Origin: a virus
IMG/VR virus record: IMGVR_UViG_3300045988_180636
Reading direction: 5' to 3' (one strand)
Length of the DNA stretch: 33,769 bases
Shown: positions 1-33,769 of the stretch, piece after piece
Position numbering within the stretch: position 1 is the first letter of the stretch
Layout of the letters: each line of letters starts with the position of its first letter
Position numbers and translations under genes: made by a program
The notes under the pieces: model-generated
What the model was told of the DNA's origin: nothing
Seen by the model: only the letters and a program-made list of their open reading frames with translations
The model's database searches: none

Positions 1-933
1 AATGCCACTACACAGAAAGAGATAGAAGAGTGTACGACAGAAATCGACAAAATTCTTATGAAGGAAGATATACACATGGTACGTCCGAACTTCACAAAAG
101 GTCTGAAGTCTAAGCCTAAGAAGAAAAAGAGACACTTTGAGAATGAAGCTGAATTAGAGTTGTACCGTCAGAAACAGATTCTTGCGTCACAGGAGCGTAG
201 GGAACTGGAAGAGAAGATATATTTACCATTGGAGTGTACCATGGATAAATTAGCGGATGTTATCAAGGCACACTTAGAGAGAGCCGACAGAACCAAAATG
301 ATAACATTCACGGATATATTGAACCGTATTCCAAAAGGAATTAAAGCGGATTACAACCGTATTGAAGCCATTAAGAAAGTCGGCATTGAAGGTAATAATG
401 AACTGAATAAGATTTATTCTAAGTATGCTAATGGAGATATTACCTATGATGAAATGTACGAACAGAAGCAGAATACAATTCAAAATATCCTGAATAAGAT
501 TCGATACACCGACATTGACGCTGAAATCGAAAGAAAAATTACAACATGGGATATTCAGAAGTTGATCCGTGATGTTTACGATATACACCCACGCAAGGAC
601 AAACACGGTAAATTTGTCAGGGATGAAAAGACAGGTAAAGGCATTATGGACGATAAGAGAGATAAGAGACTTGTCGGAGATAGAAAGAAACAGTGTGTCG
701 GTCAGAAGTTATTACAGTGGATATATGAAGTTTATCCAAAAGAATTTATTGCAGCTATAAGACAGAACAAAGGTACAGTTACGGAACTGGAAGAGGTTAC
801 ACCAGAAAATGAGACAAGTTCCAAAACTTCAATCAATAGTCTTAAAGACCTGAATAAATGGTTGGAAGATGATGGAGAGATATACGAACTGTACGGCAAG
901 AAATATAGAATTAAGACAAAAAGTAAACAGTAA
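1..933 (+). CDS. C-terminal part of the YonO/RdRP-like single-subunit RNA polymerase; continues from 31084..33769 across the circular junction (nt 1-55 duplicate 33715-33769)
   Basis: Frame of 31084.. runs to 33769 with one nt left over. Position 33769 equals position 55, so the codon c-tt is completed at 56-57 and continues in frame with the listed ORF 58..933, with stop TAA at 931-933. Confidence 0.7.
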   Translation, partial: NATTQKEIEECTTEIDKILMKEDIHMVRPNFTKGLKSKPKKKKRHFENEAELELYRQKQILASQERRELEEKIYLPLECTMDKLADVIKAHLERADRTKMITFTDILNRIPKGIKADYNRIEAIKKVGIEGNNELNKIYSKYANGDITYDEMYEQKQNTIQNILNKIRYTDIDAEIERKITTWDIQKLIRDVYDIHPRKDKHGKFVRDEKTGKGIMDDKRDKRLVGDRKKQCVGQKLLQWIYEVYPKEFIAAIRQNKGTVTELEEVTPENETSSKTSINSLKDLNKWLEDDGEIYELYGKKYRIKTKSKQ

Positions 934-951
934 TTATTGAACAAGTGAGAG

Positions 952-984
952 GGTGTACGGTGTAATGCCGTACACCTGTTTTAT
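952..984 (+). terminator. Rho-independent terminator after the RNA polymerase gene
   Basis: 9-bp stem GGTGTACGG / CCGTACACC (952-960 / 968-976) followed by TGTTTTAT. Confidence 0.7.
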
Positions 985-1203
985 ACCCTTAAAGAAAATT
1001 CCCCATGTGTCAATAAATGATGTTCAAAAAATGCAAGAAAAATATACAAAATCGAATATTTGTTCTTTTGAACATATTGCACTATATGGTATATAAAAAC
1101 AATAATTATAACACTACATAGTTGTATATGTCAAGTGTAAATAATTACTGAAAAATAATGGTTTCGCTTGTGCAATATTACATAATCGAAAGGATGGCAA
1201 ATT

Positions 1204-1392
1204 ATGTCACAGGAAGATTTACGAACCAGACTTTTGAGTATCATCCATAATGAGGGTGTGAACCAGAAGTTTATTGCAAAACAAGCAAAAATCAGTGAGG
1301 GGTTACTATCCAGATTCAAGAACCAAAAAGCTGAACTGGATTTAATCGACAGAGAATCCCTTAATAACTTCCTTCAATCGAAAGGATATTAA
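1204..1392 (+). CDS. Small XRE/Cro-like helix-turn-helix regulator
   Basis: 62 aa. The segment NQKFIAKQAKISEGLLSRFKN has a typical HTH pattern. RBS AAAGGATGG lies upstream, preceded by a promoter region with GTTCAA-type operator repeats (1010-1074). Confidence 0.6.
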   Translation: MSQEDLRTRLLSIIHNEGVNQKFIAKQAKISEGLLSRFKNQKAELDLIDRESLNNFLQSKGY

Positions 1393-1973
1393 ATCGGTAT
1401 CATTATCATGTGGAAAGAAGTCTTGTATTAGACAGAAGAATCCACAGGATATAGATATAAATATGGTCTGATATATTTCAGACTTCTTCAAATTTTTCAT
1501 TGTGTTTGATGTCCTCTTTTCTGACATCCGCAAGGGTGTTTATTAAAACAATCAAACATGATCGCTTAGATTTGTATAAATCTTTGCATGGTTAAACATT
1601 AAGTTTTTTTACTTGTATTGAACCATACTATTGTGTGCTTTGTACAAAATTGAAAAACGTAAGTATGCGGAACTTTAGTTCAGTGTATTTAATTGACTAA
1701 CCATTATTTAGTTCAAATTGTACTAACATTTTTGAATTTATGCACTAAATATGTAGATATTTTTCTTCATTATTTAGCAAACAGGTTTTTGGTGGGTTTC
1801 CTGACCTCCTTTCTTAAAACTTATTGAAAGAACTCACCCTTTATTGATTATGATACGTCTGATTGGACGTTACATATATATTATTTGTGCGAACGAAAAA
1901 AATAAAATTATGGGTTCGGTGTATGCAACGATTTAGGGGCATGAATCGAAAACAGGAAATGGAGAGAATTATT

Positions 1974-2564
1974 ATGGACACAAATACAAATACAGAAGTA
2001 AATGTAGATACACAGGGTAAAGATGGGGTAACAACACCAGAAGTTGATACAACTACCAATACTACGAATGTAAATACAGAAGAGACAGTTACAATGTCTA
2101 AGACAGATTATGACCGTGCTATCCAGAGTGCAGAGGATCGAGTGAGAGGTAAACTGTCGAAAGAAATCAAGGAACTTCAGGCGAAAGTTCAGGAGTTATC
2201 CCCTGTGGAGAAAACACAGGAACAGATCGACCTTGAAAAGCGTATCGCTAAACTGGAAGAGTCCGAAAAGGAAGTTGCAGCTAGAGAGAAGAGACTTGCA
2301 TTTCAGGAAAATTTATCGAATAAGGGTATTGATAAATCACTGTTCAATTATTTAAAAGATGATACTGACGTGGACGCACTATCAAATGTCATTGACGAGA
2401 TTGTGAAAGCAAGAATGAAGTCAAATGGATATGTGCCGACTAATCATTCTTCAGATGATTCAGTGTCACAGGAAGAGTTTGATAAAATGTCATACGATAA
2501 GCGTGTGGAGATTTATCAGAAGAATCCAACTTTATATGAAAAATTGACGAAAAGATCAAGATAA
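1974..2564 (+). CDS. Capsid scaffolding protein (DUF4355-like, coiled coil)
   Basis: In-frame ATG at 1974 with RBS GGAGAG; the upstream extension to 1863 has no RBS. T/N-rich N-terminus, then a charged coiled coil (KEIKELQAKVQEL..., LEKRIAKLEESEKE). It lies immediately upstream of the capsid gene. Confidence 0.65.
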   Translation: MDTNTNTEVNVDTQGKDGVTTPEVDTTTNTTNVNTEETVTMSKTDYDRAIQSAEDRVRGKLSKEIKELQAKVQELSPVEKTQEQIDLEKRIAKLEESEKEVAAREKRLAFQENLSNKGIDKSLFNYLKDDTDVDALSNVIDEIVKARMKSNGYVPTNHSSDDSVSQEEFDKMSYDKRVEIYQKNPTLYEKLTKRSR

Positions 2565-2587
2565 AAATTTAAGAAAATAATGTGCGA

Positions 2588-2621
2588 ACACTTATGACCT
2601 GTCGGTTATAGGTGTTTTTTA
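2588..2621 (+). terminator. Terminator or attenuator hairpin between the scaffold and capsid genes
   Basis: Stem ACACTTATGACC / GGTTATAGGTGT (with G-U pairs) followed by TTTTTTATT. Confidence 0.55.
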
Positions 2622-2655
2622 TTGCACAAATACTAACGAAAGTGAGGAATTTAAC

Positions 2656-3492
2656 ATGAGCTTAGTTATTGGTTCAGTATATGCAGACGCAGTAAATAGT
2701 AAGCTGGGTACTGCTCTTAAAATGAAAGATATTGCCACAGATTATACAGATATGGTATCTGATATTCTTGTATATGGTAATGAGGTTCACTTCCCAACAT
2801 TTAATCGTCTTTCAGACGCAGAGGAAGTAACAAAGGGTACTGCTCTTGTACCAGAGGAAGTAGGTATGAGTGATAGCACTGCAAAGGTAAAGCAGACTGG
2901 TAAATCTGTTCGTATCTATGATAAGGATAAGGCACAGATCAAAGGTGCAGTTGTAGACGCTATGGCAAGCCAGACCGCAGAAGTTATGGCAAAGAAGATT
3001 GATTCTGACCTTATTTCAGAAATGGTAGATAATGCCGTTTATAAGACTGCATTACCAGGCGAACTTACAGTTACCGCTATTGATAGTGCATTTGATGTAT
3101 TCGGAGATCAGGTTCAGAACTCTAGCTTTTCTGGTATCGTGGCACACGGTAAGTTCAGAAGTGCAATTATGAGAATGGATGAATTTACAAAGATTGATAA
3201 GACATATGCTACTACTGGAAACGGCATTGTAGATGATAATAATTGCATTGGTTTCTGGAATGGTACAATCCCTGTATATCTTTCAGATCAGATGTGGGAC
3301 GCTACAAACAGTGAGCCGATTATGGCAGTTGTTAAGACAGGTGCTATCGGTTACATCATGCAGAAGGAAACTACTGTAGAGGAAGAGAGAGAAGCTAAGT
3401 TACTTGCAACAGACCTTGTAGCAAGCAACCTTTATGCAGTTAAACTCTTAGATACTAAGGGTGTATCTATCTTAAAGAAGACTATTGCCTAA
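2656..3492 (+). CDS. Major capsid protein (small HK97-fold type, N4-gp56-like family)
   Basis: 278 aa with strong RBS GAGGAA. It follows the scaffold gene. The sequence pattern (VYADAVNSKLG..., G.EVHFPTF, KSVRIYDKDKAQ) resembles the roughly 280-aa capsid proteins paired with DUF4355 scaffolds in Firmicutes phages. Confidence 0.7.
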   Translation: MSLVIGSVYADAVNSKLGTALKMKDIATDYTDMVSDILVYGNEVHFPTFNRLSDAEEVTKGTALVPEEVGMSDSTAKVKQTGKSVRIYDKDKAQIKGAVVDAMASQTAEVMAKKIDSDLISEMVDNAVYKTALPGELTVTAIDSAFDVFGDQVQNSSFSGIVAHGKFRSAIMRMDEFTKIDKTYATTGNGIVDDNNCIGFWNGTIPVYLSDQMWDATNSEPIMAVVKTGAIGYIMQKETTVEEEREAKLLATDLVASNLYAVKLLDTKGVSILKKTIA

Positions 3493-3629
3493 GAGCAAAT
3501 GGATAATCTCATAGACTTTCATAGTCTGTGATTTTTTCATATATCAGGGGTGTGATGTTGTATCACATGGTATGATGTTGCACCCCTACTCTTTAAGGCA
3601 ATTTTTATTTTAACGAAAGGACAGTATAA

Positions 3630-3983
3630 ATGCTAAGACCTAGTGATTTAAAAGAATATAGACTATTAAGAGGTCTGTCGCAGAGGGATGTTGCTATGTA
3701 CTGTGATATTACTTCACAGTTAATTGGAGACATTGAACTAGGACAGAGAAATCTTACAGAGTATAATTATCAGGAAATCGTGAAGGGTATCAATGCAGCG
3801 TCACAGGCGAAAGCCAGAGGAACATTTGAAGCTGATAAAAAGCGTCTTATGAAAACTGAAAACGATTATGAGAAAAATCGTCAGAAAGAAAAACGTGCAG
3901 CCGAAAAAGCAAAGACTACTACTACACGAAAGAAAACTACTACGAAACCAACCGCCAGTAAGAAGGTTTCAGATTCAAAATAA
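3630..3983 (+). CDS. XRE-family HTH protein with a K/T-rich basic tail
   Basis: LRGLSQRDVAMYCDITSQLIGDIELGQRN is an HTH_3-type motif. RBS GAAAGGA. Confidence 0.6.
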   Translation: MLRPSDLKEYRLLRGLSQRDVAMYCDITSQLIGDIELGQRNLTEYNYQEIVKGINAASQAKARGTFEADKKRLMKTENDYEKNRQKEKRAAEKAKTTTTRKKTTTKPTASKKVSDSK

Positions 3984-4020
3984 AGGGGGTTACAGTGTTT
4001 CGTATTAGAAAAAATTGTAA

Positions 4021-4869
4021 TTGTGGGTACTTACAAAGTACCGAAACACGATTACAACAATGTATAAATTTGATGAAAAAGAAAGTCATATCAAACAAGA
4101 TTTATTGAACAAATTTCCTGAATGGTATAAGGATTTGAATAAGGAAGATTACTATTTAGTTCTCACAGATGATTGTGATTCCTTATTCAGTTGCAAGAGA
4201 TTAAATACACTCTTCGGTTTAGAAATAGGCGGTTTTTATGATTTTAGAAGCGGTCTATGGTTGAATGAAGAGAAAACAGATTCAGGGTGGAAAACACCTA
4301 TCTTTGTTGACCTGTCGGTAGGTCAGGATAAATTATGTTTTGATAATCACAGAACATTTCTGAAGAACCCTAACAGGGTTAATCCGAACAATATTCCAAA
4401 AGCAAGATTTAATGAAAAATATAACTTCGGTACGATTACACTTGTGTCCGCTTTATATGGCGGTGTGGATCGTATGAATGAAGAGTTGAGAACAATGTTA
4501 CTTGCCGTTGATGGTGGCTTTATCGGTTACTACAACAAAGGCGGTAAATATTCTCATATCAATCTGTACTGGTTGGAGAAGTTAGGTCTGACAGAGTACC
4601 TTGTACCGATTCTTGAAAAGCACGATATGAAATACTTTCAGGATTTTTCGGTAGAGAATGGCTTGTATGACAAGATAACTATTACACCAGACGGATATTT
4701 AGACACACCGACTTATCGTGTACCAGAATATCAATTTGAATTGGTGCAACCGATACAGAAAGTCTTTGCGTCAAAGTATGAAGTGACGCAACGTATCAAA
4801 AGGAATGAAAAAATAATTGTAAGTGCAGAGACATACGAAAATGAGTATGTTTTGAATATCGCAGTATAG
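4021..4869 (+). CDS. Hypothetical protein (start uncertain: TTG 4021 or ATG 4060)
   Basis: Long ORF with protein-like composition and no motif I can name. An in-frame TAA at 4018 limits the N-terminus. Confidence 0.55.
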   Translation: MWVLTKYRNTITTMYKFDEKESHIKQDLLNKFPEWYKDLNKEDYYLVLTDDCDSLFSCKRLNTLFGLEIGGFYDFRSGLWLNEEKTDSGWKTPIFVDLSVGQDKLCFDNHRTFLKNPNRVNPNNIPKARFNEKYNFGTITLVSALYGGVDRMNEELRTMLLAVDGGFIGYYNKGGKYSHINLYWLEKLGLTEYLVPILEKHDMKYFQDFSVENGLYDKITITPDGYLDTPTYRVPEYQFELVQPIQKVFASKYEVTQRIKRNEKIIVSAETYENEYVLNIAV

Positions 4870-4906
4870 ATAGCGAAATTTATAGGATTAAAAGGAGAAT
4901 TTTATA

Positions 4907-5146
4907 ATGACAAGAGAAGAATATGTAATTTTCAGAGACGAAGTTTTAATGAAGAGATTTTACTGGTGTTATTCAATCGCAGAGAGAAAGTACCTCACAG
5001 AAAAAGGTTACAAGTACCTTTTCAGATGTACCCACTATAAGTCTGATAAATTCTTTTGGGTGTTCGATAAGACAGATGATCTTATGAATGATGTAAAAAT
5101 CTGGAAAGACGAACACAAAAAGAAAGTGAGTGAAGCGGTTGAGTGA
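4907..5146 (+). CDS. Hypothetical small protein
   Basis: 79 aa with RBS AAAGGAGAA 8 nt upstream. Confidence 0.6.
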   Translation: MTREEYVIFRDEVLMKRFYWCYSIAERKYLTEKGYKYLFRCTHYKSDKFFWVFDKTDDLMNDVKIWKDEHKKKVSEAVE

Positions 5147-5402
5147 TAATCTCACACAGAAAGAGATTCAGGATCGGTACGGTCATGGATTATCTGAAGA
5201 TAAGATAGTGTCATTATATCCCTACGAAAAGGGAGAATTAAATATAGAAGAGTATAGCGGTCAGGATTATATGACAACGTATGATCTGTTGACCGCCTAT
5301 GCCCTTCGGCAAAAGTACCCTGTCATGGTATGGGGGAAGATAAGAAAAAATCACAGAGCATTTGTGTTCAAAAAGAAGAAGCCTGTCATGTTGGCTTTTT
5401 GA
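5130..5402 (+). CDS. Hypothetical protein (GTG start, overlaps the preceding stop)
   Basis: 90-aa ORF with a weak RBS. Its position in the operon is consistent with coupling. Confidence 0.4.
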   Translation: MKRLSDNLTQKEIQDRYGHGLSEDKIVSLYPYEKGELNIEEYSGQDYMTTYDLLTAYALRQKYPVMVWGKIRKNHRAFVFKKKKPVMLAF

Positions 5403-5424
5403 TTTATTGAACAATATTAAGTGA

Positions 5425-5727
5425 ATGAAAGGACAGTTTCATAAGTTGGAAAATAATAAAAGAAATAATAGAGAAAGCAGACCTAGATTCATGGGTTATG
5501 TTACAAACTGGAATAGCGAAAGAGGTTACGGATTTATCCGTTGTTATGATGATGGAGAATCTTATTATTGTAGCCAGAAGGTTATCAATGGAGAACCATA
5601 TTTAAGAAAAGGAACTATTGTCAGTGTGATGATTGGACACGGCAAAGACAGAGAAGGAAATCCGTCAACTTATGTTGCAGATTTACTTGTAGTTGAAGTG
5701 CCAGAAGAAAGACACACACGATACTAA
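5425..5727 (+). CDS. Divergent cold-shock-domain (OB-fold) protein
   Basis: GYVTNWNSERGYGFIRC...YYCSQKVI...LRKGTIVSV matches the CSD pattern G.V.WFn.e.GyGFI...vFvH.s.i...L.eGq.V. Confidence 0.5.
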   Translation: MKGQFHKLENNKRNNRESRPRFMGYVTNWNSERGYGFIRCYDDGESYYCSQKVINGEPYLRKGTIVSVMIGHGKDREGNPSTYVADLLVVEVPEERHTRY

Positions 5728-5745
5728 GGAAAGGTGGTGGATAAT

Positions 5746-5850
5746 ATGAAAATGACACACGTTCATATGGCTTGTGGTGGTAGCAATACTAAATTAAGTA
5801 ATAATGAAGCATTGAATAAGCTTGTGCAGATTTTAGCAGCTAAAAAATAA
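5746..5850 (+). CDS. 34-aa peptide ORF directly upstream of the radical SAM gene (candidate precursor or substrate peptide)
   Basis: ATG 5746 is preceded by GGAAAGGTGGTGG. Translation is MKMTHVHMACGGSNTKLSNNEALNKLVQILAAKK. Too short for the supplied ORF track. It ends 23 nt before the radical SAM start. Confidence 0.45.
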   Translation: MKMTHVHMACGGSNTKLSNNEALNKLVQILAAKK

Positions 5851-5873
5851 TTGATTAAAAGGAGTAAAAATAT

Positions 5874-6974
5874 ATGAAAAGAATCACATGGGATTTTCTA
5901 TCAGTTGAGTTGACAAGAAAATGTCAATTAAATTGCAAACATTGTTTTAGGGGTAAGTCACAGAATCTTACCATTTCAAAAGAGACTATAGATAAATTTC
6001 TTAGTCAAACAGAAATTATCGGTTATCTTCACTTTACTGGTGGAGAGCCGACATTAGCAATAGAGGAAATGCGATACTTTTTAGATTGCTTATATAAGTA
6101 TCGCATACCTCTTTTTCATCTTCAGATCATCACAAATGGATATACTAAATCAGAAGAATTTGTACAGGTGGTAAAAGATTATTCAGATATGATTAGATTG
6201 TGTTATATGGACGCTGAAGTAGATATGAAATATTATGTCACAATCGGAGTATCAGTTGATAGATACCATGTAGGTTATGATCCTAAAGAAGCACTTGAAT
6301 ACTATAAGGAAGAGTTAGAAGGATATGCAAAAGTTATTCCTATGACAGATGGCAATATTCCATTTAAAACAGGAAACGGAACAACACTTCTTGAAGCTAT
6401 TCCAGAAATTGATAAACAGGAATTAGATACAAGAATTGAAATTTTATCTAAGGATTTTAAACCTATGTGTCCGCAATATAAAACATATAAACTTTTACAT
6501 GATGAACAGGTATATGTTGTATGCGAAATGAGTTTATCTGCTAAAGGTAATGTAACACTATATAGAATTTGTTCAAATAATGATTATAAATTTGAGGATT
6601 TAGCAAACCAGAATGTATGTAATGTATATGAAACAGATTCAATATACGATTCTATTATTGAATATAACAAGGGTAAAAAATCTTGTTTGGAGAAAATGAG
6701 AGAAGAAAAGATACGGACTAAAGAAAGAGAAAATGATTCAAAATATAAGGCAAAATTATTTAGAAGTATCTGGAATTATATAAAAGTTGTAGGAGATAAT
6801 GCAGCTACGGAAGATATAGTTACATTACTTGCGGATAAAAAGATTACTGATCCTGTAGAGGACGCAGATCAGAGATTGGACGGAAATCTTATACAGATTA
6901 GTGATATTGAACCTGAAAGCATTGTTGACATTATGAAAGATGTTGAAAATTTTGAATATGGAAAAGAGGAATAA
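5874..6974 (+). CDS. Radical SAM enzyme (paralog 1, 366 aa)
   Basis: Canonical CX3CX2C cluster motif in LTRKCQLNCKHCFRG, followed by the GGEP SAM-binding motif (HFTGGEPTL) and ITNG. RBS AAAGGAG. Confidence 0.8.
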   Translation: MKRITWDFLSVELTRKCQLNCKHCFRGKSQNLTISKETIDKFLSQTEIIGYLHFTGGEPTLAIEEMRYFLDCLYKYRIPLFHLQIITNGYTKSEEFVQVVKDYSDMIRLCYMDAEVDMKYYVTIGVSVDRYHVGYDPKEALEYYKEELEGYAKVIPMTDGNIPFKTGNGTTLLEAIPEIDKQELDTRIEILSKDFKPMCPQYKTYKLLHDEQVYVVCEMSLSAKGNVTLYRICSNNDYKFEDLANQNVCNVYETDSIYDSIIEYNKGKKSCLEKMREEKIRTKERENDSKYKAKLFRSIWNYIKVVGDNAATEDIVTLLADKKITDPVEDADQRLDGNLIQISDIEPESIVDIMKDVENFEYGKEE

Positions 6975-6975
6975 T

Positions 6976-7341
6976 ATGGAAAATTTAGATTTTAGAAAAC
7001 CTGATATGGATAATCTTATACAGAAAAGTTATAGTGATTTTTGCAAAGAAAGATATGAGAATCATGTTTCTTTGATGAATAGAGTACATAAAAAAGTAAA
7101 TGAAAGTATGGAAAATGTAAGGTCACGATTCCGTGTAGAAGTGATTGAGCGATATATGGAATGGTTAGAAGGATGGTTTACAAGTATAAATGAACAAGAA
7201 TCAGATATTGTACTTATGACATTCGGAGATACATTAAGAACTGCAAGAGACTATATGAATGGTAAAGGTGAGCTTGTAGAGAAAAATACGGAAATTTTAT
7301 CGAAGATGATTGAAGAAAAATCAAAGGAGTATGATTATTGA
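6976..7341 (+). CDS. Hypothetical helical protein in the radical SAM cassette
   Basis: Internal ATG 6976 with RBS AAGAGGA, 2 nt after the upstream stop. 121 aa, acidic and helical in composition. Confidence 0.55.
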   Translation: MENLDFRKPDMDNLIQKSYSDFCKERYENHVSLMNRVHKKVNESMENVRSRFRVEVIERYMEWLEGWFTSINEQESDIVLMTFGDTLRTARDYMNGKGELVEKNTEILSKMIEEKSKEYDY

Positions 7342-7865
7342 TGAAAGAGATATTTAATAAAAAAGATTTACAGTTTTTAGGAAAAGCATTTAAGAATCCT
7401 GAATTTGCAAAAGCGTTTATTGTATCAATGATGAAGGATGAAGATTATCAGGAACTAAAAGATTTATATACAAAACTTGATAAAAAGGATATTGAAATTG
7501 AAAATAATCTTAACAATATAATTCTTGCTTCAAAATTAGAAGAACCGGCTGTTACACCAGAAGAGAGAGTACGACAAAATTCTGAAAAGTTAGGTGTACT
7601 GTTTGGAGAATTGTTAGGAAAAATTATTACAGGAAAAAGTATGGGTACTTCATTAAAAGATTATGAAAATCGTGTACCTGTATTACTTCAGGAAAGAGCA
7701 GCTATTATAGATGAAATTAGTACATTATATGATAGTTACAAGGAAGCCTACAACAAAGAAATCAATAGTCAGGAAACAAGAGATATGTTGCTTATGGCTT
7801 TTGGTAAAAAAGATGGAGATATGGAAGGAGAACTTTTAGAATGGATAATGAGACTCCAAAAATAG
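7338..7865 (+). CDS. Hypothetical helical protein in the radical SAM cassette
   Basis: ATGA-type overlap with the preceding stop. 175 aa. Confidence 0.55.
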   Translation: MMKEIFNKKDLQFLGKAFKNPEFAKAFIVSMMKDEDYQELKDLYTKLDKKDIEIENNLNNIILASKLEEPAVTPEERVRQNSEKLGVLFGELLGKIITGKSMGTSLKDYENRVPVLLQERAAIIDEISTLYDSYKEAYNKEINSQETRDMLLMAFGKKDGDMEGELLEWIMRLQK

Positions 7866-8368
7866 CAATGACTTCTATTTATCTTGAAATCACAAGACAG
7901 TGCAACCTTCAGTGTAAGCACTGTCTCCGTGGTGATCCACAGAATATGAGTATGAGCAATAATCAGATAGATAGAATATTAGATAATTTTAATTGGATAG
8001 ACAAGGTTTTTATTGGTGGTGGCGAACCATTTCTTGCTAAAGATTCTATATCCCATTTGTTATCAGAATTAAAAAACAAAATTGAAAAAGGAAAATTTGT
8101 GTGTAGGTGTGTAGGACTTATTACAAACGGTACACAAAGAGACAAGGAAGTGATTACACTTCTAAATGAAATGGGAAAATATCTTAGTGATAAATGGTAT
8201 AAAGAAGATACAAAAACTATTAGCATAGGAATTTCAAAAGATGAATTTCACGATAACAATAGTGAAAATGCTATGGAATGGTTTAAATCTGAATGTGACG
8301 AAAGATATATTAGTTTACATTTTAATGAATTAGATATAGATAAAAGAACAAAAAAAACCAATAATTGA
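7841..8368 (+). CDS. Radical SAM enzyme paralog 2, N-terminal core only (ends just after an A8 tract)
   Basis: ITRQCNLQCKHCLRG (CX3CX2C), FIGGGEPFL and ITNG, collinear with the first 175 aa of 5874..6974. RBS GGAAGGAGAA. Confidence 0.75.
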   Translation: MDNETPKIAMTSIYLEITRQCNLQCKHCLRGDPQNMSMSNNQIDRILDNFNWIDKVFIGGGEPFLAKDSISHLLSELKNKIEKGKFVCRCVGLITNGTQRDKEVITLLNEMGKYLSDKWYKEDTKTISIGISKDEFHDNNSENAMEWFKSECDERYISLHFNELDIDKRTKKTNN

Positions 8369-8438
8369 AGAGTGCGAAAGAGCAATAAAAAATAACTTAC
8401 AGTATAGTAAAAGATATGGAATATCAGAACTTCATAGG

Positions 8439-8897
8439 GTGGAGTTATACAAAAATACTTTATTCAAGTTTAATAAAAATGATCCAAACGAAGAACCCAA
8501 AATTTTATATGATGGAGATTGTTTAGCTTTTACTTGTACAGATTTATTTCTAAAAGGTGGTTTCTATGGATATGCAGAAATTGACAAACCTGATTATCCT
8601 TTTATTCTTGGAAATTATATGAAAGAATCTGTGTTTGATATGATAATAAATTGGAATACATTACATCCACTTTTAGAACAACAGGCTATAATTTATGAAA
8701 ATTTAGTAAAACGTGGAATGACACAGAAGGATAAAGAAAAACATATAATAAGATTCCATGAAAAGGAAGATGAAGTGCGAAAACAATTATCAGAAAATAA
8801 GGACAACAGGGATGTATGGGATATTTACAAAGAAGTATTTCATTATGATTTTGCACCAGAAGAAATACAGGAAATAAAGAATTTTAGAAAGCAGTGA
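8439..8897 (+). CDS. C-terminal half of radical SAM paralog 2 (separate frame; this frame is open from 8340)
   Basis: KILYDGDCLAFTCTDLFLKGGFYGY and GNYMKESVFDMIINWN align with KLLHDEQVYVVCEMSLSAKGNVTLY and CNVYETDSIYDSIIEYN of paralog 1. The listed GTG start has no RBS. Confidence 0.6.
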   Translation: MELYKNTLFKFNKNDPNEEPKILYDGDCLAFTCTDLFLKGGFYGYAEIDKPDYPFILGNYMKESVFDMIINWNTLHPLLEQQAIIYENLVKRGMTQKDKEKHIIRFHEKEDEVRKQLSENKDNRDVWDIYKEVFHYDFAPEEIQEIKNFRKQ

Positions 8898-8901
8898 TAT
8901 T

Positions 8902-9390
8902 ATGGCAAAAACAAATAGAAAGCCTAATGGTAGTAGTGTCTCTTCGGAGACTTCTATATACCAGACTTTAAAAGGAATGATAAATACTGACACTAAGGTT
9001 TACTATGTGATGTGGAAGTTTTGTCCTGAATATCTGAAGGATAATGAAGCTGATCCGATATTGACATTTGAGGATTTGAAAAGCCGTTATGCAGTATTCA
9101 GTGATAAGATCACAGAGAAAACTTGTGAGAAGTATATGTTGGAGCAAGGTGTACAGGACGCTATCAAGTGGTTACTGAAACGCTTGCACCAGAAGAAACA
9201 AATTGAATTATATAATGCTTATTATCAGAAAGCGTTGTCAGGAGACGTACAGGCTTTCAAAGCATTTGAAGATTTTAGTGAGAAGTTCTTTGCAGCGAAT
9301 AAAGAAAACGGTCTTGTAAGTTTATTGAATAATGTATCTGAAGATGATTTAGAAGATAGTGAGGACTATTCCTATACCTATAAAGAGTGA
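8902..9390 (+). CDS. Putative small terminase subunit
   Basis: 162 aa, lying upstream of the large terminase. Basic N-terminus and a helical C-terminal region (YNAYYQKALSGDVQAFKAFEDF), as in Firmicutes-phage TerS proteins. The call rests on position and composition only. Confidence 0.4.
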   Translation: MAKTNRKPNGSSVSSETSIYQTLKGMINTDTKVYYVMWKFCPEYLKDNEADPILTFEDLKSRYAVFSDKITEKTCEKYMLEQGVQDAIKWLLKRLHQKKQIELYNAYYQKALSGDVQAFKAFEDFSEKFFAANKENGLVSLLNNVSEDDLEDSEDYSYTYKE

Positions 9391-9553
9391 TACAAGTAAA
9401 CCATTATACGAATATTTATATACCAAACATAAAAAATTCGGATTCACAGAAAAACAAGACTTGGAAATATTAAAAAAATTATATCCTGACGCACGGAATA
9501 TCAAAGTGATATACAGTGTCAGGGGAGAATCACATTTTGTAATAACAAATTGA
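9359..9553 (+). CDS. Hypothetical small protein (GTG start, overlaps the 8902..9390 end)
   Basis: 64-aa ORF with protein-like sequence and no clear RBS. Confidence 0.3.
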   Translation: MRTIPIPIKSDTSKPLYEYLYTKHKKFGFTEKQDLEILKKLYPDARNIKVIYSVRGESHFVITN

Positions 9554-9593
9554 GGTTGTATGAGTAAAATCATGCAGCCTTTTTTATTTTTTT
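9554..9593 (+). terminator. Strong intrinsic terminator just upstream of the large terminase gene
   Basis: 10-bp stem GGTTGTATGA / TCATGCAGCC (two G-U pairs) followed by TTTTTTATTTTTTT. Confidence 0.7.
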
Positions 9594-9607
9594 GAAAGGG
9601 GCAAAGC

Positions 9608-11170
9608 ATGACAAGAGAAGATAAGTTAAGAAAGATTGTCGCTGATCCTGTCCTGTGGTGTCGCTATTTTTGTAACATTGTAGATAAGACAGGTAAGAAA
9701 GTAAGATTTGAGCCGACCTACCACCAGAAGGTACTTGCTAAGAACTTCGGCAAATTTAATATCGTGGCTAAGTCAAGACAGCTTGGTATAACTTCATGGG
9801 CGATAGCGTACTCACTTTATCTTACCCACACACAACCAGATACCGTATGTATGTTAATGTCCTATTCACTGGACACGGTAGACATTGTATTTAAGAAATT
9901 GAAAGCTATGTATGATGATCTTGATCCGTCTGTCAAATTAGCTGATGTGGCGAACAACAGGAAAGAACTCATACTTGAAAATAGAAGTCGTATCGTTTGT
10001 TGTGTATGCGGTACAAAGGACGCTGCCAGAGGTTCAACCTTGCGGTACGTTCATTTAACAGAAGTAGCCTTCATGGATGATACTAAGCTGAAGAATCAGT
10101 TAGTTGCTATCGAAGCTGCATTGCGTCCTGATGGACAGATCGTACTTGAATCAACCTCAAATGGAATGAATTACTGGTTTGAGTTGTGGCAAAAGGCGGT
10201 TCATGGAGAGAGCCAGTATATACCTTTTTTCTTTTCATGGCTAGACGATAAGAGACAGTTCATTCAAGAATACGAACAGAATACAGAAATCTATTTCAAT
10301 CGACACGGTAAGTATCTGGAAGTGGAAGAGTTGGACGAAGAAGAATTATCCCTGTACTACAAAATGGGTGCAGAGAAAAACCCACTTGCTATGAAGAAAC
10401 TTATGTGGCGAAGAATGAAGATAGCAAATATCGGACTTGACAAATTTAGACAGGAATATCCAACAACGGCTACAGAATCATTCCTTGTATCAGGAAACAA
10501 TGTCTTTGATTTAGAGAAGATTCAAGCCAGAATGAACGGTCTTTATGATACAAAGCCACTATCACAGGTTGGAATGAAGTTACCGCCACTTATGAGAAAG
10601 TGGAGAAAAGATTGGTCTATGTGGAGACAACCGAAGCCGAACGAAAGATTTTACGGTGGAGTGGACACAGGAGAGGGAATTTCTTCAGATAACAGTGTCA
10701 TTCAGATTGTAGATAAGAACGGCATACAGTGCTTTGAATTTGCGTCCAACAAGATAAAGCCGTATGAATTTGCGGACTTGGTGCGTGAAGTCGGAGACTA
10801 TTACAATACCGCTTTATTGGTAGTAGAGAAGTTATCCGCAGGACACACGGTTGTAGATAAGCTATACGATAGCGGACATAGATACTTGCGTCTGTACAAA
10901 TATAAAGAGTATGACGCTAAAGGTAAGGCAAGGAAAAAGCCTGGATTCCAGACTTCATTAAAGAGCCGACCTATTATCATAAACCGATTTGTAGAAATGT
11001 TTGAAACTGGACAGATATTATTGAACAGTAAAGCACTATTAGATGAAATGAAATCATTCCAATTAGACGATAACGGAAAGCAACAGGCGGTACAGGGTGC
11101 AAAGGATGATAGGGTTATGGCTTTTGCTATGGCATTGGAAGGACTTGTCAACGGTGTGTGGTACATATAA
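9608..11170 (+). CDS. terL: Terminase large subunit
   Basis: 520 aa. Walker-A-like VAKSRQLGITSW, then an acidic Walker-B region. C-terminal RNaseH-like nuclease signatures (YGGVDTGEG..., GAKDDRVMAFAMA). Located next to the portal gene. Confidence 0.8.
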   Translation: MTREDKLRKIVADPVLWCRYFCNIVDKTGKKVRFEPTYHQKVLAKNFGKFNIVAKSRQLGITSWAIAYSLYLTHTQPDTVCMLMSYSLDTVDIVFKKLKAMYDDLDPSVKLADVANNRKELILENRSRIVCCVCGTKDAARGSTLRYVHLTEVAFMDDTKLKNQLVAIEAALRPDGQIVLESTSNGMNYWFELWQKAVHGESQYIPFFFSWLDDKRQFIQEYEQNTEIYFNRHGKYLEVEELDEEELSLYYKMGAEKNPLAMKKLMWRRMKIANIGLDKFRQEYPTTATESFLVSGNNVFDLEKIQARMNGLYDTKPLSQVGMKLPPLMRKWRKDWSMWRQPKPNERFYGGVDTGEGISSDNSVIQIVDKNGIQCFEFASNKIKPYEFADLVREVGDYYNTALLVVEKLSAGHTVVDKLYDSGHRYLRLYKYKEYDAKGKARKKPGFQTSLKSRPIIINRFVEMFETGQILLNSKALLDEMKSFQLDDNGKQQAVQGAKDDRVMAFAMALEGLVNGVWYI

Positions 11171-11209
11171 TGAACACTATTAAATAAACAGGATATGAAA
11201 GGAACTCAC

Positions 11210-11458
11210 ATGGAGTATGCAGAGTATAAAAAGATACTTGATAAAGGCTTGATTGATTATGTGAATAGTGGCGGTAGCACCTTTTATATGGGAAGTGCTA
11301 CGAAAGAGTATGTGTTTTCCTATGAGAATGAGCAAGACGCTGCCGACCACAAGAAACATTTATCTGATAAAGCCGTACAAGCTATCTTGAAAAAAGAGAC
11401 ATTACCGAAAGGTATTAGATTAGAAAAGTGCATATTGCACGGAAAGGATTGTAAATGA
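11210..11458 (+). CDS. Hypothetical small protein between terminase and portal
   Basis: ATG 11210 with RBS GAAAGGAA (alternative ATG at 11195). Its stop overlaps the portal ATG (ATGA). Confidence 0.5.
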   Translation: MEYAEYKKILDKGLIDYVNSGGSTFYMGSATKEYVFSYENEQDAADHKKHLSDKAVQAILKKETLPKGIRLEKCILHGKDCK

Positions 11459-12876
11459 AAAATCCTATAGAAGCGATTAAGAATTTTTTCGGAAAGGGAA
11501 CAAGCATGAATACAGAAAAAACGAACTGGTTCAAGGATGAAATCGGCAAGACACGATATAAGGATCGTATCAGTAGAGTAACCGATATTGACGATTATTT
11601 ACGAAGAGAACATAAAGTTTTACAGATTCCATCGTTTGAATTTAAGGAACACACATTTGAGCCTACAAGATTGGTATTGCAGACGCTTAAATCTATTATC
11701 AAATTTCATTCAAGCTATGTGTGTGGTAGTCCTGTAAGTATTACAGGCGATAAGGAATTTGTATCTTTATTGAACAACATTTATAAGAAAGGTGGGTACA
11801 CGAAAACCGACCTTGAAATTGCAAAAGACCTGATTACATATGGAGATACATTCGAGTATGTATATCTGGACGAAAATAATAATATCAGGTCAAAGATTAT
11901 CCGTAACAAGGATTCATACCCATTGTATGATTCTTTCGGAAACTACACCCACTTTGTAGAGTATTGGAAGGATGAAGATACAAGAAAAGATCATTACATT
12001 GTATATTATCCTGATAAGGTAGAAATCTATGAGGGCAGTAAGTTAGTAGATACAAAAGTAAATCTTACTGGTTTACCTATCTGGTACAGTGCTATGGATA
12101 AATCAAAATATGATAAGTTCGGTGATCCATTCCCATTAGATTTAATTGGTATCATGGACACAATCGAAGCATTGTTATCAAAACTTGATACAGCCGTTAC
12201 AACACTGTCATTATCCCCTCTTGGTGTAGTGTCAGGTCAGAGAATGGATTCGGCTATTCCTACTAATATTGTGGGTACTGTAATGAATCTGGAAGATGGA
12301 GCAACCTTTAACTGGGCGAACGCTCAAATGGACAGAGAGAGTATTAAACTGGAATTAGATTATGTAATTCAACAGTTTTATGCAATCGCCTGTGTTCCAG
12401 CTTCGATTATGGGGCAGTCGAATGTAGCCAATGTGTCAGAGACTTCTATTACAATGCTTTACCAACAGTGTGATAACTTTGCACGTCAGTATATCGCAAG
12501 CATGAAAGAAGGATTTGAACAGAGACTTGCATATATTAGAAAGCTGATGGAGTACAATCATCAAACTGTATCTGATGAAGTATTCGACAGTATCAACTTC
12601 TCATTCAATGTGGCAAGACCTGTAGATAATGCAGCCGATATGGAAAATATGCAGATTCAGTATAATTGCGGTGCTATCAGTAAACAGACTATCATTGACA
12701 GAAGCCCATATACAACAGATACGGCACTGGAATTAAAGCGTATTGAAGATGAGGCGAACGGTACAACCGATAATCCGACAGAAGTACCAACAGATAATCC
12801 GACAGAGGATGATCCACAGGAAGTTGTGACAAGTACCAAAACTGAAGAAACTGTTTTAGATGATAAGGTTGATTAG
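11455..12876 (+). CDS. Portal protein (SPP1 gp6-like size and organisation)
   Basis: 473 aa immediately after the terminase. Acidic, T/P-rich C-terminal tail. General similarity to Firmicutes siphophage and podophage portals, judged by eye. Confidence 0.7.
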   Translation: MKNPIEAIKNFFGKGTSMNTEKTNWFKDEIGKTRYKDRISRVTDIDDYLRREHKVLQIPSFEFKEHTFEPTRLVLQTLKSIIKFHSSYVCGSPVSITGDKEFVSLLNNIYKKGGYTKTDLEIAKDLITYGDTFEYVYLDENNNIRSKIIRNKDSYPLYDSFGNYTHFVEYWKDEDTRKDHYIVYYPDKVEIYEGSKLVDTKVNLTGLPIWYSAMDKSKYDKFGDPFPLDLIGIMDTIEALLSKLDTAVTTLSLSPLGVVSGQRMDSAIPTNIVGTVMNLEDGATFNWANAQMDRESIKLELDYVIQQFYAIACVPASIMGQSNVANVSETSITMLYQQCDNFARQYIASMKEGFEQRLAYIRKLMEYNHQTVSDEVFDSINFSFNVARPVDNAADMENMQIQYNCGAISKQTIIDRSPYTTDTALELKRIEDEANGTTDNPTEVPTDNPTEDDPQEVVTSTKTEETVLDDKVD

Positions 12877-12902
12877 TCCTTATCTTTTTTTATTTATGGG
12901 GT

Positions 12903-12924
12903 AGGTTCAAATGAACCTAGCAAA
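12903..12924. repeat. Palindromic 22-nt element AGGTTCAAATGAACCTAGCAAA (copy 1 of 2)
   Basis: 7-bp inverted repeat AGGTTCA/TGAACCT. 19 of 22 nt are identical to 14342-14363. It is embedded in a GGGGTA...TACCCC outer stem (12898-12903 / 12968-12973). Confidence 0.6.
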
Positions 12925-13018
12925 AGGAAAAACTTTTTACTTTTGCATAGGATAGGTTTAAAAAACTTACCCCTAAAGATATATGAAAAAATTATAAATG
13001 AAAGTGAGGTCAGAGATT

Positions 13019-13408
13019 ATGTACCCTGAATATAAGTTAATACAGATTGTTGAATTGCCAGAGAACGGCAAAAATAAATATGCGATTCAGTATATCGCAC
13101 ACATGGAATACTTCGATTTTGATTTTAGATCGAAGAACAGTATCAAGAAATTTCTTTCTGAAGGTGGCTATAAGAGTGGAGAGTATCTTGTTATCGTAGA
13201 CAATGAAGAGTACGGAGACAGATATATTACTGTTGCAGTATGCGTCTATAGAGACAAGGAACAGGGAAACTTTTTAGATTTTAAATTAGCGGGTAAAGAA
13301 TGGAAGAATCTTGTAAAAGAGGTTGTAGAGCAACCGCCTGTAATTGATGTGAAATTAGATATACAGACCATGCACAAAGTCAGTGTGCCGAAGGTTATTC
13401 CAGAATAA
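13019..13408 (+). CDS. Hypothetical protein
   Basis: ATG 13019 with RBS AAGTGAGGT. 129 aa. Confidence 0.55.
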   Translation: MYPEYKLIQIVELPENGKNKYAIQYIAHMEYFDFDFRSKNSIKKFLSEGGYKSGEYLVIVDNEEYGDRYITVAVCVYRDKEQGNFLDFKLAGKEWKNLVKEVVEQPPVIDVKLDIQTMHKVSVPKVIPE

Positions 13409-13414
13409 TATATA

Positions 13415-13450
13415 CAGGTGGGGTGTGTAAGATACCCTACCTGATTTTTG
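13415..13450 (+). terminator. Rho-independent terminator closing the head/packaging block
   Basis: 10-bp stem CAGGTGGGGT / ACCCTACCTG followed by ATTTTTG. Confidence 0.7.
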
Positions 13451-13592
13451 TATTTAGATACAGTTGCATTATGCAGAATCTTTTTTGATGGCTTTTCTTA
13501 CTGTTTTGTTCGCCACTTCCTTTCTTCAAGCTGCATAGTGTGACTATATGTAAATACAAAAGGGATGTACCTTGCGATACACCCCATAGCAC

Positions 13593-13621
13593 TTGACTTT
13601 TGAATGTCAAGGCTTTATAAT
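13593..13621 (+). promoter_or_regulatory. Sigma-A consensus-type promoter (TTGACT-17-TATAAT)
   Basis: TTGACT at 13593-13598, exact 17-nt spacer, TATAAT at 13616-13621. An inverted repeat CTTGAC/GTCAAG overlaps the spacer. Confidence 0.65.
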
Positions 13622-13627
13622 CAAGTT

Positions 13628-13750
13628 AGAAGCAATCAAGGATATTTGCGGTGTCTAATGGTTGCAATTCGGAAACTAAATAAAATGTTTCGTGGTTACA
13701 AGTAAGGCAACGGCTATCCCCTATTTGCGGTAGGGAATAGCCTTTTTACT
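13628..13750 (+). ncRNA. Candidate roughly 120-nt antisense sRNA (type I antitoxin-like), from promoter 13593-13621 to hairpin 13712-13742 plus T5
   Basis: No ORF. It ends in the stem GGCTATCCCCTA / TAGGGAATAGCC followed by TTTTT. It converges on, and overlaps, the 3' end of the minus-strand peptide gene 13750..13839. Confidence 0.4.
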
Positions 13751-13839
13751 TACTTTTTATGGTGGTTGTTGTGGTTATCTATGTATGTTAAGGCTGCAAA
13801 TACAACCAAAAGTAATGTTAATACTTCCATAGTATTCAT
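13750..13839 (-). CDS. 29-aa hydrophobic peptide, candidate type I toxin
   Basis: Translation is MNTMEVLTLLLVVFAALTYIDNHNNHHKK: one predicted TM helix plus a polar, basic tail. Strong RBS GGAAAGGGGGAAACT directly upstream. Extended -10 promoter at 13913-13921 on the - strand. Confidence 0.5.
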   Translation of the reverse strand: MNTMEVLTLLLVVFAALTYIDNHNNHHKK

Positions 13840-13912
13840 AGTTTCCCCCTTTCCGTTTCCGAAAAGGTTCAATCACCAGACTATCCCTATCACGTTCTAA
13901 CCTGATGAAAAG

Positions 13913-13941
13913 ATTATATCATATTCTGTCGATAAATGAAA
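13913..13941 (-). promoter_or_regulatory. Extended -10 promoter for the small peptide gene
   Basis: The minus strand reads TTTCAT-17-(TGA)TATAAT. Confidence 0.45.
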
Positions 13942-13982
13942 GAGTATCACTAAAATAATGATACCGTTATAACGATTATGTA

Positions 13983-14011
13983 TTGACAGATACAGAGTAT
14001 AGAGATATAAT
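13983..14011 (+). promoter_or_regulatory. Perfect sigma-A consensus promoter (TTGACA-17-TATAAT) reading into the repeat array
   Basis: TTGACA at 13983-13988, 17-nt spacer, TATAAT at 14006-14011. Confidence 0.7.
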
Positions 14012-14078
14012 CATAGTGAAGATAATAAAACAATCTTTCTATTGCATAGGGGATTGTCCAGAGTAACCGCAAGGTTAT

Positions 14079-15289
14079 TTATCCCCTATGCATATTATTG
14101 AACTACATTAAATGAAAACTGGACTTGATACAATTACTTTATGGGTGCGTCAGATTTGTCGCAGCCGTTTTTTTATTTTATCCCCTAAATGTATTCATAT
14201 ATACAATGAATTGAATATTGGACTTGCCCTGTATTGCGTTATTAAGATTGTGAATGTGGAATTATCCGCTTGATGATCCTGAAAACGGCATACAGGGCGA
14301 TTTTTATATGGGATATATTTTGAAATGATACCTTTTTTGTCAGGTTCATTTGAACCTTGCAAATTATCCCCTTTTTCAATTTGACAGAATATCGGCTTGA
14401 ATCGTGGCGGTGGTCACTGACAGTTACCTTGAATCAGGGTAGCCGTATGAGGATTCCCAAAATGGGAACGCACATATTGAGAAGCGTTTAGTATGCACTT
14501 CAGAAATTATCCCCTAAATGATATTGATAATCTTATAGCGAAAAAGTCCGCAGTGAGATTTTATCCCCATATATAGAAAGTGAGAATTGAAAAAATGATT
14601 GATGTAGAGAACGCATATAAAAAATTTGAGAATTTAATGGAGCAAGTAGACAGATCATGTAATATAAGTCTGGATGAAGAAGAGAGTTTATACCGACAGA
14701 TCGAAGATGATATTAAATGGAAGTTACAACAGGTTCATGCAGATAAAAATACATGGTAGGTCATAACCGACAATAGCGGTTTAGAATTTATCCCCTTATT
14801 TGATTCCGCAAAAGTGTGGAATGAAAATCAGCTTGATTCAGATTCCCATTATGGGAATACAATATATCTAAGTCGGCATAATGCCCTGTCAGGTCACACA
14901 GATAATGTGTACCCATGAGATACCGCCAAAAGTGGCGAAAAGATTTATCCCCATATCTGGTAAGTGGAAATCCACAAACGAAAGTCGGCTTGCGTTGTAC
15001 CACCGTGGACTAATAGCATTTTCAGGATTCTCAGAATGAGAAAGCTGAGAAATTTATCCCCATATCGTACAGAGCAAAAAGCCGAAAAGTTTTCCAGATG
15101 GGTTCATAACTCAATATTGAGTATAAATTACACTGTAGAGTGTCACAAAATGCAAAAGTGAGAAACGCTGCTATTGAGTATGTACAGGAATTATCCCCTT
15201 TTTGTAGGTGCGTGGAAGTCGGTTTATAAGTTGGATTTGCTATGGATTTAGGATGATGTGAAGGCTTGGAATGTGGCGATTTTATCCCC
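14079..15289 (+). repeat. Array of ten co-oriented TTATCCCC-core repeats in degenerate units 54-227 nt apart
   Basis: Exact TTATCCCC at 14079, 14178, 14364, 14507, 14561, 14788, 14945, 15054, 15191 and 15282. Extended consensus is about GC-N(2-6)-AGA-W-TTTATCCCC-W. A second box (T/A)(C/G)GRCTTG lies 24-40 nt downstream in most units. Three-nt-loop hairpins occur at 14454-14468, 14842-14858 and 15028-15042. Confidence 0.85.
14595..14759 (+). CDS. Possible 54-aa ORF inside one array unit
   Basis: Translation is MIDVENAYKKFENLMEQVDRSCNISLDEEESLYRQIEDDIKWKLQQVHADKNTW. Weak SD (AAGTGAG) about 10 nt upstream. It is the only plausible coding segment in the array. Confidence 0.3.
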   Translation: MIDVENAYKKFENLMEQVDRSCNISLDEEESLYRQIEDDIKWKLQQVHADKNTW

Positions 15290-15778
15290 TGTTTGCGTGT
15301 GGTGTGGGTGTAAATTAAAAATGACTTTTTGCTTGAATTTACCACTGGTTTTTATGGTGGGATGTGGTATAATTTTGGTGCGGAAAAGTGCGTAAAATGG
15401 TTGTAAATACCCCATAGGGGTATATGTTGGTAAACGTGTGTTTATTTTGGAAACGGATTTATGGTAATTGTTGGTAAATATTTTTAAAAAAAAATCGCCC
15501 TATATATAATACGCATTTTGGATTTTAATACAAAAATCCGACACGGACACACGCACACATATGTGCGAAAAAATAAGGTAAAAATCGCCTGAATACCAGG
15601 GAAAAAGCGGACGTATAGAGCCGAAAACCGCATATAATAAGGAAGTTTTTGAACCATTCCAGACGATAGCCAAAATCGAAGAAAAACAGGGGTATCAACC
15701 TAACTTTGTAGAATTTTTAACAAAATGAATAATATGCAGAATTTTTGAATAAATATACAAGAATATGCAAAAAGAAAA

Positions 15779-15808
15779 GCACCCACTTTTTACAGTGAGT
15801 GCCTTTTT
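15779..15808. terminator. Bidirectional terminator downstream of the recombinase gene
   Basis: Stem GCACCCACT / AGTGAGTGC, flanked by a T-run on both strands. Confidence 0.6.
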
Positions 15809-15822
15809 AATAGGTAGAAATG

Positions 15823-16521
15823 CTATTCGGCTGCGGTTTCCTGTTCTTCCTTCAGTTCACGTTTGTACTTATAGAATGTGTTTCGTGCAAGTCCTGTCAG
15901 CTTCATACAATCAGAATCTTTCAGAGTACCGCCAAAATCAACGGAATGTTTTAATATTTCCGCTTTTTTCTCTATACTCTTCTTTGTTGTGAGCGTCTTT
16001 CCTTTAATACCGCCTATCTGTTTACCGTTGAGCCTTGCCGTTTCAATGCCTTCTTTAGTTCTCTGGTGCAGATCGTCAACCTCTTTTTGAGCCTGTTCAA
16101 AAGCTAATTGTATTTGCTCTTTCGCAAGTGCAAGCAAAAATTTGTTTACACCTTCCAGAATATAATCAGCGTTAGTTCCTGTCATGGCTACACTTCCAGA
16201 AATCGCCTTTTTATAGGTATCTGTGTTTATATGTGGCTCTTTCAGAAATACAAGCGTTATACCTCTATTAAATAGTTCTTCATAGAGTGTATAACCTTCT
16301 TCAGCGTTTCTGGACATTCTGGAAACTGAATCAAATACAATAGTATCATTCGGCTTTATAGTCTTTATTATTTTGTCAAGTTCTTTCCTACCCTGAAATT
16401 TTGTACCTGTATATATTTCTTGCACTATATGAGCGTCAGGAAAAGCCGTTTTTATATTCCTGATCTGTCTTTCTATATTCTGCTTACTGGTACTTATTCG
16501 ACAATATCCGTAAATTGCCAT
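15823..16521 (-). CDS. Small serine recombinase (resolvase/invertase family)
   Basis: MAIYGYCRISTSKQ contains the catalytic-serine motif (Y.R.S). DSVSRMSRN follows. C-terminal HTH (LTGLARNTFYKYKRE). ATG 16521 with RBS AAAGGACGG; the listed upstream extension lacks an RBS. Confidence 0.8.
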   Translation of the reverse strand: MAIYGYCRISTSKQNIERQIRNIKTAFPDAHIVQEIYTGTKFQGRKELDKIIKTIKPNDTIVFDSVSRMSRNAEEGYTLYEELFNRGITLVFLKEPHINTDTYKKAISGSVAMTGTNADYILEGVNKFLLALAKEQIQLAFEQAQKEVDDLHQRTKEGIETARLNGKQIGGIKGKTLTTKKSIEKKAEILKHSVDFGGTLKDSDCMKLTGLARNTFYKYKRELKEEQETAAE

Positions 16522-16565
16522 ATATAACACCGTCCTTTCTGTCGCAATACTAACGACCGTTGAAA

Positions 16566-16646
16566 TTGATACTAAAATAATACCATCCGAACAACCGTTT
16601 GTCAATAACTTTTGATACTAAATGTTGATAGGTTCGTTTTGATACT
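16566..16646. repeat. Four TTGATA(C/G) repeats upstream of the recombinase gene (candidate res/operator subsites)
   Basis: TTGATACT at 16566, 16612 and 16639; TTGATAGG at 16625. Confidence 0.5.
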
Positions 16647-16727
16647 GTTTTATATGTCGGTGCAGTTATTCAGGATCAGAGCAAACAAAAAAGCCGTTGA
16701 CCTGTTGAGAGGTTCGGCTTTCCTGAT

Positions 16728-16937
16728 TCAGTGATATATATTTTTGGTTTTTCGTGATACAACTTGTAAATCAGCGTTGAGCGAATTTATAACCTTTTCA
16801 AATTCGGATAATGTAAAACTATTTCGTGATAGTTTATTGCGTACTGATTGCGGTTGTATTCCTAGTAATTCCGCTAACTGGTTTATACTTGTATCAGATT
16901 CTAACATAAGTTGTTTTATAACCTGTGATCCGTTCAT
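16728..16937 (-). CDS. Small HTH regulator
   Basis: ATG 16937 with RBS GAAAGGCGG. SINQLAELLGIQPQSVRNKLSRN is an HTH motif. Confidence 0.6.
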   Translation of the reverse strand: MNGSQVIKQLMLESDTSINQLAELLGIQPQSVRNKLSRNSFTLSEFEKVINSLNADLQVVSRKTKNIYH

Positions 16938-17102
16938 ATAAAACCGCCTTTCTATAATCAATTATGAGTTACAATAAGAATATAACACACATTCAAATAA
17001 TAATCAATATAGAGTTGTCATAAATCTAATAGGGTTATTTTTTCATATAATAGGAAGAAACACAAAAAAATAAAAAATATTATAAAAATAATCAAATAAG
17101 GG

Positions 17103-17131
17103 TTGACATATACTCACATATGAGTTATAGT
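17103..17131 (+). promoter_or_regulatory. Promoter of the ardA operon (TTGACA-17-TATAGT)
   Basis: Exact -35 consensus with a 17-nt spacer. The inverted repeat ACTCA-N4-TGAGT lies in the spacer. Confidence 0.6.
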
Positions 17132-17208
17132 AAAGCTACAAACAAAACAACAAACGGTTGTAAGGTCTGGACACCGAAGCAACCAACATTTAGAAAGGTG
17201 GTTTTATT

Positions 17209-17721
17209 ATGATGAAAATTTATTTGACAAACTTAGGAAAGTACAACGAAGGTCAGTTAGTCGGTGAATGGGTAGAGTTACCAGTGAGCAACGAAGAACT
17301 TCAGGAAGTATTTAAAAGAATCGGAATCAATGAAGAATACGAAGAGTATTTCATAACTGATTATGAGTGTGACTTTTACGAAGTCGGAGAGTATGAGAAC
17401 TTAGACACATTAAACGACATAGCGGAACGGATCGAAGAACTGGACGAAGAAGAAAGCAAGGTTGTAAAGGCTTTAATGTCGGAGTTAGGTTATACACTGG
17501 ATGAAGCTATAGACAAGGTAAACAATGGCGATTATAGAATATATAGCGATTGTGACAACATGACAGATATAGCATATCAGGTTGTAGAAGAATGTGGGTA
17601 TTTGAATAATGTACCTGACAATGTGGCTAGATACTTTGATTATGAATCATTCGGTAGGGATTTAGGTATTGAAGGAAATTATATCTTTACAGATGATAAC
17701 GAAGCTATAGAGGTTTACTAA
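17209..17721 (+). CDS. ardA: Antirestriction protein ArdA (DNA mimic)
   Basis: IYLTNLGKYNEGQLVGEWVELP...EEYFITDYE...GEYENL matches the ArdA family signature. Very acidic, 170 aa. Confidence 0.75.
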   Translation: MMKIYLTNLGKYNEGQLVGEWVELPVSNEELQEVFKRIGINEEYEEYFITDYECDFYEVGEYENLDTLNDIAERIEELDEEESKVVKALMSELGYTLDEAIDKVNNGDYRIYSDCDNMTDIAYQVVEECGYLNNVPDNVARYFDYESFGRDLGIEGNYIFTDDNEAIEVY

Positions 17722-17734
17722 GGGGGTGGACAGT

Positions 17735-17929
17735 ATGAACAATTTAACACATTTGTTTTCAGTAGGTCAGAAAGTCCGTTGTAATATGGATGGTACTTTT
17801 TACAATGGTACAATAAAAGAAACATATACAGATCATATCATTGTAGACATTCCCGACATATCGGATCATTGTTGGTTTGAAAATGGTTTTAATATGGATT
17901 GTGTTTATCCAGAATATAACTTTATGTAA
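17735..17929 (+). CDS. Hypothetical small protein
   Basis: ATG 17735 with RBS AAGGGGGTG. Confidence 0.5.
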   Translation: MNNLTHLFSVGQKVRCNMDGTFYNGTIKETYTDHIIVDIPDISDHCWFENGFNMDCVYPEYNFM

Positions 17930-17942
17930 GGGGGTGCGGTGT

Positions 17943-18197
17943 ATGTCAGATAAAAATATTATGGACTGGATCAGAGAACACGAAGGACAAAAGAGCTGTA
18001 CAGATTACTTTGATATAGGTAACAAGACACAACATATTGTTAGATATGATAATGGCGATACATACCAACATATAGAGGTATACGAAGGAACAATGAAGAA
18101 GCACACCGAAACAATTATAAATAATAAAACGGTCAGGGTTCAGGACTTAGAATATCATTGTTTCGGATGGAGAGCAACAACAACAAAATTATTTTAA
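17943..18197 (+). CDS. Hypothetical small protein
   Basis: ATG 17943 with RBS AAGGGGGTG; the listed upstream extension is unlikely. Confidence 0.5.
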   Translation: MSDKNIMDWIREHEGQKSCTDYFDIGNKTQHIVRYDNGDTYQHIEVYEGTMKKHTETIINNKTVRVQDLEYHCFGWRATTTKLF

Positions 18198-18219
18198 GAA
18201 AGGTTAAAAGGTGGTAAAC

Positions 18220-18417
18220 ATGGCAAACAACAACATTGAGGCGGTAGAAGTAAAAGGCGGTTTTTATACTGTTATAGTGATTCAGTTAGATATATTTGAA
18301 TCAAGAATCATTGACGAAAGACATTTTGGAACGAAGGAAAAAGCCGAACAATTCCAGATACACACTATTATAGATAGTGCCGATAATATCCGTTGTATCA
18401 TGTCTTATGTAGCGTAG
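18220..18417 (+). CDS. Hypothetical small protein
   Basis: ATG 18220 with RBS AAAAGGTGG. Confidence 0.5.
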   Translation: MANNNIEAVEVKGGFYTVIVIQLDIFESRIIDERHFGTKEKAEQFQIHTIIDSADNIRCIMSYVA

Positions 18418-18428
18418 GGGGTGTATAT

Positions 18429-18644
18429 ATGCACTTTATAATATTTATCATATATCTTTTGTATATTTCTTGTAGACTATTAAAAGAAGAATGGGGAAAT
18501 GGGGATTTTTACCGTGATATGTACAGAAAATACGGACATAAAGCCGATTTAAAAAGAGCAAACGAAAGTGACACGGTTGTTACATTATCAATTATGTTTT
18601 TATCTTTATTCGGTATTGCGGTTTTATATGCTATCTTTGCATAA
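18429..18644 (+). CDS. Small two-TM membrane protein
   Basis: ATG 18429 with RBS TAGGGGGTG. Hydrophobic segments HFIIFIIYLLYISCRLL and VVTLSIMFLSLFGIAVLYAIFA. Confidence 0.5.
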   Translation: MHFIIFIIYLLYISCRLLKEEWGNGDFYRDMYRKYGHKADLKRANESDTVVTLSIMFLSLFGIAVLYAIFA

Positions 18645-18671
18645 TAACAACTAAATAAGGAATAATAAAAA

Positions 18672-18706
18672 GGTCTTAAATCTGTAAAGGATTTAAGGCT
18701 TTTTTA
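18672..18706 (+). terminator. Terminator ending the ardA operon
   Basis: Stem CTTAAATC / GATTTAAG with flanking pairs, followed by CTTTTTTATT. Confidence 0.6.
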
Positions 18707-18752
18707 TTGCGTCTTATTATGGTATATGATACGGCATTTATTGAACGATTCA

Positions 18753-18915
18753 CAGGGTTATATATTGACCTGTAAAGCCGTTTTATTATATAGGTGTGCT
18801 ATTCCTTGCCTATGGTCTTTTATGGTCTGTATGGGGCGAATATGAAGCCTTGCGACAGGTTTATATATTGGAGTGTGTGCGGTGCATTGTGTAGCCTGTA
18901 CAGGTTTATATATTG
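18753..18915 (+). repeat. Three direct copies of CAGG(G/T)TTATATATTG (iteron-like)
   Basis: Copies at 18753-18767, 18856-18870 and 18901-18915, in an ORF-free stretch. Confidence 0.6.
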
Positions 18916-19264
18916 CCTTGTATTGCTTCGGTGTGATCCGTTGTATTGTGTGCGGTCTGGTGTAGTTTTTCCAGTGTGTCAGGGTGTGCAGTATGTAAGA
19001 ATATACATAAATATACAAAATATCAATAAATAAGCGTATAGCTGTAGAAAGCCGTATTTTGACCGTAGAGCCGTTTTAATATGTTAGGGTATATTTATAT
19101 AGGGTAGGCGGTTTAAATGCCTTATATGGGCGAATTTAGTTTTGAACTTTCGGACGTCTGACCGTGGGGCGATGATATGAGCAACGAACCCCCAAACCGC
19201 CAACCGCCCCTTAGCTGAAGTAAATTTTTTGCACCGACAAAATTTTGGAACAAGTACCAAAACC

Positions 19265-19323
19265 ATATAAAAAGTAATACCACCTACACCATAACCACAC
19301 CGTTATTATATAAAAAGTATTAC
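19265..19323. repeat. Two degenerate copies of the TATAAAAAGTA(A/T)TAC partition/operator motif
   Basis: ATATAAAAAGTAATACC at 19265-19281. TATATAAAAAGTATTACC ends at 19323, with the core in inverted orientation. Confidence 0.5.
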
Positions 19324-19401
19324 CGAACCAACAACCACTACTCTTCCACTCTACTATCTTATCCCACCAACAATATGTTCAATAAATGTGTTCAAAAACT
19401 C

Positions 19402-19430
19402 TTGACTACTACCCTGACTTATTGTACAAT
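19402..19430 (+). promoter_or_regulatory. Promoter (TTGACT-17-TACAAT) flanked by GTTCAATAAAT operator repeats
   Basis: Exact spacing. GTTCAATAAAT at 19377-19387 and 19438-19448, and GTTCAAAAA at 19390-19398. Confidence 0.6.
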
Positions 19431-19467
19431 AAATACAGTTCAATAAATAGGAAAGGTGGTCTTTGAT

Positions 19468-19629
19468 ATGAAATATGAAATCTGCAAAGTCACAAATGAC
19501 AACGGTGTAAATATCTACTCTGTTGTAGCGTGGACAGATAATAGAGTATATGCACAGGAATGTACGGAAGCACTGGAACTATTAAAAGGTAAGAAATATG
19601 TGGTATGTGTAGACGGTAAACCACTGTAA
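19468..19629 (+). CDS. Hypothetical 53-aa protein
   Basis: ATG 19468 with RBS GGAAAGGTGG. Translation begins MKYEICKVTNDNGVNIYSVVAWTDNRVYAQE.... Below the ORF-track length cut-off. Confidence 0.5.
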   Translation: MKYEICKVTNDNGVNIYSVVAWTDNRVYAQECTEALELLKGKKYVVCVDGKPL

Positions 19630-19660
19630 CTACTACCCCACCAGAAAGAAGGTGTTGAGT

Positions 19661-21259
19661 ATGCCGAAAAAGAAATATTTCCTGTCACAAGCTGATTTAT
19701 CTAAGCTGCTAAAGAATTATGGCGGTGGTTATCACTGGAAGATTCATAAGCAACTATCAGAATCAGGAAACGTGACCTACACTGACACACAGGGCGGTAT
19801 GCTCTCCATCAACCAACTATGGGATCAGGAAACAGATAAACCGTATGTTATGGTCTATCTCTCACACTCTGACGGTAAAATCTATCGTAAGGATAAATGG
19901 GATTGGTTCGATACTGTCCATCAATTATATTTTGATTGGACATTACAGAATGGAGACTATGACTTAGAATTTAAAGATTTAGAGGGTAAAGCTATGGCAA
20001 AGAAGAGACAGAGCCACACACAGAGGTTACAAACTGAACTGGAAAACTATAAGAAGTGGAACGCACAACAGGATGAAATTATAAAGCGGTTGCGTGAGAA
20101 TGGCGAAAACTCATTCCTGAATAGTTCGACTTACATTCAGTTACAGGAAGATTTGAAATTTTATAAGAACTGCAACAACCTTAGTGAAATCGGACGTGCG
20201 AACGCTGAAGGTAGATGGAAGAAATCTTCGGATAATGAAAGAAAGCTATATGAAGATAACAAGGCTTTCTTAGAGCATGACGGAGACTCCGACTATTTTA
20301 TCGGTATCATTGAGTGCTACAAAGAAATCAATGAGGTTCACAGATATATTGATGAAGTGAAATCTCTGGAAGGAAAGATACAGGGATATAAAGATATTAT
20401 TGCGGAGCGTGACGAAGAAATAGAACGGTTGCATGGTATCATAGCTGAACTGAAGCATGAGCAACCTACTACTACTACCCTATCTCCTGATATGCAACAG
20501 GAATACGATCAAGCTATTAAAGATAGAGATAATTATAAGGGTTGGTACGAAAACCAAAAAGAAAACTATCAGAAAGAATATGAAAAAAATAAGGAACTGT
20601 CAGAAGAAATCGAAAGCCTGAAACTTCAGGTATCGGCAGAACCGACAACCAAAAATATATCTGATGAAGAATTAGACACTCTTTCAATAAGAGATATTAG
20701 AAATAAAGCTACTGAAGAAGTGGACGGAAAGCCTTTTAATGATTTTGGATGGTTCGATTCATATGAAAGTATGAGCCGATCCGAACTTATTAAGAGGGTT
20801 CATTATGTAGAAACTATCTCCAACCGTAGAAAAGCCACTATACATGAACTGAAAAAAGAGTTACAGAGCAAGCGTTACGATCAGTATTCAGAAGAAGATT
20901 CAATTACTTACAATGCAGCCTTAGAAAAGATTAGTAGACTAGAAAATGACCTTAAAATGTATCAGGGATTTGTAGAAAATTCAAATAAGCGTGAAGCGGA
21001 ACTACAACAGAAAATAACCGAACTTGCGTCTGCTACTCTCACACCAGAAGAATCTATAAAGGTTATTGAACAGAATATCGAACAGGATAAGGAACTGAAG
21101 AAAGCTAACCAGAAGAAGCAAGGTAGACCAGTAACCGTTACGGACACACAAAGAGCCGTGATATTTGAACTACATAAGAATGGACACTCTATCAGGGCAA
21201 TAGCAAAACAGGTAGGTAAATCTGTCGGAACTGTCCATAGGATATTAAACGAACAATAG
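19661..21259 (+). CDS. Long coiled-coil protein with a C-terminal Hin/resolvase-type HTH (HTH_7-like) DNA-binding domain
   Basis: ATG 19661 with RBS GAAAGAAGGTG. Extended heptad-rich, charged central region. The C-terminus GRPVTVTDTQRAVIFELHKNGHSIRAIAKQVGKSVGTVHRIL resembles the Hin DNA-binding domain, including the GRP arm. Confidence 0.6.
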   Translation: MPKKKYFLSQADLSKLLKNYGGGYHWKIHKQLSESGNVTYTDTQGGMLSINQLWDQETDKPYVMVYLSHSDGKIYRKDKWDWFDTVHQLYFDWTLQNGDYDLEFKDLEGKAMAKKRQSHTQRLQTELENYKKWNAQQDEIIKRLRENGENSFLNSSTYIQLQEDLKFYKNCNNLSEIGRANAEGRWKKSSDNERKLYEDNKAFLEHDGDSDYFIGIIECYKEINEVHRYIDEVKSLEGKIQGYKDIIAERDEEIERLHGIIAELKHEQPTTTTLSPDMQQEYDQAIKDRDNYKGWYENQKENYQKEYEKNKELSEEIESLKLQVSAEPTTKNISDEELDTLSIRDIRNKATEEVDGKPFNDFGWFDSYESMSRSELIKRVHYVETISNRRKATIHELKKELQSKRYDQYSEEDSITYNAALEKISRLENDLKMYQGFVENSNKREAELQQKITELASATLTPEESIKVIEQNIEQDKELKKANQKKQGRPVTVTDTQRAVIFELHKNGHSIRAIAKQVGKSVGTVHRILNEQ

Positions 21260-21273
21260 ATAATGAACAAAAA

Positions 21274-21310
21274 ATAAGGAAGGACAATTACTACTGCCCT
21301 TCCTTTTATG
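21274..21310 (+). terminator. Terminator
   Basis: Stem AGGAAGG / CCTTCCT followed by TTTATG. Confidence 0.55.
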
Positions 21311-21429
21311 TTGCATTTGAAATCTAATTAATTGCAATAACAATCTATTAGAATTGCATTAGAAATAGATTAACAATGCAATGTGTTATTACCTTTTATA
21401 TAATAAGTATCACTAATACAACGGTACAC

Positions 21430-21454
21430 ATATAAAAAGTAATACTTATTATAT
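21430..21454. repeat. 25-nt repeat ATATAAAAAGTAATACTTATTATAT (copy 1)
   Basis: Identical to 21540-21564 and 22761-22785. Contains the near-palindrome AAGTA-A-TACTT. Confidence 0.8.
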
Positions 21455-21484
21455 AAAAAATAATAAAATGAGTGCAAATAAATC

Positions 21485-21513
21485 TTGACTACAGGATCAA
21501 AAAAGAATATAAT
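21485..21513 (+). promoter_or_regulatory. parA promoter (TTGACT-17-TATAAT)
   Basis: Exact spacing. Lies between repeat copies 1 and 2. Confidence 0.65.
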
Positions 21514-21539
21514 AAGCCATATAAATAAATATAAGAATT

Positions 21540-21564
21540 ATATAAAAAGTAATACTTATTATAT
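21540..21564. repeat. 25-nt repeat (copy 2), between the promoter and the parA RBS
   Basis: Exact copy. Confidence 0.8.
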
Positions 21565-21584
21565 TTTGAAAGGAGATTTTGCAC

Positions 21585-22355
21585 ATGAAAGTTATAGCAA
21601 TAGCAAACCAGAAGGGCGGTGTAGCAAAAACTACCACTACTTACAATCTTGCGGTTGCAAAAGCAATAGTCGGAAAAAAGGTACTTATGATTGACCTTGA
21701 TCCACAGGCTAGTTTGACAATTTGTTGTGGTCTTAATCCAGATGATAAAGATTTTGAAAATTACAATGTATGCAAATTATTTGATGGAAAGACAACGGCT
21801 GCGGAATGTGCTTTCAATGTAGAGAGTACAGAACTGGATAACTTATTTATTATCCCATCCAACATTGACCTTGCGGTTACAGAGACAAAATTAGTTGTCG
21901 GTAGGAATAGTGACGTGCAGTTGCGGAAAGCTGTATTGACACTTAAACCATATTTTGATTATATATTTATTGATTGTCCACCACAGTTAGGAACACTTCT
22001 TATCAATGCTCTTGTAGCTGCGGACGAAGTTATTATACCTGTAAAGACAGAATACCTTGCGTACAGAGGATTAAAAGCCTTAATGAGTACAATCAAGGAC
22101 GTACAGAGTGGAGATGGAGACAGATCATTGAATCCTGACTTGATACTCACTGGAATTATCGCTACAATGTACAAAGCTAAGATAAATGATAATCAGGATG
22201 TACTGGCTATGTTGGAACAGAAAGCACCAATTTTAGGTGTGGTAAAGGATTCTGCGGATGTCAACAGGGCGATTGTAGAAGGAAAACCAGTTGTATTATC
22301 GAATAAGAAAGCACCTACGGCAAAAGAATACATGGAAATTGCCTTTAAATTATAG
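21585..22355 (+). CDS. parA: ParA/Soj-family partition ATPase
   Basis: Deviant Walker A in [17 protein letters not shown], then [11 protein letters not shown] and FIDCPP. ATG 21585 with RBS AAAGGAG. Confidence 0.85.
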
Positions 22356-22441
22356 TAATACATATTATATACTAAGTAATACTATGATAATTATAAGTAA
22401 TACTAAGCATATAACAAGTATTAAAGAAAGGATATGAGATT

Positions 22442-22741
22442 ATGGCAACAAAAAGACCACGATTGATAGATACTCTTCAGGAAGAAGAATTACAGGAAAT
22501 CAAAGAAGAACAGGCGAAGGAAACTCCAACCGTTGAAAGAAAAGCACCTGTAGATCAGATTATTTCAAAAGATGGAGCAAAGGACAAACAAATATCTGCA
22601 AAAGTAAATATGAAAATTTACAGTGCATTTACAACCATAAACAAGCTGCAAGGTATATCAAATAATTCGGCATTGAATATGTTAATCACAAAATATGTCC
22701 GTGAAAATAAAGATATTCTGGACGAAGATAATTTATTTTAG
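22442..22741 (+). CDS. Putative ribbon-helix-helix centromere-binding/partition adaptor (ParG/omega-like)
   Basis: 99 aa directly after parA. Disordered charged N-terminus, then ISAKVNMKIYSAFTTINKLQGISNNSALNMLITKYV (beta-strand, helix, helix pattern). Confidence 0.5.
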   Translation: MATKRPRLIDTLQEEELQEIKEEQAKETPTVERKAPVDQIISKDGAKDKQISAKVNMKIYSAFTTINKLQGISNNSALNMLITKYVRENKDILDEDNLF

Positions 22742-22760
22742 AAAATCGGTAATAATAGTT

Positions 22761-22785
22761 ATATAAAAAGTAATACTTATTATAT
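22761..22785. repeat. 25-nt repeat (copy 3), downstream of the RHH gene
   Basis: Exact copy. Additional degenerate AGTAATAC copies lie at 22354-22430 and 23991-24021. Confidence 0.8.
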
Positions 22786-22886
22786 GTAAAAATAAAATTG
22801 CCTATTGATTTTTTTGAAAAATGCTTGTACAATAGATACCAAGTATAGGAATTTGAGTATGAGCATATCGCAATAGTCAATATGAA

Positions 22887-22924
22887 AAGCGGTATGAAGT
22901 TTATCCTCATACCGCTTATTTCAT
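22887..22924 (+). terminator. Terminator of the par operon
   Basis: 11-bp stem AAGCGGTATGA / TCATACCGCTT followed by ATTTCAT. Confidence 0.6.
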
Positions 22925-23255
22925 ACTTACACGTTCTAAAGTTATATATATTGTTATTTTGGTCTGCTTTACCAATAGTAGACCTGTAGCGGATGTATTG
23001 GCAGTACAAACCGTTACGAAAACTACAACTTCATATTAAAGAAAAATCAACTTAGCATAAATTCATTTTTCAAAAAATGAAATTGTGGTAGGGTGTGTTT
23101 CGTTTACACCTTTTTTGTAAGGTATATTCTAAACCATAAATCCCCACCTGTCAAGAATGAACTTGTGTTTGGTGTATTAAAGTTACTCTTTTTTAGAGGT
23201 AAAAGTAATATTTAACATATTCTAAGTATCACTTTTAATATGCTTTAATCAAAAA

Positions 23256-23790
23256 AGTTGGACAGGGTTTCAGGGTTTCTCCTGTATAAACAAATATCGG
23301 TATCGGCAAGCCTAACTAATGAATTGTCGGGGTGGATTCAGTACGTCTATTACTGGATCAATACCTAAGAGGTTGAAGCGAGTGCAAGACCTCATATGCC
23401 TAACCAGATGAATCTATTGGTACGATTAGTCTGTACATTGGTTAAAACTAGCACACGGGGGCGAAAAGTGAGCCTAGACGTACATAGGGTACACTTGACT
23501 ACGGCAACCTGTAGAAATACAGGATTGCGGAAATGGACAAGCACTGGAAACGGTGCGTAGTGTGGGCGTAGATCGACCACTATTAAAGTCCATGCGGACA
23601 CTAAGAAAACCGCACTCATAGATTGAACTGCTCTACAGGGAATACGGATACCTCATGCAAAAGCGGATTATTCGATTTTAGGGCATACCAGAGTTTCTTT
23701 TTCCATGCGATAGGGAAACTCTGCCCTGATACGAGAGCCGTTTCCTATTTCCCTACGGATTATTCGCCTACGGCGGTGTGAAAGTCAAGT
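23256..23790 (+). ncRNA. Candidate large structured non-coding RNA (about 0.5 kb; class unknown; boundaries approximate)
   Basis: ORF-free and visibly more G+C-rich than its flanks. Two GAAA-tetraloop hairpins (23508-23523, 23541-23556). A 9-bp helix CAGAGTTTC / GAAACTCTG (23689-23697 / 23715-23723) is extended by GGG/CCC. TAACCA/TGGTTA (23400 / 23439). GAGGT/ACCTC (23369 / 23390). Duplicated CGGATTATTCG (23664, 23756). Confidence 0.5.
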
Positions 23791-24035
23791 GTATTGACAA
23801 AATTAAAGTAAATAAATTTCAAAAATACCAGGGCGAACAGTTCAATAAATACAGTTCATAAATAAGTGGTGTATGTGTTAGGGTTTTATGTGAGTATATA
23901 GAAGAAAAACAGGCTTTAGTTCACAGGGTATATAAATCTATACTGAAGGTGTTTCGGTTCGGATTTACACTGTACAGATAGTAAAAAATTAAGTAATACA
24001 TAGTATATAAAAGGTAATACCAGAAAGGATAGAAC

Positions 24036-24437
24036 ATGGGAAAAATAAATAATGTAGTAAAGATCATGGAATTTAAAGATGATATGGATTTGTACAACCA
24101 GATAGACCAGTATATGAGTACCGACAGAGAACGATACTGGCGAATAAATAAGCCGTACAAGGTTACAAGTATCAATTTAATAAATGAACACAAAGCGTTG
24201 GTGTACCTAGAGGAAGATTTGAATGTCCTACAGGTACACTTTTTTAATTCTTCTAATGGAGAAGAACTGTTACCAGAAGATGAACCACACACTGAAGAAT
24301 TTCTCACTTATCAGGAAGTGCAGCTTATCAGTGAGTTAGGTTCGATTAAATTTGATGATACTGAATATGATGTAGAGGATATTAAGTATGAAATCAATTC
24401 ATACGGTACACGCTGCATTAACATATATTTAAACTAA
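24036..24437 (+). CDS. Hypothetical protein
   Basis: 133 aa with RBS GAAAGGA. Confidence 0.55.
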   Translation: MGKINNVVKIMEFKDDMDLYNQIDQYMSTDRERYWRINKPYKVTSINLINEHKALVYLEEDLNVLQVHFFNSSNGEELLPEDEPHTEEFLTYQEVQLISELGSIKFDDTEYDVEDIKYEINSYGTRCINIYLN

Positions 24438-24457
24438 CGGAAGGAGAATATAATATC

Positions 24458-24922
24458 ATGGCAAAAAGATATGATGATGAACAATATTACCAACATGGAG
24501 ACAGTGAACTTGCGACAGGGTTCACGAACTATGAGCGTCTTTTATTGGAACTGAATTATAAGAACTATTATCCGAACAAGACCACACAGGAAATGTCAGG
24601 AAATAAAGATTATGAGGGTATGAAGGGCGATAGAATCTTTGTCTATGAGAAAATCTTGAATGAGTGCGGTCTTGATCCAGAAGCAGATTATGATAAGAAT
24701 ACAGATCATGCAAAACTTCTTGAAGCTGCATACACGATTTTACATAGTCTCTTAGGCAATATTGACGCTTACAGAAAGATTGAAACAGAGTTTGTTACAC
24801 AGGGAGAAGCATTTACAAGCCTACAGAACCGCCTGAAAGACCTTAGAGCAGAGATTAACAGGGTTAAAGCTGAAATGCACGATAACGATTCAGACTTTAC
24901 ATTCATGTATTATACAAACTAA
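24458..24922 (+). CDS. Hypothetical protein (possible head-completion/adaptor protein, from position only)
   Basis: 154 aa with RBS GGAAGGAGAA. Precedes the Ig-domain structural-like protein. Confidence 0.5.
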   Translation: MAKRYDDEQYYQHGDSELATGFTNYERLLLELNYKNYYPNKTTQEMSGNKDYEGMKGDRIFVYEKILNECGLDPEADYDKNTDHAKLLEAAYTILHSLLGNIDAYRKIETEFVTQGEAFTSLQNRLKDLRAEINRVKAEMHDNDSDFTFMYYTN

Positions 24923-24933
24923 GGGGGTGCAAT

Positions 24934-25848
24934 ATGACAGATTTAATGTACACACCATTGGAGAATGTGTTCGCTGCTACAATGGAACGTGAGGGAAAGA
25001 CCGTTACGGCATGGAGCAACGGTAAAGAGTTTACAGCTTTCTTCAGAAGGTGTGATGATGGACAGAGTACAGAGGATAGAATCACTGTCTATTATGGTGT
25101 GGACGCACCTGTAGAACAGGGTTCACTTATCCAGTATGGCAGAAAAACCTATGTCCTGATGAATAAAGAGACGGAAGAAAACACTTGCTATTACAAGTCA
25201 TATGGTATTGCTACTAATGGAATATTAAACAGTAATAATGGAACAATCAGAGACATACCGATTTATGGTTATGATATGAAAGATGGTCTTGCTTATACGG
25301 ATAAAGTCTTTACTATGATTAGTGGCAGTATGGAATTTATCACTGAAATCACGGACACTGTAAAGGAACTGAATATAAACGCTACATTCAATGTATATGG
25401 ACGAACTTTTCAGGTAGATAATGTCTATATGAAAGATGGATTATTCCATATTGTAGGACAGGTCACAACAAATCAACCTGATCCAACTCCAACACCTAAA
25501 CCAGAACCAACAGAAACATATAATGTTACGATTGAATCAAGTACCAATACAATTAAGGTGGGCGGTTCATATAAAACTCTTACTGCAAAGGTTACAGACG
25601 CAAGCGGTAATGATATTACTTCAGATTATTCAGACGTTACTTTTACATGGACTTGTTCTATTGATGAAAACGATTATACAAATAATTGTATATGGAAAGC
25701 TGGTACAGAATTTAATCAGAAGAAACTTAAAATGAGTACCGATGTGTCTTATATTGGGGAGAATATGGTTGTAAAGGTTATTATTGGTGATCCGATAGAT
25801 GGAAGTGCTAGAATAAGAGGAACAATTACACTGGAAATCACTGATTAA
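24934..25848 (+). CDS. Putative virion protein with a C-terminal bacterial Ig-like (Big_2-type) domain
   Basis: RBS AAGGGGGTG. The C-terminal third, TIKVGGSYKTLTAKVTDASGNDITSDYSDVTFTWTCS, is typical of Big_2 domains, preceded by a PDPTPTPKPEPT linker. Confidence 0.55.
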   Translation: MTDLMYTPLENVFAATMEREGKTVTAWSNGKEFTAFFRRCDDGQSTEDRITVYYGVDAPVEQGSLIQYGRKTYVLMNKETEENTCYYKSYGIATNGILNSNNGTIRDIPIYGYDMKDGLAYTDKVFTMISGSMEFITEITDTVKELNINATFNVYGRTFQVDNVYMKDGLFHIVGQVTTNQPDPTPTPKPEPTETYNVTIESSTNTIKVGGSYKTLTAKVTDASGNDITSDYSDVTFTWTCSIDENDYTNNCIWKAGTEFNQKKLKMSTDVSYIGENMVVKVIIGDPIDGSARIRGTITLEITD

Positions 25849-25856
25849 AAATAAGA

Positions 25857-25887
25857 ATAGGTGGGAAATCCACCCACCTATTTTTTA
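25857..25887. terminator. Bidirectional terminator between convergent genes
   Basis: 9-bp stem ATAGGTGGG / CCCACCTAT with T-runs on both strands. Confidence 0.7.
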
Positions 25888-25896
25888 AAGCAATTT

Positions 25897-26358
25897 TTAT
25901 TTCTTCGGTTCAATAGTCTCTGTTCCATTTATCATGTTCGGTAAATGTTCTGAAATGAATTTCTGCTTTTCTTCAATGCTCATACCTTGCATATAAGTTT
26001 CCAGAATGTCAAGGTGTTTTTGCAACCGTTTCTTGCGATACTCTTTCATTACTGCTTTATCTTCAGAAGATACATAAGAATCTACTGTGAGTAGTTCGGT
26101 AGGAAAGTTCTGGTTATCAGGAACTAAAGCTAAGTGATAATCACATAATTCTGATACAAGTATCAAGTCCTGTAAAGAGAAGCGATCCTGTGTCATTTTA
26201 TTTCTGAATGTTCCGACAGTACAACCAATACATTCGGCTGCAACTTTCGGTGTCACTTCGGCTTTATCCATCATAAATTTAATGAACTTCGATATATTTT
26301 TTAATCCGTCAGGGTTTTTCTTATTTGAGATTGGTGTTATATTCGACAAATTTTTCAC
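25897..26358 (-). CDS. HTH regulator, candidate repressor (divergent from the csp/abrB operon)
   Basis: PKVAAECIGCTVGTFRNKMTQ is HTH-like. 153 aa. Divergent promoter region with a TATCAC-N7-GTGATA operator. Confidence 0.55.
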   Translation of the reverse strand: MKNLSNITPISNKKNPDGLKNISKFIKFMMDKAEVTPKVAAECIGCTVGTFRNKMTQDRFSLQDLILVSELCDYHLALVPDNQNFPTELLTVDSYVSSEDKAVMKEYRKKRLQKHLDILETYMQGMSIEEKQKFISEHLPNMINGTETIEPKK

Positions 26359-26469
26359 TTCCTTTCATAAGATATGTTATGTCAGTATCATCTTATCATA
26401 CATATAAAGAACATACAATAAGTGAAAAAATGGCAATAGGAAAAAAATCAAAATTCACTAAATAAGTTA

Positions 26470-26498
26470 TTGACATATCACGAAAATAGTGATACTAT
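26470..26498 (+). promoter_or_regulatory. Promoter (TTGACA-17-TACTAT) with an embedded palindromic operator TATCAC-N7-GTGATA
   Basis: TTGACA at 26470-26475. Inverted repeat at 26476-26481 / 26489-26494. Confidence 0.6.
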
Positions 26499-26866
26499 TA
26501 TCTCGACAAAGAAACAAGCGATTGTATTTCAGTAGTTGGCGATACCGAAAGAGCCTGATTCTTGAGTACATTGGTAAAGGAAAGAACGCTTATAAGGTTG
26601 ATGTAGCAGAATGGAATAATAGAGGAAATAGCAGAATTGACTTGACTTTTGGAAAAATATGTATATGTAAAATTTGAAAGCTAGTTGCCGCTGGCTTTCG
26701 GCATTGATATTTCCGAAGATGGTTTTGCAGAACTATCTTCGGTGGTATCGGTGTTTATGAAACGGCATTAAATGAACGATATTAACTGTTCGGAAGAACA
26801 GAAGATATATAGATACATAAGTAACGGGCTTAATTTTAAGCTGCAACACAGAAAGGACAATTTAAC

Positions 26867-27079
26867 ATGGAAAAATTAACTGGTACAGTAAAGTGGTTTA
26901 ACGATCAGAAGGGATTCGGTTTTCTGACAACAGATGAAGGTACGGACGTATTTGTACATTATACAGGTATTGTATCGGATCAGAAGCGTAAGAGCCTGAC
27001 AGACGGAGAGAGAGTAGAGTTTTCAATCACGGATGGAGCAAAGGGCAAACAGGCGGTAGACGTTGTTGTAGTCTATTAG
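26867..27079 (+). CDS. csp: Cold-shock protein (CspA family)
   Basis: GTVKWFNDQKGFGFLT...DVFVHYTGI contains the RNP1/RNP2 motifs. 70 aa. About 370-nt structured leader. Confidence 0.9.
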   Translation: MEKLTGTVKWFNDQKGFGFLTTDEGTDVFVHYTGIVSDQKRKSLTDGERVEFSITDGAKGKQAVDVVVVY

Positions 27080-27095
27080 AAAGAAGGTGTCGGAT

Positions 27096-27356
27096 ATGGC
27101 AAAACTTACCAGAAGGCTTGACAACTTAGGACGTATCGTTATTCCTAAAGAGTTAAGACAGAACATGAACCTATACGAAGGTTGCGAATGTTCCATCACA
27201 CCTACAGAGGGCGGTATCATTATTCAGAAGTCAGAGAAGAATCTTCAGAATGATTTGAAATTTTTAATCGACAAGTACATAGCAGATGAAGGTTATAGTG
27301 ATACGGTTATGAAACTAATGGAAGTTCAGGAAGAAATGCAGCCTAGCATGGCATGA
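27096..27356 (+). CDS. AbrB/MazE/SpoVT-family DNA-binding protein
   Basis: LDNLGRIVIPKELRQNMNLYEG is a SpoVT-AbrB swapped-hairpin motif. ATG 27096 with RBS GAAGGTG. Confidence 0.75.
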   Translation: MAKLTRRLDNLGRIVIPKELRQNMNLYEGCECSITPTEGGIIIQKSEKNLQNDLKFLIDKYIADEGYSDTVMKLMEVQEEMQPSMA

Positions 27357-27524
27357 CAACTAAATAATACAGAAAAAGGACAGAGAAGAGTTTCCCTGTC
27401 CATATCTGCCGTTATAAAAAATAAAAAAATTTTTAAGACAGGGGTTAAGTTCCTGTCGGATTGTGTCGATATATACATATAAGGATTTTTATGTAAAAAA
27501 ATAACAGATTTTTTTCAAAACCTG

Positions 27525-27553
27525 TTGACAAGTATATCCTTATATGTTACGAT
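27525..27553 (+). promoter_or_regulatory. Promoter (TTGACA-17-TACGAT) of the helicase operon, followed by a roughly 340-nt leader
   Basis: Exact -35 and spacing. The 10-mer GATACAGAGT at 27551-27560 is shared with the array promoter (13989-13998). Confidence 0.5.
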
Positions 27554-27900
27554 ACAGAGTGAATTTGTATCTTCATTTGTACCCCTATCTGTTCCACCAG
27601 ATAGAAATGAGACACTATTCATTCATCTTACTGGTTGACCGCCTGTAAGAGTGTTACCCATAAATGAGTACACGAAAGTTGTACATAAGTTTTCTAAAAC
27701 TTAATACGTTGCCGATTATATCAAATTTGACATCACTTGTCAAGTAGTATTTTTCGACATATTCAAGTTTTTATTTCTTATCTTTGCCGATTCAGGCGAA
27801 AAATTCCAATTTATTTATAAACAACAGTGTACTTTGCACCAATGAAAGGAAGGAACTAATTATTAAGCAACAAAAACAGAATAAGAGAGAACCCATTTCC

Positions 27901-28071
27901 ATGTACATTGTCAGGTCATTAGATTTAATGAACTGGTTATGTGGTCAAGGTTATCGTGTACTGAAGGTGGAAGATGGCGAAAGCAATCCACGATTCAAAG
28001 TATTTCTTTATCAGGACACACCAGAGATACGAAAGAGTGTATCAGTGTATCTATCCCAAAAGGGGGTGTAA
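27901..28071 (+). CDS. Small hypothetical protein (56 aa)
   Basis: Internal ATG 27901 of the listed ORF. The translation MYIVRSLDLMNWLCGQGYRVLKVEDGESNPRFKVFLYQDT resembles small conserved proteins of Clostridia phages. Confidence 0.45.
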   Translation: MYIVRSLDLMNWLCGQGYRVLKVEDGESNPRFKVFLYQDTPEIRKSVSVYLSQKGV

Positions 28072-28077
28072 CGATAC

Positions 28078-29670
28078 TTGACTAAAGGCAACAAACAATG
28101 GGTGTCAGAACTAATATCTGACGATTATACGAAGTGGAGCAACAGGATTATATTACTTGCGTGTGGAACTGGAAGAGGAAAGACCACATTTGCACTTGGA
28201 ATATATTGTAAGTACCTGTTATCCGTTGGAAAAAAGGTGTTGTACATTTGCAATCGTACAAAGCTGAAAGAGCAGATCAGAGCCGATAAAGAGAGATACG
28301 GCATTGACGGTGTAGAAATCACTTCATATCAAAAGTTCGCTGAAGATTTAAGGTCAGGAAGTGAACCACAGTATGATGTATATATCTGTGATGAAGCACA
28401 TTATTTCTTAGCAGACGCAGGATTTAATTTATATACGGATATTCCGTATGAGTACATTATGAATCAAACGGCTGCAACCAGAGTGTTTATGACCGCTACA
28501 TATAAGAATATCTTCGGACGTATCAGGAAAGACTTGGAACGTACAGGAGAAGAACCATTAGAGTATCATCTACCTACTGATTATTCCTATGTAGAAAACA
28601 TTTACTGGTTCAAAAAGAAAGATGATTTATTCGGCATAGTCGATAGAATATTGAACACCACTAATGATACAGTTATATACTTTTGCAATAGCATTAAGAA
28701 AATGAGAGAGTTTTACAATCATTATTCGCCCAACCGTGGCAAAGGCTATTCAGAAGATAAGAAATTTCTCAAAGATTCTAAGCTGCAATACATGAGTTTC
28801 ATGTGTAGTGGCAACAGTAGTGAAGATGAAAAAGAGACAAGCGGTTTCGTTGCTAACTACTGTTCTTCAGATCATATCAAAAGAAATTCCCATAATGACG
28901 GTTATTACATTGACAACAGAATATTGATTACAACGAAAGTTATTGACAATGGAGTAGATTTTAAAGACAGGAAGATAAAACACATTATATGTGATGTATT
29001 CGACATTGAAAGTGCTATCCAATGTTTAGGAAGAAAACGTGTCATAGATGAAAAAGATACTTGTAACTTTTATCTAAGAGACTGGCAGTATTATGAACTG
29101 AATCTATTCTTGAAGCCTGTAAAAGAGAATCTTAAACCACCTACCATGTTGATTGAGGACAAGGAAGAATGGATTAAGAAGTACGGAACTAACAGGAACT
29201 ATAAAGACGGTACAACCTACTTCGATTTTAATAACAATCAGTGGAGAATAAATTATTTAAGATACGATAAGTTGTTATCCGACAAAGCAACGATTGAATC
29301 CATGATAAAGCAAGAGACAAGCTACAGGGAAGAGATACTATCCCACATAGGCGAATATGAGAATTGCATTGAAATGGAAGATATAAAAGCGGATCAAGTA
29401 AAGGACGCTATAGAAATCTGGATAACAGAACATATGGAACAGTATTTATCGAACGAACAAAAACAAGAACTCATATCATTATGTGACTTGAAAGATAAAT
29501 ACGGTAGACAACAGAAGTCAATCGGTATCTTGTCAAATTACCTGAAAGACAACTACAGATTTACCATTACCAATAAGCAACACAGAGTAGATAAAAAACG
29601 TGTGAAACAATGGGTAATTAGTCCATATGATGATTCAGATTGTCAGAAAATGGCAAGACCACCTTGTTAA
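28078..29670 (+). CDS. Superfamily-2 DEAH-box helicase
   Basis: Walker A ACGTGRGKTT, motif II ICDEAHYF, motif V-like TTKVIDNGVDF, motif VI QCLGRKRV. TTG start with RBS AAGGGGGTG 9 nt upstream. Confidence 0.75.
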   Translation: MTKGNKQWVSELISDDYTKWSNRIILLACGTGRGKTTFALGIYCKYLLSVGKKVLYICNRTKLKEQIRADKERYGIDGVEITSYQKFAEDLRSGSEPQYDVYICDEAHYFLADAGFNLYTDIPYEYIMNQTAATRVFMTATYKNIFGRIRKDLERTGEEPLEYHLPTDYSYVENIYWFKKKDDLFGIVDRILNTTNDTVIYFCNSIKKMREFYNHYSPNRGKGYSEDKKFLKDSKLQYMSFMCSGNSSEDEKETSGFVANYCSSDHIKRNSHNDGYYIDNRILITTKVIDNGVDFKDRKIKHIICDVFDIESAIQCLGRKRVIDEKDTCNFYLRDWQYYELNLFLKPVKENLKPPTMLIEDKEEWIKKYGTNRNYKDGTTYFDFNNNQWRINYLRYDKLLSDKATIESMIKQETSYREEILSHIGEYENCIEMEDIKADQVKDAIEIWITEHMEQYLSNEQKQELISLCDLKDKYGRQQKSIGILSNYLKDNYRFTITNKQHRVDKKRVKQWVISPYDDSDCQKMARPPC

Positions 29671-29786
29671 ATGAATCCTGAAGGTGTCACCCATATTTGC
29701 AATTTCTTATTATAATAAGGTTTTGCACATTTTGGTGACACTTAGAATGAGAAAATTATCCGTAAGACGATACAGTTTTACAGTTT

Positions 29787-29926
29787 GGACGCTTGCGGAC
29801 AAACGTAAAACTTATCGGATTAAAAGGCGGTGTGGGTGCAACCCACTAATATTTAGATTGAGCCTGTGGCACTGTTCGTCATTTCGCTGCTAGGGCAGCT
29901 CATGCCGTTCGTGTCCGCAAGCGTCC
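29787..29926. repeat. 14-bp perfect inverted repeat GGACGCTTGCGGAC / GTCCGCAAGCGTCC enclosing a 112-nt hairpin-rich segment
   Basis: Arms at 29787-29800 and 29913-29926. Internal hairpins GTGGGT-GCA-ACCCAC and GAGC(C)TG...CAGCTC. Tandem TACAGTTT x2 just upstream (29771-29786). Confidence 0.7.
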
Positions 29927-29939
29927 ACGAATTGAATCC

Positions 29940-31064
29940 GTGATAAAGAAAGGAAAGAAATTTTTGAGAGATAATATAGTTGAATTAAGAGCGTCCTTGA
30001 AGGATTTACCAATAGATGAAATAAGAGAAAAGCTAGGAGATTTGAAAAAGTCAGAACTTATGAGAAGTATCATCCTGAATGAAAAACAGTATTGCACCTG
30101 TACTTATGAGAGGTCACAGAGAAACTTTTGGTATTCAGTAGTGAAGCCGACACTAGATAAGTTAGGAAAACTCACGGCTGATGATGATACAGAAGAAGGT
30201 CTGACAGGATGGGATAAGACATTATCGAAGTATCTTACCGAACTGGTAAAAGAAGGAAAACTCACATATAAGGACATTATGATTTGTGACGAAAGCAGAA
30301 ATTATAGTGTACCCGATAGGTATAGCTTTAGTCCGTACAGAAATATCATTGTAGCCTGTGAGAAAGATACCATATTTCAGTTTGTCAGAGATATATCACT
30401 ACTCTTAGGGTGTAGCTGCATATCATCAAAAGGGATTTGCGGTTTTGGGGCAATGGAAACATTATTGAGAAAAATCAGAGACAATTCGGAGAATACTATA
30501 AGTGAGTTGGTGTTCCTGATTATGAGTGACTACGATCCGACAGGATATACCATAGCGAACACATTCACGGCACAAGCTGAAATCATGGCGAAACAATTAG
30601 GAATGAATGTAAAAATCATTTCTAAGAGAATCGGTATCACACCAGATCAGTTGTCAGAGGATGAAGTGAAGAATAATATGTACACTCCGAAGAAAAAAGG
30701 TCTTGATACTTGGATGAAAGAGACAGGCGGTATAAATGGACTTGAAAAAGGTTTAGAGTTGGACGCACTCACACCTGAAAGAATCAGAGAGATATTCGCT
30801 GACGAACTTCAGAACTATATCGACAATGGTTCATATATCGAAGATTGTAAGAGTAGTTACCTGTGGAGTGCAATCAGGAATGAAGTTGATAAGTATATTG
30901 ATACAATCGTTAGTCAGGTGTACAGGGAGTTGGAAGATAAAGTAAGTACGAAAGAACCTGACATGATGAAATATGTTCGTGAGGGCAGAACCAATATACC
31001 ATTCAATAATCTGTGTTCCATAAATGCGGATGTTGAAAATTGTGTAAAGAAATATTTTGAATAA
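29940..31064 (+). CDS. Spo11 / topoisomerase VI-A-like protein (5Y-CAP-like motif plus Toprim), 'Mini-A'-like
   Basis: Toprim signature: VACEKDTIF (Glu), then SKGICGFGAMETLL, then LIMSDYDPTGYTIAN (D.DP.G). Upstream, QRNFWY resembles the R-x-x-aromatic-Y catalytic tyrosine motif. The start is uncertain (GTG 29940). Confidence 0.5.
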   Translation: MIKKGKKFLRDNIVELRASLKDLPIDEIREKLGDLKKSELMRSIILNEKQYCTCTYERSQRNFWYSVVKPTLDKLGKLTADDDTEEGLTGWDKTLSKYLTELVKEGKLTYKDIMICDESRNYSVPDRYSFSPYRNIIVACEKDTIFQFVRDISLLLGCSCISSKGICGFGAMETLLRKIRDNSENTISELVFLIMSDYDPTGYTIANTFTAQAEIMAKQLGMNVKIISKRIGITPDQLSEDEVKNNMYTPKKKGLDTWMKETGGINGLEKGLELDALTPERIREIFADELQNYIDNGSYIEDCKSSYLWSAIRNEVDKYIDTIVSQVYRELEDKVSTKEPDMMKYVREGRTNIPFNNLCSINADVENCVKKYFE

Positions 31065-31083
31065 AGGAAGGATAAAAAATACA

Positions 31084-33769
31084 ATGAATAATTTGATAGA
31101 GAACGATATTTTAATTAGAAACATGGACGCTTCATACCTTTACTGGAAAATAAAGGATGATGGAGCAATAGCAGAATATGAGAATAAAAAGAAAGAGTTG
31201 TCCAGTACGGACAATCAGGAAGTACAAGACAGAGTGCAAGAATTATCTAAGCAGATATTCAGTTTTGGAACTGATATTAAGTTACCAGAGAAGGACAACA
31301 GATATTTGTACTCTGGAACGCTCACAGATAGCCTTATGACACGCAAACTTAGACAGGTGGTAAATAATAAGGATGGAGCAATAAGAAGCGTTAAAACGGA
31401 TTCTACAGCGTCAGGAACGGATTACACCGATATTATTATCAATCTGAAATTCAAGTCTGATGTGATGATCCAGACGGACGAACAGAAGCAAGCATACAAT
31501 CAGGATACAGGGGAAATTGAAAAACTGGACGCTAAGAAGAGTAAGAGACTTATCAGTAAGAAGAAATTGCGTCAGATGGCATACAGAGACGGTGTTACAA
31601 TAAATGGTGTTCATTATGTCAATTTCCAGAGAACAAGTTCTAAGGCAAGAACAGGTAATGACCTTTTCATAGATAAAGATTATTTTGAAGCTATGGAAGA
31701 GTGGCAGACTATGGGAATACCATTCAGAGAGATTTTCAGGGAAGATGATAAGGTGGACATTGTATCTACCAGAAGTTATGAAGCCTTGACCTCATCATCC
31801 ATTATCGGAACACTTGACATTGATCCGTATTCAATCCTACTGATAGATGAAGCTGACGGAACATATACAATGCCTTGCAACGTAGTAACACTGAATGAAG
31901 AGACAAAAAGGTTACAAGTTTCAAAACAGGATTATGAGAAGCATATCGACCTGTGGGATGGACAGAGCCTTGCGGATGAATCAATCTTTAATACTGGAAA
32001 ATACTTCAATCGCAAGGACGGTAAGGAACACACCTATGAGGGAAAAGGATTCTTGCTTTTGAGAAATCACTTCTTTAAGAGTGCGATATTCAATACTAAG
32101 CTACAGGAATATTACAGTGAGAAGTTCAAGGGTGTAGATAATCCAGTAGTAAAAGATAAATACGGAGAGACATTCAATCCACAGGATATTAAATTGGTTA
32201 CTACAAAGAACAGTGTTAAGATATTGAAGTTTGCGGATATTATCGCTACATACATGGTTGCGGATGATGAAAAAGAAAAGCTGAAGGAACTTGAATCTGA
32301 AAGACAGAAGTTCATTAACGAATGTTCCAAAATTAGAAACAGGGTGTCTACTGCAAAGAGAAAACTTACAATTCTTACTAAGGACACGAACGCTACTGTA
32401 GATGATATTCAGGTGGCACAAAATGAACTTGACCTTGCACTTGCGGATCAGAGCCGACTTCCTGAAATCGAAGCAGAGATTAAAAAGCATGACAAGCCGA
32501 TAAAATTTGAACAGGAAAAATTGACCTGGCGTTGGTACAGGGAACAGTTAAAGAAGAATCAGGATAAATTCGGTGTATGTAAGTATGAGAAGGTATCTAA
32601 ATTCGGAGAGCGTCAACAGTTATGGTATCAGGTGTTAGGTAGCTTGAATCTGAACGAGGAACAGTTGTGGCAGATTGTAGAACCACAGGTGCATGAGATA
32701 AATCTTTTGAAGAAATATCCAGCTTTTTTGAAACACTCACTGAATACAAAAGCTGCCGACACAGATAATATCGGAGCAAGGATGATGAAAGAATTATTAC
32801 AGGTCAATGAAGATATTACTAAGACTTCATGGTACACGAATTACAGAAGGTCATTTATCAGTAGTATTCTTGATCGCCTGTATGAAGGTAAGGTGCAGTT
32901 AAACAATTCAGACTTTTGTACATTGGTTGCTAATCCTTTTGAAATGCTTAGAGCGTCCACAGGAGAAAGAATTGATACAAGTATCTTATCCGACTTCCAG
33001 TGTTATTGTAGCCGATATGCAGATGGAGAAGAACTGTATGGCTTTAGAAGTCCGCATATAGCAATCGGAGAGAACGCTATCCTGACAAATACAGACCGTA
33101 AGGAATGGAAGTGGTTCAACTTCACTGATAGAATCTTAGTCATAAATCTGTTTGGTAAAGGTGCTTTCCTGTCGGATATATGGCAGGGTTGCGATACAGA
33201 TTCGGACGTAGCCTATATCGGTAATGATCCTGTGGTCTTAGAAGCTACAAAGTCAACGGTAAATTCTGGTAAATATCTTATTCCTATCAATGGGTTATCC
33301 CCTGAAAACGATCCAAAAAACTATACAGATGAAGAAATGGCAACGATTGACGGTAAGTTAGCAAATGACTTTATCGGAAAGATTTGTAACCTTGCAAGAG
33401 ATTTACAGTGTTTCTACTGGCACTTGTACAATACAGGTACAGAAGAGAACAAAAAGAAATATCTGCCACAGATTTATGATGATATTTGTATTTTGGCGGT
33501 TGCGTCAAATATCGCTATCGACAGTGCTAAGAGAAGATACAAAGGTGTAAACCTTGCAACAGAAATCAGTGAGATAAGAAAGCGTCCGTATCTACAGGCT
33601 GAAGGTGTGGTGCTTCGTGATGATGGAACTTTACTCATTACAGAGAAGAGATATAAGAAAACATTATCAGAAGAAAGCGTCCGCAAGTATCAGGATTATG
33701 TGCAGCGTAGGAACAATGCCACTACACAGAAAGAGATAGAAGAGTGTACGACAGAAATCGACAAAATTC
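31084..33769 (+). CDS. Single-subunit two-barrel RNA polymerase (YonO / cellular RdRP-like), N-terminal 895 codons; continues at 1..933
   Basis: No stop from ATG 31084 to the window end. The translation YGFRSPHIAIGENAIL-(about 30 aa)-INLFGKGAFLSDIWQGCDTDSDVAYIGND matches the RdRP/YonO pattern R.P....G(D/E)...G.D.D.D (DxDxD at 33193-33207). The upstream WDGQSLADESIF ... FLLLRNHFFKSAIF resembles the DG.G / R..G.KG barrel motifs. Confidence 0.6.
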   Translation, partial: MNNLIENDILIRNMDASYLYWKIKDDGAIAEYENKKKELSSTDNQEVQDRVQELSKQIFSFGTDIKLPEKDNRYLYSGTLTDSLMTRKLRQVVNNKDGAIRSVKTDSTASGTDYTDIIINLKFKSDVMIQTDEQKQAYNQDTGEIEKLDAKKSKRLISKKKLRQMAYRDGVTINGVHYVNFQRTSSKARTGNDLFIDKDYFEAMEEWQTMGIPFREIFREDDKVDIVSTRSYEALTSSSIIGTLDIDPYSILLIDEADGTYTMPCNVVTLNEETKRLQVSKQDYEKHIDLWDGQSLADESIFNTGKYFNRKDGKEHTYEGKGFLLLRNHFFKSAIFNTKLQEYYSEKFKGVDNPVVKDKYGETFNPQDIKLVTTKNSVKILKFADIIATYMVADDEKEKLKELESERQKFINECSKIRNRVSTAKRKLTILTKDTNATVDDIQVAQNELDLALADQSRLPEIEAEIKKHDKPIKFEQEKLTWRWYREQLKKNQDKFGVCKYEKVSKFGERQQLWYQVLGSLNLNEEQLWQIVEPQVHEINLLKKYPAFLKHSLNTKAADTDNIGARMMKELLQVNEDITKTSWYTNYRRSFISSILDRLYEGKVQLNNSDFCTLVANPFEMLRASTGERIDTSILSDFQCYCSRYADGEELYGFRSPHIAIGENAILTNTDRKEWKWFNFTDRILVINLFGKGAFLSDIWQGCDTDSDVAYIGNDPVVLEATKSTVNSGKYLIPINGLSPENDPKNYTDEEMATIDGKLANDFIGKICNLARDLQCFYWHLYNTGTEENKKKYLPQIYDDICILAVASNIAIDSAKRRYKGVNLATEISEIRKRPYLQAEGVVLRDDGTLLITEKRYKKTLSEESVRKYQDYVQRRNNATTQKEIEECTTEIDKI
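33715..33769. repeat. 55-nt terminal duplication of positions 1-55 (circular assembly overlap)
   Basis: AATGCCACTACACAGAAAGAGATAGAAGAGTGTACGACAGAAATCGACAAAATTC is present at both ends. Confidence 0.95.

What the first reader, a model, noticed from the sequence alone, without database searches (positions are those of the whole stretch)
5746..8897. Twin radical-SAM cassette with a 34-codon upstream peptide ORF in a phage-like element
Two paralogous radical SAM enzymes are present (5874..6974, and 7841..8368 plus 8439..8897). Both carry CX3CX2C, GGEP and ITNG motifs. They bracket two uncharacterised helical proteins (6976..7341 and 7338..7865). The cassette is preceded by a short ORF with a strong RBS (5746..5850, MKMTHVHMACGGSNTKLSNNEALNKLVQILAAKK). 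The arrangement of a small peptide followed by radical SAM genes and accessory proteins is that of RiPP maturation clusters. However, neither enzyme shows the compact SPASM CX2CX5CX3C auxiliary-cluster motif, and the peptide has a single Cys, so the chemistry is not predictable. None of the known phage radical SAM roles fits the gene context: QueE has no queC/queD partners here, and NrdG has no nrdD.
Basis: partly seen in the sequence, partly recalled or inferred. Interest (0 to 1): 0.65.

Follow-up and report, generated by a model that had tools for sequence, protein, structure and literature searches.

The report
Conserved Cys-peptide plus radical SAM module
A 34-codon gene encoding a peptide with one invariant cysteine sits directly upstream of an uncharacterised radical SAM enzyme, and this pair recurs on gut-bacterial phages and other mobile elements, so it is probably a new peptide-modifying system whose chemistry and biological role are still unknown.

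Summary

- **The split in rSAM2:** it is a one-base change in a homopolymer, A8 at 8350-8357. A 98%-identical IMG/VR contig has A7 and an intact 351-aa gene.
the peptide ORF is conserved. It lies about 25 nt upstream of rSAM1 homologues down to about 32-38% identity, with one invariant Cys and a C-terminal amphipathic helix (core LSNNEALNxI). The motif codons vary mainly synonymously. All 11 loci recovered from the peptide motif alone carry the enzyme.
- **rSAM1:** it has four (near-)invariant extra Cys, which suggests a twitch-like single auxiliary cluster. It reaches no curated family cut-off. Its closest folds are only weakly similar: EpeE/YydG, CteB, anSME, SkfB and viperins.
- **What is conserved:** only the peptide+rSAM1 pair. 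rSAM2 is optional and lacks the four Cys. The two accessory proteins are lineage-specific orphans.
- **Mobility:** an Anaerobutyricum hallii integrative island shares the peptide, rSAM1 and both accessory proteins with the window, but not rSAM2 and nothing else.
- **Against a simple RiPP reading:** sister phages carry a fused rSAM with no peptide, and no locus has a recognition element (RRE), protease or exporter.

Best reading: a new mobile-element-borne, RiPP-like Cys-peptide modification module. The chemistry is unknown.

The parts
5746..5850 (+). Small peptide gene, 34 aa: MKMTHVHMACGGSNTKLSNNEALNKLVQILAAKK. The invariant Cys10 is at 5773-5775. An alternative start, Met8 at 5767, matches the 25-aa A. 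hallii form. The C-terminal part reads as an amphipathic helix (judged by eye from the sequence).
   Evidence: ORF and ribosome-binding site. Homologous peptides lie upstream of rSAM1 homologues. Invariant positions are C10, G11, S18, N20, E21, A22, L23, N24 and L30. Synonymous codon variation dominates in the motif. No Pfam, NCBIfam, PHROG or PADLOC family matches.
5874..6974 (+). rSAM1, 366 aa. Radical SAM core with CX3CX2C at residues 17-24. The C-terminal domain has four (near-)invariant Cys: C199 (6468-6470), C217, C249 and C271. This suggests a twitch-like single auxiliary Fe-S cluster. The helical tail from residue 272 to 366 is variable.
   Evidence: Pfam PF04055 39.8 bits against 29.5. 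Alignment A1 of 30 sequences. AlphaFold2 model with pLDDT 90. Foldseek matches to EpeE, CteB, SpeY, anSME, SkfB and viperins with TM 0.3-0.44. NF033640 'twitch domain' matches 28 of 30 members, all below its cut-off.
6976..7341 (+). Accessory protein h121, 121 aa, of unknown function. It is a lineage-specific orphan that travels with rSAM1 in the closer lineages.
   Evidence: ORF. It is 50% identical in the A. hallii island and about 21-29% in L007 and L010/L011. Only close relatives are found in 5.8 billion proteins. No family or PDB match.
7341..7865 (+). Accessory protein h175, 174-175 aa (ATG 7341, or TTG 7338), of unknown function.
   Evidence: ORF. It is 49% identical in the A. hallii island. 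Only 8 representative clusters match in 1.84 billion proteins. One hit, P0067 (277 aa), matches over residues 104-277; its N-terminal 103 aa were not compared with h121, so a fusion is only a guess from length. No family or PDB match.
7841..8897 (+). rSAM2, a paralogous radical SAM enzyme. In this window it is interrupted by a +1-nt change in a homopolymer; the intact form is 351 aa. It lacks the four auxiliary-cluster Cys of rSAM1 and is an optional component of the module.
   Evidence: Frames. Intact gene in the IMG/VR twin. P0051 and four further homologues. Alignment A2. A 40%-identical intact copy is in L007. AlphaFold2 model with pLDDT 75. Foldseek finds the same generic set of rSAM folds.
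8350..8357 (+). A8 homopolymer that splits rSAM2. The twin contig has A7.
5425..5727 (+). Cold-shock-domain-like protein of 100 aa. It is the conserved upstream neighbour in the phage versions but is absent from the A. hallii island. Whether it belongs to the module is uncertain.
   Evidence: Pfam CSD E 0.004, below cut-off. PADLOC CSD_V and a TPR-CSD model match weakly. Synteny in L007, L010, L053 and L062-66.
3509..9581 (+). Probable transcription unit holding the module. It is bounded by terminator-like hairpins at 3509-3531 (after the major capsid gene) and 9552-9581 (before the large terminase gene). Between them the scan lists only 5-pair '+'-strand hairpins at 4285-4299 and 8938-8951, and none between the peptide gene and rSAM1.
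   Evidence: consensus scan only

Best explanation
**What it is.** The functional unit is a two-gene pair, a 24-43-aa peptide followed about 25 nt later by rSAM1. The pair moves as cargo among phages, phage-like elements and integrative islands of gut Clostridia (Anaerobutyricum, Oscillospiraceae, Acutalibacter).

**Proposed mechanism (inferred).**
1. rSAM1 uses its CX3CX2C cluster and SAM to make a 5'-deoxyadenosyl radical.
2. With help from one auxiliary Fe-S cluster held by C199, C217, C249 and C271, it modifies the co-encoded peptide at or through its single invariant Cys.
3. The conserved C-terminal amphipathic helix (LSNNEALNxIxxxL) serves as the recognition ("follower") element. In some versions the Cys lies immediately after the start Met, so this is not an N-terminal leader.

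**Candidate chemistries (not resolved).**
- A Cys-to-carbon thioether to a downstream residue.
- Oxidation of Cys C-beta, as in formylglycine formation.
- Epimerisation.

**Other components.** In this window's lineage, h121, h175 and the cluster-less paralogue rSAM2 are add-on partners or tailoring factors.

**Where the product acts.** No protease or exporter accompanies the pair. The product therefore probably acts inside the cell, or is released at lysis, in conflict between the element and its host or between elements.

**Shown versus inferred.** Shown here: gene presence, conservation, co-occurrence, Cys patterns and fold class. Inferred: the peptide as substrate, cluster binding, the chemistry and the biological role.
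For: **Peptide conservation**
- Homologous peptides sit immediately upstream of rSAM1 homologues at 73%, 57%, 43% and 38% enzyme identity.
- Divergent single-Cys peptides with a C-terminal helix occur in still more distant loci: L016, L018-21, L023 and L038.

**Reverse test**
- Eleven loci were recovered from the peptide motif alone.
- All eight new ones carry rSAM1 about 25-30 nt downstream. The other three are contigs already known to carry it.

**Purifying selection**
- The motif has 82 synonymous against 22 non-synonymous codon differences.

**Modularity**
- The A. hallii island shares only the stretch from the peptide gene to h175 with the window.
- That island's enzyme, P0003, was seen on 448 contigs.

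**The enzyme**
- C199, C217 and C271 are invariant and C249 is near-invariant across 30 sequences, together with G225.
- The model is confident (pLDDT 90).
- Its best solved matches include the twitch/SPASM peptide maturases EpeE, CteB, anSME and SkfB.
- EpeE is a one-auxiliary-cluster 'extended twitch' peptide epimerase (PMC13012085).

**No characterised family fits**
- No curated family cut-off is reached.
- No literature hit for the peptide motif.
Against: - **No direct evidence of modification.**
- **No peptide-recognition domain found.** No RRE or PqqD-like domain was detected in rSAM1 (its tail is all-helical) or in h121 and h175.
- **No processing or export genes.** No leader protease, exporter or immunity gene appears in any locus.
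- **Peptide-less relatives.**
  - Sister phages have a 584-608-aa rSAM fusion at the same site with no peptide. It keeps the four Cys.
  - Several distant loci (L017, L024, L025) show no obvious peptide.
- **Weak and ambiguous fold matches.** TM is at most 0.44, and viperins score nearly as well as the peptide maturases.
- **Only one Cys.** This is atypical for sacti- and ranthipeptides.
Confidence: 0.58

Rival explanations
1. The small protein is not the substrate. It is a partner of rSAM1, such as a regulator, adaptor, inhibitor or antitoxin-like subunit. The real substrate is a nucleotide, a nucleic acid or a host or phage protein. This could resemble viperin chemistry, or serve as a defence or anti-defence activity.
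For: - Peptide-less 584-608-aa rSAM fusions occupy the same site in sister phages.
- Some distant homologues have no evident peptide.
- PADLOC pVip models and viperin structures match the core: E 8e-12 and TM about 0.35-0.45.
- No RRE, protease or exporter is present.
- The module sits near integrase or recombinase genes in several mobile elements, as defence or anti-defence cargo often does.
Against: - The viperin matches cover only the generic N-terminal 100 residues. The score is 37.8 bits against a cut-off of 180.
- Viperins have no auxiliary-cluster Cys set.
- An invariant Cys in a 24-43-aa peptide tightly coupled to an rSAM gene is the classical substrate signature.
- The top solved matches are peptide-bound maturases.
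Confidence: 0.27
2. The enzymes are ordinary members of a known phage rSAM role: QueE (7-deazaguanine), NrdG (activase of anaerobic ribonucleotide reductase), MoaA, or a DNA-hypermodification isomerase. On this view the short ORF is incidental.
For: - There are weak sub-threshold matches to QueE-like phrog_2076 (E 0.03 and 0.003).
- NrdG2 gives 22 bits and MoaA 21-32 bits.
Against: - All scores are far below the curated cut-offs of 131-325 bits.
- The matches are limited to the shared rSAM core.
- No queC/queD or nrdD was recognised among the window ORFs scanned.
- The short ORF is conserved and under purifying selection.
Confidence: 0.03
3. The module encodes a secreted bacteriocin-type RiPP, such as a sactipeptide, ranthipeptide or epipeptide, used to kill competitors. 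This is a narrower version of the best explanation, not a separate alternative, so its confidence overlaps with that one.
For: - The folds are nearest to EpeE, CteB and SkfB.
- The gene order is a peptide followed by an rSAM.
- Mobile-element carriage is common for bacteriocins.
Against: - There is no leader-plus-cleavage architecture. In some versions the Cys is residue 2-3.
- No peptidase, ABC exporter or immunity gene is present in any of the loci examined.
- The peptide has a single Cys.
- Family cut-offs are not met: PapB 35 against 340 bits, YydG 25 against 300, AlbA weak.
Confidence: 0.1

Closest known systems
EpeE/YydG radical SAM peptide epimerase (epipeptide system epeXEPAB, Bacillus subtilis)
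   Same: - It is the best solved-structure match (8ai1-8ai6, E 1.6e-7, TM 0.37-0.44).
- It has one rSAM cluster plus one auxiliary [4Fe-4S] cluster in an extended twitch domain (PMC13012085).
- It acts on a small co-encoded peptide.
- It is a Firmicute system.
   Different: - Sequence identity is only 12-15%.
- TIGR04078 matches only rSAM2, at 24.9 bits against a cut-off of 300. It was not listed for rSAM1, and it is not among the 25 families shown.
- The epe locus has a protease and an ABC exporter/immunity pair, and its precursor has an N-terminal leader. None of these is present here.
- EpeX is modified at Val/Ile rather than defined by a Cys.
Sacti- and ranthipeptide maturases (CteB/SCIFF, SkfB, PapB, AlbA)
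   Same: - They are rSAM enzymes that use a substrate Cys to form a thioether.
- SkfB has a twitch domain.
- CteB and SkfB are among the structural matches (5why, 6efn).
- The PapB model gives sub-threshold hits in 19 of 30 family members.
   Different: - These enzymes carry an N-terminal RRE and, except SkfB, a full SPASM domain with two auxiliary clusters.
- Their precursors have several Cys and an N-terminal leader.
- Here there is no RRE, no SPASM motif, a single Cys, and a core that is N-terminal or internal.
Anaerobic sulfatase-maturing enzyme (anSME)
   Same: - It oxidises one Cys (or Ser) in a peptide or protein to formylglycine.
- It is a structural match with the highest query TM (4k39, TMq 0.43).
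   Different: - anSME has a full SPASM domain with two auxiliary clusters.
- Its substrate motif is C/S-x-P/A-x-R. That motif is absent from the peptide, which has ACGGS.
- No sulfatase is nearby.
Prokaryotic viperins (pVip) and other nucleotide-modifying rSAM enzymes
   Same: - They share the rSAM core.
- PADLOC pVip matches at E 8e-12, and viperin structures are among the Foldseek hits.
- They occur in a mobile-element or defence-type context.
   Different: - The matches cover only the first 100 or so residues.
- NF038283 scores 37.8 bits against a cut-off of 180.
- Viperins have no auxiliary-cluster Cys and no partner peptide.
phrog_1802 and uncharacterised gut-phage rSAM proteins (for example A0A8S5SYJ5, Podoviridae sp. 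ctxqo3)
   Same: - These are the best viral matches: phrog_1802 at E 9.6e-14 and the BFVD hit at E 8.6e-20, TMq 0.59.
- They have the same kind of host environment.
   Different: They carry no functional annotation, only 'radical SAM domain-containing protein'. The profile is 556 positions long and resembles the long fused form (L053) rather than the split cassette.

Membership tests
Radical SAM superfamily (PF04055) | A CX3CX2C cluster motif with the SAM-binding GGE motif, and a Pfam score above the gathering threshold | tested here: met
   rSAM1 has C17/C21/C24, GGEP 56-59 and 39.8 bits against 29.5. rSAM2 scores 41.4 bits. All 30 family members hit PF04055.
SPASM-domain rSAM enzymes | A C-terminal seven-Cys motif (CX9-15GX4C ... 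CX2CX5CX3C ... C) binding two auxiliary clusters; Pfam PF13186 | tested here: not met
   There is no CX2CX5CX3C in either enzyme. PF13186 is hit by 0 of 30 members.
Twitch-domain rSAM enzymes (one auxiliary cluster) | A truncated SPASM-like C-terminal domain with conserved Cys that ligate a single auxiliary Fe-S cluster | tested here: inconclusive
   rSAM1 has C199, C217 (followed by x7 and G225) and C271 invariant, and C249 near-invariant. NF033640 matches 28 of 30 members but below its 170-bit cut-off. Twitch enzymes SpeY, SkfB and EpeE are among the fold matches. rSAM2 lacks these Cys.
RiPP biosynthetic system | A genetically encoded precursor peptide adjacent to, and co-conserved with, the modifying enzyme | tested here: met
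RiPP biosynthetic system | The peptide is demonstrably modified after translation | not testable with these tools
   This needs co-expression or reconstitution followed by mass spectrometry.
RiPP biosynthetic system | Leader/core architecture with a recognition element (RRE) and a leader protease or exporter. These are common but not universal. | tested here: not met
   No PqqD/RRE hit in rSAM1, h121 or h175. No peptidase or ABC transporter in the neighbourhoods. In several versions the Cys lies 1-2 residues after the start Met.
Sactipeptide / ranthipeptide maturases | Curated family models (PapB NF047865, AlbA NF012164, CcpM TIGR04068) and precursors with several Cys | tested here: not met
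   PapB scores 35 bits against 340 and CcpM 25 against 500. AlbA matches only 8 of 30 members, weakly. The peptide has one Cys.
YydG/EpeE epimerases | TIGR04078 above its cut-off, and an epeXEPAB-type locus | tested here: not met
   The score is 24.9 bits against 300. No protease or ABC genes are present. The structural match is only TM 0.37-0.44.
anSME | The substrate motif C/S-x-P/A-x-R and a full SPASM domain | tested here: not met
   The peptide core is ACGGS(N). There is no SPASM motif.
Viperin / pVip | NF038283 or TIGR04278 above the cut-off over the full length, including the C-terminal nucleotide-binding part | tested here: not met
   The score is 37.8 bits against 180, over residues 13-110 only. 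PADLOC pVip matches residues 11-110 only.
NrdG / QueE / MoaA | A curated equivalog model above its cut-off, together with partner genes (nrdD; queC/queD) | tested here: not met
   NrdG2 scores 22.5 bits against 131 and MoaA 21-33 against 231-325. QueE-like phrog_2076 matches at E 0.03 and 0.003. No partner genes were recognised among the ORFs scanned.

The most novel reading that the evidence does not exclude
This is a new class of mobile-element-borne radical-SAM-modified peptide. It has no leader: the core with the invariant Cys lies at or near the N-terminus, followed by a C-terminal recognition helix. A one-auxiliary-cluster enzyme installs a modification not seen before. The product works inside the infected or lysogenised cell as a weapon or shield in phage-host or element-element conflict, rather than as a secreted bacteriocin.
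Probability: 0.3. Interest if true: 0.8.

Novelty: new variant of a known kind. Interest (0 to 1): 0.6.

Why it matters
- **A gap in knowledge of phage enzymes.** Radical SAM enzymes on phages are mostly unexplained. Well-understood roles are few, for example QueE, NrdG and DNA-hypermodification enzymes.
- **A tractable system.** This is a two-gene pair with a sharp prediction: an rSAM1-dependent change at one invariant Cys. The pair is abundant in a cultivable human-gut commensal, A. hallii, where the enzyme was seen on 448 contigs.
- **If the peptide is modified,** this defines a new peptide/enzyme family with an unusual precursor layout. It would be a rare case of peptide maturation carried by phages and integrative islands, and it would give a handle on what such products do in gut phage-host ecology.
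- **If the peptide is not modified,** the tight pairing would point to a new kind of small-protein partner for an rSAM enzyme.

Tried and rejected
1. **Stop-codon recoding as the cause of the rSAM2 split.** Rejected. The two pieces are in different frames, and no alternative code lengthens the ORFs. The cause is A8 against A7.
2. **The peptide is fused to the C-terminus of the 584-608-aa rSAM in sister phages** (the stretch ...RLGCEATFSDEELKDAMERL...). Rejected. The peptide HMM score is -2.7 bits, and the Gly-Cys is Val-Arg in L041.
3. **The helical extension of that fusion, or the downstream proteins of L013, are diverged h121/h175.** There is no support. hhalign probability is below 1% and BLASTP finds nothing.
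4. **A structure model of h121 with locus-derived homologues.** Both AlphaFold2 jobs went to the enzymes.
5. **Nucleotide or protein matches in other collections.**
   - In deposited phages there was no DNA match and only one weak protein hit, on the unannotated record MT836406.1.
   - In plasmids there was none.
6. **Literature searches** for the peptide motif and for phage-encoded rSAM RiPPs found nothing relevant.
7. **Rfam on the whole window** gave no hits.
8. **Sequence search of h121, h175 and the peptide against the PDB** gave nothing significant.
9. **The resemblance of LSNNEALNxI to the double-glycine leader consensus LSxxELxxIxGG** (recalled from memory). The spacing differs, the helix is C-terminal with nothing after it, and no C39 peptidase or ABC transporter is present. 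It was not pursued.

Full report

- The short ORF (5746..5850) has GGAAAGGTGGTGG just upstream of its ATG. It encodes MKMTHVHMACGGSNTKLSNNEALNKLVQILAAKK, which has a single Cys.
- rSAM1 (5874..6974) and the second enzyme both pass the Pfam Radical_SAM threshold, at 39.8 and 41.4 bits against 29.5. Both carry the CX3CX2C, GGEP and ITNG motifs.
- The two enzymes are paralogues: 28% identity over 149 aa, E 2e-18.

The two pieces of the second enzyme are in different frames, and these overlap at an A8 run (8350-8357). Deleting one A fuses them into a 351-aa protein. A 98%-identical IMG/VR contig (UViG_3300045988_178362) has A7 there and an intact gene. An essentially identical intact protein stands for 31 public sequences. 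The split is therefore a one-base homopolymer error or variant. It is not recoding and not an old pseudogene.

**2. The decisive test: is the peptide conserved?**

rSAM1 has about 50 detectable relatives among 5.8 billion proteins. I fetched loci for relatives at decreasing identity. A homologous small ORF lies directly upstream of the enzyme, often uncalled by the original gene finders.

| Locus | Enzyme identity | Peptide |
|---|---|---|
| A. hallii island | 73% | MACGGSNLSNNEALNVIANHLGSRK |
| L036 | 73% | MKKNRVYMSCGGSNLSNNEALNVIANHLGSRK |
| L007 | 57% | ...KKVRFGCGGGNVRLSNNEALNLIVNHLGIKH |
| L010 | 43% | ...KKVHFACGGSETRMSNNEALNAIVNHLGIKK |
| L064 | 43% | ...VRFSCSGSNARMSNNEALNAIVNHLGIRK |
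| L013 | 38% | ...VRFGCGDETMSNNEALNVIANKLKGN |
| L015 | 38% | MLKPFSRCGDSPSNQLSDNEALNVIAYALTHQS |

More distant loci have divergent peptides that keep one Cys followed by small residues and a C-terminal amphipathic helix. Examples are L016, L018, L019, L020, L021, L023 and L038.

- **Invariant positions:** within the SNNEALN group these are C10, G11, S18, N20, E21, A22, L23, N24 and L30. L064 shows that even the Gly after Cys can change, which leaves the Cys as the constant core residue.
- **Codon variation:** codons of the 8-residue motif differ mostly synonymously, 82 against 22 in pairwise counts. The frame is therefore under protein-level selection.
- **Reverse test:** searching metagenome and viral collections with the peptide motif alone returned 11 confirmed loci. 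All eight new ones have rSAM1 starting 25-30 nt downstream. The other three are contigs already known to carry it.

**3. What is the conserved unit?**

It is not the "twin cassette".
- **rSAM2 is optional.** It is intact in L007 (321 aa, 40% identical). It is absent from the A. hallii island and from L010-L012.
- **h121 and h175 follow rSAM1 only in the closer lineages.** They are 50% and 49% identical in A. hallii and 21-29% or undetectable in L007 and L010.
- **Both accessory proteins are near-orphans.**
  - h175 has 8 representative clusters in 1.84 billion proteins.
  - One of them (277 aa) matches h175 over its residues 104-277. Its length would suit an h121+h175 fusion, but its N-terminal part was not compared with h121.
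  - h121 has only close relatives.
- **No homologue appears next to more distant enzymes**.
- **Other distant loci pair rSAM1 with a different second rSAM,** of 420 aa in L013 and 436 aa in L015.

A translated comparison shows that the A. hallii island shares only the stretch from the peptide gene to h175 with the window. That island is otherwise an HTH / Xis / integrase element with a 1089-aa protein that hits Pfam RdRP. The module therefore moves horizontally as cargo. Other carriers are prophage-like or integrative elements with recombinases, toxin-antitoxin genes and SPbeta-type genes (YonV_C, YomW). They occur in Oscillospiraceae, Clostridia MAGs and Acutalibacter intestini.

**4. The enzymes**

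*rSAM1.*
- Alignment of 30 family members shows, beyond the core motifs, invariant C199, C217, G225 and C271 and near-invariant C249. That is the right number of Cys for one auxiliary Fe-S cluster.
- There is no CX2CX5CX3C motif, and no member hits Pfam SPASM.
- The most widely matched NCBIfam model is 'twitch domain-containing radical SAM protein'. It matches 28 of 30 members, always below its cut-off.
- No curated family is reached: scores are 20-40 bits against cut-offs of 130-650.
- The AlphaFold2 model is confident (pLDDT 90).
- Its best solved matches are EpeE/YydG (E 1.6e-7), CteB, the twitch dehydrogenase SpeY, anSME (TMq 0.43), SkfB and viperins. All have TM at most 0.44.
- The best viral match is an unannotated gut-phage rSAM, at E 8.6e-20 and TMq 0.59.
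- EpeE is a one-auxiliary-cluster 'extended twitch' peptide epimerase (PMC13012085).

*rSAM2.*
- Its relatives do not keep the four Cys; only one C-terminal Cys is conserved.
- Its model has pLDDT 75 and matches the same generic set of folds.

**5. Points against a simple RiPP reading**

- No RRE-like domain was found. The rSAM1 tail is all-helical, and h121 and h175 have no family or PDB match.
- No protease, exporter or immunity gene is in any locus.
- Sister phages with conserved flanks have a single 584-608-aa rSAM-plus-helical fusion at this site, directly after the cold-shock-domain gene. It has no upstream peptide, yet it keeps the four Cys. An apparent peptide-like C-terminus in that fusion is not significant and not conserved.
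- A few distant loci show no evident peptide.

**6. Mechanism**

Most likely (about 0.58), rSAM1 modifies the co-encoded peptide at or through its invariant Cys and recognises the C-terminal helix. The chemistry is open: thioether, C-beta oxidation or epimerisation. In this lineage rSAM2, h121 and h175 are add-ons.

The main rival (about 0.27) is that the small protein is a partner rather than a substrate, and that the enzyme acts on something else. The known phage roles (QueE, NrdG, MoaA, viperin) fail their membership tests.

**7. Context in the window**

- The window is a closed circle of about 33.7 kb, with a 55-nt terminal repeat.
- The module lies in a unit bounded by terminator-like hairpins at 3509-3531 and 9552-9581. 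On one side are the scaffold and major capsid genes. On the other are the large terminase and portal genes.
- No Rfam family and no tRNA was found.

**8. Verdict**

The real entity is a mobile Cys-peptide plus single-auxiliary-cluster rSAM pair. It is undescribed in the libraries and literature searched. It is a new variant of the rSAM peptide-maturation theme, and both its chemistry and its role are unknown.

Noticed in passing
window 1-55 and 33715-33769; ORF 31048..33769 joined to 1..933: The first and last 55 nt are identical, so the window is a closed circle of about 33.7 kb. An ORF of about 1198 aa spans the junction. It matches only phrog_8308, of unknown function, and L007 and L010 carry 1198-1202-aa genes at the same position.
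   Followed up: partly
window, whole; genes at 1863..2564, 2656..3492, 9608..11170, 11455..12876, 15823..16605(-), 17209..17721, 21579..22355, 29940..31064: Only head and packaging genes were recognised: scaffold, major capsid, large terminase and SPP1-type portal. Others recognised are a ParA-like partition protein, a serine recombinase/invertase, an anti-restriction protein (phrog_2059) and a topoisomerase/Toprim-like protein. No tail or lysis gene was recognised among the ORFs scanned. The element could be a phage-plasmid or a capsid-forming satellite rather than a complete tailed phage.
   Followed up: partly
window 13400-17000: This stretch has no long '+' strand ORF. The motif TTATCCCCT recurs on the '+' strand, which is AGGGGATAA on the '-' strand and looks like a ribosome-binding site. 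This suggests a leftward block of small genes. No alternative genetic code lengthens the ORFs.
   Followed up: partly
window 18752-18922: There are three copies of a 23-nt direct repeat (ACAGGkTTATATATTG...), spaced 103 and 45 nt apart. They look like operators or iterons, and they lie about 2.7 kb upstream of the ParA-like gene (21579..22355).
   Followed up: no
L003-L006 (Anaerobutyricum hallii contigs), about 1942-5211: The island that carries the same module encodes a 1089-aa protein hitting Pfam RdRP (PF05183). In L003 it is interrupted by an IS (rve/HTH transposase genes). By memory this recalls the YonO-type single-subunit RNA polymerase of SPbeta; that was not tested. BLASTP found no similarity to the window's 1198-aa protein.
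   Followed up: partly
L039-L043, L049, L053 (for example L053 5929/6001..7755): Sister phages have the same flanking genes but replace the whole cassette with one 584-608-aa rSAM-plus-helical fusion, without an upstream peptide. phrog_1802 (556 positions) probably represents this long form.
   Followed up: yes
L007 10842..11954 and L009 7477..8589: An IS605-family OrfB/TnpB gene (Cas12f1-like TNB domain) is inserted between the cassette region and the large terminase gene in a related phage.
   Followed up: no
L022 691..894: A distant rSAM1 homologue is preceded by a 67-aa ORF with a ribosome-binding site. It ends ...YGYGCYDKKQ and has a single Cys near the C-terminus. [quoted passage not shown]
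   Followed up: no
P0008 (283 aa) and P0067 (277 aa), public proteins: Two rearranged forms exist. P0008 joins the N-terminal part of rSAM1 to the last 64 residues of h175, which looks like a deletion variant. P0067 matches h175 over its residues 104-277; its N-terminal 103 aa were not compared, so an h121+h175 fusion is only a guess from length.
   Followed up: no

What the first reader, a model, noticed from the sequence alone, without database searches (positions are those of the whole stretch)
13983..15345. Co-oriented array of ten TTATCCCC-core repeat units in a 1.3-kb ORF-free stretch behind a perfect consensus promoter
Seen in the sequence: exact TTATCCCC at 14079, 14178, 14364, 14507, 14561, 14788, 14945, 15054, 15191 and 15282, all on the + strand, spaced 54-227 nt apart. 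The extended consensus is about GC-N(2-6)-AGA-W-TTTATCCCC-(T/A)WWW. Elsewhere the 8-mer occurs only twice in about 32 kb (12211 and 33295, both inside CDS) and never on the - strand. With equal base frequencies, about 0.5 hits per strand would be expected for the whole window. The units share a loose architecture. A second box, (A/T)TCGGCTTG-like, lies 24-40 nt downstream at 14119, 14218, 14391, 14827, 14983 and 15217. A hairpin GATTC(C/T)CA-NNN-TG(G/A)GAA with a 3-nt loop occurs at 14454-14468, 14842-14858 and 15028-15042. The array therefore looks like diverged tandem paralogs rather than a simple repeat. A TTGACA-17-TATAAT promoter (13983-14011) reads into it. The first repeat is the 3' arm of a perfect 12-bp hairpin (14043-14054 / 14081-14092). 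Only one weak 54-codon ORF (14595-14759) is present. The function is unknown. Inferred possibilities: (a) a battery of short ncRNAs, or promoters used by the element's own YonO-like RNA polymerase. (b) C-rich (AUCCCCU) seed RNAs complementary to the unusual AGGGGG(U) Shine-Dalgarno used by at least seven genes here (3983, 13841-13850 on the - strand, 17721, 17930, 18416, 24921, 28061). (c) A protein-binding array: TTATCC is the outer end of Hin/Gin-type half-sites (gix ...GGATAA), and two proteins here carry that type of HTH (15823..16521 and 19661..21259). (d) An orientation-dependent DNA signal.
Basis: partly seen in the sequence, partly recalled or inferred. Interest (0 to 1): 0.85.

Follow-up and report, generated by a model that had tools for sequence, protein, structure and literature searches.

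The report
Conserved C-rich motif array, likely promoters
A gut-bacterial phage-plasmid carries ten same-direction copies of a 17-base C-rich signal in its main gene-free stretch; related elements carry similar arrays, and these may be the still-unknown start signals for the element's own unusual RNA polymerase.

Summary
TTATCCCC occurs 13 times in the window, all on the + strand, and 10 copies lie in 14079-15289. Shuffles give 0.9 in total.

The 8-mer is the core of a roughly 17-nt motif, gAAwTTAyCCCCwTwT. Co-oriented arrays of 5-13 copies sit at the same place (after the portal module, before a recombinase gene and ardA) in relatives whose portal is as little as 46% identical. This is a conserved feature, not decayed duplication.

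- Spacers are non-coding, hairpin-rich and change by whole units bounded by the motif.
- Strong terminators often sit just before a copy.
- Sigma-A-like promoters are not enriched inside the arrays.
- The 1187-aa protein aligns with SPbeta YonO across the RSPH and DxDxD motifs (hhalign 71%, E 3.7e-5).

Best reading (about 0.4): a battery of promoters, or short ncRNA cassettes, read by the element's own YonO-like RNA polymerase. No transcript data exist.

Rivals:
- one sigma-A-driven ncRNA that displays the C-rich motif;
- a DNA-binding array;
- priming sites.

Rejected: Hin/Gin sites, DnaA boxes, the par centromere and CRISPR-like arrays.

The parts
13983..14011 (+). Perfect sigma-A-type promoter TTGACA-17-TATAAT reading into the array
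   Evidence: 12/12 match. Conserved in L007 (12/12) and L018 (11/12). L073 has two perfect ones before and within its array.
14043..14092 (+). Hairpin 1. Its 3' arm is motif copy 1. Probably the terminator-like end of a short RNA made from the 13983 promoter.
   Evidence: 12-bp perfect arms (I17). Stable fold. One pair runs G-C in the window, G-T in L001 and A-T in L002, which fits RNA pairing on the + strand. L064 has the same arrangement, GGGGAT...ATCCCC followed by a T-run.
14073..14091 (+). Motif copy 1 (TTATCCCC at 14079)
14172..14190 (+). Motif copy 2 (14178), preceded by a T-run
14215..14309 (+). Long terminator-like hairpin (GCCCTGTATTGCG ... CGGCATACAGGGC, then GATTTTTAT). It is the payload of unit 2.
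   Evidence: I2. The homologous hairpin in L018 and its relatives differs by a compensatory C-G to T-A change. In L002 a motif copy follows it directly.
14358..14376 (+). Motif copy 3 (14364)
14452..14468 (+). Hairpin C, copy 1 (GATTCCCAAAATGGGAA)
14501..14519 (+). Motif copy 4 (14507)
14555..14573 (+). Motif copy 5 (14561), 26 nt before the start codon of the 54-aa ORF
14595..14759 (+). 54-aa ORF, the only coding payload in the array. Its ribosome-binding site resembles that of the major head gene.
14782..14800 (+). Motif copy 6 (14788), preceded by the hairpin AACCG..CGGTT
14841..14857 (+). Hairpin C, copy 2
14939..14957 (+). Motif copy 7 (14945), preceded by the hairpin CGCCA..TGGCG
15026..15042 (+). 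Hairpin C, copy 3, with a compensatory change
15048..15066 (+). Motif copy 8 (15054)
15185..15203 (+). Motif copy 9 (15191). The unit from 15199 to 15289 is missing in L001.
15276..15294 (+). Motif copy 10 (15282)
15336..15373 (+). Degenerate motif copy (AATTTACCAC), followed by a conserved extended -10 promoter (TGGTATAAT at 15365-15373)
   Evidence: 81-88% conserved in L004, L005, L015, L017 and L018, where the motif reads AATTTTACCCC. Read directly.
15775..15806 (.). Bidirectional terminator that closes the non-coding stretch and the recombinase gene
   Evidence: Conserved in relatives.
31084..33769 (+). N-terminal 895 codons of the 1187-aa YonO-like RNA polymerase candidate. The ORF continues at 56.
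56..933 (+). C-terminal part of the same ORF. Bases 1-55 repeat 33715-33769.

Best explanation
The array is a battery of short, insulated transcription units.
- Each unit starts at a single-block motif of about 17 nt, gAAwTTAyCCCCwTwT. I read this motif as a promoter for the element's own YonO-like single-chain RNA polymerase, not for the host sigma-A enzyme.
- Each unit carries a small structured non-coding RNA. In one case it carries a 54-aa ORF.
- Each unit ends in a hairpin just before the next motif.
- Units are gained, lost and swapped by recombination at the shared motif.

A stronger form of the idea follows from the genome layout. Almost every gene is on the + strand, and the motif occurs nowhere else outside coding sequence. 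A terminator-insensitive polymerase loading here could therefore run on towards ardA and the rest of the circle.

Shown:
- the motif, its strand bias and its conservation;
- the unit architecture;
- turnover by whole units;
- the homology of the polymerase to YonO.

Inferred:
- that the motif is a promoter;
- that this polymerase reads it;
- where the transcripts end.
For: 1. Real and strand-specific. 10 of the 13 copies sit in 1.2 kb, all on the + strand, against 0.9 expected.

2. Conserved well beyond close relatives. Arrays of 5-13 co-oriented copies lie after the portal module in:
- L004, L005, L015, L017, L018;
- L020 (the same contig as L078), L064, L066, L067;
- L071, L073, L080 and L084.
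Portal identity in these runs from 89% down to 46%.

3. One block, no second element. 57 instances show information only from -12 to +5. Nothing is conserved at a fixed distance, which is unlike a two-hexamer sigma-70 promoter.

4. Layout like known phage-polymerase promoters. An A/T-rich part, a C-run, an A/T-rich part, then often a G about 5-7 nt after the C-run. This is the general layout of T7/T3-type promoters (T3: AATTAACCCTCACTAAAGGGAGA, from my own knowledge). It is an analogy only.

5. Unit architecture.
- The 34 nt upstream of a copy fold better than control positions: -5.5 against -3.2 kcal/mol, Mann-Whitney p = 1.7e-4.
- Strong intrinsic terminators directly precede copies in L007 (9561-9590) and L064.
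- Sigma-A-like promoter hits in and around the arrays are no more frequent than in shuffles. In L018 there are 2 against 5.8 expected.
- In L084 the motif splits into GCAGATTTTT and ATAACCCCWT, 0-22 nt apart. That fits an end signal followed by a start signal.

6. Turnover by units.
- L001 lacks exactly one unit between two copies.
- L002 has non-homologous segments that still form hairpins in front of conserved copies.
- Further unit-level variants are seen.

7. The polymerase.
- hhalign of the family against SPbeta YonO gives 71% probability, E 3.7e-5, over 230 columns. It aligns FRSPHIA with LRSPHLF and GCDTDSD with FDNDGD.
- D704, D706 and D708 are invariant in 20 homologues.
- One public record names a homologue 'RNA dependent RNA polymerase'.

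8. Co-occurrence. The polymerase gene and the motif array (only 3 copies in L007 and L012) are on the same contig in every case where both could be seen.

9. Each lineage has its own motif variant: TTTATCCCC in 10/10 copies here, TTTAACCCC in L064, ATAACCCCaTaa in L084. That is expected if the reader of the motif is encoded by the element.

10. Precedents.
- The two-barrel virion polymerase of phage P23-45 starts at a strongly conserved motif upstream of 14 mapped start sites (10.1101/2022.12.01.518664).
- SPbeta has a 1.7-kb ORF-free stretch between yonN and yonK.
Against: - There are no transcript data, so no start site is known.
- The motif is absent from the front of every operon in the genome. 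A dedicated polymerase would therefore serve only this stretch unless it reads through the conserved terminator at 15775-15806 and the antisense of the recombinase gene.
- A perfect sigma-A promoter reads into the array here, in L007 and in L073. That fits a host-transcribed RNA at least as well.
- The first copy, and a copy in L064, are used as RNA stem arms, so the motif can act by base pairing.
- The YonO homology is moderate. The AlphaFold model was poor in the catalytic region, and the fold search gave nothing.
- SPbeta shows no comparable repeated motif.
- Co-occurrence rests on related contigs. The single negative case (L077) is incomplete.
Confidence: 0.4

Rival explanations
1. One abundant non-coding RNA, possibly processed, is made by host RNA polymerase from the consensus promoter at 13983 and ends at 15806. 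It displays ten single-stranded UUAUCCCCU motifs between spacer hairpins. It would work through the motif itself. Either it acts as a sponge for an RNA-binding protein, as CsrB and RsmZ do, or it supplies multiple C-rich seeds that pair with G-rich sequences such as AGGGG-type ribosome-binding sites.
For: - A perfect sigma-A promoter sits at the upstream edge and is conserved in L007, L018 and L073.
- All copies are co-oriented with it.
- Motif 8-mers are about twice as accessible as other 8-mers in predicted + strand RNA: 0.204 against 0.095.
- Spacer hairpins keep their pairing while their sequence changes.
- Copy 1 here and a copy in L064 pair with GGGGAT arms.
- Several genes use AGGGG-type ribosome-binding sites: TerL, 17726, 24934, 28078 and the small - strand ORF.
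- Copy number varies from 3 to 13, as in sponge RNAs.
- The element encodes a cold-shock-domain protein, which binds RNA or single-stranded DNA (26867-27079, E 2e-24).
Against: - Strong internal terminators (14215-14309; L007 9561-9590; the terminator of the first short RNA in L018) would cut a host transcript before most copies.
- L080 and L084 have arrays but no good sigma-A promoter in front.
- Complementarity to the ribosome-binding sites is only 6-8 bp and does not account for the conserved gAAwTTA half.
- No GGGGATAA exists on the + strand of the genome, so no + strand mRNA fully matches the motif.
- In L018 the small - strand ORF has an AGGAGG site, yet the array keeps CCCC.
- The accessibility test uses overlapping positions, so its p-value is inflated.
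Confidence: 0.25
2. A DNA-level array of monomer binding sites for a protein of the element: the 535-aa HTH_7 protein, the Xre-type protein, the AbrB/MazE-like protein or the small terminase. It would serve copy control, silencing, packaging recognition or titration.
For: - A 17-nt asymmetric motif in 5-13 copies is in the size range of iterons, stoperators and terminase R sites (my own knowledge).
- The array lies at the boundary between the packaging module (p162, TerL, portal) and the plasmid module.
- Several DNA-binding proteins are encoded.
- Motif variants are specific to each lineage.
Against: - Spacing is irregular (54-227 nt) and shows no helical phasing.
- The conserved hairpins next to the copies, and a G-T intermediate in hairpin 1, point to RNA or single strands rather than duplex binding.
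- The par genes have their own repeat, ATATAAAAAGTAATAC, at 21-nt spacing around parA.
- The recombinase is excluded, because serine and tyrosine enzymes alternate next to the same array.
- The HTH_7 protein could be traced only in close relatives.
Confidence: 0.15
3. Orientation-specific priming or replication-start sites. The YonO-like enzyme, whose gene directly follows the helicase and toprim-like genes, would make primers at the motif-plus-hairpin sites. These would act as a lagging-strand or single-strand origin.
For: - The polymerase gene starts 20 nt after the toprim-like gene, in the block helicase 28078-29670, toprim-like 29940-31064, polymerase 31084.
- GC skew is positive around the whole circle with no switch. 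That fits one-directional or rolling-circle-like replication.
- A hairpin plus a short conserved single-stranded motif, working in one orientation only, is the logic of single-strand origins of rolling-circle plasmids and of the M13 and G4 complementary-strand origins (my own knowledge).
Against: - Ten sites in one cluster are not needed for an origin.
- The skew can equally come from one-directional transcription.
- No rolling-circle Rep protein was found.
- The toprim-like assignment rests on one PHROG hit, annotated 'DNA topoisomerase'.
Confidence: 0.1
4. Non-functional remains of tandem duplication, or recombination scars in a hypervariable spacer region.
For: - Copy number varies.
- Group L007 has just three copies.
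- Many metagenome contigs break in this region.
Against: - The motif is kept while the spacers between copies have diverged beyond alignment.
- It is kept in lineages with 46-50% portal identity.
- Its orientation is constant.
- Chance expectation is 0.9.
Confidence: 0.03

Closest known systems
Promoter sets of phage-encoded RNA polymerases: T7/T3/SP6 class promoters, the T7 left-end promoter cluster before the anti-restriction gene 0.3, and the conserved AT-rich promoter motif of the P23-45 virion polymerase
   Same: - A single conserved block of about 17-23 bp, not two hexamers.
- All copies co-oriented.
- The element encodes its own polymerase.
- An anti-restriction gene (ardA) is the first + strand gene after the array and the recombinase.
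- P23-45 shows that two-barrel phage polymerases use such motifs (10.1101/2022.12.01.518664).
   Different: - Here the motif is confined to one non-coding stretch and does not precede operons.
- The payloads are tiny non-coding units.
- The polymerase is YonO-like, not T7-like: no Pfam RNA_pol hit.
- No start sites are mapped.
SPbeta YonO and its single late promoter P_YONO (PMC5467207)
   Same: - A homologous polymerase.
[quoted passage not shown]
- YonO transcribes a long co-oriented operon.
   Different: - SPbeta shows no repeated C-rich motif in that stretch.
- One start site was reported there, not an array.
- The promoter sequence of YonO is unknown, so no sequence comparison is possible.
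Promoter-plus-stem-loop cassettes (PeSL) of the hyperplastic regions of T4-type phages (my own knowledge: Arbiol et al. 2010)
   Same: - A repeated regulatory motif plus a stem-loop bounds small cassettes.
- The cassettes are shuffled, gained and lost between close relatives by recombination at the shared motif.
   Different: - PeSL motifs are host sigma-70 early promoters, and the cassettes carry small ORFs.
- Here the motif is not sigma-70-like, and the payloads are almost all non-coding.
Multi-motif sponge RNAs (CsrB, RsmZ) and C-rich-seed small RNAs of Firmicutes (RsaE/RoxS, RNAIII) (my own knowledge)
   Same: - A short motif repeated many times in accessible stretches between hairpins of free sequence.
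- Variable copy number.
- A CCCC core able to pair with ribosome-binding sites.
   Different: - The motif is not GGA.
- No CsrA-type partner is identified.
- Internal terminators are present.
- The conserved part is 17 nt, longer than a seed.
Iterons, centromere repeats and mycobacteriophage stoperators (my own knowledge)
   Same: Asymmetric repeats of 13-20 bp in one orientation relative to transcription, in a mobile element.
   Different: - No regular spacing.
- Not next to rep or par genes.
- The par locus has a different repeat.
- Stoperators are scattered between genes, not clustered in a gene-free stretch.

Membership tests
Promoters of a phage-encoded RNA polymerase | The element encodes its own RNA polymerase | tested here: met
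   hhalign against SPbeta YonO gives 71% probability, E 3.7e-5, with the RSPH and DxDxD motifs aligned. DxDxD is invariant in 20 homologues. Support is moderate: there is no Pfam, PDB or fold hit.
Promoters of a phage-encoded RNA polymerase | A single conserved block at a fixed distance upstream of mapped transcription starts | not testable with these tools
   The single block is shown. No transcript 5' ends are available.
Promoters of a phage-encoded RNA polymerase | The motif precedes the genes or operons that the polymerase transcribes | tested here: not met
   Outside the array only three copies exist, all inside coding sequence. Inside the array only one copy precedes an ORF.
Promoters of a phage-encoded RNA polymerase | The motif co-occurs or co-varies with the polymerase across relatives | tested here: inconclusive
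   Both are present on all contigs where both could be seen. Variants are lineage-specific. The one array-less lineage (L075/L077) could be only partly checked for the polymerase.
CsrB/RsmZ-type sponge RNA | One transcript from a promoter to a terminator, carrying many copies of a short motif in unpaired positions | tested here: inconclusive
   A promoter and an end terminator are present. The motif is about twice as accessible as other 8-mers. Strong internal terminators argue against one host transcript.
CsrB/RsmZ-type sponge RNA | GGA motifs and a CsrA/RsmA partner | tested here: not met
   The motif is UUAUCCCC. No CsrA-like protein was found in the ORFs scanned.
Hin/Gin-type recombination sites (hix, gix) | Two inverted half-sites around a 2-bp core, in inverted pairs flanking an invertible segment, tied to a serine invertase | tested here: not met
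   There is no - strand copy. Sites are single and direct. Near-identical relatives have the same array next to a tyrosine integrase.
DnaA boxes | TTATCCACA-like 9-mer (A at position 7), usually in both orientations near an origin | tested here: not met
   All 10 copies have C at position 7 and share one orientation. The consensus is from my own knowledge.
Plasmid centromere or iterons | Regularly spaced repeats next to par or rep genes | tested here: not met
   Spacing is 54-227 nt. The array lies 6 kb from parA. parA is flanked by its own repeats at 21-nt spacing.
CRISPR arrays or type III antitoxin repeat arrays | Near-identical repeats at constant period | tested here: not met
   Only about 17 nt are shared and the period is irregular. 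L080 has a period of 46-48 nt, but its units are otherwise unrelated.
Any curated RNA family (Rfam 15) | Match at the gathering score | tested here: not met
   No match at gathering score in the whole window. With the E-value threshold, only chance-level matches were found in 13400-15900.

The most novel reading that the evidence does not exclude
The motif gAAwTTAyCCCCwTwT is the promoter, so far unknown, of YonO-type single-chain two-barrel RNA polymerases. The array would be a loading battery from which a terminator-insensitive polymerase transcribes small regulatory RNAs. It could then run on through ardA and around the co-oriented circular genome of a capsid-encoding plasmid-like element that is widespread in human-gut Lachnospiraceae.
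Probability: 0.3. Interest if true: 0.8.

Novelty: new variant of a known kind. Interest (0 to 1): 0.62.

Why it matters
YonO-like polymerases are the minimal relatives of cellular RNA polymerases, and how they find their start sites has been open since 2017 (PMC5467207).

- A family of small, abundant gut elements carrying 5-13 copies of one conserved candidate site gives a direct test. It needs one protein, one 1.3-kb fragment and lineage-specific natural variants.
- If the motif acts in RNA instead, the locus would be a phage-borne multi-motif regulatory RNA of a kind not described in Firmicutes phages.
- Either way, the largest non-coding stretch of a common Lachnospiraceae phage-plasmid family is a conserved, fast-evolving regulatory module. 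It is not junk.

Tried and rejected
Database searches that found nothing useful:
- Rfam at gathering and permissive thresholds: nothing.
- tRNA/tmRNA scan: none.
- Near and distant DNA search in phage records: one unannotated 230-nt hit.
- Plasmid collection with the portal protein: no match.
- Exact 16-mer scan of viral contigs: single chance hits only.
- Literature search for the 8-mer: only type I-E CRISPR repeats, DnaA-box papers and unrelated sequences.
- One metagenome scan for a unit-7 sequence, hoping for transcript-like contigs: no match.

Readings rejected:
- Alternative genetic codes do not open the stretch.
- Small ORFs after motif copies: none across the family except the 54-aa ORF.
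- par centromere: parA has its own repeat.
- Recombinase sites: the recombinase type swaps next to the same array.
- DnaA boxes and sigma-70 two-hexamer promoters: no second element.
- Known alternative sigma consensus sequences (SigI ACCCCC/CGAA, SigB, SigH, SigK), compared from memory: no consistent -10 partner.

Tests that gave no answer:
- Structure route for the polymerase: AlphaFold mean pLDDT 57, with the catalytic region below 40. Foldseek returned only coiled-coil noise.
- Sequence and profile search of the PDB: nothing.
- Folding asymmetry between + and - strands: confounded by base composition, since coding DNA shows the same bias.
- SPbeta non-coding stretch: no repeated motif.
- A distant YonO-like phage fragment (MT835887): no array.
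- Pairing between the first short RNA and the ribosome-binding site of the small - strand ORF: only 6-8 bp, with a mismatch in L018. Kept as a lead, not a finding.
Full report
**What the window is.** The 33,769-base window is a complete circular contig. Its first 55 bases repeat its last 55, so the true length is 33,714. GC content is 35%, almost all genes are on the + strand, and GC skew is positive all round. It is identical in length to ENA assembly ERZ505062 NODE_396.

Genes recognised:
- scaffold protein, major head protein, large terminase and an SPP1-type portal;
- two radical-SAM proteins;
- a small serine recombinase on the - strand (15823-16605);
- ArdA, a 535-aa protein with a C-terminal HTH_7 domain, and a ParA-type ATPase;
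- a helicase and a toprim-like protein;
- a cold-shock-domain protein and an AbrB/MazE-like protein;
- a 1187-aa ORF that runs across the contig junction.

No tail genes were recognised. Shine-Dalgarno use, a Blautia MAG hit and a homologue in 'Lachnospiraceae bacterium 48-42' point to a Lachnospiraceae host. The element looks like a capsid-encoding plasmid-like phage.

**The observation.** TTATCCCC occurs 13 times, always on the + strand, against 0.91 expected. Ten copies lie between 14079 and 15289. The following are all as described:
- the perfect TTGACA-17-TATAAT promoter at 13983-14011;
- the 12-bp hairpin that uses copy 1 as its 3' arm;
- the three GATTCCCA..TGGGAA hairpins.

The proposed second box (TCGGCTTG-like) is statistically weak. 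The stretch 13408-15823 has no convincing gene except the 54-aa ORF at 14595-14759. That ORF shows synonymous change in L002 and is widespread as an exact protein.

**The motif is wider than the 8-mer and is conserved in a broad family.** Portal-based searches of viral contigs gave 20 and then 49 related loci.
- Close relatives (L001, L002; L122-L129) have the same array with small unit-level differences.
- Relatives with 83-89% portal identity looked at first as if they had lost it. Reading them shows 7-10 copies of variants such as AAATTACCCCCATAT in L004, L005, L015, L017 and L018, and three copies in the L007 group.
- More distant lineages also have co-oriented arrays just after the portal module:
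  - L064, L066, L067: 77% portal identity, 12-13 copies;
  - L071, L073: 66%, 7-8 copies;
  - L020 (same contig as L078): 49%, 9 copies;
  - L080: 48%, five copies at a 46-48-nt period followed by a terminator;
  - L084: 46%, 12 copies.
- Aligning 57 instances gives one block, gAAwTTAyCCCCwTwT, with no second conserved element at any fixed distance.
- Each lineage has its own variant.
- Synteny is constant: portal, sometimes a 136-aa ORF, the array, a recombinase gene on the - strand, then ardA.

The array is a selected feature.

**Anatomy of a unit.**
- The 34 nt upstream of a copy are more structured than control positions in the same regions: -5.5 against -3.2 kcal/mol, p = 1.7e-4.
- Some of these hairpins are canonical intrinsic terminators followed directly by the motif (L007 9561-9590; L064 6395-6421, where the motif is itself the 3' arm). 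The long hairpin in L018 is another case. So is the window hairpin 14215-14309, which in L002 is followed at once by a copy.
- Between the window clade and the L018 clade this long hairpin differs by a compensatory C-G to T-A change.
- Hairpin C shows a compensatory change among its three copies within the array.
- Hairpin 1 shows the series G-C, G-T, A-T in the window, L001 and L002, which fits pairing in + strand RNA.
- Where L002 has a non-homologous segment in front of copy 5, that segment again forms a hairpin.
- Differences between close relatives are bounded by the motif. L001 lacks exactly the 91-nt unit between copies 9 and 10.
- In L084 the upstream half (GCAGATTTTT) and the core (ATAACCCCWT) are separated by 0-22 nt, so these are two elements that are fused in the window clade.
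- Sigma-A-like promoter hits in and around the arrays are no more frequent than in shuffles.
- Payloads are non-coding across the family.

**The polymerase.**
- The 1187-aa protein has no Pfam, NCBIfam or PDB sequence hit. It belongs to PHROG 8308, of unknown function.
- It has 272 homologues, mostly on contigs of 30-34 kb. One is named 'RNA dependent RNA polymerase' in nr.
- D704, D706 and D708 are invariant.
- A profile of 20 homologues aligns with SPbeta YonO over 230 columns (probability 71%, E 3.7e-5). The alignment pairs FRSPHIA with LRSPHLF and GCDTDSD with FDNDGD.
- The AlphaFold model was too poor in this region to help.

The polymerase gene and the motif array (only 3 copies in L007 and L012) are on the same contig wherever both could be seen. 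A 50%-portal lineage without the array (L075, L077) has coding DNA after the portal and no polymerase gene directly upstream of its scaffold gene. That check is incomplete.

**What it most likely is.** Several observations point the same way:
- a single-block motif of 17 nt;
- strict co-orientation;
- placement straight after hairpins and terminators;
- no enrichment of host-type promoters;
- unit-wise turnover;
- lineage-specific variants;
- an element-encoded polymerase of a class whose promoters are unknown.

The most economical reading is a battery of promoters for that polymerase, each driving a short structured RNA (once a 54-aa protein). There are precedents. [quoted passage not shown] The T7 left end also carries a cluster of co-oriented promoters in front of its anti-restriction gene (my own knowledge). 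Here ardA is the first + strand gene after the array. I put this at about 0.4. The step from motif to promoter is inference.

**Rivals.**
- *A host-made multi-motif RNA (0.25).* It explains the perfect sigma-A promoter at the upstream edge (conserved in L007, L018 and L073), the roughly two-fold higher predicted accessibility of the motif, and the use of copy 1 as a stem arm. It is hard to square with the internal terminators and with arrays that lack an upstream promoter.
- *A DNA-binding array (0.15).* It does not explain the hairpins or the G-T intermediate, and the obvious candidates fail. The par locus has its own 21-nt-spaced repeat. The recombinase swaps between serine and tyrosine types next to the same array, even among relatives with an identical 54-aa ORF.
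- *Priming sites for a polymerase that sits in the replication gene block (0.1).* This is a variant worth keeping in mind.
- *Decayed duplication.* Effectively excluded by conservation.

**Comparison with known systems.** The locus works most like promoter sets of phage polymerases combined with the promoter-plus-stem-loop cassettes of T4-type hyperplastic regions. It is not a demonstrated member of either. One defining feature, the motif in front of the transcribed operons, was tested and not met. Another, mapped start sites, cannot be tested here. It is not a hix/gix site, a DnaA-box cluster, a centromere, an iteron set, a CRISPR-like array or any Rfam family.

**Verdict.** This is a real, conserved and unexplained regulatory array. 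I rate it a new variant of a known kind, with interest about 0.6. The value lies in making the promoter question for YonO-type polymerases directly testable.

Noticed in passing
window 13750-13839 (- strand), terminator hairpin 13712-13742, with the divergent promoter at 13983-14011: A 29-aa hydrophobic peptide (MNTMEVLTLLLVVFAALTYIDNHNNHHKK) has a strong AGGGGG ribosome-binding site and its own terminator. It is conserved in L007 (MPMSTMEVLQLLLVIFAALSYLDNHRK). The layout, with a divergent short RNA carrying a C-rich stretch, resembles a type I toxin-antitoxin pair. The terminator contains CTATCCCC on the + strand. Pairing with the short RNA is only 6-9 bp. There is no Pfam hit.
   Followed up: partly
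window 21387-24019, also 19265-19324: A second repeat family, ATATAAAAAGTAATAC(TTATT), often at 21-nt spacing. It flanks the ParA gene (21579-22355) and the 99-aa ORF after it. It is the likely centromere or operator of the partition system.
   Followed up: partly
window 15823-16605, compared with L124, L125, L127, L128: Relatives that share the identical 54-aa ORF and the array carry either a serine resolvase-type recombinase or a 295-aa tyrosine integrase at the same position. This is a module swap right next to the array.
   Followed up: partly
window 1-13408 and whole contig: Head, scaffold, portal and terminase genes are present, but no tail genes were recognised. Two radical-SAM proteins (5874-6974, 7841-8368) sit inside the structural module. 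The element may be a capsid-only, plasmid-like satellite rather than a complete phage.
   Followed up: no
window 26867-27356: A cold-shock-domain protein (70 aa, E 2e-24) is followed directly by an AbrB/MazE-type SpoVT-AbrB domain protein. Either could bind nucleic acid at the array. This was not tested.
   Followed up: no
window 15336-15423: A conserved extended -10 promoter (TGGTATAAT at 15365-15373) sits 22 nt downstream of a degenerate motif copy. It is followed by the perfect palindrome ATACCCCATAGGGGTAT (15407-15423). The region downstream, up to 15806, holds G-rich 'anti-motifs' (GGGGTAT) and GGTAAA repeats.
   Followed up: partly
window 16953-17133 and 18752-18922: There are three 25-nt direct repeats upstream of ardA. 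There are also three copies of ACAGGKTTATATATTG further on, upstream of the 535-aa HTH_7 gene. These are candidate res sites, operators or iterons.
   Followed up: no
L120 (SPbeta NC_001884) 19154-20834: SPbeta has a 1.7-kb stretch without annotated genes between yonN and yonK, just downstream of yonO. The published YonO-dependent start lies upstream of yonK, so probably within it. No repeated motif like the one here was seen in it.
   Followed up: partly
L080 6717-6970: In a 48%-portal relative the array is reduced to five copies at a near-constant 46-48-nt period, followed by one strong bidirectional terminator and a tyrosine integrase. This is a minimal form that would suit experiments.
   Followed up: partly

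Follow-up and report, generated by a model that had tools for sequence, protein, structure and literature searches.

What is encoded by the gene-free, G+C-enriched interval at positions 23256-23790 of the IMG/VR virus record IMGVR_UViG_3300045988_180636, a 33,769-nt stretch of DNA that we analysed in full and refer to as the window? The initial annotation had suggested a highly structured non-coding RNA of about 0.5 kb read from the + strand, and this is borne out by the covariation found in 44 unique copies. We consider it almost certain that 23256-23790 is a real structured RNA gene. In our best reading of the sequence, it would be a stand-alone gene for a multi-domain folded RNA of about 535 nts, and the RNA, as yet uncatalogued, would be a larger relative of two plasmid-associated motifs, GEBRO and throat-1.

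A conserved non-coding region on the + strand

BLASTN searches with the region, and with the surrounding 14.8 kb, give no match in the phage and plasmid collections searched, which contain no cultured representative. Homologs were found via neighbouring proteins and conserved-word scans, with nhmmer used as a filter, as single patterns of 14-16 nts produce mostly chance matches. In this way we collected 43 further unique copies from 10 lineages at 60-93% identity (IMG/VR, human-gut metagenomes and three MAGs); overall, the RNA occurs in at least 10 lineages and on dozens of human-gut metagenome contigs. The copies are 512-551 nts in length. The block common to the window and to unrelated small plasmids is limited by 23250/23251 and 23791, a near-exact match to the boundaries first proposed.

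The enrichment in G+C noted earlier is real, with a fraction of 0.44-0.45 over 23250-23700 compared to 0.26-0.31 in the flanks and 0.354 in the whole window. So is the lack of a credible reading frame: the 75-aa minus-strand ORF at 23392-23619 is intact in only one of the 44 copies, and its variable columns split 46/50/47 by codon phase, that is, with no 3-periodicity. The minimum-free-energy z-score of the RNA is -3.24 for the + strand (equalled by 0/100 shuffles) and -0.90 for the minus strand. DNA folding parameters result in z = -3.32, and folding energies do not discriminate between RNA and DNA as the folded molecule. The consensus structure includes 718 G.U cells versus 53 A.C cells, an excess that identifies the + strand as the folded strand. 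The genes downstream of the RNA vary by lineage, and in the small plasmids they converge with it; in four lineages parA is swapped for a 35%-identical parA on the opposite strand, both of which support a stand-alone gene. Its transcription and transcript ends are predicted from sequence; no clear intrinsic terminator was found 3' of the gene.

Consensus structure and covariation

The structure alignment consists of the 44 unique copies, and the controls are structures with the pairing partners slid and 500 shuffles. The RNAalifold structure has compensatory changes in 34 of 83 pairs. In a refined model with 118 pairs, 91.9% of the pairs are canonical (35-40% in the slid controls), 43 pairs are compensatory (8-13 in the slid controls), and the covariation score is 0.248, compared to at most 0.069 in the controls and matched by none of the 500 shuffles. 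When only one sequence per lineage is used, the pairs are 94.9% canonical and 41 of them compensatory, versus 5-12 in the controls. The RNA also has six near-invariant G.U pairs, a conserved GNRA loop and many invariant unpaired nucleotides. The features of the gene and its surroundings are collected in Table 1.

Table 1. Features of the putative RNA gene, its domains and the neighbouring sites, in window coordinates (a slash separates the two strands of a helix).
Feature	Position	Strand	Description
parA, partition ATPase	21579..22355	+	Pfam AAA_31/CbiA/ParA; first gene of the cassette
ParA partner gene, 99 aa	22442..22741	+	no Pfam family
Conserved upstream box TGTCAAGAAnGAAC..TTYGGTRTATTAAA	23149..23181	both	conserved across lineages
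Repeat of ~21 nts, AAGTAATAC..TATATAAAA, one copy	23200..23229		
Second promoter-like site, TTAACA-18-TAATAT	23212..23241	+	inside a AAGTAATA-type repeat; phage-plasmid lineages only
Structured RNA gene, ~535 nts	23256..23790	+	homology block, consensus structure, G.U excess, folding z-score
5' domain	23258..23450	+	six helices; invariant motifs GCAAGACCUCA and CUAUUGGUA
5' domain helices	23263-68/23278-84; 23305-09/23324-28; 23330-33/23363-66	+	
5' domain helices, continued	23335-43/23351-59; 23369-74/23388-93; 23405-09/23429-33	+	
Central domain	23451..23665	+	closed by long-range helices 23452-54/23663-65 and 23457-60/23651-54
Three-way-junction module, 94 nts	23526..23619	+	GEBRO match, covariation
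First GGAUUAUUC word	23665..23673	+	conserved, single-stranded
3' extension, ~125 nts	23666..23790	+	not present in GEBRO or throat-1
Long hairpin in 3' extension	23681-83 + 23689-98 / 23714-23 + 23724-26	+	
Long-range helices with 3' strand in 3' extension	23728-32 with 23300-04; 23785-88 with 23258-61	+	
Second GGAUUAUUC word	23757..23765	+	minus-strand reading is the -10-like hexamer AATAAT
Sigma-70-like promoter, TTGACT-18-AATAAT	23759..23788	-	predicted; points into the RNA gene
Hairpin in 3' extension	23765-68/23772-75	+	compensatory in 3/4 pairs (GCC/GGC to AGC/GCU)

Within the 5' domain, compensatory changes occur in 6/7 pairs of helix 23335-43/23351-59 and in 3/5 pairs of helix 23405-09/23429-33. 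The hairpin loop at 23382-85 covaries with segment 23451-54, the only extra pairing that stood out in a simple covariation screen otherwise swamped by one-sided transitions. Both helices closing the central domain covary. Inside this domain, the three-way-junction module has compensatory changes in 13 of its 23 pairs. It contains three hairpins: the first, at 23541-56, follows GGAAAUGGACAA and has a GNRA (GAAA) loop, the second (23557-83) has the loop GGGCGU..GAC, and the third (23594-613) comes after AAAGUCC. After realignment with L-INS-i, the long hairpin in the 3' extension is closed by C-G in 26 copies and by U-A in 15. RNAalifold had initially suggested pairing the 5' GGACAGGGUU with 23716-25, which upon realignment is displaced by the covarying local hairpin. 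A four-way junction closing the RNA, with 23284-90 paired to the second GGAUUAUUC word, is compatible with the alignment but has no compensatory change, and it clashes with G23284 of the 5' hairpin.

Several individual helices had been proposed from the single sequence. The hairpin GCACTG-GAAA-CGGTGC is exactly where it was placed (23541-23556) and its GAAA loop is conserved, and the 9-bp helix CAGAGTTTC/GAAACTCTG at 23689-97 / 23715-23 is present as described, with its GGG/CCC flanks. For CCTGTA-GAAA-TACAGG at 23508-23523 the position is right and the stem covaries in 7/9 pairs, but the GAAA loop is not conserved. Helices GAGGT/ACCTC and ACAGG/CCTGT are present and conserved, with one-sided changes only. 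The proposed TAACCA/TGGTTA helix cannot form in full because it overlaps the covarying helix 23405-09/23429-33. The duplication of an 11-nt word is confirmed, with the exact starts of GGATTATTC at 23665 and 23757 rather than 23664 and 23756; both copies are kept as GGAUUAUUC in nearly all RNA copies.

Comparison with known RNA families

The initial annotation asked for a scan with the Rfam covariance models and pointed to ROOL and GOLLD. No Rfam family matches the window at its gathering score. ROOL (RF03087), GOLLD (RF01998), OLE, raiA and the group I/II introns have no match at E<=10 in 22800-24100 or in 23200-23850, and none at E<=1 in 12 homologous loci; other weak Rfam matches (microRNA, snoRNA and similar) fall outside the feature and are due to chance. 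ROOL and GOLLD frequently have tRNA genes as neighbours; in the window, ARAGORN detects none. The RNA is like ROOL and GOLLD in its similar size, in residing in phage-related elements of Bacillota and in having no assigned function, but it differs in showing no detectable similarity to them and no neighbouring tRNA genes. The suggested kinship with ROOL and GOLLD thus finds no backing in the covariance models.

A different relative emerges below the curated thresholds. The gathering score of GEBRO (RF02988) is 284.7 bits; the window has no match at that level and a local score of 22.4 bits, seen when searching 22800-24100 and gone with the shorter stretch 23200-23850. The homologs settle the case: in six divergent ones, the GEBRO model matches the same positions (~240-338) with 29-37 bits (E from 6.5e-7 to 1.7e-4). 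As a control, the model gives 347 and 290 bits on true GEBRO RNAs. In the reverse direction, a model built from the three-way-junction module of the RNA family (R1) finds the GEBRO RNA of pUA140 with 31.7 bits (E 6.6e-8) and that of pSt0 with 22.3 bits; noise in 753 kb does not exceed 13.7 bits. What is matched in both directions is a module of about 94 nts in which the junctions agree in sequence: GGA.A.GGACAA comes first, then a GAAA hairpin, a hairpin with loop AGGGCRUG..GAC, AAAGUCC and a last hairpin.

The resemblance extends beyond the module. The central domain of the window RNA resembles the GEBRO 3' domain, and in both RNAs a long-range closing helix has a GGGCGAAAGU-type motif right behind its 5' strand, with GEBRO AGGGCGAAAGUAGG placed like GGGGGCGAAAAGUGAG in the window. 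Analogous to the long-range GEBRO closing helix 113-121/342-350 are the covarying helices 23452-54/23663-65 and 23457-60/23651-54, which may or may not be its homologs. A GCAAGACCU(U)CA word is found in both RNAs, and both occupy a G+C-enriched non-coding stretch on Bacillota plasmids, with a type IV coupling protein and without a Pfam-recognisable Rep on the carrier plasmids. The coupling proteins of GEBRO and RNA-carrier plasmids are distant relatives (26% identity over 120 aa), and BLASTP finds no proteins common to the GEBRO plasmids and the window. In pUA140-type plasmids, GEBRO lies in a G+C-rich stretch between a predicted ssDNA origin and a nick site (PMC5737381, PMC3547324). The two RNAs also differ. 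The window RNA is about 185 nts longer, differs in its 5' domain, is extended at the 3' end, and has GCAAGACCUCA outside the closed domain, where GEBRO has this word inside; the GEBRO 5' hairpins (model 7-22 and 60-98) are not aligned to the window or its homologs by the covariance model. GEBRO sits between the predicted ssDNA origin and the double-strand origin of small rolling-circle Streptococcus plasmids of 5.6-8 kb, whereas the window RNA is downstream of parA and its partner, on gut phage-plasmids and par-bearing plasmids.

The second relative is throat-1 (RF03110; gathering score 124.4 bits), to our knowledge found in throat metagenomes only. Its model aligns over 1-334 of its 334 positions on one locus (L245, of L002 type) with 29.6 bits (E 2.6e-5) and many mismatched pairs; hairpins and junction words apparently follow one another as in throat-1, down to the same 3' module; in this one lineage the 5' part of throat-1 aligns with the 5' domain of the RNA. 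It does not match the window itself, only one of the lineages tested gives E<1, and the window-type RNA runs about 200 nts past the throat-1 end. Since both families score far below their thresholds, the case for kinship rests on one module and the overall order. We regard evolutionary kinship with GEBRO and throat-1 as likely from these sequence comparisons, although the likeness could be that of a recurrent structural motif. The earlier suggestion of a new class therefore holds in that no family matches at curated thresholds, and has to be qualified by the GEBRO module and by the throat-1-like architecture in one lineage.

Carrier elements and the partition cassette

The window represents a phage-plasmid, circular and 33.7 kb in size. 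Compared to circular plasmids of 5.9, 10.3 and 11.6 kb, it has only three blocks in common with them: parA (80% nucleotide identity between the window and the small plasmids), the partner gene, and 23250-23791. Together, these three form a portable cassette found on circular elements of two kinds, phage-plasmids of 31-41 kb and plasmids of 6-12 kb, whose hosts are human-gut Bacillota, probably Clostridia. In most lineages the partner gene has the same orientation as the RNA and is 650-820 nts 5' of it, and the C-terminus of its 99-aa product, read by eye, looks like a putative ribbon-helix-helix (RHH). No Rep or relaxase is recognisable by Pfam/NCBIfam in the 5.9-, 10.3- and 11.6-kb plasmids, in which several ORFs are unannotated. 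The 33.7-kb element has helicase-like and topoisomerase/primase-like genes of its own. For the most divergent copy (L194), the neighbours are a tyrosine integrase and structural genes of a phage, and parA is absent, so the RNA is not strictly bound to plasmid partition. The + strand is the sense strand of nearly all window genes. The GC skew of the window is uniformly positive and monotonic, with no origin-like switch, and hence provides no origin signal.

Promoter-like sites flank the RNA on both strands. The conserved upstream box is found 16-75 nts 5' of the RNA start in every lineage examined. On the + strand it has a TG-extended -10-like TATTAA at 23173-80 with a poor -35; on the minus strand, a -35 TTGACA (23154->23149) is followed by TAGAAT (23131->23126), with an 11/12 match. 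At the other end, the opposite-strand TTGACN-17/18-AATAAT is present in 43 of the 44 unique copies, with a 10/12 match in the window. Further clusters of the ~21-nt repeat are located at 21387-21575, 22345-22423, 22739-22796 and 23983-24019; these repeats probably serve the partition module as operators, centromere or promoters.

Proposed role and alternative readings

The RNA may serve the maintenance of its element, through replication or copy control. The observations that point toward maintenance are the co-transfer with parA and partner, the plasmids without a recognisable Rep, the place of GEBRO between predicted ssDNA origin and nick site in pUA140-type plasmids, and the opposite-strand promoter. 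The RNA would be transcribed from the conserved upstream box and would act for the element's own maintenance; in the mechanism we prefer, it would have a part in replication initiation or copy-number control, as an origin-associated or primer-type RNA that a countertranscript, started at the conserved promoter on the opposite strand, might hold in check. Taken on its own, a maintenance or replication role is a tentative assignment, to which we give somewhat less than an even chance. The best combined explanation, an enlarged GEBRO/throat-1-like RNA gene acting in element maintenance via replication or copy control, is one we modestly favour. The highly conserved unpaired nucleotides would be no less expected in an RNA with tertiary structure, or in a ribonucleoprotein, than in a primer.

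Two known systems are analogous in function only, with no sequence or structure relation expected: ColE1 RNA II, and ARRPOF of the Fusobacterium plasmid pKH9, which lies in a gene-free 1-kb region sufficient for replication (PMC5737381). With ColE1 RNA II/RNA I, the window RNA has in common a size of about 0.5 kb, a location in a plasmid maintenance region, no recognisable Rep and a conserved opposite-strand promoter, although here that promoter is at the 3' end of the RNA and not at the 5' end. A bolder proposal, which we consider unlikely, is that the RNA itself is the replicon of Rep-less gut Bacillota plasmids and phage-plasmids: the RNA or its ssDNA image would organise or prime initiation, a countertranscript driven by the conserved opposite-strand promoter would set the copy number, and GEBRO and throat-1 would be smaller versions of the device.

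A rather unlikely competitor to a maintenance role is an ornate trans-acting RNA with a job unrelated to replication, a large RNA or RNA-protein particle like ROOL, GOLLD or OLE that may help in encapsulation, counter-defence or host manipulation. ROOL, GOLLD and OLE form RNA-only assemblies (PMC12286853), and the window RNA is likewise large and multi-domain, with its invariant unpaired nucleotides, near-invariant G.U pairs and conserved GNRA loop; it also occurs in three kinds of elements (phage-plasmids, small plasmids and an integrase-bearing phage without parA), with no fixed downstream neighbour gene. Against this stand the lack of any sequence or structure match to ROOL, GOLLD, OLE or raiA and the absence of tRNA genes nearby, and the tight co-transfer with parA and partner and the retention on 6-kb plasmids would be left unexplained. 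Membership of ROOL or GOLLD proper, with only size and phage setting in its favour, is refuted by the lack of an Rfam match at any threshold, as are a chance G+C-rich spacer, excluded by the strong covariation, and a decayed gene, as no frame is conserved.

The folded molecule might also be single-stranded DNA, an oversized sso-like lagging-strand origin or promoter mimic at which RNA polymerase primes, on a displaced + strand exposed in rolling-circle or sigma-mode replication. Known sso elements are 2-3 times smaller than 535 nts. The possibility of ssDNA was raised for GEBRO by Weinberg et al. (PMC5737381), and is consistent here with a fold on the sense strand of nearly all genes under a uniformly positive GC skew, with the z-score under DNA parameters, and with the complementary-sense TTGACN-17/18-AATAAT, just what an ssDNA promoter mimic needs. 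The window element shares with ssoA-type origins a strand-specific fold with promoter-like hexamers, but it is much larger and has the wobble pairs and GNRA loop of an RNA. The G.U(T) cells, the six near-invariant wobble pairs and the GAAA tetraloop are RNA-typical, the + strand has a conserved promoter-like box upstream of the RNA, and no carrier has a recognisable rolling-circle Rep, all of which make the ssDNA reading improbable. An informal look at the quoted window sequence saw no RSB or CS-6 (TAGCGT) signature. We also regard as very unlikely a cis-regulatory element, either the leader (riboswitch or attenuator) of the operon starting at 24036, the next + strand gene 245 nts downstream, or the 3' UTR of the parA operon, given that the RNA follows parA and the partner gene. 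Both are largely refuted by the variable context: downstream genes change with lineage and are on the opposite strand in small plasmids, a separate repeat/promoter region intervenes before 24036, terminator-like hairpins lie between the partner gene and the RNA, and in four lineages the neighbouring parA runs in the opposite direction.

Implications

Few bacterial RNAs are both large and intricately folded, and OLE, GOLLD, ROOL, HEARO and raiA each opened new biology. The present family, with more than 40 covarying pairs in about 535 nts, ties together two orphan motifs, GEBRO and throat-1, via a common structural module. The group thereby gains a defined genetic setting, a portable cassette of parA, partner and RNA moving between small plasmids and phage-plasmids, and the 5.9-kb circular plasmid is small enough for synthesis and dissection. 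The finding raises the question of whether plasmids without a recognisable Rep may include a structured RNA in the machinery that replicates or maintains them.

Composition, coding potential and homologs

The sequence features that the initial annotation quoted for window 23256-23790 are all found where it placed them. The G+C enrichment it described is there as well (0.44-0.45, against 0.26-0.31 in the flanks and 0.354 in the whole window), and the stretch has short ORFs only, in agreement with its claim of no credible ORF. Just one of the 44 related copies keeps the 75-aa minus-strand ORF whole, and no codon periodicity is seen in the substitutions among them. As RNA, the + strand has a folding energy of -165 kcal/mol (z = -3.24, with 0/100 shuffles as good), and the - strand is unremarkable (z = -0.90). 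The analysis shows the stretch to be non-coding.

BLASTN against phage and plasmid collections finds no match to the RNA region. We obtained homologs by two routes. In one, the neighbouring proteins lead to IMG/VR contigs, the intergenic region of which was then compared with the query, giving 77-93% over ~610 nt. The other uses a two-word pattern taken from invariant stretches, GCAAGACCTCA..CTATTGGTA, and yields one further viral contig, three MAG contigs, and ~70 human-gut metagenome contigs. After dereplication, the two routes together provide 43 unique full-length copies (512-551 nt) beyond that of the window. The copies form 10 lineages at 90% identity, and their pairwise identity is 60-93%.

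A conserved structure on the + strand

RNAalifold on the 44-sequence alignment gives 83 pairs, 34 with compensatory changes. The 3' third had been misaligned by MAFFT, and the final consensus, which has 118 pairs in ~25 helices, uses an L-INS-i realignment. As a control, counts were taken on the stored alignment with partners slid by 1-3 columns, and in 500 shuffles. The 118-pair structure has 91.9% canonical cells (35-40% for slid partners), a covariation score of 0.248 (at most 0.069), and 43 pairs changed on both sides (8-13). No shuffle (0/500) reaches these values. With one sequence per lineage, 94.9% of cells are canonical and 41 pairs are compensatory, versus 5-12 in the control. There are 718 cells with G.U but just 53 with A.C, and six G.U pairs are near-invariant, so the + strand is the folded strand, and its fold is conserved.

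Long-range closing helices organize the RNA into three domains (see the table). Both stems of the two GAAA hairpins proposed earlier are supported, but the GAAA loop is conserved in the second only. The proposed 9-bp helix belongs with the supported ones, and the TAACCA/TGGTTA helix clashes with a covarying helix. Segment 23451-54 covaries with the hairpin loop 23382-85 (U-A in 25 copies, C-G in 19; 44/44 paired), and has a second covarying partner in 23663-65, a strand 210 nt downstream. This dual covariation may reflect either a pseudoknot, with one helix being false, or a switch between two alternative folds.

Long-range helices and candidate signals in and around the RNA gene.
Feature	Window position	Strand	Remark
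Long-range helix	23258-61/23785-88	+	invariant
Long-range helix	23300-04/23728-32	+	
Long-range helices	23452-54/23663-65 and 23457-60/23651-54	+	
-10-like TATTAA, TG-extended	in upstream box	+	sequence match
Leftward promoter-like TTGACA-17-TAGAAT, near-consensus	23126-23154	-	kept in all lineages examined
Sigma-70-like TTGACN-17/18-AATAAT, complement of GGATTATTC and GTCAAG	23759-23788	-	43/44 copies
~21-nt repeat AAGTAATAC.TATTATATAAAA	21387-21575, 22345-22423, 22739-22796, 23200-23229, 23983-24019	both orientations	often 21 nt apart

Relation to known RNA families

Nowhere in the window does an Rfam family attain its gathering score. Covariance-model searches in gathering and E-value modes find no match to ROOL, GOLLD, OLE, raiA or introns. 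The suggested kinship with ROOL and GOLLD, large ornate RNAs of phages and prophages, is not supported: there is no match to either, and no tRNA genes are found in the window.

In E-value mode the window has a 22-bit local match to GEBRO (RF02988), and six divergent homologs match the same part of the model (~240-338) with 29-37 bits and E-values from 6.5e-7 to 1.7e-4. The weak window match, at 23515-23613, is reported when 1.3 kb is searched and absent with 651 nt, though the filters should then be laxer. In one lineage, the throat-1 model (RF03110) aligns over its full length (29.6 bits, E 2.6e-5). True GEBRO RNAs, those of plasmids pUA140 and pSt0, score 347 and 290 bits with the GEBRO model. 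In the reverse test, a 94-position module model (R1) built from the window RNA's family alone recovers both GEBRO RNAs in the correct position, with 31.7 bits (E 6.6e-8) and 22.3 bits (E 7e-5), against a background of unrelated matches of at most 13.7 bits in 753 kb.

The window RNA and GEBRO have this module in common. It is a three-way junction with GGAAAUGGACAA, a GNRA hairpin, a hairpin with loop AGGGCGUG..GAC, AAAGUCC, and a further hairpin; by eye, both RNAs also have GGGCGAAAGU after the closing helix and GCAAGACCU(U)CA. In the literature searched, GEBRO is treated by Weinberg et al. 2017 only. The proposal of a new class stands in that the RNA is outside all curated families, but with the module shared with GEBRO it most probably represents a larger, distant relative of GEBRO/throat-1.

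Carrier elements and gene neighbourhood

Window positions 1-55 are identical to 33715-33769, and from this 55-nt terminal overlap the element is complete and circular, ~33.7 kb in length. It has phage genes (large terminase, portal, scaffold, major head protein), plasmid-type genes (ParA, ArdA), and at 15823-16605 a putative serine-recombinase gene, read by eye, whose translation begins ...MAIYGYCRISTSKQNIERQ. From its sequence, we read the window as a phage-plasmid. Its terminase has at most 25-29% identity to deposited phages, and the nearest relatives of its ParA are in plasmids of Flavonifractor, Enterocloster and Clostridium (43-46%). ORFs 5874-6974 and 7841-8368 start with CxxxCxxC-type motifs (..CQLNCKHC.. 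and ..CNLQCKHC..), which in the translations suggest radical-SAM enzymes.

In most lineages, the RNA is 650-820 nt downstream of the gene for the 99-aa ParA partner, on the same strand; in four lineages the parA next to it is another gene, encoded on the other strand. The RNA has been co-transferred with the partition cassette across very different replicons. It is also on circular contigs of 5.9 kb (L189), 10.3 kb (L210) and 11.6 kb (L187), and the only blocks that these have in common with the window are parA (21523-22354), the partner gene (22422-22837) and 23250-23791. These small gut plasmids encode a type IV coupling protein, ADP-ribosyltransferase, ArdC, resolvase, and coiled-coil proteins; Pfam and NCBIfam recognise neither a Rep nor a relaxase in them. 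The coupling-protein gene of L189 seems to be truncated and joined to that for the ADP-ribosyltransferase (284 aa). GEBRO plasmids are similar: a coupling protein is present, and Pfam finds no Rep. Their authors did assign ORF1 as a rolling-circle Rep, and they place the G+C-rich GEBRO stretch with the predicted ssDNA origin on one side and the nick site on the other (PMC3547324).

The most divergent copy (64% identity; 11272-12914 of contig L194) is directly downstream of a tyrosine integrase, beside phage structural genes and without parA, so an apparently integrative phage is among the carriers of the RNA too.

Signals around the RNA gene

In every lineage examined, an upstream box, TGTCAAGAAnGAAC..TTYGGTRTATTAAA, lies 16-75 nt before the conserved 5' end. 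The leftward promoter-like site is directed away from the RNA and towards a 13-bp two-way terminator-like hairpin (22887-22917) ~210 nt off; the arrangement suggests that another small transcript arises in the 0.5-kb spacer that separates the RNA from the partner gene. Another promoter-like site, TTAACA-18-TAATAT, is inserted in phage-plasmid lineages inside a ~21-nt repeat. Further clusters of this repeat are found ahead of parA, in the gap between parA and the partner gene, beyond the latter, and ahead of the following operon. They probably serve either as binding sites for the 99-aa partner protein, in a centromere or as operators, or as a common type of promoter.

The two 3'-end words, invariant on the + strand, form on the complement a predicted promoter directed into the RNA gene. 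It could be a countertranscript promoter, an ssDNA promoter mimic, or a by-product of constraint on the RNA. No clear intrinsic terminator follows the gene; a short U-rich run is usually found a few bases past GUCAAG.

Possible function

The RNA would be transcribed from the upstream box and would serve the maintenance of its element. We tentatively favour a role in replication initiation or copy control, possible rather than probable, because the cassette is the sole thing common to elements otherwise without shared genes, no Rep is recognised in the small carriers, GEBRO maps to the replication region of its plasmids, and the predicted promoter conserved on the opposite strand is reminiscent of control by a countertranscript. 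The leading alternative, on balance unlikely, is an ornate trans-acting RNA or particle that serves mobile elements in some other way; it fits the many unpaired bases that are conserved, and the copy linked to an integrase. A folded ssDNA origin seems improbable. Cis-regulation of neighbouring genes is effectively excluded, as the genes downstream of the RNA vary between lineages, and so is ROOL or GOLLD membership, given the covariance-model results.

The finding is real, and the RNA is most likely a new, enlarged variant in the GEBRO/throat-1-like group. Mobile elements of the human gut carry it in abundance, and the phage and plasmid collections searched contain no cultured representative. 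It merits follow-up, and a compact experimental system is at hand.

Follow-up and report, generated by a model that had tools for sequence, protein, structure and literature searches.

Introduction

Among the known relatives of cellular RNA polymerase, to our knowledge, none are simpler than the YonO-type polymerases. Phage enzymes of this type have received little attention, and a single one of them has been studied. That one, YonO of SPbeta, is a processive DNA-dependent RNA polymerase and is responsible for transcription of the prophage's late operon (Forrest et al. 2017, PMC5467207). [quoted passage not shown] This 2017 characterization (PMC5467207) identified neither a promoter nor a specificity factor, and a literature search found no later study of either. 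For the wider family, residue roles have been described for Rpb1 R446/P448, Rpb2 D837, QDE-1 D709 and the QDE-1 motif 1007-DYDGD-1011 (PMC2919709). QDE-1, a cellular RNA-dependent RNA polymerase (RdRP), is described as using both DNA and RNA templates (PMC9508822). The virion RNA polymerase of crAss-like phages (phi14:2 gp66) and the multi-subunit RNA polymerase beta/beta' belong to the same two-barrel superfamily and carry DxDxD, and YonO and the RdRPs are set apart from the beta-type barrels that carry an SBHM 'flap' insert (PMC7824862).

The window considered here is the whole stretch of DNA analysed, 33,769 nt (IMG/VR virus record IMGVR_UViG_3300045988_180636). It represents a circular 33.7-kb phage-like element from gut Firmicutes that carries the gene of a YonO/QDE-1-type two-barrel RNA polymerase (RNAP). 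The reading we favor, with some reserve, is that this RNAP is a single-chain two-barrel polymerase of the YonO/cellular-RdRP branch that is DNA-dependent and transcribes the element's own head and packaging genes.

Results

The RNAP gene crosses the junction of the circle

The final 55 nt of the window (33715-33769) repeat the first 55 nt (1-55) as an assembly overlap, and the unique circle is therefore 33,714 bp. With the overlap removed, an open frame runs from an ATG at 31084 across the junction to nt 56 and on to a TAA at 931-933, encoding 1187 aa. The continuation at nt 56 is in frame with a 291-aa ORF (58..933), and an in-frame stop lies 5' of the ATG at 31045. The preliminary description had proposed this uninterrupted frame, which holds now that the overlap has been checked, and had correctly explained its absence from the ORF list: the list omits frames that run off an end, so that only the 291-aa tail appeared there. 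The stop codon of the upstream gene is at 31062-31064, and the RNAP gene would thus be read in the same transcription unit.

31084..33769, + strand: 5' part of the RNAP coding sequence, residues 1-895 complete, ending one base into codon 896
56..933, + strand: 3' part of the RNAP coding sequence, rest of codon 896 to residue 1187, including the stop
31064..31072, + strand: ribosome-binding site AAGGAAGGA, 11 nt before the RNAP ATG, read from the sequence

A word-indexed search returned 265 homologs, many of them 1170-1230 aa in length and located on 33-34 kb contigs, and an exhaustive search returned 834 cluster representatives (50% identity) at E<=1e-3. Because the homologs are many and include proteins of a similar length class, the RNAP ORF is not a chance frame.

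Profile comparison connects RNAP to YonO

The element RNAP has no Pfam match even at E<=10, and comparison with PDB sequences gave noise only with phmmer, and coiled-coil or designed-repeat noise only with the HMM profiles A1 and A3. Six of 40 diverse relatives match Pfam PF05183 (RdRP; best E 1.1e-15), which makes the link between the element RNAP and this family transitive only. Sequence-only HMMs do not reach as far as the solved structures; the relationship was brought out by hhalign against YonO and by Foldseek. The 40-sequence family profile A3 aligns with SPbeta YonO in hhalign at a Prob of 99.5% (E 4.6e-23, 432 columns). This alignment extends over query 162-738 and YonO 125-566 and covers both catalytic blocks, pairing WDGQS of the RNAP family with TDGCG of YonO, LRNHFFKS with VRLPWVKG, RSPH with RSPH, and DTDSD with DNDGD. 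A profile of closer homologs (A2) already gives an E value of 2.8e-5. Plain tblastn with YonO matches RNAP relatives at residues 323-563; the resulting figure of ~23% identity over ~260 residues describes YonO against relatives 50% identical to RNAP, not against the element RNAP itself. In a phage collection, tblastn with RNAP found three unannotated faecal contigs at 26-30% identity and nothing else, and a second word-indexed homolog search with the diverse alignment A3 returned mostly the same subfamily.

The profile search upholds the earlier assignment of the protein to the YonO/cellular-RdRP two-barrel type, as do the catalytic-residue conservation and the Foldseek matches described below. 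The same three results refute the proposal that a protein other than a polymerase carries these motifs by coincidence, or that the frame is not a gene, and the synteny described below counts against it as well. The lack of a direct Pfam or PDB sequence match for the element RNAP speaks for that proposal, the probability of which we regard as negligible.

The catalytic residues are invariant across the family

RNAP contains two conserved blocks separated by an insertion and bordered by long, poorly conserved N- and C-terminal regions.

31561..32247, + strand: first conserved block, beta-like barrel (residues 160-388; aligns with YonO 125-325)
31954..31971, + strand: WDGQSL, residues 291-296 (D292 and G293 invariant; aligns with YonO D249)
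32062..32079, + strand: RNHFFK, residues 327-332 (R327 and K332 invariant; align with YonO R266 and K271)
32275..32508, + strand: coiled-coil insertion between the blocks (residues 398-475; about 80 residues)
32521..33603, + strand: second conserved block, helical region and beta'-like barrel (residues 480-840; aligns with YonO 323-566 onward)
33046..33057, + strand: R-S-P-H, residues 655-658 (position of Rpb1 R446/P448; YonO R492 and P494)
33193..33207, + strand: D-T-D-S-D, residues 704-708 (Mg-binding triad; YonO D535/D537/D539)

The first block is found in 99% of the family representatives. Residues D292, G293, R327, K332, K379 (aligned with YonO K316), R655, P657, D704, D706 and D708 are 100% conserved in 143 cluster representatives. 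Among the 145 aligned sequences, R655, which lies 49 residues before D704, and P657 are kept in all, and each aspartate of the triad is present in 144, with a gap in the remaining one. The peptides quoted in the preliminary description are all present, namely YGFRSPHIAIGENAILTN (residues 652-669), GKGAFLSDIWQGCDTDSDVAYIGNDP (691-716), WDGQSL and LRNHFFKS (326-333). Its spacing of about 30 residues between the first two is loose but fair, as these peptides are 22 residues apart and R655 and D704 are 49 apart. The invariance of DxDxD in the 143 representatives and its match to YonO bear out the proposed metal-binding motif. Likewise, the suggested likeness of WDGQSL...LRNHFFKS to barrel motifs agrees with the invariance of D292/G293, R327 and K332 and with their alignment to YonO.

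Based on the aligned positions, D292 is proposed to be a fourth catalytic carboxylate, corresponding to Rpb2 D837 and, through the YonO alignment, to QDE-1 D709. R327 and K332 may stand for the canonical basic pair of a beta-like barrel (Rpb2 K979/K987), for which the invariant K379 is a further candidate. The active site would then form between the beta-like barrel (D292, R327/K332) and the beta'-like barrel (R655-x-P657 and the triad). The coiled-coil insertion, which lies inside predicted helices 398-433, 439-456 and 459-491, has no counterpart in YonO or in 97% of the family representatives.

The predicted fold is that of a two-barrel polymerase

In the full-length AlphaFold model, pLDDT is below 50 at 639-670 and 689-707, the active-site segment. 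A trimmed core model was made because of this poor prediction of the active site. The core model has a pLDDT of 84.9 and a pTM of 0.82; its 10-residue blocks from core residue 491 (full-length ~630) through the triad have mean pLDDT values of 85-97, and confidence falls to a pLDDT of 70 just past the aspartates. In Foldseek searches of the PDB, the top six matches of the full-length model are all RDR2 (E 1e-7 to 1e-4). The core model has 15 significant matches, all QDE-1 or RDR2 (prob 1.00, E 2e-9 to 2e-6, TM 0.44-0.49, 690-800 aligned columns, 8-11% identity). QDE-1 and RDR2 are thus the sole significant PDB matches, and the models support a double-psi beta-barrel polymerase fold. The conserved blocks at residues 160-388 and 480-840 place the two barrels on a single chain in the order seen in YonO, the beta-like barrel first. 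Bacterial beta' appears among the matches listed for the RNAP models at E 0.13-0.17 and TM 0.06-0.12, which is not significant. The kinship to crAss-like polymerases drawn in the preliminary description was not retained: these enzymes form a different branch, and no structure of the phi14:2 gp66 type is present among the 50 PDB matches listed for either the full-length or the core model.

That the closest solved structures are the RNAi-pathway RdRPs QDE-1 and RDR2 would be in agreement with an RNA-dependent enzyme that makes dsRNA or antisense RNA from element or host transcripts, for regulatory ends or in a conflict with host or helper phage. Relatives also match Pfam RdRP, close relatives are labeled 'RNA dependent RNA polymerase' in nr and BFVD, and a minus-strand sigma70-consensus promoter (1134 to 1105) could yield antisense RNA. 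However, the database label was probably taken over automatically from the closest family with a structure or a Pfam model, and the element has no partner genes of a bacterial RNAi-like pathway. [quoted passage not shown] An RdRP of this sort is, in our view, very unlikely.

RNAP is the last gene of a putative helicase operon

Upstream of RNAP, a candidate promoter precedes a co-oriented string of genes encoding a DUF5659 protein, a helicase, a 374-aa protein and RNAP.

27525..27553, + strand: sigmaA-like promoter, TTGACA-17-TACGAT with TG, ahead of the string
28078..29670, + strand: SF2 helicase (ResIII/DEAD/Helicase_C)
29940..31064, + strand: 374-aa protein immediately upstream of RNAP, phrog_6247 ('DNA topoisomerase'), E 3.8e-11
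951..977, + strand: intrinsic terminator, 12-bp stem with 6 GC pairs followed by GTTTTAT, 18 nt past the RNAP stop

The terminator, a strong one, closes the putative helicase-RNAP operon, in which RNAP is the last gene. The host sigmaA RNA polymerase may transcribe the RNAP gene as part of this putative unit, from 27525-27553 to 951-977. Near the 3' end of the RNAP gene, a perfect sigma70-consensus promoter is also observed on the minus strand (1134 to 1105). A helicase adjoins RNAP in almost all relatives examined, mostly upstream and, in relatives L002-L004, immediately downstream. The 374-aa protein has no Pfam or PDB match; its position is kept in relatives (366 and 372 aa), and a role in replication or as an accessory factor of the polymerase is conceivable. 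A relationship of this protein to YonV was rejected, as the two were unrelated on comparison.

A replication role would also fit the placement of RNAP in one presumed operon with a helicase gene and the gene of a putative DNA-processing protein; RNAP would then provide an RNA primer or R-loop at the origin together with the SF2 helicase and the phrog_6247 protein. The string that ends with RNAP is kept in relatives, and the ORFs of at least 60 aa scanned with Pfam and/or PHROGs (several of less than ~110 aa left out) include no recognizable primase, Rep or DNA polymerase. Two-barrel enzymes are described as including the replicative DNA polymerase PolD (PMC7708050, PMC4996933), but no PolD structure is found among the 50 Foldseek matches listed for either model. 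A distant C. perfringens plasmid, moreover, has an RNAP homolog plus its own DnaD-type replication gene, and the dependence of small elements on host replication proteins is common, which also counts against this role. Finally, the sole characterized relative, YonO, transcribes late genes and does so processively (PMC5467207). Service in replication is therefore considered quite unlikely.

RNAP precedes the head and packaging genes

Past the RNAP terminator lie a small ORF and the head and packaging module.

1204..1392, + strand: 62-aa ORF, first gene past the RNAP terminator, XRE-like HTH by visual inspection
1863..12876, + strand: head and packaging module, co-oriented with RNAP and beginning right past the terminator; proposed RNAP target
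1863-2564, + strand: scaffold
2656-3492, + strand: major capsid
9608-11170, + strand: TerL
11455-12876, + strand: portal

Two radical-SAM genes are also included in the module. Elsewhere, the element encodes ParA, a serine recombinase and ArdA; it has no recognizable tail, lysis, DNA polymerase or Rep gene, and a search of the whole element found no Rfam or tRNA match. Kinship of the whole element to SPbeta was rejected, as 0 of 35 other ORFs tested match SPbeta 1-100 kb.

In every case examined, genes for structure and packaging follow the RNAP gene directly and in the same orientation. This layout is present in relatives at 50%, 36% and 29% identity, in a Psychrobacillus prophage (~30%) and in the C. 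perfringens plasmid pCPCPM77b_3, thus down to 28% identity. In SPbeta, yonO similarly precedes the terminase genes yonK..yonF and the portal gene yonE. Because the late-gene layout is common to the relatives and SPbeta, the likeliest role of RNAP is that of a DNA-dependent RNA polymerase for late genes. By analogy with YonO, it would act on the element's own DNA and transcribe the co-oriented module that starts right past its own terminator.

The promoter for such transcription was sought in the late region. No k-mer is common to the late-gene intergenic regions and no promoter motif was found there; the stretches that precede the scaffold gene in five relatives could not be aligned and were uninformative. 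No strong sigmaA-consensus promoter was found in 1204-13408. The 62-aa ORF, which has no Pfam match, is found at the same place in relatives whose RNAP identity is as low as 29%, and a conserved TGGTATA(T/A)A that resembles an extended -10 element sits ahead of it. As this sigmaA-like element, near 1090, precedes the ORF that heads the late string, the host polymerase might read the late module unaided.

Downstream of the late genes, a 2.4-kb region (13409-15822) is free of ORFs. Stop-codon recoding was rejected as the cause, since no recoded ORFs were found. RNAP could be a true RNA polymerase that serves this region or the whole element rather than the head genes, with copies of the 8-nt sequence TTATCCCC as promoters or as pause or termination sites. 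TTATCCCC occurs 13 times, where 0.9 are expected, all on the + strand, with 10 same-strand copies within 1.2 kb of the ORF-free DNA. No other function was found for the region (no Rfam or tRNA match, no recoded ORFs), and the SPbeta YonO transcript also starts with an unannotated non-coding RNA (PMC5467207). However, two consensus sigmaA-like promoters, at 13593 and 13983, already point into the region, and TTATCCCC is just 8 nt, has unconserved flanks and is absent upstream of the late genes. The conserved feature is instead the RNAP-then-late-genes synteny. This alternative is judged unlikely, and nothing ties either repeat array of the element to RNAP promoters, as had been suggested for a promoter-like array.

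Discussion

RNAP and YonO share both barrels in one chain and in the same order, identical aligned catalytic residues, and a gene that is upstream of and co-oriented with terminase, portal and structural genes. They differ in length (1187 aa for RNAP and 839 aa for YonO), in the size of the carrier (33.7 kb for the element and 134 kb for SPbeta) and in the coiled-coil insertion, which is found only in RNAP; no counterpart of the Cys-rich C-terminus of YonO was noticed in RNAP by visual comparison. With QDE-1 (Neurospora, Thielavia) and RDR2 (Arabidopsis, maize), RNAP shares the barrel order, DxDxD and a single upstream Asp. In contrast to these enzymes, RNAP is found in a bacterial/viral setting with no RNAi partners, and a DNA template is expected.

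The protein has already been recognized in public databases. The nr entry behind P0011, which is 90% identical to RNAP and is found on 33.6-kb contigs, is already named 'RNA dependent RNA polymerase', and the same label is carried by P0277 (48% identity) and two BFVD entries, including A0A8S5SZT9 (45%). These uncultured-phage proteins (P0011, P0277, A0A8S5SZT9) are of the same family and length class and show no difference of substance from RNAP. They were probably named by automated transfer, and the enzymes so labeled in public records are probably DNA-dependent transcriptases instead.

RNAP homologs are also present on C. perfringens plasmids of 36-37 kb (NZ_CP075911.1, NZ_CP120752.1) and C. 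botulinum plasmids of 197 kb, at 27.7-30.6% identity over RNAP residues 166-1026. Like the element studied here, the C. perfringens plasmid combines plasmid and phage traits: it has a partition gene and a recombinase, and, read across the record junction, its RNAP gene is followed by terminase and portal. It differs in having a full tail module (Dit, tail spike, baseplate), DnaD and ParM, none of which is recognizable in the element; its tape-measure position is occupied by a 679-aa ORF annotated as hypothetical. The RefSeq name of the C. perfringens RNAP homolog is 'hypothetical protein'. A related element is also carried by Mediterraneibacter glycyrrhizinilyticus An427 (contig JACJLR010000022.1).

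The element RNAP is hence not new in kind, and what distinguishes it is a rare coiled-coil insertion and a carrier that lacks recognizable tail genes. One possible but rather doubtful extension is that the 33.7-kb circle is a tail-less, capsid-forming, plasmid-like satellite, in which RNAP would free head-gene transcription from the host sigma factor and from a helper phage, and the insertion and the 62-aa HTH protein might be a specificity module. If so, it would be the first satellite-type element known with its own RNA polymerase. The RNAP family is large (834 cluster representatives) and common in gut Firmicute elements, and its homologs from cultured strains are still 'hypothetical' in RefSeq. 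The element pairs a single polymerase with a single clear candidate target operon and has a small conserved HTH protein adjoining, which may make it a compact system for the study of promoter recognition.

A junction-spanning gene encodes the polymerase

The window opens and closes with the same 55-nt sequence, and the molecule is therefore circular or terminally redundant, with 33,714 bases of unique sequence. A plus-strand frame, with the preceding in-frame stop at 31045 and a ribosome-binding site (AAGGAAGGA) 11 nt before ATG 31084, is open up to the window end. When the overlap is removed, it resumes at nt 56 and stops at TAA 931–933, giving a product of 1187 residues. The uninterrupted frame claimed in the preliminary description is thus confirmed, and its four peptides were located at residues 291–296 (WDGQSL), 326–333 (LRNHFFKS), 652–669 (YGFRSPHIAIGENAILTN) and 691–716 (GKGAFLSDIWQGCDTDSDVAYIGNDP). 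The mechanical ORF list carries the 291-aa tail alone (58..933) because ORFs running off an end are left out. A word-indexed search returned 265 homologs, many of 1170–1230 aa and on 33–34 kb contigs, matching the size of the window circle. When 1.84 billion cluster representatives were searched exhaustively with HMMER, 834 scored E ≤ 1e-3, of which 459 reached E ≤ 1e-30; most are 800–1100 aa long, with conserved blocks at approximately residues 150–388 and 480–840. On sequence grounds, this frame is a real gene. Chance similarity was excluded as an account of the motifs.

The polymerase is related to YonO

Direct searches with the polymerase gave no match in Pfam and only noise in HMM searches of PDB sequences, and the sole PHROGs match was to a family of unknown function (phrog_8308, E 1.6e-80). 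In profile–profile comparisons with YonO, the RNA polymerase of the Bacillus prophage SPbeta (NC_001884, 61356–63875, 839 aa), a profile of 43 close homologs matched with an E value of 2.8e-5, and one of 40 diverse representatives (24–56% identity) matched with 99.5% probability (E 4.6e-23, 432 columns). The alignment spans window residues 162–738 and YonO residues 125–566, pairing RSPH with RSPH and DTDSD with DNDGD. It also pairs WDGQS with TDGCG and LRNHFFKS with VRLPWVKG, with the key residues invariant, in agreement with the earlier reading of this segment as a barrel motif. Pfam PF05183 (RdRP) was matched by 6 of the 40 diverse representatives (best E 1.1e-15). In nr, a 90%-identical protein is named "MAG TPA: RNA dependent RNA polymerase [Caudoviricetes sp.]", and a 48%-identical protein "MAG: RNA dependent RNA polymerase [Bacteriophage sp.]".

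The fold and catalytic residues are those of two-barrel polymerases

The six best PDB matches of a full-length AlphaFold model (pLDDT 74, weak at 639–707) are all plant RDR2, a cellular RdRP (E 1e-7 to 1e-4). A core model of residues 140–860, built with a broader alignment, reached a pLDDT of 84.9 and a pTM of 0.82, with block means of 85–97 from approximately residue 630 through the aspartate triad and 70 just beyond it. All 15 of its significant PDB matches are to RDR2 or to the cellular RdRP QDE-1 (E 2e-9 to 2e-6, probability 1.00, 690–800 aligned columns, query TM 0.44–0.49); bacterial β′ ranks next and is not significant (E 0.13). Structures of PolD and of the crAss-like virion polymerase are absent from the 50 PDB hits listed, and the earlier mention of crAss-like phages as carriers of such polymerases refers to a different superfamily branch. 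A library of viral models gave as its top two matches proteins of uncultured phages that bear the name "RNA dependent RNA polymerase" (E 2e-95 at 45% identity, and E 7e-15).

The window polymerase, YonO and 143 representatives (length ≥ 600 aa) were aligned with MAFFT. Apart from gaps, D292, G293, R327, K332, K379, R655, P657, D704, D706 and D708 are found in all of the aligned sequences. The YonO counterparts are D249, R266, K271, K316, R492, P494 and D535/D537/D539. As judged from the alignment, these positions match the invariant set described for two-barrel RNA polymerases, in which the Rpb1-like barrel contributes three Asp and R-x-P, and the Rpb2-like barrel one Asp and a pair of basic residues (PMC2919709); R327, K332 and K379 are candidates for this pair. 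Substitution of the YonO triad with Asn abolishes RNA synthesis (PMC5467207). Homology, residue conservation and fold are thus established: profile and Foldseek searches both find a double-psi-barrel polymerase, and the DxDxD aspartates are invariant among homologs and aligned with the YonO triad. Together, the YonO profile match, the QDE-1/RDR2 fold match and the invariant catalytic residues uphold the proposed two-barrel identity, and assignment to the YonO/RdRP branch is extremely likely.

That the enzyme is truly RNA-dependent, as its database label states, is very unlikely: YonO proved to be a DNA-dependent RNA polymerase when characterised (PMC5467207), and QDE-1 copies DNA too (PMC9508822).

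The window clade is longer (~1180 aa) than the family median of 929 aa. Residues 398–475 lie within a long helical hairpin in the models (helices 398–433, 439–456 and 459–491) and are absent from YonO and from 97% of 144 aligned sequences; few family members have this coiled-coil insertion. Across the family, conservation is low in the first 150 and the last 330 residues, where identity to the window residue averages 10–14%.

Gene content and conserved setting

Features of the element (window coordinates)
951–977, plus: terminator, 12-bp stem, 18 nt past the polymerase stop
1204–1392, plus: 62-aa ORF, XRE-like helix-turn-helix (HTH) by eye
1863–2564, plus: scaffold protein
2656–3492, plus: major capsid protein
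5874–6974 and 7841–8368: two radical-SAM genes, between capsid and terminase genes
9608–11170, plus: large terminase (TerL)
11455–12876, plus: portal
15823–16605, minus: serine recombinase
17209–17721: ArdA
21579–22355: ParA
27525–27553, plus: sigmaA-like promoter, extended −10, ahead of the DUF5659/helicase/374-aa/polymerase string
28078–29670, plus: SF2 helicase
29940–31064, plus: 374-aa protein (phrog_6247)
Also encoded: two cold-shock-domain proteins; a 535-aa protein with a C-terminal HTH

The polymerase gene begins 19 nt after that of the 374-aa protein, which has no match in Pfam or PDB sequences; its sole match is phrog_6247, labelled "DNA topoisomerase" (E 3.8e-11), and its position directly before the polymerase is kept. 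Synteny is evident: in relatives whose polymerases are 53%, 36% and 29% identical, a helicase gene is followed, as in the window, by small ORFs, the polymerase and the 62-aa ORF. A ~370-aa protein joins this string in the closer ones, and scaffold and capsid genes follow the 62-aa ORF where the contig reaches far enough. In a relative at 51% identity (P0098; loci L002–L004), the gene that directly follows the polymerase instead encodes a ResIII helicase, and the 62-aa ORF, scaffold and capsid come after it. In loci L002–L006 (~50% identity), ParA is replaced by a TubZ-type tubulin; they also encode proteins with Pfam YonV_C and YomX_C, domains named for SPbeta genes. BLAST of the 35 other window ORFs tested showed no similarity to the first 100 kb of SPbeta. 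Hosts of the relatives include Eubacterium, Lachnospiraceae and Mediterraneibacter.

More distantly, a Psychrobacillus chromosomal prophage (~30% identity) carries helicase, polymerase, invertase, terminase and portal, and in the C. perfringens plasmid pCPCPM77b_3 (27.7%) the polymerase lies, across the record junction, upstream of recombinase, terminase, portal, capsid and tail genes. Similarly, yonO lies upstream of the SPbeta yonK-to-yonB late operon, which includes terminase and portal and is transcribed by YonO from a start upstream of yonK (PMC5467207).

In the 33,714-bp circle, neither Pfam nor PHROGs identified a tail, lysis, DNA polymerase, primase or Rep gene among the ORFs scanned (at least 60 aa), and the unassigned coding capacity is small (~2,300 aa in ORFs of at least 130 aa). 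So small a carrier, having recognisable head genes but neither tail nor lysis genes, is mildly unusual. With head genes, ParA, serine recombinase and ArdA, the predicted gene content resembles a capsid-forming, plasmid-like satellite more than a complete phage. In contrast, the distant RNAP-carrying C. perfringens plasmid (L018), of similar size, has a full tail module. A satellite carrier encoding its own polymerase is a doubtful possibility; if true, such a polymerase would be new for the satellite class. The radical-SAM pair is an unusual cargo within the head module; at the same site, relatives carry larger radical-SAM genes and once a glycosyltransferase (L005, L017).

That the polymerase primes replication with the adjoining helicase would fit the lack of a recognised primase, Rep or DNA polymerase gene; this role is improbable given the known role of YonO and the presence of DnaD in the C. 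perfringens relative.

Proposed transcription of the late genes

Past the terminator, the 62-aa HTH-like ORF and then the head and packaging module follow on one strand throughout. This ORF has no Pfam match and is preceded by a conserved TGGTATA(T/A)A element. Relatives whose polymerase is as little as 29% identical keep it as the gene next to the polymerase on the downstream side. It may serve the late module as a regulator or specificity factor. No strong sigmaA-consensus promoter was found within 1204–13408. On the minus strand, perfect sigma70-consensus promoters (TTGACA, 17–18 nt spacer, TATAAT, with TG) lie at 1134–1105 and 27743–27715. The former would point antisense at the polymerase terminator and gene 3′ end, and the latter is divergent from the helicase–polymerase operon promoter; they may produce antisense or switch transcripts.

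By analogy with YonO, we infer the DNA template, target genes and promoter of the polymerase. In the proposed mechanism, host sigmaA polymerase would transcribe the helicase operon, including the polymerase gene. The product would be a single-chain DNA-dependent RNA polymerase with its active site between two barrels, where D704/D706/D708 with D292 would coordinate the metal ions, with R327/K332/K379 and R655 as the substrate contacts. It would next transcribe the head and packaging genes past its own terminator. This full sequence of events is moderately favored.

A different target, such as the 2.4-kb region 13409–15822, is unlikely. This region has no plus-strand ORF of at least 60 aa, reveals no long frame on read-through of any single stop codon and has no Rfam or tRNA match. 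It holds ten same-strand copies of TTATCCCC (14079–15289, irregular 54–227 nt spacing; near-copy at 13714; window total 13 versus 0.9 expected), which would suit such a target. However, two consensus sigmaA-like promoters (13593 and 13983, plus strand) are already directed into it, and TTATCCCC is short and missing from the late-gene upstream regions. Possible identities for the region are an origin or iteron field, an array of protein-binding sites and a non-coding RNA.

A second repeat, TATAAAAAGTAATAC, holding the inverted repeat GTAATA/TATTAC, occurs in 16 copies versus 1.2 expected and spans 19266–24020, upstream of the 535-aa HTH gene and on both sides of parA, with further sites after a 99-aa ORF (22442–22741) and before 24036. 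These copies look like partition centromere or operator sites. Of the earlier proposal that the polymerase is combined with partition genes and a candidate promoter-like array, the first part stands, ParA being real; nothing connects either family of repeats with the polymerase.

Implications

The polymerase is of an already known kind: YonO-like single-chain polymerases have been described from 2003–2010 onward in Firmicute phages, prophages and mobile elements (PMC2919709; PMC7824862), one was characterised in 2017 (PMC5467207), and near-identical nr proteins bear the polymerase name. A specialist would find the identification unsurprising. It is useful as a probable correction of the "RdRP" database label. 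The enzyme probably transcribes the late genes of its carrier, a phage-like plasmid of 33.7 kb from gut Firmicutes, and the two together offer a compact model system.
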